A stretch of DNA of 27,903 bases, taken from NCBI GenBank assembly GCA_026990725.1, contig JALXCX010000056.1:1-27903 (forward strand). Direction: 5' to 3'. Made by a program: the position numbers and the translations under genes. The DNA comes from Desulfobulbaceae bacterium (lineage in GTDB: Bacteria; Desulfobacterota; Desulfobulbia; Desulfobulbales; Desulfobulbaceae). Below the pieces are notes generated by a model that saw nothing but the letters and a program-made list of their open reading frames with translations, was not told the origin of the DNA and made no database searches. This document shows, in pieces, positions 1 through 27,903 of the stretch (position 1 is its first letter; the number at the start of each line of letters is the position of its first letter).

Positions 1-1069
1 TTTCAGAAATGACCTGACTCTGGCGTTTTTTGCAGGCCAGAAAAGCGGAAAAGGCCTGAAGGACTTCGTCAAGGTCCAAGTCGGCAAGTACGGCATGGCC
101 AAGAGCTGTTTCCAGCTGGTTTCTGGCAAAGTCGATGGATAAATCAAGATAGTCGGCATAGACTGCTGTCCGACGTGCGAGCAGCTCTTCCGGGGGCTGT
201 AAAGGCCTGTCTACAATGTCACCTGCGGTGGCCCAGCAGACCACCTTTTGACCAAAGGCCTGATTAAAAAGGGTTTCAATCTCCTGGTTGGCAAAGGCAT
301 TGCGGGTGGTGAGATGAAAGGTCTTGCCACGGTTTTCCCTGTTTTTTGAGAGGGCATAAATGATGTCGGCAACCTTGTCGTCAAAGACAAAGGGCATGCT
401 GCTCTCCCGATGGCCCCGCACCCGGATGATGTCGGGGCTTTTCCCGTGTCGCCGGGCCGAGAGCAGTAAGCGGAAAATGGCATCGAGAAAGGTAAACGGA
501 CCAAAGTTATTGCCTGAATCGCCGGTGGGATGGCGCTCCAGGATGATTCCGGGCCGGTAAATGGTGACAGGGATGCTCCGGGTATCCTGTTTTTTCCGCA
601 AAAAAAGTTCGCCGTAAAACTTGCTCTGTTCGTAAAAATTGCGAAATTTCTGGCCCTGGTCGAGCATCTCTTCTGTGAACTGCCCCTGCAACCTGCCGCA
701 GACAAAGGCTGTGCTCACATGGTGCAGAGAGGCTCGGGCCGTCGAGGCCAGGGTGTATACATTGCAGACCCCATTCATATTCACCGGCTGATAGTCGGCA
801 AGGGATTTTCCCTTGAAATCGGTGCGGGCGGCAAGATGATAGACAGTGTCGATTTTGTCTGCAAGAAGCTCATGGTCTGCCGGAGACAGGCCGAGATCTG
901 GACGTGCCACATCGCCCTGCAGCCAGTGCAGAGCGGGGTGGGCGGCAAAGAACTCGGGCTTGGGCGTGCGGCAGAGTATGGTCACCTCGGCGTTGTTTTC
1001 AAGAAGCTTTTTTACCAGATGTCTGCCCAGAATGCCTGTGCCGCCGGTGACAAGTATTGAGCTGTTCAT
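1..1069 (-). CDS. Extended SDR / thioester-reductase (NAD_binding_4, fatty acyl reductase-like) protein; 3' end lies beyond the left edge
   Basis: Not in the ORF track because it is open at the edge. Hand translation from the ATG at 1069: MNSSILVTGGTGILGRHLVKKLL...GDVARPDLGL...VYHLAARTDF...HHVSTAFVCG...NFYEQSK...IYRPGII, with no stop to base 2 (356 codons). Has the TGxxGxxG Rossmann motif, HxAA and catalytic YxxxK. Start overlaps the U32 stop (ATGA). Confidence 0.9.
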   Translation of the reverse strand, partial: MNSSILVTGGTGILGRHLVKKLLENNAEVTILCRTPKPEFFAAHPALHWLQGDVARPDLGLSPADHELLADKIDTVYHLAARTDFKGKSLADYQPVNMNGVCNVYTLASTARASLHHVSTAFVCGRLQGQFTEEMLDQGQKFRNFYEQSKFYGELFLRKKQDTRSIPVTIYRPGIILERHPTGDSGNNFGPFTFLDAIFRLLLSARRHGKSPDIIRVRGHRESSMPFVFDDKVADIIYALSKNRENRGKTFHLTTRNAFANQEIETLFNQAFGQKVVCWATAGDIVDRPLQPPEELLARRTAVYADYLDLSIDFARNQLETALGHAVLADLDLDEVLQAFSAFLACKKRQSQVISE

Positions 1070-2277
1070 TCTGCCATGTCCTGCCGTTGTATCTGTTGCT
1101 GCCATTTTTTCCCGGCCTGGCGGGTTTCTCCACTGGTGGGGATATGGGTTTTCAGATGCTGAATGTTGTCTTTCATATTGGCAATATAGCGTGCCCGCAG
1201 GGCGTTGTCACCCCGGTCAAGTGCCTTGCGGCTCCAGGTATGGCAGTGGTTGCAGCCGTCGCAGCCCAGGCGGCAGTCCCGGTTTTTTTGGGCAAAAAAT
1301 TTCAGGAAGCCCTCCAGCTTGCTGTTGTCAAGGGAGATGTCCAGGGGACTCAGGGTTGTTCCGTCCGTGCATTTGTTGAACTGCTGCCAGTGGGGCCAGC
1401 CGAGCAGGTCAAGCAGGTTGCCGGAAAAGGACCTGCCAAGATAGGCCCGGCAGAGGCGGATGATTTCATCTTCCGGCAGGCCGCGTCCGGCCAGCTTGAA
1501 GAACCGGATACCGATATCTTCCCATAGACCCATGTCCTCAGGGCGGAGCCACGGGCTTTTGAGAAATTCGCCTTCACGGCTGAGTTTTTCCAGAAAGCAC
1601 CAGTTGAGATAGAACTGATTATAAGGGGTGCCACCGGGGTGTTCCGGGCTGTCGTGGGAGCCGAAAGCGGCCACGGCGTAGTGGTTAAACTTGTAATGAC
1701 ACTGGTAAATGCAGACCGTGTTGACGATCAGCTCAATGGGTACCGGGCTGTTGCTGGCTGCCGTGCGGAGAAAGGAAAAATCGCGGTTGACTTCAACATC
1801 CAGAACCACCCGGCCTGCGCCTGCCCGGTGAAACTGTTCCAGTCCGCGCAGGGAGTCCACATAGCCGATGGTGGAAACCACCACCTCAAGCCGGGGAAAG
1901 GTGGCGCTGATGATTTCGGCAAGATAGGGCACAGTCACGGTGACAGAGTGGACCCCGCTGTCAACAAGAAAGCCGAGAATATGCTCAAGCTCTTTACGGC
2001 CTTTGTGGGTGTATTCAAGATTTGCGTAGGCCGGGGCATTGAAAAGGTAGTTGAAGCGCAAGCCCCTGTCCCGGGCGTCCTGGACATGACGGGCAAACCG
2101 GGCGGGTGAGACCCCGGGCAGGTATTTGGCTGGCCGGGCCGAGTTAAACGCCCCGAACTGGAGAGAACCGTACAGCTCGAAAACCTGGTCGCCGCCCTGG
2201 CCGTATTCCTCGTTAAGCCCTGCCACCTTGTCCAGAAAGGAGCCGGTAAAGGTCGTGGGAACGGTGAGCTGTATCAT
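1066..2277 (-). CDS. Peptidase U32 family Fe-S protein (UbiU/UbiV/TrhP/RlhA superfamily, probably a hydroxylase-type enzyme rather than a protease)
   Basis: 403 aa. Shows ELYGSL, FNYLFNA, VSTI, LDVEVNRDF, VNTVCIYQC..H, NWC, KSPWLRPED and FKLAGR, the U32 pattern with conserved Cys, plus a C-terminal CRLGCDGCNHC. Confidence 0.8.
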   Translation of the reverse strand: MIQLTVPTTFTGSFLDKVAGLNEEYGQGGDQVFELYGSLQFGAFNSARPAKYLPGVSPARFARHVQDARDRGLRFNYLFNAPAYANLEYTHKGRKELEHILGFLVDSGVHSVTVTVPYLAEIISATFPRLEVVVSTIGYVDSLRGLEQFHRAGAGRVVLDVEVNRDFSFLRTAASNSPVPIELIVNTVCIYQCHYKFNHYAVAAFGSHDSPEHPGGTPYNQFYLNWCFLEKLSREGEFLKSPWLRPEDMGLWEDIGIRFFKLAGRGLPEDEIIRLCRAYLGRSFSGNLLDLLGWPHWQQFNKCTDGTTLSPLDISLDNSKLEGFLKFFAQKNRDCRLGCDGCNHCHTWSRKALDRGDNALRARYIANMKDNIQHLKTHIPTSGETRQAGKKWQQQIQRQDMAE

Positions 2278-3317
2278 TTGCTGCCGATTGCCTTGTCAAG
2301 GATCACGGTAGATTGTGCCAGTTGCAGATCGTAGCTTTTTCCCGGCTGGTTGCGGACAAGCTGGAGCAGGTATTTGCCGGAAACCAGGGGCGAACCGAAG
2401 CTGTCAGCAGTGATAACAACCTGTTTACTATCCCCCGGGGCAAAGGGTTGATCCGAATTGTTGAGGGGAGTTGAGGATGAAAGAGGGCTTGAGGGGTTGC
2501 TTTTTTCCGGTGTGATGATCAGGGAAAGCGATGACTGTGTATATTCTCCGCCCGGCAGGTTGTGTGGCAGAAGGTTGGTTACGCGGACCAGCAGGGAATC
2601 GTTTTCACCCCTTTCTGCCGTCATCTGCACGGCATTGGGAAACCCGGCCATGTCGGTAAGGTCTATCCGATGGTTTCGCACGGTATGTTGCTGTTCAAAA
2701 GAGACCAGCATCCGGGAAAAGATATTTGTACCCCTGGTCGATGTCCTCCTGACCTCCTGCATGTGGCATTGCTGACATTGTGGAACCCGGACAGCAGGAC
2801 GCTGCATTGTGACACGGCTCTTCCATGTGGCAAAAGTCTCTTCATGGCAAACGCCACACAGAGCACTTGAGCGGTAAAAGGCTGTATCCGCCTGTATCGG
2901 ATGGGGATATACCAGGGCGGAGCCGTCATGTGGGCCATACATGGTTTTTTGCTCCAGGTGGCAGGAGATACAGGAAATACCTTCATGACGGGACCAGGTG
3001 CGGGCTTCCAGCTCGTCTGTGCGGATGGAGGCGGGAACATGGCAGGCCAGACAGCTTTTCTCGTCATAATCGTCTGTGGCTTCACGGTAGATGGGGTCTG
3101 TATAAGAGAGATTATGGGCAGAACCCTGCCATTCTCTGTACTGATCTACATGACAGCTTCCGCAGTCGGCAGAGGCTGGTCCTACTCCACGGACAGGATC
3201 AACGGTTGTCAGATGGTCAAATCCTGTGCATCCCTGAAGCGTAATGAGAAATATCCCGAAGAAAAAAAACTGGCAGAGGGGGCGTCTTGCTCTGGCTGGA
3301 AATAGAGTATAAAGCAT
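2274..3317 (-). CDS. Pentaheme c-type cytochrome (c554/c-prime-like), probable lipoprotein
   Basis: Five CxxCH motifs (CGSCH, CLACH, CISCH, CGVCH, CQQCH). Basic/hydrophobic N-terminus ends in a lipobox-like LQGC. Stop overlaps the U32 start (ATGA, 2274-2277). Confidence 0.88.
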   Translation of the reverse strand: MLYTLFPARARRPLCQFFFFGIFLITLQGCTGFDHLTTVDPVRGVGPASADCGSCHVDQYREWQGSAHNLSYTDPIYREATDDYDEKSCLACHVPASIRTDELEARTWSRHEGISCISCHLEQKTMYGPHDGSALVYPHPIQADTAFYRSSALCGVCHEETFATWKSRVTMQRPAVRVPQCQQCHMQEVRRTSTRGTNIFSRMLVSFEQQHTVRNHRIDLTDMAGFPNAVQMTAERGENDSLLVRVTNLLPHNLPGGEYTQSSLSLIITPEKSNPSSPLSSSTPLNNSDQPFAPGDSKQVVITADSFGSPLVSGKYLLQLVRNQPGKSYDLQLAQSTVILDKAIGSK

Positions 3318-3374
3318 TGTGGGTTGGCCCTCTTTGAGCGGTCGTATGGAGGAGTGTCTTTATATTAGATTTCA

Positions 3375-3402
3375 AGTGTACCACATAGTGCTTAAATTTC
3401 AA
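3375..3402 (-). promoter_or_regulatory. Putative sigma70 promoter for the cytochrome-U32-SDR operon
   Basis: Minus strand reads TTGAAA-16 nt-TACACT, with TG in the extended -10 position (TGgTACACT), about 58 nt upstream of the ATG at 3317. Confidence 0.5.
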
Positions 3403-3434
3403 GATGCCCTGGGCTTTTTGTTCCAAGAGAGGGG

Positions 3435-4388
3435 TTATTCGTCTTCCAAGGTGCGGCAGAGACGGGCAAAACCTCCGGGAACAGTACCCGACGACCAGTA
3501 AACTTTGCCCTGTTTATAGTCCACAAACCAGTAGCCGGTGGGCTGTCGGGTTGCCTGAACAAAGATAAATGGCTGTTCTGCAGAAAAACAGAGCGGCAGG
3601 TGAAGCCCTTTGCTGTTTGGCCTGTTTTGCATCAAAGAAAGGGCCTCTTCAAGACTGGGCAGCCGCCAGTCGTCGTGTCCTTCGTGGTTCCTGGCGTTGA
3701 GTTCCCTGATCTTTTTTTTCATGGTGCGGATGGAGCAGAGGTCAAGGCCATACTGTTGCCACATAAGGTTTGTGGCTTCATCTCTGATAACGGGTTGAGA
3801 GATCGGGGAGGTCAACACGTTGTGAAAACCTCCGTCGGGGTTCTGGTCAGTATCAAAAGAATTCCGGTCAATAATTATTGAGCGCACCTGGTTATCGCTT
3901 AGCCTGGCGTTTCGTCCAGGCAGGATTACCTGGTGATCAGGTGGGGTAACGGCGCCGGGTTCGGGTAGAGGTTCTCCCATATCCTCAGCAGAGTCCTCAT
4001 TTGTCGTTATCGGCCGGCGCAGGTAGGGGCTGTTGTCTGGGTTGATTACTTCACGGATGAGCCAGGCCTTCAGTGCCGAATCAATGGGGAAATTATCCCG
4101 GGAAGAGCGGGTGCCACCCTGGCCGACAATGCAGTTGTAAAGCATTTCCTGGGGAGCTGATATTTCAGCAAGAATATTGACATGACGGTCCCCTCGTTCC
4201 ATCAGGAACAACCTGGGGCTGTTGCCCCAGTTGTCTATAAAAAAATAGCAGACTTGTTCGGTTGAACCTGTAAGTTCCTCCCGCAGTCCTTTTGCGGAGA
4301 ATGTGCAGAAGGCCAGGTCGGGAGTCATTCCCCATTCGATGGAATCTTTGGTAGATTGACTGAGTTTAATCTGTGCAAAATCAGGCAT
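3435..4388 (-). CDS. DVU0772-like N-terminal domain fused to a DUF1566 (Lcl C-terminal) domain
   Basis: C-terminal IRDEATNLMWQQ...GHDDWRLPSLEEALSL...YWFVDYKQG is typical of DUF1566. N-terminal IEWGMTP...YFFIDNW..PRLFLMER...LAEI resembles the DVU0772 family (from recall). Start moved to the ATG at 4388, which has GAGG 6 nt upstream. Confidence 0.75.
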   Translation of the reverse strand: MPDFAQIKLSQSTKDSIEWGMTPDLAFCTFSAKGLREELTGSTEQVCYFFIDNWGNSPRLFLMERGDRHVNILAEISAPQEMLYNCIVGQGGTRSSRDNFPIDSALKAWLIREVINPDNSPYLRRPITTNEDSAEDMGEPLPEPGAVTPPDHQVILPGRNARLSDNQVRSIIIDRNSFDTDQNPDGGFHNVLTSPISQPVIRDEATNLMWQQYGLDLCSIRTMKKKIRELNARNHEGHDDWRLPSLEEALSLMQNRPNSKGLHLPLCFSAEQPFIFVQATRQPTGYWFVDYKQGKVYWSSGTVPGGFARLCRTLEDE

Positions 4389-4486
4389 GGTCAACCTCAA
4401 ATATTAATAAGATAGAATATTATTATCAGGATAACCATGTGTCTTGCAATGGGTTTTTAATTTTTATTAAAAGAAAAGTTTTTGGC

Positions 4487-4515
4487 TTGACACGGGAATG
4501 GTTATTAACTACTAT
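4487..4515 (+). promoter_or_regulatory. sigma70 promoter of the perR-rbr cluster
   Basis: TTGACA (4487-4492), 17-nt spacer, TACTAT (4510-4515): near consensus, 33 nt upstream of the ATG at 4549. Confidence 0.7.
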
Positions 4516-4548
4516 TGAAAAAAATAACAATTGACAAAAGGCGTTGTG

Positions 4549-5229
4549 ATGAAAAATACCTTGAGGATGACCCATCAGCGGGAAGTTATTCTTGACGAAC
4601 TGGGTAAGGCGACAAGCCACCCGACGGCAGATTCGCTTTACGAAAGGGTCAAAAAAAGACTACCCAGAATAAGTCTTGCGACCGTCTACCGGAACCTGGA
4701 GATTCTCTCTGAAGTCGGACTGATCAGGAAGCTGGAAATCAGTGGCCGCCAGAAGCGATTTGATTGGGATCTGGAGCAGCATGATCATATTTATTGTGTT
4801 CAGTGCTATCGGGTGGACAATATCGAAATCAAGCGGGACCACAAGTTTTCTTTGCCGACAGAGCACGAGCGGGGGTATGAGATCAAGGGCTGCCGGGTTG
4901 AGTTTTTCGGCATTTGTCCACAGTGTCAGAAAAAGAACGCACGTTCTGAGAAAAAAAAAGGAGCAAAGAAAATGGCCTGCAAACCAAAGTCATGCAAGTC
5001 CGGAGGCGGGTGTAAAACCGGCTCCTTGAGCGAGCGCCAGCGTGAAGTGCTGGCTGCTCTTGCCAACTGCAAAAAGTCATGCGGCAGTAAAGATATTGCC
5101 GAGGTAACCTCTCTTGAGCCAAAACAGATCAGTTGTCAGATTACGGCTCTGAAGAAGAAGGGGTTTGTCGACAGCCCGGAGCGATGCAAATATGAAATAA
5201 CCCAAGCAGGCAAAAAAGCCTTAGCGTAA
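4549..5229 (+). CDS. perR: Fur-family regulator, PerR-like, with an extra C-terminal winged-helix domain
   Basis: HPTA, SLATVYRNL, RFD, HDHIYCVQC and GICPQC Fur-family motifs. Sits directly upstream of rubrerythrin, as in the Desulfovibrio perR-rbr-rdl operon. Fur family is firm; PerR assignment rests on context. Start taken at ATG 4549. Confidence 0.75.
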   Translation: MKNTLRMTHQREVILDELGKATSHPTADSLYERVKKRLPRISLATVYRNLEILSEVGLIRKLEISGRQKRFDWDLEQHDHIYCVQCYRVDNIEIKRDHKFSLPTEHERGYEIKGCRVEFFGICPQCQKKNARSEKKKGAKKMACKPKSCKSGGGCKTGSLSERQREVLAALANCKKSCGSKDIAEVTSLEPKQISCQITALKKKGFVDSPERCKYEITQAGKKALA

Positions 5230-5241
5230 GGAGACAAAATT

Positions 5242-5817
5242 ATGGGTGAATTAAAGGGGTCTAAAACAGAGACAAACATTTTGACAGCTTTTGCCGGGGA
5301 ATCGCAGGCGCGTAACCGGTATTCCTTTGCGGCAAAAGCGGCCAAAAAGGAAGGTTTTGTTCAGATTGCAGCGATATTTGAACGGACAGCAGAACAGGAA
5401 AGGGCACATGCAAAATCCTTGTTTAAACTGCTTGAAGGCGGAGAGGTTCAGGTATGTGCGTCATTTCCAGCAGGTACCATCGGAAATACAATGGAGAATC
5501 TGGAAGCGGCGGCTACCGGTGAAGAATATGAGTATAAGGAAATGTATCCGGAGTTTGCCGAGGTGGCTCAACAGGAAGGGTTTCCTGTTATTGCGGCAAT
5601 TTTTACCGCCATTGCCAAGGCGGAAAAGCAGCACGCAAAGCAGTACCGGGATTTTATCGCCAATCTGAAGGAAGGCAAGGTCTTCAAGCGTGAAGATACC
5701 GCTGTCTGGTACTGTTCAAAATGCGGTTACATTCATGAAGGGGTCGAACCTCCTAAAAAATGTCCTGCCTGTGCCCACCCAACTGCATATTTTGAACTGC
5801 TTGGAGAAAATTGGTAA
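5242..5817 (+). CDS. rbr: Rubrerythrin
   Basis: AFAGESQARNRY, EQERAH, GEEYE and AEKQH diiron ligands, plus a C-terminal rubredoxin domain CSKC...CPAC. AAGGAG RBS. Confidence 0.96.
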   Translation: MGELKGSKTETNILTAFAGESQARNRYSFAAKAAKKEGFVQIAAIFERTAEQERAHAKSLFKLLEGGEVQVCASFPAGTIGNTMENLEAAATGEEYEYKEMYPEFAEVAQQEGFPVIAAIFTAIAKAEKQHAKQYRDFIANLKEGKVFKREDTAVWYCSKCGYIHEGVEPPKKCPACAHPTAYFELLGENW

Positions 5818-5903
5818 AATATTTTTTGTTTTTTTAAAGGAAGATCAATAAATATATCGAATATCCAATCAATTAAATAAATTTTAACAGGAGAAGTATT
5901 CCA

Positions 5904-6497
5904 ATGAGCACATTAGTGACCAGGCAGGCGCCTGATTTTACAGCAACAGCCGTGATGGGTGACAATTCTTTTAAAGAGGATTTTAAACTTTCCGACTATC
6001 GGGGAAAGTATGTCATCCTCTTTTTCTATCCTTTGGATTTTACTTTTGTCTGCCCATCAGAAATTATTGCTTTTGATAAGGCTGTCGCGAAGTTTCAGGA
6101 GAAAAATTGCCAGGTTGTTGGCGTCTCCATTGATTCCCAGTTTACTCATTTGGCCTGGAAAAATACCCCGATCAATGATGGTGGTATCGGAAATATTCAA
6201 TATCCGCTTGTGGCTGATCTCGACAAGAAAATATCCCGTCAGTATGGGGTGTTGCTTGATATGGGAATTGCCCTGCGTGGAACTTTTTTGATTGACAAGG
6301 AAGGGGTTGTGCGTCATGCAGTGATAAATGATCTGCCTCTTGGTCGTTCCATCGATGAGGCCCTGAGGATGGTCGATGCTCTTGAATTCCACGAGGCTCA
6401 CGGCGATGTTTGCCCGGCCAACTGGAAAGAAGGAGAAGAGGCCATGACACCAACTGCTGAAGGTGTTGCCGATTACCTGTCAAAGCATGCCGGGTAA
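5904..6497 (+). CDS. ahpC: Typical 2-Cys peroxiredoxin (AhpC/TsaA)
   Basis: FFYPLDFTFVCPSE (peroxidatic Cys), GRSIDE and VCPANW (resolving Cys). Confidence 0.96.
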   Translation: MSTLVTRQAPDFTATAVMGDNSFKEDFKLSDYRGKYVILFFYPLDFTFVCPSEIIAFDKAVAKFQEKNCQVVGVSIDSQFTHLAWKNTPINDGGIGNIQYPLVADLDKKISRQYGVLLDMGIALRGTFLIDKEGVVRHAVINDLPLGRSIDEALRMVDALEFHEAHGDVCPANWKEGEEAMTPTAEGVADYLSKHAG

Positions 6498-6580
6498 TGT
6501 GGGTTTAAAGAGGGATTTGTTTAGGGATGTGAGCTTGTTTAGCTTCATCAGCAACGAAATAAGATAGAGGAGAAATATCC

Positions 6581-6955
6581 ATGACAAAGAAAAACGAAGT
6601 CTACAAGTGCCCCCTGTGCGGAAATATTGTCGAAGTGATGCATACCGGAGCCGGTGAGCTGGTGTGTTGTGGCCAGCCAATGGATTTGATGAGCGAAAAC
6701 ACTGTTGATGCCGCCCAGGAAAAACATGTCCCGGTTGTTGAGGCGGTCGGCGATGGATTTAAGGTTTCTGTTGGCTCAGTGGCGCACCCCATGGAGGATA
6801 AGCACTGGATTGAATGGATTGAGCTCATCGCCGATGGCAAGGTGTATCGTCAGAATCTGAAACCAGGTGATACTCCTGAGGCAACTTTTTGTGTTCAGGC
6901 CTCAGATGTAACAGCACGGGCATACTGTAATCTGCACGGTCACTGGCAATCCTGA
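6581..6955 (+). CDS. dfx: Desulfoferrodoxin (2Fe superoxide reductase)
   Basis: Centre I YKCPLC...LVCCGQPM; centre II EKHVP, HPM, HWIEW, CNLHG. Confidence 0.97.
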
Positions 6956-6957
6956 TT

Positions 6958-7167
6958 ATGGCCAGTGCCGAAGAGATGTATCAGTGCCAGACCGTGGATT
7001 GTGGGTATATCTACGATCCGGACCGGGGAGATCGCAGGCGCAAAATACCTCCAGGTACAGCTTTTACTGACCTTCCTGCCGACTGGCACTGCCCAAGCTG
7101 TGGAGCCGGGAAGAAGATGTTCAGGCCTTTGGCTGGTCCTGGCTCAACTGTTGAAGAAGGAATTTAA
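6958..7167 (+). CDS. rdl: Rubredoxin-like protein (Rdl type, C-x4-C first motif), copy 1
   Basis: [16 protein letters not shown]...[13 protein letters not shown]. Starts 2 nt after the dfx stop. Confidence 0.9.
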
Positions 7168-7181
7168 CTTGGAGTTGTCTC

Positions 7182-7400
7182 ATGTCTCAACCTGAAGAAA
7201 TGTATCAATGTCAGACAGTGAACTGTGGATATATTTATGATCCGGACAGGGGGGAACGGAAAGGAAAGATTAAAAAAGGCGTTCCCTTTAAGGATATACC
7301 TGAAGACTGGCGTTGTCCGGTTTGTGGAGCGACAAAAGCAGCTTTTAAACCATTAGGCGGGCCGGGGTCGGTTATCGAGGAGAATGCCGGTTCTGCGTAA
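7182..7400 (+). CDS. rdl: Rubredoxin-like protein (Rdl type, C-x4-C first motif), copy 2
   Basis: [16 protein letters not shown]...DIPEDWRCPVCGA. GGAG RBS. 44 of 69 aligned residues identical to copy 1 by hand alignment. Confidence 0.9.
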   Translation: MSQPEEMYQCQTVNCGYIYDPDRGERKGKIKKGVPFKDIPEDWRCPVCGATKAAFKPLGGPGSVIEENAGSA

Positions 7401-7432
7401 TTATTAATCAAAAATATGATTAGAGGAATAAC

Positions 7433-7591
7433 ATGAAAAAGCATAGATGTCTTGTTTGTGGCTATGAATATGATCCGGAAGTAGGTGATCCGGGCAATGG
7501 AGTTGCCCCGGGCACTGCTTGGGAGGATGTCCCTGAGGACTGGTGTTGTCCGGTCTGTGGTGCCGGCAAAGATGAATTTGAGGAAGCGTAG
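7433..7591 (+). CDS. rub: Canonical rubredoxin, 52 aa (below the ORF-track length cutoff)
   Basis: Hand translation: [52 protein letters not shown]. Has CxxCG...CPxCG. AGAGGA RBS upstream. Confidence 0.96.
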
Positions 7592-7610
7592 TAAGTCTTT
7601 CTGATGTTTG

Positions 7611-7647
7611 CGCCCCATCGAACCCTTCCGGGTGATGGGGCGTTTTT
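7611..7647 (+). terminator. Intrinsic terminator after rubredoxin
   Basis: CGCCCCATC (7611-19) pairs with GATGGGGCG (7634-42); inner ACCC/GGGT stem; followed by T5. Confidence 0.8.
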
Positions 7648-7743
7648 GATTGTTGGAAGCTGATCGTTTTCCTCTTTACGGTTCTCGGGAGAAGGGGCAT
7701 CTTTCAACAGATAGAGAATAAAGGTACCATTTGAGGGTTTATT

Positions 7744-8091
7744 ATGAAGAAAGTTGTACTTTTCGCTTTTCGCGGCGATCCCATGTGTTTTGTTCACGTC
7801 CTGCTCAATGCTCTTGATTTGGCAGATAAGGGGTTGGAGGGTGGTATTGTTATTGAGGGAGACGCTGTTAAACTTGTTCCTGAAATGGGCAAACCTGACC
7901 ATTTTCTTTATCAGCTTTATACCCAAGCCCGGGAAAAAAATCTCATAATCGGAGCGTGCAAAGCCTGTTCAACAAAATTGGGCGTTGCCGATGATGTTCA
8001 GGCAGAAGGAGTTGAGCTGATTGGCTCCATGTCGGGGCATCCGGGAGTTGCTGAGTACATAGCCCAGGGGTATACGGTTCTTACGTTTTAG
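7744..8091 (+). CDS. DsrE/DsrF-like family protein
   Basis: 115 aa. Shows LFAFRGDPMCFVHVLLNAL, IVIEGDAV and GACKACS; size and the CxxC position fit DsrE-like proteins. Confidence 0.7.
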   Translation: MKKVVLFAFRGDPMCFVHVLLNALDLADKGLEGGIVIEGDAVKLVPEMGKPDHFLYQLYTQAREKNLIIGACKACSTKLGVADDVQAEGVELIGSMSGHPGVAEYIAQGYTVLTF

Positions 8092-8211
8092 AATGAGTTC
8101 TCAGGCAGTACTGCAGATTTATAAAAAATATCGTGGTGTTCTTTGTAAAGCAGTGGATGCCATTATCGTTTTTCAGATCATTAGTTTCAATATCTCAACA
8201 GGAGGGGCGGA

Positions 8212-9432
8212 GTGAAACCAGTCGAGTTAGCAAAAAATGTGTATTGGGTCGGAGCCATAGACTGGCTGACCAGAGATTTTCATGGATATTCCACCAAGCG
8301 GGGCACAACGTATAACGCATATTTGATTGTTGATGAAAAGGTGACGCTTATTGACACGGTTAAAGCCGGTTATCGTAGCGAACTGATGCATCATATTCGT
8401 TCAATTATCGACCCTGAAAAAATTGATTATCTGGTGGTCAATCATGTAGAAATGGATCATTCCGGTTCTCTTCCAGAGGTTATAGAGGAGATCCAACCTG
8501 AAAAAGTGATCTGTTCAAAAATGGGGCACAAGGCCTTGCTCAAACATTTTCATCAGGAGGACTGGCCCTATCACATCGTGACCCCTGGTGAGGAATTAAG
8601 CCTTGGCGAAAAGACATTAAGTTTTCTGGAAACCAGGATGCTGCATTGGCCTGATTCCATGTTTACATATATTAAAGAGGATCAGATTGTTTTTTCAAGT
8701 GACGCTTTTGGCCAGCACCTGGGGACAAGTGAGCGTTTTGACGATGAAGTGAATCAGGATGTTTTGATGTTTGAATCAACAAAGTATTATGCAAACATCC
8801 TTACACTGTATTCACCTATTGTCAAAAAACTCATCGCCCAGATTGAGGAGATGCAACTGCCAATCAAGATGATTGCCCCGGATCATGGCGTGATCTGGCG
8901 TGATAATCCCGGTAAAATAATCAAGGCCTATTCCCGTTGGTGCGCTCATGAAGGAAAGGGTAATGCGCTGGTTATCTATGATACCATGTGGCATTCAACG
9001 AAAAAAATGGCAAAGGCGATCGCCGAGGGGCTCCAGGAAAAAGGGATTAGCTATAAATTACTTGATCTGCAGGTGAATCATCGGAGTGATGTTATGACCG
9101 ATGTGCTTGATGCCAGTGCGGTCATTCTTGGTTGTTCGACATTGAATAATGGTATGTTACCGCGTATGGCTGGATTTTTGATGTATATGCGTGGCCTTCG
9201 TCCTACCAACAAGATTGGCGCGGCTTTTGGTTCATACGGCTGGTCTGGCGAGGCTGTGAAGCTTATGAATAAATCCATGCTGGAGATGAAGTTTACCATG
9301 GTGCATGAGGGGTTGCGGGTGCAGTATGTACCAGAGGACGCTCATTTACGTGAATGTATTGAGCTTGGACATACGATTGCCGATGCTCTAAAGGCCACGC
9401 AATCCGGAAGGGAAGTCGATTCGGTGTTGTAA
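8212..9432 (+). CDS. fprA: Flavodiiron protein (FprA / rubredoxin:oxygen oxidoreductase)
   Basis: GTTYNAYLI, HVEMDHSG, LHWPDSM, SDAFGQH and PDHG metallo-beta-lactamase diiron motifs, plus a flavodoxin domain (YDTMWHST, GSYGWSG). GTG start with AGGAGG RBS. Confidence 0.96.
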   Translation: MKPVELAKNVYWVGAIDWLTRDFHGYSTKRGTTYNAYLIVDEKVTLIDTVKAGYRSELMHHIRSIIDPEKIDYLVVNHVEMDHSGSLPEVIEEIQPEKVICSKMGHKALLKHFHQEDWPYHIVTPGEELSLGEKTLSFLETRMLHWPDSMFTYIKEDQIVFSSDAFGQHLGTSERFDDEVNQDVLMFESTKYYANILTLYSPIVKKLIAQIEEMQLPIKMIAPDHGVIWRDNPGKIIKAYSRWCAHEGKGNALVIYDTMWHSTKKMAKAIAEGLQEKGISYKLLDLQVNHRSDVMTDVLDASAVILGCSTLNNGMLPRMAGFLMYMRGLRPTNKIGAAFGSYGWSGEAVKLMNKSMLEMKFTMVHEGLRVQYVPEDAHLRECIELGHTIADALKATQSGREVDSVL

Positions 9433-9495
9433 GTGTAAAGGAGTGCACAGAAGATAAGGTATCATTATAAGTCGAATAAATAAGCGGAGTCTTTT

Positions 9496-9819
9496 ATGAA
9501 AATATTGGTTGATAAAAACGTCGTCGAGTTTAGCTTGGAAACGCCCCAGGAAACAGCTGATATGGAAGTGTTGTGGAGAATTCTGGTGGATTGCGTTGCA
9601 GATAATAAAAGAATGGAACCTATTGGTGAGTATATACCGAGCAAAAGCAACGTGGCACGGTTCATTATAGAGGGGGTTCCGGCCAAAACCGTCTACACAG
9701 ATGATGCTGTTAGCGAGGAGTGTACAGTCGTCTGTACAGTGTGCAATAAGTATTCACATCTTAAGGCAGGAGATTCGGTTCCGGTTTGTTGCGGAAAGCC
9801 CATGGAAGATATGGATTAG
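9496..9819 (+). CDS. Hypothetical protein with a C-terminal desulforedoxin-like metal site
   Basis: 107 aa with GGAG RBS. C-terminus CTVC-x14-CCGKPM mirrors centre I of the neighbouring Dfx (CPLC-x15-CCGQPM). Confidence 0.75.
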   Translation: MKILVDKNVVEFSLETPQETADMEVLWRILVDCVADNKRMEPIGEYIPSKSNVARFIIEGVPAKTVYTDDAVSEECTVVCTVCNKYSHLKAGDSVPVCCGKPMEDMD

Positions 9820-9850
9820 TTTTTTACTTTTTTACTGTCGTGTTTTTGTA

Positions 9851-9885
9851 CGCCATTGCCGAATATCGGTGGTGGCGTTTTTTTT
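9851..9885 (+). terminator. Intrinsic terminator closing the oxidative-stress cluster
   Basis: CGCCATTGCCGA-ata-TCGGTGGTGGCG: 12-bp stem with 3 G-U pairs, followed by T8. Confidence 0.85.
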
Positions 9886-10294
9886 GGCAGGGGCACTTGC
9901 CCGTAATGTCTCTGGTTTAAGAATTGATTAATTTGAAAGGAGAAAAGTAGAATATTGGAATAAGGATCAAAGGGGTCTGGCCGGATTATGATAGAATACT
10001 TTAGAGTAGCAAAGGCATTAACAGAATCGATCAAAAGAATCATCTCAAGAGATACTTTGTGGTGGAATTTTATAAAAAAGGGTTGCTTTGCTGTTCAAGA
10101 AGGTTTTAGGTGTGTATTCAGGTTTGCGAATGATCAAATTATGACGAATTTATTAATAATGAAAATCGTTTCCAACGAGCTGATAATCTGCTAGTTTTTA
10201 GGCTGCGACTGAGTGAGGGCTCATTTTTTTTCATAAAAAAACATTTTTTCCAAATTATTTGCCTTGATGAATTTGTTGTAACTTCGTATTTTCT

Positions 10295-10315
10295 TCAAAT
10301 TATCAAATAATTTGA
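10295..10315. promoter_or_regulatory. Perfect 9-3-9 inverted repeat, candidate operator upstream of the molybdoenzyme-nuo operon
   Basis: TCAAATTAT-caa-ATAATTTGA. Confidence 0.45.
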
Positions 10316-10659
10316 TCATGAACCAAGTAAAAATAGATTACTTTTTCTTCTAAGAGTGATGTAAAGTGCTCCCACTTTTTAAAAATATGAGTTGTTTCAA
10401 GGGCTTGGGTGTTTTGTTTTTTTACATTTATATTCATCATAAAAAATAAACGAAAGGCTGTTTTTTGAAACGATAATAAATTTAATGAGTTAGGGGCGCT
10501 TGCTGTTGTCCCGGCCCGGCCTCAGTGGTTGGAGGAAGATAGACGGTTGTACTTGAAAAAAGATTGAGTAAGTTTTCTAGGAATGAAGTGGGCTGGTCAA
10601 TTATCATTTGAACCCTGCGGCGCATTTTGGCGCCCTGCAAAAAAACCAAGAGGATGAAC

Positions 10660-12744
10660 ATGAAAAAATCTGTGTATTCCATCTGCGGTATGTGTGCCGT
10701 GCGCTGCCCAGTCAGGGTAGAGGTAGAAAATGGAAAGGTTACCTGGATTGAGGGTAATGCGAATGATGGCGGTATGGGTACCTCGATTTGTGCAAAAGCT
10801 GCTTCCTCCATTCCTATGTTAGATGATGACCAACGGCCACTTAACCCGATGATAAGAGACGGGGCCCGGGGGAGCGGAAAATGGAAAAATGTCTCGTGGG
10901 ACGAGGCTTATGACTATATAGAGGAAAAACTCAAAGGTGTTGTCGATAAGTACGGCGCAAAGTCGATAATTTTTTCTGACCGTGGTGGCCCGTTTGCAGA
11001 TCTACATAAGGCGTTCATGAAGGCCTTGGGTGCACCAACTTATATGAACCATGACTGTTCCTGCGGGCGTAATCCGAATCATGCGTCAAAATCAGTGAGT
11101 GGTCTGGGAAGAACAGCTTTTAATTATGATTTTAAAAACGCCAAGCATATAGTTTTGTTTGGCCGGAATATTACAGAGTCGTTTAAGGTTAAAGAAGTTA
11201 AGAGTTTCCTCAAGGCTGTCAAAAACGGTGCCCATGTCACATATGTTGATCCCCGGGTTACCAATACAGCAGGTAAGGCAACCCGTTACTGGGCAGTTAA
11301 ACCGGGAACAGACTATGCTCTTCTCTTAGGGATTACTAATTTTATCGTGGCAAACAAATTCTACGATGAGAAATTTGTTAAGAAATGGGTAAGCGGCATG
11401 AAAGAGCTTCGAGCCTTTCTTAAACCCTACACTCCCGAATGGGCAGAAAAAGAAACAGGTATTTCTGCTGCAGAGATCAAGGCCTTTTGCAAGGAAATCA
11501 ACGAAGATCGACCAGGTGTTATTTTTCATATTGGCTGGCTCCTTGCCCGATACAAGGACTCTTTTTATGCCAGCCGTATGTTGAACATTCTTAACGCACT
11601 TATGGGGAATGTGGAACAGCCTGGCGGGCTGATCGTCCCGAAAACACCCGGTGACGCAGGGGCCAAAGGCTTGAAAAGCCTGGGGGCCAATATCCCCGCA
11701 GTGAAGGAGCCTCGGGCAGATTTATGTGACAGCGATTATTCACATTTTGATAATGGGGCCGGGATGTTGCAACTCGCCTACCAGGCAATCGATACTGGCA
11801 AGCCTTACCCTGTCAAAGCATATTTTGTTGATCGGCATAACCCGTTGCTAGCAATGCCGGATCCGGAAGAACAGAAGCGGATTCTTGATAAGCTTGATCT
11901 TTTGGTCGTGTGCGAGGTGAACTACAGTGAAACAGCCTGCTTTGCAGATGTTATTCTTCCGGAATCAACATTTCTTGAGCGTGATACGTTGTTGAGAACA
12001 GAAAAAGGGCCTAAGCCTGGGTTTGGCATGCGTAGAAAATGTATCGAACCGTTACATGATACCAAGGCCGGCTGGGAAATTTATACGGAACTTGCCCGGA
12101 GGATGGGTAAAGGAGAGTACTTCCCGTATGATACGATTGAAGATCTCTGGAATTTTCAATTACAAGATACGAATGTTAAAATTGAAGATTTTGACGCCAA
12201 GGGCTTTGTCAAACTGTGTGATAAACCAATTCCGAGTAACCCTAGTAAGTTTAAGCTTGGAACCGAGTCAGGTAAATTTGAGATCGTTAACAAGAGTTGG
12301 GAGGCAAAAGGTATCAAGTCTTTGAAGCCTTATGAGGCTCCTGTTGAGCCGCCTGAAGGAAGCTTTCGCTTACTCTTTGGTCGAAAAGGATATCAGGCGC
12401 ATGGTCAGTCAATTAACAATCCTGTTCTTTCTCAGTTGCTAGGGACAAACGACCTGTTGATCCATACCGACGCTGCCGCAAAACTCGGCATTAAAGATGG
12501 TGATATGGTTGAAGTGGCTAACGGTGATGTCAAGGGAACGATTGAGGTCAAGGTAACGGATTTTATAGACAGTAAATGTGTATTTATGCTCCATGGTTTT
12601 GGCAAAACAAACCCGCTGTTGGCAAGAGCTTACGGTAAAGGGCTGGCAGATGAGGCCTTCATGACAGGCAAGCTTCTTGATTTTGATCCGGCTGGTGGTG
12701 GAATTAACCTGTGTGAATCTTTTGTGACCGTTAAGGCTGCGTGA
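10660..12744 (+). CDS. Mo/W-bis-PGD oxidoreductase catalytic subunit, PhsA/PsrA-like, no Tat signal (cytoplasmic)
   Basis: N-terminal C-x2-C-x3-C-x27-C [4Fe-4S] motif (CGMCAVRC...CAK) begins at residue 9, leaving no room for a twin-Arg leader. Also VSWDEA, NHDCSC (Cys Mo-ligand region), VDPR, DVILPESTFLER and C-terminal FMLHGFG. Start set at ATG 10660 (GAGGA 5 nt upstream). Confidence 0.9.
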   Translation: MKKSVYSICGMCAVRCPVRVEVENGKVTWIEGNANDGGMGTSICAKAASSIPMLDDDQRPLNPMIRDGARGSGKWKNVSWDEAYDYIEEKLKGVVDKYGAKSIIFSDRGGPFADLHKAFMKALGAPTYMNHDCSCGRNPNHASKSVSGLGRTAFNYDFKNAKHIVLFGRNITESFKVKEVKSFLKAVKNGAHVTYVDPRVTNTAGKATRYWAVKPGTDYALLLGITNFIVANKFYDEKFVKKWVSGMKELRAFLKPYTPEWAEKETGISAAEIKAFCKEINEDRPGVIFHIGWLLARYKDSFYASRMLNILNALMGNVEQPGGLIVPKTPGDAGAKGLKSLGANIPAVKEPRADLCDSDYSHFDNGAGMLQLAYQAIDTGKPYPVKAYFVDRHNPLLAMPDPEEQKRILDKLDLLVVCEVNYSETACFADVILPESTFLERDTLLRTEKGPKPGFGMRRKCIEPLHDTKAGWEIYTELARRMGKGEYFPYDTIEDLWNFQLQDTNVKIEDFDAKGFVKLCDKPIPSNPSKFKLGTESGKFEIVNKSWEAKGIKSLKPYEAPVEPPEGSFRLLFGRKGYQAHGQSINNPVLSQLLGTNDLLIHTDAAAKLGIKDGDMVEVANGDVKGTIEVKVTDFIDSKCVFMLHGFGKTNPLLARAYGKGLADEAFMTGKLLDFDPAGGGINLCESFVTVKAA

Positions 12745-12760
12745 GCCGGAGGAAAAGACA

Positions 12761-13264
12761 ATGAGCAAATATTATGTAACCCAGGATGTTGAGCAGTGTA
12801 TTGGTTGTAAGGCCTGTGAAGTACATTGCAAGACAAAGAACAATAGTGGCGAGGGTGCTTTTTTCTGTAAAATGATTGAGGTCGGTCCGAAGGTTCGCAA
12901 TAATGTTCCGGTGATTGATTTTGTTTACATGGCTTGTTTTCACTGTGAAAAACCATGGTGTGTTGACGCCTGTCCTACAGGGGCCATGCAGAAGCGGGAA
13001 AAAGACGGAATTGTTTTTGTGGAAGAAAGTCTTTGTGTCGGCTGCAAGGCCTGCATGACTGCCTGTCCATGGGGAGTTCCTCAGTGGGATGTTAACACGG
13101 GTAAAGTTGATAAATGTGACCTTTGTAAAGATCGGATCGATGAAGGTCTGGAGCCCGCCTGTGTGACCAAGTGTACGACGAATTGCCTGACCTTCTGTAC
13201 GCCTGACAAGGCCTCAGATGATAAAAGACAGCAATTTGCTGAGAAATTGTTTCAAAACAGATGA
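12761..13264 (+). CDS. 4x[4Fe-4S] electron-transfer beta subunit (PsrB/DmsB/NrfC type)
   Basis: CIGCKACEVHC, CFHCEKPWCVDACP, CVGCKACMTACP, CDLC...PACVTKC. GGAGG RBS. Confidence 0.93.
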   Translation: MSKYYVTQDVEQCIGCKACEVHCKTKNNSGEGAFFCKMIEVGPKVRNNVPVIDFVYMACFHCEKPWCVDACPTGAMQKREKDGIVFVEESLCVGCKACMTACPWGVPQWDVNTGKVDKCDLCKDRIDEGLEPACVTKCTTNCLTFCTPDKASDDKRQQFAEKLFQNR

Positions 13265-13277
13265 TAGAGGATAGACC

Positions 13278-13652
13278 ATGACTGTACAGTCACTCCCTCA
13301 GGAATACCTTGCCATCTGTATATTGACAGCTTTTGGTGTCATTTTTGGCGTGGTAACCCTGTATGCAGGACGTTTCTTCAGGCTCAGCCGACCGTATAAA
13401 GAAAAGCTGATTGCTTACGAGTCTGGTAATGAGCCGACAGAATCGCCGCGGATGCGGTTTTCGATTAAGTTTTATCTGATTGCTATCCTGTTTGTTGTCT
13501 TCGATGTGGAAGCAATATATCTCTACCCCTGGGCGATTATTTATGATCGGCTGGGATTATTTGCCTTGGTCGAGATGATGATATTTATCTTCCTGCTGCT
13601 TTTTGGATTTGTTTATGCCTGGAAGAAGGAGATCCTGCAATGGGAAAAATAA
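13278..13652 (+). CDS. nuoA: NADH:quinone oxidoreductase-like subunit A
   Basis: [31 protein letters not shown]; three hydrophobic segments. Confidence 0.95.
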
Positions 13653-14161
13653 AAGAGGTTGAACTCGTCGAGATTGAGGACGGGGTAAAAATGATACCGG
13701 GAGCAAACGCTGTTTTGGGCCCGTTGAATAAGATAATCAACTGGGGCCGGTCTGGTTCAATTTGGCCAATGACCTTTGGTTTGGCTTGCTGCGCTATTGA
13801 AATGATGGATGCGGGAGCAGCAACCAATGACCTTGATCGGTTTGGTATTATTTTCCGGGCAAGTCCTCGTCAGGCTGATTGCATGATTGTCGCAGGCACC
13901 CTGACCAAGAAAATGGCTCCGGTGCTGCGTCGTGTTTATGATCAAATGCCCGAACCTCGATATGTTCTTGCCATGGGGAGCTGCGCATGCAGTGGTGGTG
14001 TATTCGATACTTATTCTGTCACCCAGGGTGTTGATACAATAGTTCCGGTTGATGTGTATATACCTGGCTGCCCACCGCGGCCGGAGGCATTGATTGAAGG
14101 TCTACTTAAATTACAGAAAAAAATCATGGGGGAAGATTTCAGATGGAGTCAATGGAGATAG
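13640..14161 (+). CDS. nuoB: Subunit B (cluster N2)
   Basis: [36 protein letters not shown]. Confidence 0.96.
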
Positions 14162-14757
14162 CAAAACGTCTTCAGGCAAAGTTCCCCGATGAGGTACTTG
14201 ACGCCTATACACACCACGGACAAACAGCTGTAATCGTTTCTGGTGAGAAGATTCTCGATATTCTTGGCTGGCTGCGTAATGACGCTGAGATGAATTTTGA
14301 TCATCTCATGAGTTTATGCGCTGTTGACAACATAAAAAGGATGGAGGAAGGCTTGTTCCGTTTTGAAGTTGTTTACAACCTTTACTCAATAGCCAAGAAG
14401 CATTCCATTCGAGTTCGTGCCCAGGTTCCTGAGGCTGAACATAGTATCCACTCTGTTACCTCAATCTGGGACGGTGCCAACTGGCTGGAACGTGAGTGTT
14501 ATGACCTTATGGGGATAACCTTTATAGATCATCCTGATTTGCGGAGGGTTTTACTGCCCGATGATTGGGAAGGACATCCTCTTCGTAAGGAATACCCGTT
14601 GAAAGGGAAGGAAGAGTGGATCGGCCTCACCAGGCTCATAGAAAAGGCTGAAAGATTACGGAAGTATTCTTTTGGTTTTGAAGAGGAAGCTGAAGTCATT
14701 GACACAAATAAATCATCAGAAGCCAGCGAGCAGACTGATAAACAAGGGGACGATTAA
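14143..14757 (+). CDS. nuoC: Subunit C
   Basis: [35 protein letters not shown]. Confidence 0.95.
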
Positions 14758-14759
14758 GC

Positions 14760-15986
14760 ATGACACGCCCTATATCTAAGACAATTAATGTTCCGGTTGC
14801 TGATGGAGAAGGAGATCGCTACAGCCTGAGAATGGGGCCGCAGCATCCAGCAACCCATGGAGTACTTCGGGTCGACCTTGACCTCGACGGTGAGACGATT
14901 CTTAAATGCACACCTCATGTTGGCTATCTTCACAGGGGCTTTGAGAAACTTGCCGAGCATCGAACGTATGCCCAATCGCTTATCCTGACTGACCGGCTCG
15001 ATTATATCGCAGCCATGTCAAATAATGTAGGATATTGCGTTGCTGTAGAGAAGCTGCTTGACATAACAGTCCCTGATCGAGCGAAATATATCCGTACTAT
15101 TGTTGGCGAGATGTCTCGTCTCTGTTCACATTTGCTCTGGCTTGCAACTCATGCACTGGATATTGGTGCCATGACAGTTTTTCTCTACTGTTTCCGTGAA
15201 CGTGAGATATTACTTGATCTTTTTGAAAAACTTTGCGGGGCACGACTGACCTTTTCCTACCCGAGAATAGGGGGTGTGCGGCAGGATGTTACAGCAGATT
15301 TTATCGATGGTTTGCAGAGATTTGTTCATATCTTTCCCGATATGGTCAAAGAGTATGAGACGCTCATTGATACCAACCGTATCTGGCTGATTCGAACTGT
15401 AGGAATTGGTGTGTTAACCGGTGAAGAAGCCCTTTCACTCGGTTTAACGGGAGCCTGTTTACGTGGTTCCGGTATAGATTATGATGTTCGCAAGCATCGT
15501 CCATACGATGCGTACGATCAAGTTGATTTTGAAGTACCTGTGGGAACCGACGGGGACATTTATTCACGGTATCGTTGCCGTATAGAAGAGATGCTCCAGT
15601 CAAATTATATCCTGCAGCAATGTATAGATCAACTGCCTCCTGGGCCTATTATTAACGATGATGCTCCTGATCTCGTTATGCCAATGCAGGGAGAGCGTCA
15701 ATATGCTGCGGAAACAACATCTTATGGAACTGGTCTGATAAAATTTATAGATGACAAAGGGCGTTATCCTGTTGGTGACGTCTATGTGTCAACAGAAGTT
15801 CCCAAGGGGGAACTTGGTTTCTATTTTATCAGCGATGGCAGTGGCCATCCCTACCGTATGCATATCCGGTCACCATCATTCATTCACATAGGAGCATTAC
15901 CACGCCTGTCCGAAGGTGGAATGATCGCTGACCTGATTGCCAATATTGGAACCATGGACGTGGTTCTTGGGGAATGCGACCGGTAA
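14760..15986 (+). CDS. nuoD: Subunit D (quinone-binding, no NiFe ligands)
   Basis: MGPQHPATHGVLR, GYLHRGFEK, DRLDY, EVPKGELG, RSPSF, DVVLGECDR. No CxxC or DPCxxC hydrogenase motifs. Confidence 0.96.
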   Translation: MTRPISKTINVPVADGEGDRYSLRMGPQHPATHGVLRVDLDLDGETILKCTPHVGYLHRGFEKLAEHRTYAQSLILTDRLDYIAAMSNNVGYCVAVEKLLDITVPDRAKYIRTIVGEMSRLCSHLLWLATHALDIGAMTVFLYCFREREILLDLFEKLCGARLTFSYPRIGGVRQDVTADFIDGLQRFVHIFPDMVKEYETLIDTNRIWLIRTVGIGVLTGEEALSLGLTGACLRGSGIDYDVRKHRPYDAYDQVDFEVPVGTDGDIYSRYRCRIEEMLQSNYILQQCIDQLPPGPIINDDAPDLVMPMQGERQYAAETTSYGTGLIKFIDDKGRYPVGDVYVSTEVPKGELGFYFISDGSGHPYRMHIRSPSFIHIGALPRLSEGGMIADLIANIGTMDVVLGECDR

Positions 15987-16032
15987 CAGAAAAATCATGG
16001 CTAATTTAGAAATCAGCTAAAGGTAATCACTT

Positions 16033-17001
16033 ATGCATGTTCTGATTGTACTCATTGAAATACTTGTTCTGTTTGCCGTTGTCATGTTGCATGTGGCATA
16101 TGCGACCTACTTCGAGCGAAAAATAATTGGGCATATGCAGGTACGACTCGGCCCGATGCAAGTGGGCTGGCATGGCCTTTTGCAACCAATTGCTGATGGT
16201 ATTAAGAGTTTTTTTAAAGAGGATGTCATCCCCGACTGTGCGGATGTTTTAGCCTTCCGGGCCGCTCCTATTATCTGTTTAACATCTATGTTGACAGCGC
16301 TTGCGGTTGTTCCTTTTGCCAAGGGTTGGGTTCTTGCTGATATCAATATAGGCTTGCTCTTTATTTTCGCAATGAGCTCGCTTTCAAGCTACGGTGTTCT
16401 CCTGGCAGGCTGGGCTTCAAATTCCAAGTACACCTTTTTAGGTGGTTTGAGATCAATGGCTCAAGTCGTGAGTTATGAGATCTCAATGGGGTTGAGTCTA
16501 GTCGGTGTTATGATGTTGTCCGGCACGTTGAATTTAACAAAGATTGTTGAGGCACAGGGTACAAGTCTTGGAGGAATTTATCTATTTCCTCAAATAATCG
16601 CTTTCTTTGTTTTTTGTATAGCCATGCTCGCTGAGACAAATCGCGTTCCTTTTGATCTTCCCGAAGCTGAGACCGAGCTGGTTTCCGGGTATATTACAGA
16701 ATACAGCGGTATGCGATATGCCATGTTTTTCATGGCTGAGTACATTGGCATGATGATAATGTCAGCTATTGGTGTCATTTGTTTTCTTGGTGGCTGGAAT
16801 GGTCCGTTTGAGGTCTCTTTCTTTCCTCCATTTTGGCTTGTATTAAAAATTTATGTATTCATGTTTTTCTTTATTTGGATACGTGCGACCCTGCCAAGGT
16901 ATCGTTATGATCAGCTTATGGATATAGGCTGGAAATTACTCATTCCGCTGGCATTGGGAAATATTGTACTTACCGCTCTTTTTAAAGCGCTGGTCGGTTA
17001 A
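16033..17001 (+). CDS. nuoH: Subunit H
   Basis: ERKIIGHMQVRLGP, QPIADGIK, AETNRVPFDLPEAETELVSG, PRYRYDQLM. Confidence 0.96.
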   Translation: MHVLIVLIEILVLFAVVMLHVAYATYFERKIIGHMQVRLGPMQVGWHGLLQPIADGIKSFFKEDVIPDCADVLAFRAAPIICLTSMLTALAVVPFAKGWVLADINIGLLFIFAMSSLSSYGVLLAGWASNSKYTFLGGLRSMAQVVSYEISMGLSLVGVMMLSGTLNLTKIVEAQGTSLGGIYLFPQIIAFFVFCIAMLAETNRVPFDLPEAETELVSGYITEYSGMRYAMFFMAEYIGMMIMSAIGVICFLGGWNGPFEVSFFPPFWLVLKIYVFMFFFIWIRATLPRYRYDQLMDIGWKLLIPLALGNIVLTALFKALVG

Positions 17002-17019
17002 GGGAGGCTTCAGTTTTAC

Positions 17020-17646
17020 ATGCAGATTCAATATAAACCAAAAAGAAACCTGCTGCAGACCATCCTGCATGTTGAGATTATGCAGGGTATGGCGTTGACC
17101 TTACGCAAGCTCTTTTCTAAGCCCATAACACGGCAGTACCCGAAAGAGATGCCTGATGTTCAACTTGGGTTTCGAGGACAACATGCGCTGGTTCGTGATG
17201 AAGATACTGGTCAATCAAAATGTGTTGCCTGTATGCGGTGTGTTACTGTCTGTCCGTCACGATGTATTAAGATCACCTATCATGATGATGAAGAAACAGG
17301 TGCCAGAGTCGTTGACACCTACGATATTGAAGCCCTTCGTTGTGTTTATTGCGGCTTTTGCGAAGAGGTGTGTCCTGTTAATGCGGTTACCTTGACTGAA
17401 GTTTTTGAATATTCAGCTTATGCGCGTGAGGAAATATTTTTTAATCAGGAGACATTGCTGGCGAACTGGGATCGATTTGCCAAAGATAAAGGTTCTGATA
17501 TGTCAACTTACGTAAATCCCTTCTGGCGGCCACGTGGTATGAACGCAGATAAACTTACTGCTGCAAAGAGGGTAGAAGTACCAGACGAATGGACCATTAA
17601 AGGCCAGGTTGTCGGTAAAAAATTTAAGGCAAAGGGTACTGAATAA
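17020..17646 (+). CDS. nuoI: Subunit I (2x[4Fe-4S]) with C-terminal extension
   Basis: TRQYP, FRGQH, CVACMRCVTVCP, CVYCGFCEEVCP. Confidence 0.95.
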   Translation: MQIQYKPKRNLLQTILHVEIMQGMALTLRKLFSKPITRQYPKEMPDVQLGFRGQHALVRDEDTGQSKCVACMRCVTVCPSRCIKITYHDDEETGARVVDTYDIEALRCVYCGFCEEVCPVNAVTLTEVFEYSAYAREEIFFNQETLLANWDRFAKDKGSDMSTYVNPFWRPRGMNADKLTAAKRVEVPDEWTIKGQVVGKKFKAKGTE

Positions 17647-17659
17647 GGAGCCGGTCTTT

Positions 17660-18187
17660 ATGTTTACACAAATTTTCTTCCTCTACTGTGCCGTGATGAT
17701 ATTAGGCAGTGCAATGCTTGCTATCACACGACGAAACCCTGTACATGCGGTGCTAATGTTACTGTTGATGTTTTTTCATATGGCAGGATTATACATTTCA
17801 CTACAGTCAGAATTCCTTGCTGCCGTACAGATTATTGTTTACGCAGGTGCCATTCTCGTTCTCTATCTGTTTGTTCTTTTCCTTGTCAATATACGTGAAG
17901 AATTACAAATCGATTCACTGGTTGACAGTGCATGGCTTGGCCGGATTATTTCGGCTACTCTGGCTCTTATTCTAGTTAGCATCATTCCAGCTTTTGTTCT
18001 CGGCGAAAAAGGTAGCTGGCCCGTTGAAAGGATACAGGAACTAACACATACGAAAGCAATCGGACTGGCAATGTATACAACCTATATATTTCCATTTGAG
18101 ATTGCTGGTCTGATACTGCTTGTTGCGGTCATAGGTGGACTGGTTCTGGCTAAAAAAGATAATACAAATCAAACATTGGAAGGCTGA
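17660..18187 (+). CDS. nuoJ: Subunit J
   Basis: RNPVHAV, EFLAAVQIIVYAGAILVLYLFV, FPFEIAGLILLVA. Start moved to ATG 17660 (AAGGAG 9 nt upstream). Confidence 0.94.
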   Translation: MFTQIFFLYCAVMILGSAMLAITRRNPVHAVLMLLLMFFHMAGLYISLQSEFLAAVQIIVYAGAILVLYLFVLFLVNIREELQIDSLVDSAWLGRIISATLALILVSIIPAFVLGEKGSWPVERIQELTHTKAIGLAMYTTYIFPFEIAGLILLVAVIGGLVLAKKDNTNQTLEG

Positions 18188-18280
18188 TATCATGGTAGGC
18201 ACCCAAGTCCTTGCTCACGACATAACAATGACTGTTATATCTCGAATGAGTCTTCAGTCGAAAGAACCGGAGGCTAACAG

Positions 18281-18583
18281 ATGATTCCATTAAGCTGGTA
18301 TATGGCACTGGCGGCAATTTTATTCGCCATCGGAGTGTGCGGGTTTCTGACCCGAAGAAATATCATCATAATGTTTCTTTCCACTGAATTGATGCTCAAT
18401 GCCGTGAATCTTAATTTCGTCGCTTTGAGTCATTACTTAGAATCTATGAACGGACAGGTATTTACTTTTTTTATCATTACCGTAGCAGCAGCGGAAGCGG
18501 CTATCGGTCTTGGTATCGCTGTTTCTTTGTATCGGTGCAGACATACTGTCCATGTTGATGAAATTAATGAGTTGAAGGGGTAA
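18281..18583 (+). CDS. nuoK: Subunit K
   Basis: [31 protein letters not shown]. Confidence 0.96.
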
Positions 18584-18585
18584 GC

Positions 18586-20865
18586 ATGAAATTTCGAGTA
18601 TTAAACATAGCTTTCCTGGTTCTTACCCTGGCTGGAATCTGCTGGAGTCAAGATGTGACCGCATCTGTTCATCAAGGTGCAGCGGCACACGTTGCACCTG
18701 TTATGGTTGCACTGAACCACAGTGAAAGTGCAGCGACCACCGCTGTTGACAATGAGCTCATAACTCATAAAACCATTGAAGAGGTGCAGGCTGCCGGCCC
18801 TGCAGATCTTGTTGTTGAGCAGGTAACTGCTGAGGACGGCACAGTTGCTTCGGAGCACGAACCGGCAGAGCACAATGCCGAAGCACACCAGGGAGGACAT
18901 CATTCAAGTGTCCGACAGATAGTTATGCCTCAGGCAGGTGGCAAGATCCCCGGGTTTTTGTTTTTCATTCCTTTTTTGCCGCTAGCCTCATTTTTCTTTA
19001 CTTTTATTTTTGGTAAGTATTTAGGCGTTCGTTCACATTGGGTGCCAATAGTTGCGGTACTTATTTCTTTCTCCTGCGCCTTGAAAGCTTTTTTTATGGT
19101 GAAGGCAGGGCATTATGTCAATCAGGATTTATATACCTGGATTTCATCTGGTGATACGAGAGTTGCTGTCGGGTTTCTTGTTGATCAGCTGACTTCTGTC
19201 ATGTTGATCGTTGTTACGAGTGTCAGTAGCCTTGTCCATATTTATTCTGTTGGATATATGAAGGGTGAAGACGGATATTATCGCTTTTATTCATACTTGA
19301 GCCTTTTTACTTTTTCCATGCTCATGCTGGTACTTGGGAATAACTTTATGCAGTTATTCTTTGGTTGGGAAGCTGTTGGGCTCTCTTCATATTTACTAAT
19401 CGGCTTTTATTACGAAAAAGTATCAGCGGCCACTGCAGGACGGAAGGCCTTTATTGTAAACCGGTTTGGCGATTTCGGTTTTATCCTTGGTTTATTCCTT
19501 ATATATGTAAATTTTGGGTCGCTCCATTATCACGAAGTATTTGCTCATGCACATCAGATAGTTGGCCAGACATTTACCATATTTGGCATGTCCTTTGATA
19601 TGCCTACAGCAATCGCGCTCCTGCTCTTCTGTGGTGCAATTGGTAAATCTGCACAAATTCCGCTTCATGTCTGGTTACCTGATGCCATGGAAGGTCCGAC
19701 CCCCGTTAGTGCTTTGATTCATGCGGCAACGATGGTTACTGCTGGTGTCTTTTTAATTGCCCGCTGTAATGTTCTTTTTGAACTCTCACCATTTGCCATG
19801 AATATTGTGACAATACTCGGTGCTATCACCTGTTTGTTTGCAGCTACTATTGCCCTTGTTCAAACAGATATAAAACGTGTGGTTGCTTACTCAACAGTTA
19901 GTCAGCTAGCCTATATGTTTATTGGCTGCGGTGTTGGAGCCTATTCGGCTGGGGTATTTCATCTTTTTACCCATGCTTTTTTTAAAGCACTCCTGTTTCT
20001 TGGTTGTGGTTCCATCATTTTGGGAATGCATCATGAACAGGAAGTTGAATATATGGGGGGGCTAAAAAAGTATATGCCAATTACTTATTGGACTTTCCTG
20101 TTAGCTTCCCTTTCAATTTCCGGTGTTCCAGGTCTGTCTGGCTTTTTCAGTAAGGATGAAATCCTGCTCATGGCCTTTAATACTCCGATCGGCGCAGGTA
20201 AGTTTGCATGGTTTATTGGAACACTTGTTGCCTTCATGACAGCTTTTTATTCCTTTCGATTATTCTTTCTCATCTTTCACGGAGAGTTTCGTGGAACTCA
20301 AAAACAGAAGGATCATCTCAAGGAATCTCCTCTTGTTGTTACTGTTCCCCTGATGCTGCTTGCTTTCGGTGCAGTCTTTGCCGGTTGGCTTGGCGTACCT
20401 GATATTCTTGGCGGCGAGAACCACTGGGCTTCATTTCTTGCCCCTGTTTTAGGGCATCCACATGTAACAGTATCACATTATGGTGAGTCTTTATTGATGG
20501 GTACATCAATTCTGGCAGGTGTTTTTGGTATACTGCTGGCGTATTATATGTACATTATGCGACCTGAGCTTCCAGGCGAACTCGTTGAACGCTTGCCAAA
20601 AACCTATAATCTGTTGAAAAACAAATACTATATTGATGAGATTTACATTAATTACCTCGTTGATCCTACATTGACGTTCAGCCGCAAATTCATTCTCAAT
20701 GTTGTCGATATTGGTATTATTGAGGGTATTGTCAACGGGATACCGCGGGGGATTGGTGGTCTATCCAAAAAGATGAGAAAGCTTCAGGATGGCCAGGTAT
20801 CTCATTACCTGACTTGGATGGGAGTGAGCTCGTTGCTCATTCTTGTGTGGATGTTTGCAAGATAA
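18586..20865 (+). CDS. nuoL: Subunit L with a ~120-aa N-terminal extension
   Basis: FFGWEAVG, AFIVNRFGD, GKSAQIPLHVWLPDAMEGPTPVSALIHAATMV, YSTVSQL, HAFFKALLF, NKYYIDE. Confidence 0.95.
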   Translation: MKFRVLNIAFLVLTLAGICWSQDVTASVHQGAAAHVAPVMVALNHSESAATTAVDNELITHKTIEEVQAAGPADLVVEQVTAEDGTVASEHEPAEHNAEAHQGGHHSSVRQIVMPQAGGKIPGFLFFIPFLPLASFFFTFIFGKYLGVRSHWVPIVAVLISFSCALKAFFMVKAGHYVNQDLYTWISSGDTRVAVGFLVDQLTSVMLIVVTSVSSLVHIYSVGYMKGEDGYYRFYSYLSLFTFSMLMLVLGNNFMQLFFGWEAVGLSSYLLIGFYYEKVSAATAGRKAFIVNRFGDFGFILGLFLIYVNFGSLHYHEVFAHAHQIVGQTFTIFGMSFDMPTAIALLLFCGAIGKSAQIPLHVWLPDAMEGPTPVSALIHAATMVTAGVFLIARCNVLFELSPFAMNIVTILGAITCLFAATIALVQTDIKRVVAYSTVSQLAYMFIGCGVGAYSAGVFHLFTHAFFKALLFLGCGSIILGMHHEQEVEYMGGLKKYMPITYWTFLLASLSISGVPGLSGFFSKDEILLMAFNTPIGAGKFAWFIGTLVAFMTAFYSFRLFFLIFHGEFRGTQKQKDHLKESPLVVTVPLMLLAFGAVFAGWLGVPDILGGENHWASFLAPVLGHPHVTVSHYGESLLMGTSILAGVFGILLAYYMYIMRPELPGELVERLPKTYNLLKNKYYIDEIYINYLVDPTLTFSRKFILNVVDIGIIEGIVNGIPRGIGGLSKKMRKLQDGQVSHYLTWMGVSSLLILVWMFAR

Positions 20866-20982
20866 CCCCCACACTATATTTCTTAGTAATGAAATGGGTA
20901 ACAACATTGATTTAGTTACCTTGATGATTGGGGAGCGGGTAATAGCTCCTGATTTCCTAAAAAATTAATCACGGGAATAAGC

Positions 20983-22494
20983 ATGTCAGTACCATTGTTA
21001 AGCACCCTAACCTTCTTTCCAGTATTAGGCGGTCTTTCCCTGCTGCTAGTAAAGAAGGAGGAAGTCCAGACCATTAAGATCATGGCCCTGGTTATCAGCC
21101 TGATCGAAATCCTGCTTGCTGTACCGTTGTTTTTTCTGTTTGATAAGACAACGCCTCTCATGCAGTTCACGGAGTTTCATACTTGGATACCAGCTTTTAA
21201 TATCAATTACTCTATGGGGATTGATGGTATCAGCGTGTTGTTTATTCTTCTTTCGGCATTGATTACTACACTGTCAATCAGTGTGTCTTGGGAAGCTATT
21301 CAAACGAAGGTCAAAGAGTTCTTCATTGCTATCCTCATTCTTGAAGGAATGATGATTGGTGTTTTCTGTGCTCTTGATTTCTTCCTCTTTTATATCTTTT
21401 GGGAAGCCATGCTGATCCCCATGTTCCTGATTATCGGTATTTGGGGCGGACCTAATCGGTTGTATGCAACTGTTAAATTCTTTCTCTACACTCTTGTTGG
21501 TAGTTTGTTGATGCTTATTGGTATAATCACTCTGTATGCTCAGGGTGGACATACTTTTGATATCCTGAAACTTGCGCAGCATTCATTTCCAATCGGATTA
21601 CAGAAAACACTTTTTTGGGCATTCTTTGCTGCTTTTGCAGTAAAAGTGCCCATGTGGCCTGTGCATACCTGGTTGCCTGACGCACATACAGAAGCACCCA
21701 CTGCTGGTTCAGTAATACTTGCTGGTATCCTGATTAAGATGGGAGCCTATGGTTTCTTACGATTTTCAATGCCAATCCTCCCGGATGCTACGCAGGCAAT
21801 GATGGTACCGATGCTGGTACTTTCTTTAATCGGTATTATATACGGGGCAATTATCTGTCTTTCTCAAACTGATCTTAAGCGTCTGATTGCCTACAGCTCT
21901 GTAAGTCATATGGGGTTTGTCACTTTAGGTATATATGCTTTGAATCAGCAGAGTATTGAAGGTGGAATCCTGCAGATGATTAATCATGGTGTTGTGACGG
22001 GTGCACTTTTTCTTTCCATCGGCATGGTTTATGAGCGGACTCATACACGTGTTATTGCTGATTATGGCGGACTATCCTCAACTATGCCGGTTTTTGGTTC
22101 CTTTTTCCTCTTTTTTACTTTGGCCTCAGTCGGGCTTCCGGGAACGAATGGATTTATTGGAGAATTTTTGATTCTGCTTGGGAGTTTTATTAATCGGCCC
22201 TGGGTTGCTTTTTTTGCGGCAACTGGCCTCATTCTTGGAGCCTGGTATATGTTATGGCTCTATCAGCGAATATTTTTTAACCCTGTTAACAAGAAGGTTG
22301 TGGGCCTGCCAGAGCTTAATGCACGAGAGATTTGTACACTGCTTCCTATGGTGGCACTCATCTTTTGGATTGGCTTGTACCCGAACGCTATGCTTGGTTT
22401 CATGCATGAGTCGGTACGTCATCTTATTGAACAGGTTTACGGTACAGGTGTTACCCAGACTGCGAGTCAAGTCAGTGCAATGTTAATGCATTGA
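20983..22494 (+). CDS. nuoM: Subunit M
   Basis: GIDGIS, FYIFWEAMLIPM, AVKVPMWPVHTWLPDAHTEAP, KMGAYG, GFIGEF. Confidence 0.96.
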   Translation: MSVPLLSTLTFFPVLGGLSLLLVKKEEVQTIKIMALVISLIEILLAVPLFFLFDKTTPLMQFTEFHTWIPAFNINYSMGIDGISVLFILLSALITTLSISVSWEAIQTKVKEFFIAILILEGMMIGVFCALDFFLFYIFWEAMLIPMFLIIGIWGGPNRLYATVKFFLYTLVGSLLMLIGIITLYAQGGHTFDILKLAQHSFPIGLQKTLFWAFFAAFAVKVPMWPVHTWLPDAHTEAPTAGSVILAGILIKMGAYGFLRFSMPILPDATQAMMVPMLVLSLIGIIYGAIICLSQTDLKRLIAYSSVSHMGFVTLGIYALNQQSIEGGILQMINHGVVTGALFLSIGMVYERTHTRVIADYGGLSSTMPVFGSFFLFFTLASVGLPGTNGFIGEFLILLGSFINRPWVAFFAATGLILGAWYMLWLYQRIFFNPVNKKVVGLPELNAREICTLLPMVALIFWIGLYPNAMLGFMHESVRHLIEQVYGTGVTQTASQVSAMLMH

Positions 22495-22536
22495 TCTGAA
22501 CAATTAATTTTTGTAAGTGAGACAAAAGGATAGACA

Positions 22537-23985
22537 ATGATGGAAACAGCGATTGTCAGCTGGACAGCCTTTGAGCCTATTTTACCAGAAATGTTGCTGG
22601 TATGTATTGCATTGGCCATAATCGGATTCGATTTGTTCGCAGGGAAACAGCGTGAACAACTCATACCTTGGATTACAGTCTTGGGCGGGGTAATCGTCCT
22701 TGGCATGGTAGCCGGAGAAAAGTATGGTCAGGCGTTTGACGGGATGTTTATCACCGATGGATACGCTTCTTTTTTCAAAGTAGTATGCATGATAAGTGTC
22801 ATAATGGCCGCTCTTATGAGTGAACATTTCAGGCAGAGGGAAAAACTTCCGCTGGGGGAATATAATAGCCTCATGGTCCTTTCCGCAGTCGGTATGTTGA
22901 TCATGGCCTCTGCCGGAGATTTGATGGTACTCTATCTGGGCCTTGAATTAATGGCCTTATCTGTTTATTGCCTGGTAGGTCTCCATCACGGTGATCCAAA
23001 GACAGGCGAAGCTGCGATGAAATATTTCCTAATGGGCGGTTTTGCATCTGCAATTCTGCTTTATGGAATGTCATTGGTTTATGGGCTTACTGGAACAACA
23101 AATATAGCCAAGATTGCCCAGTTATCGTCATCTGGACAGTTATTGACTAATCCTGCTCTTATGGCAGCGCTTGGTATGATGATAGCCGCATTTTGTTTTA
23201 AGGTGGCCATCGCTCCATTTCATTTTTGGACACCGGATGTTTATGAAGGTGCACCTACCCCTGTAACAGCATTTATGTCTGTAGGACCTAAGGCTGCAGG
23301 TTTCGCTGTATTTGGGCGTGTGCTCGTATCCGGGTTTCCCCAGTTTCATGATAGCTGGGGGACCTTGCTCTCCCTGCTTGCTATTTTGACAATGGCAGTA
23401 GGTAATATTACAGCTCTTTCTCAGGTTTCAATTAAGAGAATGCTTGCTTATTCCGCCATTGCTCATGCAGGTTATGCCCTTCTTGGTGTCCTTAGTGGTA
23501 CCCCTGAGGGCCTGTCTGCCACCATGAGTTACCTGTTAATCTATGCTTTTATGAATATGGGCGCCTTTGCTATACTCATACTTATGTCCTCTCCGGATAA
23601 CCATCGTGAGACACTTGATGATTTTAAAGGTTTGTCTAAAACCCATCCGGGTGCTGCTTTTATGATGTTGATCTTTATGTTCTCTCTTACTGGTATTCCA
23701 CCAACGGCTGGTTTTATAGGAAAATTCTATCTGCTTAAATCTGCATTAGCTGCCGGCTATACAATGACTGTAATTTGTCTTGTTATTTTCAGCTCAATTT
23801 CAGCTTATTTTTACTTAAGAGTTGTACGTTATATGTACATGGCTGATCCCGAAAAGGAAGTAAGCATCAATTTTACACCGGGGCTTACCGTTGTCCTTGG
23901 TTTATCTCTTTTGGGTGTTATCGGGCTTGGGCTTTTCCCGGGTTCAATGATAGCCCAGGCTGCTGGTGCGCTACTCGGTCAATAA
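22537..23985 (+). CDS. nuoN: Subunit N
   Basis: YLGLELMAL, EAAMKYF, FKVAIAPFHFWTPDVYEGAPTP, KRMLAYSAIAHAGY, GIPPTAGFIGKF. Confidence 0.96.
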   Translation: MMETAIVSWTAFEPILPEMLLVCIALAIIGFDLFAGKQREQLIPWITVLGGVIVLGMVAGEKYGQAFDGMFITDGYASFFKVVCMISVIMAALMSEHFRQREKLPLGEYNSLMVLSAVGMLIMASAGDLMVLYLGLELMALSVYCLVGLHHGDPKTGEAAMKYFLMGGFASAILLYGMSLVYGLTGTTNIAKIAQLSSSGQLLTNPALMAALGMMIAAFCFKVAIAPFHFWTPDVYEGAPTPVTAFMSVGPKAAGFAVFGRVLVSGFPQFHDSWGTLLSLLAILTMAVGNITALSQVSIKRMLAYSAIAHAGYALLGVLSGTPEGLSATMSYLLIYAFMNMGAFAILILMSSPDNHRETLDDFKGLSKTHPGAAFMMLIFMFSLTGIPPTAGFIGKFYLLKSALAAGYTMTVICLVIFSSISAYFYLRVVRYMYMADPEKEVSINFTPGLTVVLGLSLLGVIGLGLFPGSMIAQAAGALLGQ

Positions 23986-24020
23986 TAGACTATTATAAAT
24001 TTATTTAATCATTAATCCTT

Positions 24021-24045
24021 TCCAGGAATTTTCAAATTTCCTGGA
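24021..24045. repeat. 8-bp inverted repeat downstream of nuoN
   Basis: TCCAGGAA-9 nt-TTCCTGGA. Confidence 0.45.
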
Positions 24046-24169
24046 TTATAACAAGTCGGTGAAAAGTTCTATATCGACGCATAAATTGGCTTGAGTGTTT
24101 ACATTCTGCCAATATGGGTGTGGAGGCAGACTGCCAATCTACCTTGATGCCTAGTTTTCTCCTTCGCAA

Positions 24170-24196
24170 GACGACCGGTCGTTGTGGCCGGTCGTC
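24170..24196. terminator. GC-rich hairpin between convergent nuoN and cmk, probable terminator
   Basis: GACGACCGGTC-gttgt-GGCCGGTCGTC: 11-bp stem with one G-U pair; pyrimidine-rich tail on the + strand. Confidence 0.6.
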
Positions 24197-24224
24197 GTCC
24201 TTCTTTACTTCTTTAAGTATATTT

Positions 24225-24905
24225 TCAGTGGATAATATATGACCGCATGAGAGCTATCACAGCCTTTGCGTCCATTGTTGTTGAGTCTATATAGATGGCT
24301 TCAGGGGATGGTTTGAGGGGCGCAAGGCTTCTTTCTGAATCAGCCTTGTCTCGCTCATTAATCATAGATAATATGAGTTTTTCGTCAACTTGTTGGCCAT
24401 CATTCCTGAGCTGAAGTATCCTGCGTTTGGCTCTACTTTCAGGGGTAGCATCAAGATAAAACTTCCAGGCAGCCTCGGGGAAGACCACTGTTCCTGTATC
24501 TCTGCCTTCCGCTACAATTTTACCTTTTTTGGCAATCACTTGCTGTAGGGCTGTAAGATTTGTGCGTACGGGCTCGTGTACGGATACCTGTGAGGCCAGG
24601 TTTCCAATCTCAGCAGTTCGGATATGCATGCTGATTTCTTGATTATTAAGAAAAACAAGCACGTTATCGTCAGCGTTATTGGCTGGTTGTAAGCTAATTG
24701 AAAAATCAGGCAGAACTGCTTTGACTGCTTCTTGGTTTTTTACATCAACTCTAAGTTGCTGGCAGCCGTAGGCAACTGCTCGGTACATGGCACCAGTGTC
24801 AAGGTAAGTAAAATGTAATTGCCTGGCAAGCCCTCGGGAAACGGTGGATTTTCCTACGCCGGCTGGCCCGTCTATTGTCACAACTTCACATATTTTCCTA
24901 CACAT
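24225..24905 (-). CDS. cmk: Cytidylate kinase
   Basis: TIDGPAGVGKST, YLDTGAMYRA, VAEGRDTGTVVFP, RDKADSER. ATG at 24905 overlaps the hisC stop. Confidence 0.94.
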   Translation of the reverse strand: MCRKICEVVTIDGPAGVGKSTVSRGLARQLHFTYLDTGAMYRAVAYGCQQLRVDVKNQEAVKAVLPDFSISLQPANNADDNVLVFLNNQEISMHIRTAEIGNLASQVSVHEPVRTNLTALQQVIAKKGKIVAEGRDTGTVVFPEAAWKFYLDATPESRAKRRILQLRNDGQQVDEKLILSMINERDKADSERSLAPLKPSPEAIYIDSTTMDAKAVIALMRSYIIH

Positions 24906-26010
24906 AACCAAGCTCAGTCAGGGAATCTTTCAAGGCCTTAATAAATCGTTTATTCTCATCATTTGTCCCGATGGTGATCCGTATATAATTGGGGAAGCCA
25001 TAGGCTTTCATAGAACGAACTATAACCCCTTTGTAGAGCATTGATTCGTAAAGAGTCGTGGCATCACCCTGTACATCAATTAAAAAGAAGTTGGTGTGTG
25101 AGGAGTACGCTTTACAGCCAAGAGCCTTTACCTTCTCCGTGAGCCAGACCAGCCCCTCTTTTGTCAGCTTCATTGTCCGATCATAATGCTCTTGATCATC
25201 TAAGGCTGCAAGAGCCCCAATCTGTGCGGGCAGGTTAATATTAAAAGGTTGTCTTACCCTGTGCAGCAATGATGCAATATCTAAGTGCATAATGCCAAAA
25301 CCTACCCGTAGGCCGGCTAGGCCAAAAGCCTTTGAAAATGTACGTAGTGAAACAACAGCTGGAATGCCTACGTTATCACGAATAAGTGAGTTTATATCTA
25401 TACGTTTTTCTTGATCGACAAAATCAATGTATGCCTCGTCCAGGACAACTATAACGGTTTCAGGAAGCCGTTTCAAAAAATTCATGAACTTGTCTCTACT
25501 AATGAGAGTGGCACAGGGATTGTTGGGATTGTCGAGAAATATCAAGCGGGTTCGCTTTGTCGTCGCCTCAACAATGGCATCGAGATCATGGTCAAATTGT
25601 CTAAGATTAATGACTGTATTACGGCCACCGCGGATCTGGACAAATTTTTGGTACATTAGGAAAGAGGGATGACTGGTAATAACTTCATCACCGGGCTGGA
25701 CAAAGGCTTTAACAAGAAATTCTATGACTTCATTGGAGCCATTCCCTAAAACAATTTGCTCGGGTGTTGCGTCAACCCAATGGGCAATTGCCTGAGTTAA
25801 ATAATAGCTTGATCCGTCTGGATAACGGTGTAAGCCCGTGAGCATCTTTCTAATGGCCTCAACGGCCTTGGGAGATGGGCCAAAAGGATTCTCATTTGAA
25901 GCAAGTTTAATGGACTCCGTGATCCCGTACTCCCGTTCTAGCTCGTCTTGTGGTTTTCCGGGCGGGTAGGGGACTATCTCGGCAATATTATCTGGGGCTA
26001 ATAGTTTCAT
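24898..26010 (-). CDS. hisC: Histidinol-phosphate aminotransferase
   Basis: KLASNENP, RYPD, GNGSNE, NPNNP, DEAYIDF, RTFSKAFGLAGLRVG (PLP lysine). Confidence 0.92.
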   Translation of the reverse strand: MKLLAPDNIAEIVPYPPGKPQDELEREYGITESIKLASNENPFGPSPKAVEAIRKMLTGLHRYPDGSSYYLTQAIAHWVDATPEQIVLGNGSNEVIEFLVKAFVQPGDEVITSHPSFLMYQKFVQIRGGRNTVINLRQFDHDLDAIVEATTKRTRLIFLDNPNNPCATLISRDKFMNFLKRLPETVIVVLDEAYIDFVDQEKRIDINSLIRDNVGIPAVVSLRTFSKAFGLAGLRVGFGIMHLDIASLLHRVRQPFNINLPAQIGALAALDDQEHYDRTMKLTKEGLVWLTEKVKALGCKAYSSHTNFFLIDVQGDATTLYESMLYKGVIVRSMKAYGFPNYIRITIGTNDENKRFIKALKDSLTELGYV

Positions 26011-26128
26011 TGTTTAACAAAATGTTTACGTGTAAAATGTGAGATTCTCAGTCTTTGGCAATTAATTCTATCAATACATTATCATTTAGAACGAACTGAA
26101 GACTTGCCTTGACTCTATGAAGGATTTG

Positions 26129-27586
26129 TTACAGATTTGGTTTTTTATTTTTTATCCCGGCTCGTTGCTCAATGTTCCAGGCTGCCCGAAGGAGCGACTC
26201 TTCGTTAAAATGTGTTGCCTGCATCTGGATGCCGATAGGTAAACCATCACTTGAAAAACCACAGGGAACAGATATGCCGGGAATGCCGGCAAGGTTTGCT
26301 GACAGTGTAAGAATATCAGAAAGATACATGGCGAGCGGATCATCTGAATTCTTGCCTCTCTCCCAGGCCGGAGTAGGCGACACGGGTGAAACAATCAAAT
26401 CGTATTCGGCAAAGACGTTACTGAAGTCATTTTTAATTAACGTCCTGACCTGTGATGCTTTTCTATAATAGGCATCATAGTATCCTGAGGAGAGCGCGTA
26501 AGTGCCAATGAGGATGCGTCTTTTTACTTCATCACCAAAACCCTCTGATCGGCTTTGTCGGTACATGTCTATTAAACTTTCCGCTTTGGAATCACGATAA
26601 CCGTAACGAACACCATCAAAACGGGCCAGATTCGAACTTGCCTCAGCCGGTGCGATAAGGTAGTACACAGCAACGCAATAATCTGTGTGAGGAAGTGACA
26701 CCTCCCCAATTTCAGCTCCAGCTTCTTTGAGCATTGCAATGCCCTGTCTAACCGTTTTGTCAACCGCGGGATCAAGACCCTGCCCGAAATACTCGCGGGG
26801 TATCCCGATTCGTATCCCTTGCATCCCATCCTGTAAGGCCCCAGAAAAGTCGGGAACCTCGCATTTGATAGATGTGGAATCACGGTGATCAAAACCGGAA
26901 AGTACATTCATCATAAGAGCGCAGTCAGCTACATCGCGGGTCAACGGACCGACCTGATCAAGAGATGATGCAAAAGCGACCAGACCATATCGTGATACAC
27001 GACCATAGGTCGGTTTCATGCCGACAATTCCACATAACGAAGCGGGTTGTCGAATGGAGCCTCCCGTATCAGAGCCCAGTGAGGCCAGGCACTCGCCAGC
27101 CGCAACAGAGGCAGCAGAACCGCCGCTTGAACCTCCGGCGACATATCCTTTTTTCCACGGGTTTTCCGGGATTTTGTAGGCACAGTTTTCGCTGGTTGAA
27201 CCCATGGCAAATTCATCCATGGCGACCTTGCCCAGTAAAACAGCGCCTTCATCTTTGAGCTTTTCAACCACTGTTGCGTCATATGGCGGGGTGAATCCCT
27301 CAAGGATTCTGGAACCGCAGGTGGTCGGCATGGTTGCTGTACAGAAGACATCTTTCAAAGCAAGAGGAAGACCGCAAAGTGCACCACCTTTCCCGTTTTT
27401 CAGTTGTTTGTCTGCCTTCTCTGCGGCCTCAAGAGCCTGGTTTTTATGCAGACTGAGAAATGCCCTGACAGTGTCTTCCACCTGATCAATACGGTACAGT
27501 ACTGACTCGGTAAGCGCTGTTGAGGTAATGTCGCCGCTGGAGAGCTTTTTTTTGGCCTGCTGTAAAGTAAGATCGTATAATTCCAT
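26129..27586 (-). CDS. gatA: Glutamyl-tRNA(Gln) amidotransferase subunit A
   Basis: Amidase signature GGSSGGSAA...LGSDTGGSIRQPA, plus RFDGVRYG and EVKRRILIGTYALSSGYYDAYY. Confidence 0.97.
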   Translation of the reverse strand: MELYDLTLQQAKKKLSSGDITSTALTESVLYRIDQVEDTVRAFLSLHKNQALEAAEKADKQLKNGKGGALCGLPLALKDVFCTATMPTTCGSRILEGFTPPYDATVVEKLKDEGAVLLGKVAMDEFAMGSTSENCAYKIPENPWKKGYVAGGSSGGSAASVAAGECLASLGSDTGGSIRQPASLCGIVGMKPTYGRVSRYGLVAFASSLDQVGPLTRDVADCALMMNVLSGFDHRDSTSIKCEVPDFSGALQDGMQGIRIGIPREYFGQGLDPAVDKTVRQGIAMLKEAGAEIGEVSLPHTDYCVAVYYLIAPAEASSNLARFDGVRYGYRDSKAESLIDMYRQSRSEGFGDEVKRRILIGTYALSSGYYDAYYRKASQVRTLIKNDFSNVFAEYDLIVSPVSPTPAWERGKNSDDPLAMYLSDILTLSANLAGIPGISVPCGFSSDGLPIGIQMQATHFNEESLLRAAWNIEQRAGIKNKKPNL

Positions 27587-27657
27587 GGGAAAATTGTCTG
27601 AATTGATTCAGTATAAACTTTGTCTGTTTTGTTTGTATAAGTAGTGCTGTTGTTTTT

Positions 27658-27903
27658 TCAGGTGATGATTTTAGGAACGATGAAAGCTTCTTCGCTCTTC
27701 CTGGGGCCATTGGCCAGTGCTTGCTGCCGGGACAGCGACTCGCTCACTTCATCTTCCCGAAAGGCGTTGGTTACATCCTGAGTATGGGTTGTTACAGCCA
27801 CACCAGTGGTGTCCAGTTCGTCAAGTTTGGCAACATAGCTGAGGATTGTGTCCAGCTGGCGGGTCATCTGTTCTATTTCCTTTTCAGTCAGCTCAAGTTT
27901 AGC
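27658..27903 (-). CDS. gatC: Glu-tRNA amidotransferase subunit C; 5' end beyond the right edge
   Basis: Frame is open from the edge: AKLELTEKEIEQMTRQLDTILSYVAKLDELDT...NAFREDEV...FIVPKII. Directly upstream of gatA. Confidence 0.93.
   Translation of the reverse strand, partial: AKLELTEKEIEQMTRQLDTILSYVAKLDELDTTGVAVTTHTQDVTNAFREDEVSESLSRQQALANGPRKSEEAFIVPKIIT

What the first reader, a model, noticed from the sequence alone, without database searches (positions are those of the whole stretch)
1..3317. Coupled operon: pentaheme lipoprotein cytochrome, U32 Fe-S protein, thioester-reductase SDR
Seen in sequence: three minus-strand genes chained by two exact ATGA stop/start overlaps (2274-2277 and 1066-1069) behind their own candidate promoter. 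The third gene is absent from the ORF track. Established knowledge: characterised U32 Fe-S proteins (UbiU/UbiV, TrhP, RlhA) perform O2-independent hydroxylation, and NAD_binding_4 SDRs reduce acyl-CoA or acyl-carrier thioesters to aldehydes or alcohols (FAR, CAR and NRPS R domains). Inference: this is the start of an anaerobic lipid or small-molecule tailoring pathway (hydroxylation plus reductive release, for example fatty alcohol or ether-lipid precursors), possibly with an extracytoplasmic multiheme partner. I know of no described system with this combination. The operon continues beyond the left edge.
Basis: partly seen in the sequence, partly recalled or inferred. Interest (0 to 1): 0.7.

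Follow-up and report, generated by a model that had tools for sequence, protein, structure and literature searches.

The report
Anaerobic acid-to-amine lipid operon with cytochrome
These three genes start an undescribed seven-gene operon of sulfur-cycling Desulfobulbales. It probably turns a membrane-bound carboxylic acid into an amine without oxygen and exports it towards a five-heme periplasmic cytochrome, so it may make a new redox-active lipid.

Summary
Three minus-strand genes are chained by exact ATGA overlaps: a five-heme lipoprotein cytochrome (2274-3317), a divergent U32-like Fe-S protein (1066-2277) and a thioester-reductase-type SDR (1-1069, cut by the contig end).

The trio is the head of a seven-gene operon kept in the same order in about 40 Desulfobulbales loci. 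A 96.6% identical vent-metagenome scaffold shows what lies left of base 1. The downstream genes are an SCP2 lipid-binding domain fused to the SDR, a PatA/PigE-type class III aminotransferase, an HAE3/HpnN-like RND exporter, an EhpF/LuxE-type adenylating enzyme and a small alpha/beta hydrolase.

The supported logic is carboxylate to acyl-adenylate or thioester, then aldehyde, then primary amine, then export, with one oxygen-independent U32-type step. No ACP, PKS or acyltransferase is present.

A c-type cytochrome heads every variant of the module, in some lineages together with a cytochrome b plus 16-19-heme unit. I therefore favour a redox-active, quinone-type product over a plain fatty amine. 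The substrate and product are not shown.

The U32-like protein lies outside UbiU/UbiV/TrhP/RlhA and has a different cysteine pattern. No paper describing the system was found. Earlier notes of this scan reported the same operon on other genomes.

The parts
2274..3317 (-). Pentaheme lipoprotein c-type cytochrome of the PHC / T. tepidum c552 family (347 aa); first gene of the operon
   Evidence: Five CXXCH motifs and lipobox Cys30 are invariant in 17 orthologues, as are His68/139/216/252 and an N-x-LPH-x-LPTG motif. The profile hits PDB 5ze8 at 8.7e-11. Foldseek's top hit is 5ze8 at 9.7e-10. Pfam gives Cytochrome_C554 and Cytochrome_C7.
1066..2277 (-). Divergent U32-like Fe-S protein (403 aa) with seven conserved cysteines: C189-x3-C193, C227, and C335-x3-C339-x2-C342-x2-C345
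   Evidence: PF01136 scores 28.3 bits over residues 95-183. The AlphaFold model has pLDDT 93.5. Foldseek's top hit is the U32 protein Mk0906 (5d88), E 1.1e-10, TMt 0.75. hhalign places C189 on UbiU C169. Family-HMM scores put it outside the E. coli U32 clades.
1..1069 (-). 5' part (356 of about 480 codons) of a thioester-reductase / fatty-acyl-reductase-type SDR. In relatives it carries a C-terminal SCP2 lipid-binding domain.
   Evidence: PF07993 NAD_binding_4 scores 137.6 bits. NCBIfam gives PRK07201 and TIGR01746, both below cut-off. GGTGILG lies at residue 9 and YEQSK at 146. The full gene in the 96.6% identical scaffold L218 is 480 aa with SCP2. The G007 orthologue has SCP2 at 21.5 bits.
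2274..2277 (-). ATGA stop/start overlap between the cytochrome and U32-like genes
   Evidence: Read directly in the sequence. The same overlap is in L218.
1066..1069 (-). ATGA stop/start overlap between the U32-like and SDR genes
   Evidence: Read directly in the sequence. The same overlap is in G007 and L218.
3375..3402 (-). Candidate sigma-70-type promoter (TTGAAA, 16 nt spacer, TG-extended TACACT) in the 117-nt gap before the cytochrome gene; weak
   Evidence: 9 of 12 consensus matches. The region holds 7 such sites against 2.8 expected.

Best explanation
The three genes are the first three of a self-contained seven-gene operon: cytochrome, U32-like, SDR-SCP2, aminotransferase, RND pump, adenylating enzyme, hydrolase.

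Proposed mechanism:
1. The EhpF/LuxE-type adenylating enzyme activates the carboxyl group of a hydrophobic acid. The small alpha/beta hydrolase may free or hand over that acid.
2. The NAD(P)H-dependent thioester-reductase-type SDR reduces the activated acid to an aldehyde. Its fused SCP2 domain holds the greasy substrate.
3. The PatA/PigE-type class III aminotransferase turns the aldehyde into a primary amine.
4. The U32-like Fe-S enzyme performs an oxygen-independent oxidation of the same scaffold, most likely a hydroxylation as in UbiU/UbiV.
5. The HAE3/HpnN-like RND pump moves the product out of the cytoplasmic membrane.
6. The pentaheme lipoprotein cytochrome exchanges electrons with the product in the periplasm.

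My preferred substrate class is a membrane-bound aromatic acid of the menaquinone (futalosine) route. That would give a redox-active amino- or hydroxy-quinone-type lipid.

Shown: gene content, gene order, co-conservation and family assignments. Inferred: the order of steps, the U32 chemistry, and the identity of substrate and product.
For: Operon conservation:
- Seven genes lie in the same order in about 22 fetched genomes of four Desulfobulbia families and in 39 named Desulfobulbales loci.
- A 96.6% identical scaffold continues past base 1 with SCP2, aminotransferase and RND genes.

Enzyme assignments:
- The adenylating enzyme's profile matches PDB EhpF over its full length, E 8e-40. Plasmid homologues are annotated arylcarboxylate reductase or phenazine biosynthesis protein.
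- The SDR's nearest solved relatives are the thioester reductases MxaA and CAR.
- The aminotransferase's nearest relatives are E. coli putrescine aminotransferase (1e-95) and PigE (8e-89).
- Adenylation, thioester reduction and transamination are a proven route from acid to amine in TamA/TamH and PigE (PMC9594044, PMC8341465).
- The RND pump is HAE3/HpnN-like.

U32 as an integral part:
- The U32 fold is supported.
- In a distant variant (L174) a canonical double-domain U32 protein (PF01136, 297 bits) takes the same place in the module.
- SCP2 plus U32 parallels UbiT/UbiU/UbiV (PMC6747719).

Cytochrome link in every variant found:
- A PHC pentaheme in Desulfobulbales, L174, L176 and L186.
- A class I cytochrome c in L073/L171 and in L175.
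- A cytochrome b (PF01292) plus a 16-19-heme unit beside the PHC in L107, L119 and L174.

Pathway background: all five operon-bearing genomes tested have MqnA/MqnD-family genes and no MenB above cut-off.
Against: - No substrate or product is known and nothing here is biochemical.
- The SDR scores best against fatty-acyl reductase models.
- LuxE-type enzymes act on fatty acids.
- Paralogous U32-like genes sit in LuxC/LuxE/FabZ/KAS lipid clusters. These points fit a fatty-acyl substrate as well.
- No menaquinone gene lies next to the operon in any locus I read. Futalosine genes are general in Desulfobacterota (PMC13386864), so searches do not discriminate.
- The operon has no carrier protein, so how a thioester-type reductase receives its substrate is unexplained.
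- The U32-like protein lacks the canonical CX6C...CX3C ligand pattern, so its chemistry may differ from hydroxylation.
- One variant (L175) has no U32 gene and another (L073) has no aminotransferase. The steps are therefore modular.
- The cytochrome is periplasmic while all the enzymes are cytoplasmic. A direct enzymatic role for it is not evident.
Confidence: 0.5

Rival explanations
1. Fatty-acid route. The operon frees and activates an ordinary fatty acid (LuxD/LuxE-like), reduces it to a fatty aldehyde (FAR-like SDR) and aminates it. It then exports a (hydroxy) fatty amine or amino lipid to the outer membrane. The cytochrome is only loosely connected.
For: - The SDR's best models are fatty-acyl reductase-type (PRK07201 and NAD_binding_4).
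- The ESM Atlas places the adenylating enzyme nearest LuxE-named clusters.
- TamA/TamH make fatty amines by the same logic (PMC9594044).
- The RND pump resembles the lipid exporter HpnN.
- Paralogous U32-like genes lie in LuxC/LuxE/FabG/FabZ/KAS/B12-radical-SAM lipid clusters. One homologue follows plsX-acpP-fabG-fabF.
Against: - A fatty amine is not redox-active, yet a c-type cytochrome heads every variant of the module, even when its type changes and even without U32.
- In some lineages a cytochrome b plus multiheme unit sits beside it.
- Characterised U32 enzymes hydroxylate aromatic or heteroaromatic carbons, not alkyl chains (established knowledge; PMC6747719).
- The only solved relative of the adenylating enzyme acts in phenazine dicarboxylate tailoring.
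Confidence: 0.25
2. The cytochrome gene is a co-transcribed but functionally separate respiratory gene. The other six genes form a catabolic or detoxifying unit for aldehydes, amines or hydrophobic acids, not a biosynthetic pathway.
For: - The aminotransferase is closest to the catabolic putrescine aminotransferase.
- HAE3 pumps can act in efflux.
- No scaffold-building gene is in the operon.
- PHC-family cytochromes have no assigned function (PMC11976967).
Against: - The cytochrome is linked by an ATGA overlap.
- It is kept at the head of the operon in all orthologous loci.
- It is replaced by other c-type cytochromes, not lost, in distant variants.
- A carboxylate reductase consumes ATP and NAD(P)H, which is unusual for catabolism.
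- The SCP2 fusion and the U32 partner fit biosynthetic tailoring.
Confidence: 0.08
3. The SDR is a nucleotide-sugar epimerase or dehydratase and the locus modifies a polysaccharide or lipid A sugar.
For: There are secondary Pfam hits to Epimerase, GDP_Man_Dehyd and RmlD_sub_bind.
Against: - NAD_binding_4 scores far higher (137.6 against 82.7 bits).
- Solved relatives are thioester reductases.
- No glycosyltransferase, nucleotidyltransferase or DegT-type aminotransferase is in any of the loci read.
Confidence: 0.02

Closest known systems
UbiT/UbiU/UbiV, O2-independent ubiquinone hydroxylation (E. coli; PMC6747719)
   Same: A U32-fold Fe-S protein is paired with an SCP2 lipid-binding domain in an anaerobe. 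The first conserved Cys (C189) aligns with the UbiU ligand C169. A distant variant of the module carries a canonical two-domain U32 protein.
   Different: There is a single U32-like protein, not a UbiU-UbiV pair. The family HMM scores only 13 bits on UbiU and nothing on UbiV. The Cys pattern is CX3C...C plus a C-terminal CX3CX2CX2C, instead of CX6C...CX3C. SCP2 is fused to a reductase. The hosts make menaquinone by the futalosine route, not ubiquinone.
EhpF/EhpG of D-alanylgriseoluteic acid (phenazine) biosynthesis, Pantoea agglomerans (PDB 3l2k/3hgu; Bera et al. 2010, as cited in PMC3175449)
   Same: The sixth gene of the operon is a full-length EhpF homologue, E 8e-40. It is a short ANL-type adenylating enzyme without the usual C-terminal subdomain and carries the GGTTG motif. 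It is paired with a reductase that should give an aldehyde. From memory, EhpF/EhpG are proposed to convert phenazine-1,6-dicarboxylate to the 6-formyl compound.
   Different: Identity is about 29%. The partner here is an NAD_binding_4 SDR, not an aldehyde-dehydrogenase-family EhpG. No phz genes are in the operon.
TamA/TamH (tambjamine) and PigE (prodigiosin): acid or thioester to aldehyde to amine (PMC9594044, PMC5939613, PMC8341465)
   Same: The chemical logic is the same: adenylation, thioester reduction, then class III transamination. The aminotransferase hits PigE at 442 bits (NCBIfam) and PDB 4ppm at 8e-89.
   Different: Here the three activities are separate genes rather than fused di-domains. 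No ACP is present. The operon adds U32, an RND pump, a hydrolase and a cytochrome, and it is not part of a pyrrole pigment cluster.
LuxCDE fatty acid reductase
   Same: Three roles are matched: acyl release (hydrolase), acyl activation (LuxE-related enzyme) and reduction to an aldehyde.
   Different: Pfam LuxE and LuxC models do not hit. The reductase is an SDR, not LuxC. The hydrolase is a COG2945-type protein (3trd/2i3d/2fuk), not LuxD.
PHC pentaheme cytochrome family: T. tepidum c552 (PDB 5ze8), Geobacter ExtKL/Gsu2801, cable-bacteria sPHC (PMC11976967)
   Same: It has five hemes, a C-terminal Ig-like beta domain and the shared N-x-PH-x-(L/M)PTG motif. 5ze8 is the top hit by both sequence profile and fold.
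   Different: It is a lipoprotein encoded at the head of a small-molecule tailoring operon. Identity to c552 is about 16%. No function is assigned to any family member.
HpnN / HAE3 RND lipid exporters
   Same: The fifth gene (in relatives) hits TIGR00921 HAE3 and TIGR03480 HpnN and carries sterol-sensing/Patched/MMPL-type domains.
   Different: All scores are below the curated cut-offs. The protein is about 660 aa against about 860. No hopanoid genes are present.

Membership tests
Peptidase_U32 superfamily (PF01136) | U32 TIM-barrel-like fold and a Pfam match above the gathering score | tested here: met
   PF01136 scores 28.3 bits against a 22.4 cut-off, but only over residues 95-183. The model (pLDDT 93.5) has 5d88 Mk0906 as top Foldseek hit, E 1.1e-10, TMt 0.75. 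The profile hits 5d88 at 1.1e-15.
Characterised U32 hydroxylases (UbiU, UbiV, TrhP, RlhA) | Canonical Fe-S ligand pattern CX6C...CX3C (or the UbiU/UbiV variants) and clustering with these clades | tested here: not met
   E. coli UbiU, TrhP and RlhA and the genome's own canonical U32 all have the CX6C pattern. The window protein has C189-x3-C193, C227 and a C-terminal C335-x3-C-x2-C-x2-C345. Family-HMM scores are TrhP 33, RlhA 27, UbiU 13 and UbiV none, against more than 400 bits for orthologues.
UbiT/UbiU/UbiV system | SCP2 protein plus two U32 subunits in a ubiquinone producer | tested here: not met
   SCP2 is present but fused to the SDR. There is only one U32-like gene. The hosts carry futalosine-route genes and no MenB. 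Ubi genes were not searched.
Thioester reductase / fatty acyl reductase SDRs (NAD_binding_4) | PF07993 match, Rossmann GxxGxxG and catalytic YxxxK | tested here: met
   PF07993 scores 137.6 bits. GGTGILG lies at residue 9 and YEQSK at 146. Nearest solved relatives are MxaA TR, a PKS TR and CAR.
NRPS/PKS/CAR-type terminal reductase | Adjacent carrier (PP-binding) domain that presents the thioester; TIGR01746 above cut-off | tested here: not met
   TIGR01746 scores 118.9 bits against a cut-off of 213. No PP-binding domain occurs in any of the seven products.
EhpF-type atypical ANL adenylating enzymes | Full-length similarity to EhpF, a phosphate-binding (S/T)GGTTG motif and no C-terminal ANL subdomain | tested here: met
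   The gene lies outside the window. The profile of 16 orthologues matches EhpF residues 21-366, E 7.6e-40. The length is about 350 aa.
EhpF/EhpG pair | Aldehyde-dehydrogenase-family partner (EhpG) next to the adenylating enzyme | tested here: not met
   Phenazine-type and haloarchaeal loci have an ALDH-family neighbour. This operon has an SDR instead.
LuxCDE | Pfam LuxC, LuxE and LuxD-type proteins | tested here: not met
   No LuxC or LuxE Pfam hit in the operon. BLASTP of the adenylating enzyme against a true LuxE-family neighbour of the paralogous cluster is not significant.
PHC / c552 pentaheme cytochromes | Five CXXCH motifs, c552-like heme domain plus C-terminal beta domain with the PH-x-x-PTG motif | tested here: met
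   The family is described in PMC11976967.
Class III aminotransferase, PatA/PigE subgroup | PF00202 match with PatA/PigE as nearest characterised relatives | tested here: met
   The gene lies outside the window. PF00202 scores 298.6 bits. PigE scores 442 and PatA 389 bits, both below their equivalog cut-offs. PDB 4uox hits at 1e-95.

The most novel reading that the evidence does not exclude
The operon makes and exports a previously unknown respiratory quinone-type lipid or electron shuttle. The candidate is an amino- or aminomethyl-hydroxy-naphthoquinone derived from a prenylated futalosine-pathway naphthoate. It would serve a dedicated extracytoplasmic chain built from PHC pentaheme cytochromes and, in some lineages, a CbcL-like cytochrome b plus multiheme quinol oxidase. 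That would be a new quinone and electron-transfer pairing in sulfur-disproportionating and vent-dwelling Desulfobulbales.
Probability: 0.25. Interest if true: 0.85.

Novelty: new variant of a known kind. Interest (0 to 1): 0.62.

Why it matters
Oxygen-independent tailoring of membrane redox lipids is known only from UbiT/UbiU/UbiV. The function of the PHC pentaheme cytochromes, now discussed as conduction components in cable bacteria, is open.

A conserved operon that ties three things together gives a concrete and testable handle on both questions: a U32-type enzyme, an acid-to-amine conversion with a lipid exporter, and a PHC cytochrome. The operon occurs in cultured strains, including Desulfocapsa sulfexigens, Desulforhopalus singaporensis, Desulfopila aestuarii and Hydrosulfovibrio ferrireducens.

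If the product is a new quinone or shuttle, it would change how electron flow is modelled in sulfur disproportionation and vent symbioses. If it is only a fatty amine lipid, it is still a new anaerobic lipid class with a new U32 subfamily.

Tried and rejected
- Rest of the operon in the window's own assembly: not found. The window starts at contig base 1. Searches with the G007 RND and aminotransferase proteins found only unrelated paralogues, in a genome 87% complete.
- Literature: no paper holds U32 + SCP2 + aminotransferase + thioester reductase in this sense. 'Arylcarboxylate reductase' gives no hits. The EhpF structure paper (PMC2879354) is not held.
- Direct BLASTP of the adenylating enzyme against a LuxE-family protein: not significant.
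- NCBIfam on the U32-like protein: no family.
- Distant U32-like homologues P0105, P0244 and P0245: uninformative neighbourhoods. P0115 lies among molybdopterin oxidoreductases.
- Adjacency to menaquinone genes, claimed in earlier scan notes for other phyla: not seen in any locus I read (L017, L019, L073, L174, L175, L195). I could not reach anammox or Omnitrophota loci.
- High-GC loci L176 and L186 could not be read gene by gene with my simple ORF picker. Only tblastn hits were used.
- Sequencing runs: no RNA holder listed. The DNA is held by hydrothermal vent metagenomes of several studies.
- Complex prediction was not used. No binding claim depends on it.

Full report
**Observation**

The window is contig C56 of a 2.46-Mb, 87% complete assembly and begins at base 1 of that contig. 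On the minus strand lie three ORFs:
- 2274-3317, 347 aa
- 1066-2277, 403 aa
- an ORF open at the edge, 2-1105

The two ATGA overlaps, at 2274-2277 and 1066-1069, are exact. The same 4-nt overlaps recur in the same-genus orthologue and at three successive junctions of a 96.6% identical scaffold. The coupling is therefore conserved and not a chance feature.

The candidate promoter at 3402-3375 matches only 9 of 12 consensus positions, in a region with several such sites. I treat it as weak.

**Gene 1: the cytochrome**

The product has a lipobox (Cys30) and five CXXCH motifs. All of these are invariant in 17 orthologues, along with four further histidines and an N-x-LPH-x-LPTG motif.

A profile of the family hits the pentaheme cytochrome c552 of Thermochromatium tepidum (PDB 5ze8) at 8.7e-11, including the PH-x-x-PTG motif. 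5ze8 is also the top Foldseek match of the model (pLDDT 74, E 9.7e-10).

This places the protein in the PHC family (ExtKL, Gsu2801, c552, cable-bacteria sPHC) described in PMC11976967. No member of that family has an assigned function.

**Gene 2: the U32-like protein**

Pfam sees only a partial U32 match (28.3 bits, residues 95-183) and NCBIfam sees nothing. A high-confidence model (pLDDT 93.5) has the only solved U32 protein, Mk0906 (5d88), as its best match (E 1.1e-10, TMt 0.75). Everything below that is a generic TIM barrel.

hhalign places Cys189 on the UbiU cluster ligand Cys169. The cysteine pattern differs, however:

| Protein group | Cysteine pattern |
|---|---|
| E. coli UbiU, TrhP, RlhA and the genome's own canonical 753-aa U32 | CX6C...CX3C |
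| This family | invariant C189-x3-C193, C227, and C-terminal C335-x3-C339-x2-C342-x2-C345 |

Scores of the family HMM:

| Target | Bits |
|---|---|
| Orthologues and homologues from A1 | more than 400 |
| Paralogues in LuxC/LuxE clusters | about 325 |
| A 358-aa paralogue in the same genome | 108 |
| E. coli TrhP | 33 |
| E. coli RlhA | 27 |
| Own canonical U32 | 25 |
| E. coli UbiU | 13 |
| E. coli UbiV | none |

The protein therefore belongs to the U32 fold but lies outside every characterised clade. An exhaustive search finds 947 clusters (at 50% identity) at E up to 1e-30. All Desulfobulbales orthologues fall into one of them.

**Gene 3: the SDR**

This is an NAD_binding_4 reductase (137.6 bits) with GGTGILG at residue 9 and YEQSK at 146. 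Its nearest solved relatives are the thioester reductases MxaA, a PKS TR domain, Mtb Nrp and CAR.

It is cut at codon 356. In relatives it is 470-486 aa and ends in an SCP2 domain, or SCP2 is a separate next gene.

**What lies beyond the left edge**

The following loci all show the same seven genes in the same order:
- same-genus genomes: G007, which is Ca. Desulfobulbus rimicarensis DR15, and G006
- Desulfocapsa sulfexigens DSM 10523
- Thiovibrio sp. JS02

The order is: cytochrome, U32-like, SDR(-SCP2), class III aminotransferase, a 660-aa RND transporter, a 350-aa protein without Pfam match, and a 215-aa alpha/beta hydrolase.

tblastn on 20 further genome loci and on 39 named Desulfobulbales loci shows the same order wherever the contig reaches. 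One locus is decayed (G058: TGA inside U32, three genes lost).

Scaffold L218 is 96.6% identical to window 1-3151 without gaps. It continues 2.2 kb past base 1 with the SCP2 end of the SDR, the aminotransferase (again an ATGA overlap) and the start of the RND gene.

Within the class, orthologues were found in about 21 of 301 genomes, in four families. The distribution is patchy.

**The downstream genes**

- *Aminotransferase.* It is closest to PigE (442 bits) and putrescine aminotransferase (389 bits) in NCBIfam, and to PDB 4uox (1e-95) and 4ppm (8e-89). These enzymes interconvert terminal aldehydes and primary amines.
- *The 'unknown' 350-aa protein.* It is a full-length homologue of EhpF (PDB 3l2k/3hgu, E 8e-40). 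EhpF is the atypical ANL adenylating enzyme of the phenazine D-alanylgriseoluteic acid pathway (reference in PMC3175449). The protein keeps an invariant E-T-G-G-T-T-G motif. Plasmid homologues are annotated arylcarboxylate reductase or phenazine biosynthesis protein, and they sit next to an aldehyde-dehydrogenase-family EhpG or a PKS.
- *RND protein.* It is HAE3/HpnN-like, below cut-off.
- *Hydrolase.* It belongs to the uncharacterised COG2945 type (3trd, 2i3d, 2fuk).
- *Absent.* No ACP, acyltransferase, PKS or glycosyltransferase occurs in the operon.

**Mechanism**

Adenylation, thioester-type reduction and class III transamination are a proven route from a carboxylic acid to a primary amine in TamA/TamH and PigE (PMC9594044, PMC5939613, PMC8341465). 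The operon has one gene for each step, a lipid-binding SCP2 domain on the reductase and a lipid-type exporter. I take acid to aldehyde to amine to export as the core.

The U32-like enzyme most likely adds an oxygen-independent hydroxylation, by analogy with SCP2 plus U32 in UbiT/UbiU/UbiV (PMC6747719). This step is inferred.

**Variants elsewhere**

Distant variants show which parts belong together:

| Locus | Content, in order |
|---|---|
| L073/L171 (metagenome, 40% GC) | class I cytochrome c, U32-like (39% id), SDR-SCP2, EhpF-like (38% id), YceI, DLH hydrolase, ABC exporter. No aminotransferase. |
| L174 (203-kb metagenome contig) | SDR-SCP2, EhpF-like, hydrolase, canonical two-domain U32 (297 bits, CX6C...CX3C), aminotransferase, PHC pentaheme lipoprotein (38% id), cytochrome b561 fused to 19 hemes |
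| L175 | class I cytochrome c, SDR, SCP2, hydrolase, EhpF-like, aminotransferase, MMPL pump. No U32. |
| L107, L119 (Desulfocapsaceae MAGs) | 16-19-heme cytochrome and a PF01292 cytochrome b flank the PHC gene directly upstream of U32 |

The nearest sister cluster of the U32-like protein (P0243) has an NAD_binding_4 SDR immediately upstream.

Three conclusions follow:
- A c-type cytochrome is the most constant companion of the reductase core.
- A U32-type enzyme, of either kind, is a frequent companion.
- The aminotransferase and the exporter type vary.

**Substrate class**

I favour a redox-active aromatic or quinone-type substrate for these reasons:
- The cytochrome link persists even without U32.
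- Cytochrome b plus multiheme units sit beside the PHC in some lineages. This architecture recalls Geobacter CbcL (my knowledge).
- The adenylating enzyme's relative acts on an aromatic acid.
- Known U32 enzymes hydroxylate aromatic carbons.

All five operon-bearing genomes tested carry MqnA/MqnD-family genes and no MenB above cut-off. This is consistent with Desulfobacterota preferring the futalosine route (PMC13386864), which passes through a prenylated naphthoate. The result is compatible with the main reading but does not discriminate.

Against it, no menaquinone gene is adjacent in any locus I read. The fatty-acid reading keeps real support: FAR-like scores, the LuxE relationship, and paralogous U32-like genes in LuxC/LuxE/FabG/FabZ/KAS/B12-radical-SAM/MMPL clusters.

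My confidence is about 0.7 for the generic pathway, 0.5 for the whole statement including a redox-active product, and 0.25 for the fatty-amine rival.

**Earlier notes of this scan**

After I had found EhpF, a look-up showed that the scan had already noted related operons on other DNA:
- the same seven-gene operon in another Desulfobulbales genome (e1-3118283)
- related modules in an anammox bacterium (e1-2930885)
- related modules in an Omnitrophota genome (e1-1010063)

All three carry a menaquinone-precursor reading. These are unchecked AI notes and not independent evidence. I confirmed the operon structure, the EhpF relationship, the occurrence of a double-U32 variant and the link to respiratory cytochromes on my own loci. 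I could not confirm adjacency to menaquinone genes.

**Novelty and verdict**

Every enzyme belongs to a known superfamily. The acid-to-amine logic and U32/SCP2 logic are known separately. Their combination with an RND exporter and a PHC cytochrome in one conserved operon is not described in the literature I could search. Neither is the CX3C / CX3CX2CX2C U32 subfamily.

I class it as a new variant of known kinds with an unknown product.

The window DNA occurs in hydrothermal vent metagenomes.

Noticed in passing
window 3435-4400 (-): The gene directly upstream on the same strand encodes a 321-aa protein with an N-terminal DVU0772-family domain (NCBIfam, 76.5 bits) and a C-terminal Lcl_C domain. 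The same neighbour precedes the operon in Ca. Desulfobulbus rimicarensis but not in other genera. Its function is unknown.
   Followed up: partly
L077 (G292:C19), L070 (G062:C11), L078 (G074:C68): A paralogous U32-like protein (30-34% id, same Cys pattern) sits inside a large lipid-type cluster. The cluster holds LuxE, LuxC, a FabG-like SDR, three B12-binding radical SAM enzymes, an 806-aa MMPL pump, an amine-oxidase/phytoene-desaturase-like flavoprotein, an LpxL-type acyltransferase, FabZ and a KAS. This is a second, independent link of this U32 subfamily to acyl activation, reduction and export.
   Followed up: partly
G000:C206:18903-19454 (L079 8769-9845, -): The window's own genome has a further 358-aa U32-like paralogue (108 bits to the family HMM). 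PF01136 does not detect it. It lies next to an FmdE-like gene and yajC. A canonical 753-aa U32 lies on contig C320.
   Followed up: partly
L055 / L097 (G058:C9, MAG Desulfocapsa sp. N3_15): This looks like a decaying copy of the operon. There is a TGA inside the U32-like gene, and the aminotransferase, RND and adenylating-enzyme genes are missing, while the cytochrome, U32 and SDR remain.
   Followed up: no
L174 15994-18504 (+); L107 6364-9954; L119 651-4230: A cytochrome b561 (PF01292) is fused to, or encoded beside, a 16-19-heme c-type cytochrome next to the PHC pentaheme gene. The arrangement is CbcL-like and attached to the tailoring module.
   Followed up: partly
L071 (Zixibacteria MAG) 8001-9080; L128-L131 (Bathyarchaeia): More distant members of the same U32-like subfamily (about 35% id, all Cys kept) lie among molybdopterin oxidoreductase genes in a Zixibacteria MAG and occur in Bathyarchaeia, Nanoarchaeota, Clostridia and Actinomycetota. 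The subfamily is therefore widespread and is not tied to one pathway.
   Followed up: no
L075 4878-6029: In one metagenome contig a 383-aa U32-like homologue directly follows a MaoC-plsX-acpP-fabG-fabF block and precedes rpsL.
   Followed up: no

Follow-up and report, generated by a model that had tools for sequence, protein, structure and literature searches.

A leaderless PhsAB-like molybdoenzyme encoded ahead of an NADH-module-less complex I as candidate electron partner of the pump

The window, i.e., the whole 27,903-nt stretch of Desulfobulbaceae bacterium DNA that was analysed, carries 13 genes on the + strand, which were assigned with Pfam and NCBIfam profiles as MoA, MoB, nuoA, B, C, D, H, I, J, K, L, M and N, and for which a single operon is the best explanation. 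Judged from sequence, the molybdoenzyme formed by the first two products (MoAB) is a strong candidate for the electron partner of the complex I pump (Nuo) that follows it and that lacks the NADH module. The earlier note on this DNA had advised a search for prior descriptions, and one was found: in Thermodesulfovibrio sp. N1 a Psr/Phs-type A+B pair (THER_0567/0568) is linked, as in the window, to an EFG-less nuo cluster (THER_0569-0582), and a single remark in its genome paper, with no experiment attached, already sets out this arrangement together with the idea of coupling (Frank et al. 2016, PMC5165239). That organism belongs to Nitrospirota, whereas the window is a Desulfobulbia-type member of the main Desulfobacterota clade; its link is a member of a known, uncharacterised kind. 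The features of the locus are as follows:

9850..9878, + strand: strong terminator-like hairpin (13-bp stem, then a T-run) that closes the upstream ORF 9496-9819; upstream unit boundary
9879..10659, + strand: AT-rich intergenic region (~39% GC), presumed promoter and 5′ leader
10660..12744, + strand: MoA, leaderless Mo/W-bisPGD catalytic subunit of the PsrA/PhsA branch, 694 aa (Molybdop_Fe4S4, Molybdopterin, Molydop_binding)
12761..13264, + strand: MoB, 167 aa, four Cys motifs for four [4Fe-4S] clusters (Fer4_11)
13278..13652, + strand: nuoA (PF00507; FDVE motif)
13640..14161, + strand: nuoB (profiles; all four N2-cluster cysteines, in CCA-50, GSCA-113 and GCPP-143)
14143..14757, + strand: nuoC (PF00329)
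14760..15986, + strand: nuoD (quinone-site His in HPATH-29 and Tyr in RLDY-79; no NiFe Cys ligands)
16033..17001, + strand: nuoH (46 nt past nuoD)
17020..17646, + strand: nuoI, 2x[4Fe-4S], 208 aa (profiles)
17609..18187, + strand: nuoJ (PF00499; overlaps nuoI, start codon uncertain)
18281..18583, + strand: nuoK (PF00420; TEL and AEA motifs)
18586..20865, + strand: nuoL, 759-aa ORF (WEA and GKSAQ motifs)
20983..22494, + strand: nuoM (WEA, VKVP and IKMG motifs)
22537..23985, + strand: nuoN (LEL, FKVA and PKAA motifs)
24170..24196, + strand: strong terminator-like hairpin 3′ of nuoN; downstream unit boundary

The genes nuoA to nuoN occupy positions 13278-23985 of the + strand. As read off the sequence, 16 nt separate the MoA stop codon from the MoB ATG, and 13 nt separate the MoB stop codon from the nuoA ATG. 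Between the nuoD stop at 15986 and the nuoH ATG at 16033 there are 46 nt, a gap that leaves no space for nuoEFG at this place. The only two strong intrinsic-terminator-like hairpins lie on either side of this gene set, one at 9850-9878 and the other at 24170-24196, and the genes beyond the latter are convergent, on the - strand. A small GC hairpin at ~10617-10650, directly before the MoA RBS, is common to the closest relative (L037), and no Rfam family matched within 9879..10659. No Tat leader was found on MoA: the FS0 motif begins at residue 9 of the protein that starts at ATG-10660, and the longest in-frame extension (TTG 10627, +11 residues) carries no RR motif. Neither the operon nor the window contains a NrfD/PsrC gene; in the 87%-complete assembly the NrfD homologues are on other contigs only, and no NuoF (PF01512) homologue was found there. 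Among the comparison loci, NrfD was seen only beside a Tat-bearing outgroup that is 30-35% identical. The gene order and gaps claimed in the earlier note were thus borne out, as was the lack of a terminator between MoAB and nuoA, and start-codon, profile and gap evidence agreed with its claims that a Tat leader, an anchor gene and nuoEFG are all absent.

Metatranscriptome data also speak for one unit, at low depth, as assembled contigs and for a relative instead of the window's organism. In a relative of the same family (G095), contigs from the RNA library bridge the MoA/MoB, MoB/nuoA and nuoA/nuoB junctions. There is no RNA coverage on either side of the operon in this genome, where a DNA-like run does give coverage. 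In relative L118, the RNA contigs reach about 100-470 nt upstream of MoA.

The Nuo part of the locus is an 11-subunit, EFG-less, quinone-type complex I by its gene set, by the NuoD and NuoB residues and by the charged residues of the antiporter-like subunits, NuoK and NuoA; every motif that the earlier note had quoted for NuoD, L, M, N, K and A is present. Fpo (with FpoF), cyanobacterial NDH-1 (with ferredoxin) and the Desulfitobacterium 11-subunit enzyme share this core of 11 subunits and likewise lack the N-module, but their operons do not start with molybdoenzyme genes as that of the window does. In the nuoL ORF, homology to NuoL begins at about residue 125, and the N-terminal part is either a signal-like, His/acid-rich extension or the result of a mis-called start.

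The best NCBIfam match of MoA is PhsA (523 bits, under the cut-off of 694), with Fdh, DmsA and Arr as secondary family matches and a weak match to NuoG, and among solved structures PsrA of Thermus thermophilus is the nearest (2VPW, E 1e-107). In an alignment of 102 rows the FS0 cysteines C9, C12, C16 and C44 are invariant, and the predicted Mo ligand, Cys135, is near-invariant (101 rows). The PsrABC and PhsABC (T. thermophilus and Salmonella, respectively) enzymes, the nearest homologues of MoA and MoB, have FS0, the Cys ligand of Mo and a four-cluster beta subunit in common with them; according to Stoffels 2012, as given in a citing paper, PhsABC reduces thiosulfate with menaquinol. Those enzymes, however, are exported by Tat to the periplasm and have NrfD/PsrC as their anchor, whereas MoAB has neither Tat leader nor NrfD, and the active-site residues His145 and Arg332 of PsrA are replaced by Arg108 and Trp293 at the aligned positions of MoA. 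Arg108 occurs in nearly all leaderless sequences (92 of 95 rows of the clade). At position 293, the rows with a Nuo link and most of the stand-alone rows have Trp, and those linked to a flavoprotein have either Trp or Tyr. MoA therefore fits a cytoplasmic PhsAB-like clade, defined by a leaderless A subunit of ~695 aa with B and no C subunit, and carries its active-site signature (Arg108, Cys135 and Trp/Tyr293). The replacement of both PsrA residues means that the substrate is possibly not polysulfide or thiosulfate. That the sulfur reading is an annotation artefact, and that the substrate of MoA is formate or a different oxyanion such as arsenate, selenate or nitrate, is in our view highly improbable: the sub-threshold PhsA score, the secondary matches, the loss of His145 and Arg332 and the likeness of a partner flavoprotein in related loci to YgfK, a 'putative selenate reductase subunit', point that way, but the PsrA/PhsA branch is the best match by far, thiosulfate induction is reported for homologues, and the great majority of carriers are Desulfobacterota and Nitrospirota of the sulfur cycle, with DsrA.

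The MoB subunit is closest among solved structures to PsrB (2VPW_B, E 4e-28) and also matches HycB of FHL-1 (7Z0S_B, E 2e-12). It ends in a C-terminal tail of ~20 residues, which is seen only in forms with partner genes adjacent (Nuo-linked and flavoprotein-linked) and is missing in the 13 aligned stand-alone MoB proteins (145-150 aa). The E. coli FHL-1 complex (FdhF-HycB-HycCDEFG; 7Z0S/7Z0T) offers a likeness, since in it a beta subunit with four clusters connects a cytoplasmic Mo-bisPGD enzyme with a membrane module of complex-I type, by way of that module's NuoI homologue. In the window, a Mo-bisPGD enzyme, a four-cluster subunit like HycB and a homologue of NuoI are encoded together. FHL-1 differs in that it ends in the NiFe hydrogenase HycE, whereas NuoD of the window keeps the quinone site and has no NiFe ligands, and in that it has fewer antiporter-like subunits, formate as substrate and a selenocysteine. 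By this analogy NuoI is the proposed acceptor/donor for MoB, on which MoB would dock.

A synteny limited to this genome, the outcome that the earlier note had regarded as adverse, was not what the comparison gave. At least five Desulfobacterota families (GTDB) have MoA-MoB ahead of nuo, as do Nitrospirota (a MAG, besides Thermodesulfovibrio N1), in three gene orders, and its recurrence across many genomes places the arrangement far beyond chance. The carriers include families f1, f95 and f103 and Desulfobulbia MAGs; family f44, in which MoA is only 39-40% identical and NuoB 79-80%; and family f33, in which the order MoA-MoB-nuoB-D-I-A-C-H... makes MoB the direct neighbour of the Fe-S genes of the Q module. 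The Nuo-linked MoB sequences of Desulfobacterota all fall into one clade of the MoB tree (core support 99/93). This clade takes in the MoB of L046 and L110, though their MoA branches elsewhere, which suggests that MoB stays with Nuo and that MoA is exchangeable. In sister clades, leaderless MoAB is found beside a GltD/YgfK-like NAD(P)-binding Fe-S flavoprotein, in some cases with a NuoF-like N-terminus, and the partner also includes a HoxU/NuoG-N-terminal plus NuoI/HycF-like protein. Other leaderless MoAB loci encode no partner module, and in many genomes MoAB is present with no Nuo nearby. A complete genome of the same family (G016) has orthologous nuoA-N genes directly behind an rRNA operon (subunit identity 48-76%; 69-76% for NuoA, B, D, H and K), and MoAB was not found anywhere in it, so that the 11-subunit Nuo (Nuo11) works there with another partner. 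In all leaderless classes MoAB often has a TauE/SafE anion permease beside it, whose gene is part of the Nuo operon in families f44 and f103.

As far as gene comparisons can tell, these data support a functional link of MoAB with the EFG-less Nuo. The earlier claim that MoAB replaces the NADH module therefore stands in part: synteny, the MoB tree, the RNA contigs and proteomics of Desulfolithobacter dissulfuricans argue for the link, but MoAB is an optional partner and not 'the' replacement, because G016 has nuoA-N without MoAB and many genomes have MoAB without Nuo. The same two observations, together with MoAB that elsewhere is accompanied by NAD(P)H modules, would be accounted for if the two enzymes were co-regulated and undocked. 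MoAB would then be a soluble cytoplasmic (thio)sulfur reductase, co-transcribed with Nuo for the same pathway, whose electrons pass through a diffusible carrier (e.g., ferredoxin) or another complex, and Nuo11 would be a generic ferredoxin:menaquinone oxidoreductase. Enzymes of the 11-subunit type are thought to accept several donors, and the authors of the Dissulfuribacter thermophilus study model the PhsAB-like enzyme as disconnected from the membrane. We consider this explanation rather unlikely, given that the link is maintained in three gene orders, including that with MoB beside nuoB, D and I, that MoB co-varies with Nuo and not with MoA, that the MoB tail occurs only where an adjacent partner is encoded, and that FHL provides a precedent for a beta subunit docked on a NuoI homologue.

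We give about an even chance to the reading that we prefer, in which the 13 genes encode a PhsAB-like molybdoenzyme that faces the cytoplasm and, in electrical contact with it, a proton-pumping complex I of 11 subunits that reacts with menaquinone. Together they would form a reversible, pmf-coupled menaquinol:thiosulfate (or related sulfur) oxidoreductase; its docking, substrate and direction are what we infer from the evidence above. MoA, with Mo-bisPGD, a Cys ligand and the FS0 cluster, would have a cytoplasmic sulfur compound as its substrate, most likely thiosulfate, which it would convert to sulfite and sulfide; polysulfide or persulfide would be possible too. The four [4Fe-4S] clusters of MoB would form a chain, and its C-terminal tail would plug onto a 2x[4Fe-4S] partner, here NuoI, much as HycB wires FdhF to HycF; the path would then run from NuoI through NuoB (N2) to the NuoD/NuoH quinone site. 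The machine would be reversible in principle. Because thiosulfate (-402 mV) is far below menaquinone (-74 mV), reverse would be the physiological direction in thiosulfate/sulfur disproportionation or thiosulfate respiration, and the pmf would drive menaquinol electrons (from QmoABC/AprAB) up to MoA.

The forward, energy-conserving direction, in which MoAB would oxidise a low-potential cytoplasmic donor (e.g., sulfite to sulfate, or other reduced sulfur) and electrons would pass via Nuo to menaquinone with proton pumping, like the NADH:quinone reaction, appears improbable. By textbook redox values, the span from sulfite/sulfate to menaquinone is comparable to that from NADH to ubiquinone. The frequent neighbour TauE/SafE belongs to a 'sulfite exporter' family, the MoA active site is unlike that of PsrA, and in D. 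thermophilus Nuo is more abundant in the sulfite/H2 condition. Nevertheless, the nearest characterised relatives are reductases, sulfite oxidation in such organisms is assigned to AprAB/Sat, and genetic and proteomic hints favour thiosulfate reduction.

Reverse electron flow to thiosulfate fits the literature on leaderless PhsAB-like enzymes. Desulfovibrio phsAB mutants are mildly impaired on thiosulfate, and in S0 disproportionation Nuo is up-regulated with an 'unknown electron-donating oxidoreductase'. Like MoAB, the D. thermophilus enzyme (DITHS69_2027/2028), which is strongly induced on thiosulfate, and D. dissulfuricans PhsAB-1 and PhsAB-2, detected under thiosulfate disproportionation, are leaderless A+B pairs with no C subunit; both papers treat the enzyme as soluble and draw no connection to Nuo. 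Against the coupling, in D. thermophilus its genes do not adjoin nuo and are regulated opposite to Nuo. In the D. dissulfuricans proteomics, Nuo subunits were detected only under thiosulfate disproportionation, and the locus tags of PhsA-1, PhsB-1, NuoA and NuoB are contiguous, as in the window.

Two questions meet in this operon: which electron partner serves the 11-subunit (NuoEFG-less) complex I of anaerobes, and how sulfur disproportionators bring electrons from carriers at about -60/-74 mV to thiosulfate at -402 mV. From the early physiology of disproportionators an energy-dependent reverse electron transport was inferred, and PhsABC is pmf-driven. In the window, which is contig C56 of a fragmented assembly (485 contigs; completeness 87%, contamination 6%), Pfam and NCBIfam searches recognised 13 consecutive genes on the + strand:

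10660-12744, + strand: MoA, the Mo-bisPGD subunit, with Fe4S4, molybdopterin and dinucleotide-binding domains; top NCBIfam model PhsA, 523 bits (below the 694 cut-off)
12761-13264, + strand: MoB, its DmsB/PsrB-like partner, with four complete Cys motifs
13278-23985, + strand: nuoA, B, C, D, H, I, J, K, L, M and N (Nuo), assigned by Pfam and NCBIfam

The details that the earlier note had read from this stretch were borne out. The gaps measure 16 nt (MoA-MoB), 13 nt (MoB-nuoA) and 46 nt (nuoD-nuoH), all the antiporter motifs that it listed were found in the window's subunits, and the quinone site of NuoD retains its His and Tyr, NiFe ligands being absent; in addition, the N2 cysteines are kept in NuoB. 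No strong terminator-like hairpin was found inside the unit, the only ones being located at 9850-9878 and 24170-24196. The Tat leader that the note reported as missing from MoA is indeed absent: the FS0 motif begins as early as residue 9 of MoA, and reading upstream in frame can lengthen the protein by at most 11 residues, with no twin arginine among them, so that MoA cannot bear a leader of this kind.

The MoAB-Nuo gene arrangement is real and conserved. Synteny, which had been proposed as a check, extends beyond this genome: among the ~140 loci examined, MoA-MoB followed by nuo genes was observed in at least 15 of the 401 sampled genomes, which fall in five GTDB families, and in addition in a second phylum (Nitrospirota), with three gene orders. 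MoA-MoB lie directly before the nuo genes in the window's family (f1), in families f95 and f103 and in many Desulfobulbia MAGs, and also in Ca. Desulfobia and one Desulfobulbus MAG; the order in f103 is TauE-c5-MoA-MoB-MoB'-nuoA..N, where TauE is an anion permease and c5 a small protein. In f44 the order is MoA-MoB-nuoA..N-TauE-c5, and the identity to the window is just 39-40% for MoA and 79-80% for NuoB. In the 1.8 Mb genomes of f33 (loci L159-L161 of G030, G069 and G257), which we take to be of the Thermodesulfobacteriaceae type, the order is MoA-MoB-nuoB-D-I-A-C-H-J-K-L-L'-M-N. The f33 operon carries four antiporter-like genes, a second, separate NuoB is encoded elsewhere in these genomes, and a Tat-type MoB/NrfD pair is located just upstream of the operon in two of the three. 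The main counter-evidence to an obligate coupling is G016, a complete genome of the same family that has no MoAB anywhere. Its nuoA-N genes (L165 5415-10015), orthologous to those of the window, are located directly downstream of a 23S-5S rRNA operon. A docking extension of NuoI/NuoC was considered as a clue and dropped, since NuoI is equally long in this MoAB-less genome and is therefore uninformative.

None of the listed RNA runs contained the window, and RNA evidence was taken from G095, a relative of the same family with identical gene order and a MoA 63% identical to that of the window's organism. The data are three metatranscriptome runs of one anaerobic-digester sample, all holding the locus. 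The RNA contigs, nearly all at least 99% identical to the locus, span from inside nuoN to ~100-470 nt upstream of MoA, and bridge MoA/MoB (15537-16469), MoB/nuoA (15129-15678; 15063-15778) and nuoA/nuoB (14803-15124). No RNA contigs were observed on either flank, whereas a DNA-like run does cover both. This pattern, obtained at low depth and from contigs that are not single molecules, fits one transcription unit. MoAB and Nuo might be co-regulated without docking, an account that we judge unlikely but the weightiest of the rivals; G016 speaks for it and the features of MoB described below against it.

The closest solved structures are PsrA and PsrB of T. thermophilus (2VPW; E 1e-107 for MoA and 4e-28 for MoB), and MoB has further matches in HycB of formate hydrogenlyase (FHL) and of HDCR. 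The homologue survey, which covered 1.84 billion representatives and the 401 sampled genomes of the phylum, gave a clear split between leaderless proteins of ~695 aa, at least 39% identical, and Tat-bearing proteins of ~740-790 aa, ~30-36% identical. When 102 MoA homologues were aligned, the FS0 cysteines were conserved throughout, and the Mo-ligand Cys135, which aligns to PsrA Cys173, was replaced by Gly in one row. Where PsrA has His145 and Arg332, the window's MoA has Arg108 and Trp293. Arg108 is kept in 92 of 95 leaderless rows. At position 293 the Nuo-linked rows and most stand-alone ones have Trp, and the flavoprotein-linked ones either Trp or Tyr; the PsrA-type His and Arg are retained in four of the seven NrfD-linked outgroup rows. 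Judged by these replacements and the Arg108/Trp293 pattern, MoA is a distinct leaderless subfamily within the Psr/Phs branch and not a PsrA orthologue. That its substrate is not a sulfur compound we regard as improbable; with the altered residues have to be weighed its place in the Psr/Phs branch and the DsrA encoded in the same organism. The closest named relatives of this MoA are from Desulfocapsa and Desulfobulbaceae. Equating MoAB with the MOLY cluster that has been suggested for disproportionation was rejected, because MOLY has a TorD/DmsD chaperone, is Tat/TorD-dependent and is predicted to be extracellular.

Leaderless MoAB enzymes occur with different partners. In 36 of the 102 rows (most of the leaderless ones not linked to Nuo) MoAB is followed by a 720-1130 aa flavoprotein that combines a GltD/YgfK-type Fer4_20 plus FAD/NAD(P) domain with a 2x[4Fe-4S] domain at its C-terminus, to which the long form adds a NuoF-like N-terminus; a CBS protein is often encoded in these operons too, as is a [2Fe-2S] protein that resembles HoxU and the NuoG N-terminus and has one NuoI/HycF-like half. 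In a third class MoAB stands alone, usually after TauE/SafE and the small c5. The TauE/SafE anion permease was found with all three leaderless classes, and NrfD was confined to the Tat-bearing outgroup in the loci examined. In the two classes with a Nuo or flavoprotein partner, MoB is 167-175 aa long and ends in a conserved C-terminal tail; the stand-alone MoB lacks the tail and has 150 aa (145-150 across 13 aligned rows). The simplest reading is that the tail is a putative docking element, whose target in both partnered classes would be the 2x[4Fe-4S] ferredoxin-like domain, in the window that of NuoI.

The soluble-type operons (L089 6682-16451; L086 12803-16201; L096) contain TauE/SafE, c5, MoA, MoB, the flavoprotein, a small ORF, the CBS protein and the HoxU/NuoG-N-terminal plus NuoI-like Fe-S protein, and are present too in MAGs labelled Chloroflexia, Actinomycetes, Acidobacteriota and Rhodocyclaceae; their c5 (~190 aa) gave no family match. 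A Nitrospirota MAG (L047 9656-14193) has TauE(split)-MoA-MoB-nuoD-nuoI, lacking nuoA, B and C in this stretch, on a contig that ends soon after, and its sister L049 has a flavoprotein-type operon instead. In a Desulfobulbus sp. MAG (L042 10001-12300) the Nuo-linked MoA is in two pieces, residues 1-594 and 557-691, possibly through a frameshift, an insertion or an assembly error.

Sixteen rows make up the main Nuo-linked clade of the MoA tree (SH-aLRT 98), beside two further placements. The MoA of loci L046 and L110 nest among the stand-alone enzymes. In the MoB tree every Desulfobacterota Nuo-linked MoB, L046 and L110 included, falls in one clade (core 99/93). This would mean that MoB travels with Nuo while MoA is replaceable. 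The trees are supportive of this and not proof, because a recombination breakpoint between MoA and MoB would give the same picture.

Other partners were sought in the assembly. A separate nuoEFG elsewhere in the genome was rejected, as no NuoF homologue was found in the 87%-complete assembly, and so was an NrfD anchor serving MoAB, as the NrfD genes on contigs C121 and C159 adjoin their own Fe-S subunits. A second, distant EFG-less nuo-like cluster is located on contig C485 (L007; NuoB 63%, NuoD 38% and NuoH 46% identical to the window's) and, given the 6% contamination, could come from another organism. There is no TauE beside the window's operon; the TauE homologues of the assembly sit on other contigs.

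The idea of a MoAB-Nuo coupling is already published: Thermodesulfovibrio sp. has the same gene link according to Frank et al. 2016 (PMC5165239), and the window is one more member; the other papers name the parts without joining them. In D. dissulfuricans GF1 (Desulfolithobacter; PhsA-1 GF1_30490, PhsB-1 30500, Nuo 30510, 30520) Nuo subunits were detected under thiosulfate disproportionation only, and the missing subunit C puzzled the authors. The highly transcribed genes of Ca. Desulfobulbus rimicarensis include phsAB and nuo, and D. dismutans up-regulates Nuo when it disproportionates S0, the authors pairing it with an 'unknown electron-donating oxidoreductase'. In D. thermophilus (Dissulfuribacter) a leaderless PhsAB-like enzyme is among the proteins most induced on thiosulfate, and its possible membrane association was flagged as a key question to test; its genes are not beside nuo, and Nuo is lower on thiosulfate. 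In Desulfovibrio, phsAB mutants show a mild defect on thiosulfate.

The coupling interpretation is plausible and better supported than before, and not new. In the mechanism that we consider most likely, at roughly even chances as a whole, the cytoplasmic substrate reduced by MoA would be thiosulfate or a similar sulfur compound; MoB would carry electrons in either direction between MoA and NuoI, and the Nuo core would couple this transfer to menaquinone and the pmf. The D. thermophilus paper quotes potentials of -402 mV for thiosulfate and -74 mV for menaquinone; across this gap, menaquinol-driven thiosulfate reduction needs energy input, which a reversed complex I could supply. As proposed, MoAB-Nuo would be a cytoplasmic counterpart of PhsABC, in which, as related by a citing paper, thiosulfate reduction is driven by menaquinol. 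That the system instead runs forward, fed by a low-potential donor of the sulfite kind, seems to us quite unlikely. More tentatively, and at somewhat less than even chances, MoAB-Nuo may be the reverse-electron-transport device long postulated for sulfur-compound disproportionation, a 13-subunit oxidoreductase that uses the pmf to drive electrons from menaquinol to thiosulfate (or sulfane sulfur), with the MoB tail as a portable adaptor by which the catalytic module would plug either into complex I at its NuoI face or into a soluble NAD(P)H diaphorase of the NuoF/HoxU/GltD type. If true, the portable adaptor would offer a natural experiment on complex I acquiring and exchanging input modules, and the swap pattern (Nuo, NAD(P)H diaphorase, none) bears on complex I evolution from FHL-like ancestors. 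A conserved operon with a PhsAB-like enzyme ahead of Nuo makes both the partner and the disproportionation questions directly testable in cultured carriers.

No Moco or other riboswitch was found in the 780-nt leader by an Rfam scan of the window, and the alignment of relatives gave no conserved upstream block apart from a short GC-rich hairpin (~10617-10650) directly 5' of the MoA ribosome-binding site, without an Rfam match, which the locus of the closest relative (L037) has with a different loop. Further upstream, an oxidative-stress cluster (4531-9432) follows three other genes, which lie on the - strand:

2-1105: 'male sterility'-type NAD-binding reductase
1066-2277: weakly U32-peptidase-like protein, adjoining the multihaem cytochrome c
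2274-3317: multihaem cytochrome c
4531-5229: Fur/PerR-like regulator with an extra C-terminal HTH (oxidative-stress cluster, as are the following)
5242-5817: rubrerythrin
5904-6497: AhpC-type peroxiredoxin
6581-6955: desulfoferrodoxin
7744-8091: small DsrE-like protein
8212-9432: flavodiiron protein

Within the operon, the nuoL ORF begins right after nuoK and places ~115-125 extra N-terminal residues (18586-18960) ahead of the NuoL homology, with a hydrophobic signal-peptide-like start and then a His/Glu/Ala-rich low-complexity stretch. This may reflect a periplasmic extension, or else a start that was mis-called, there being an internal Met near residue 114; the extra stretch is apparently common to L037 (NuoL match ~720 aa) and not to L038-L043.
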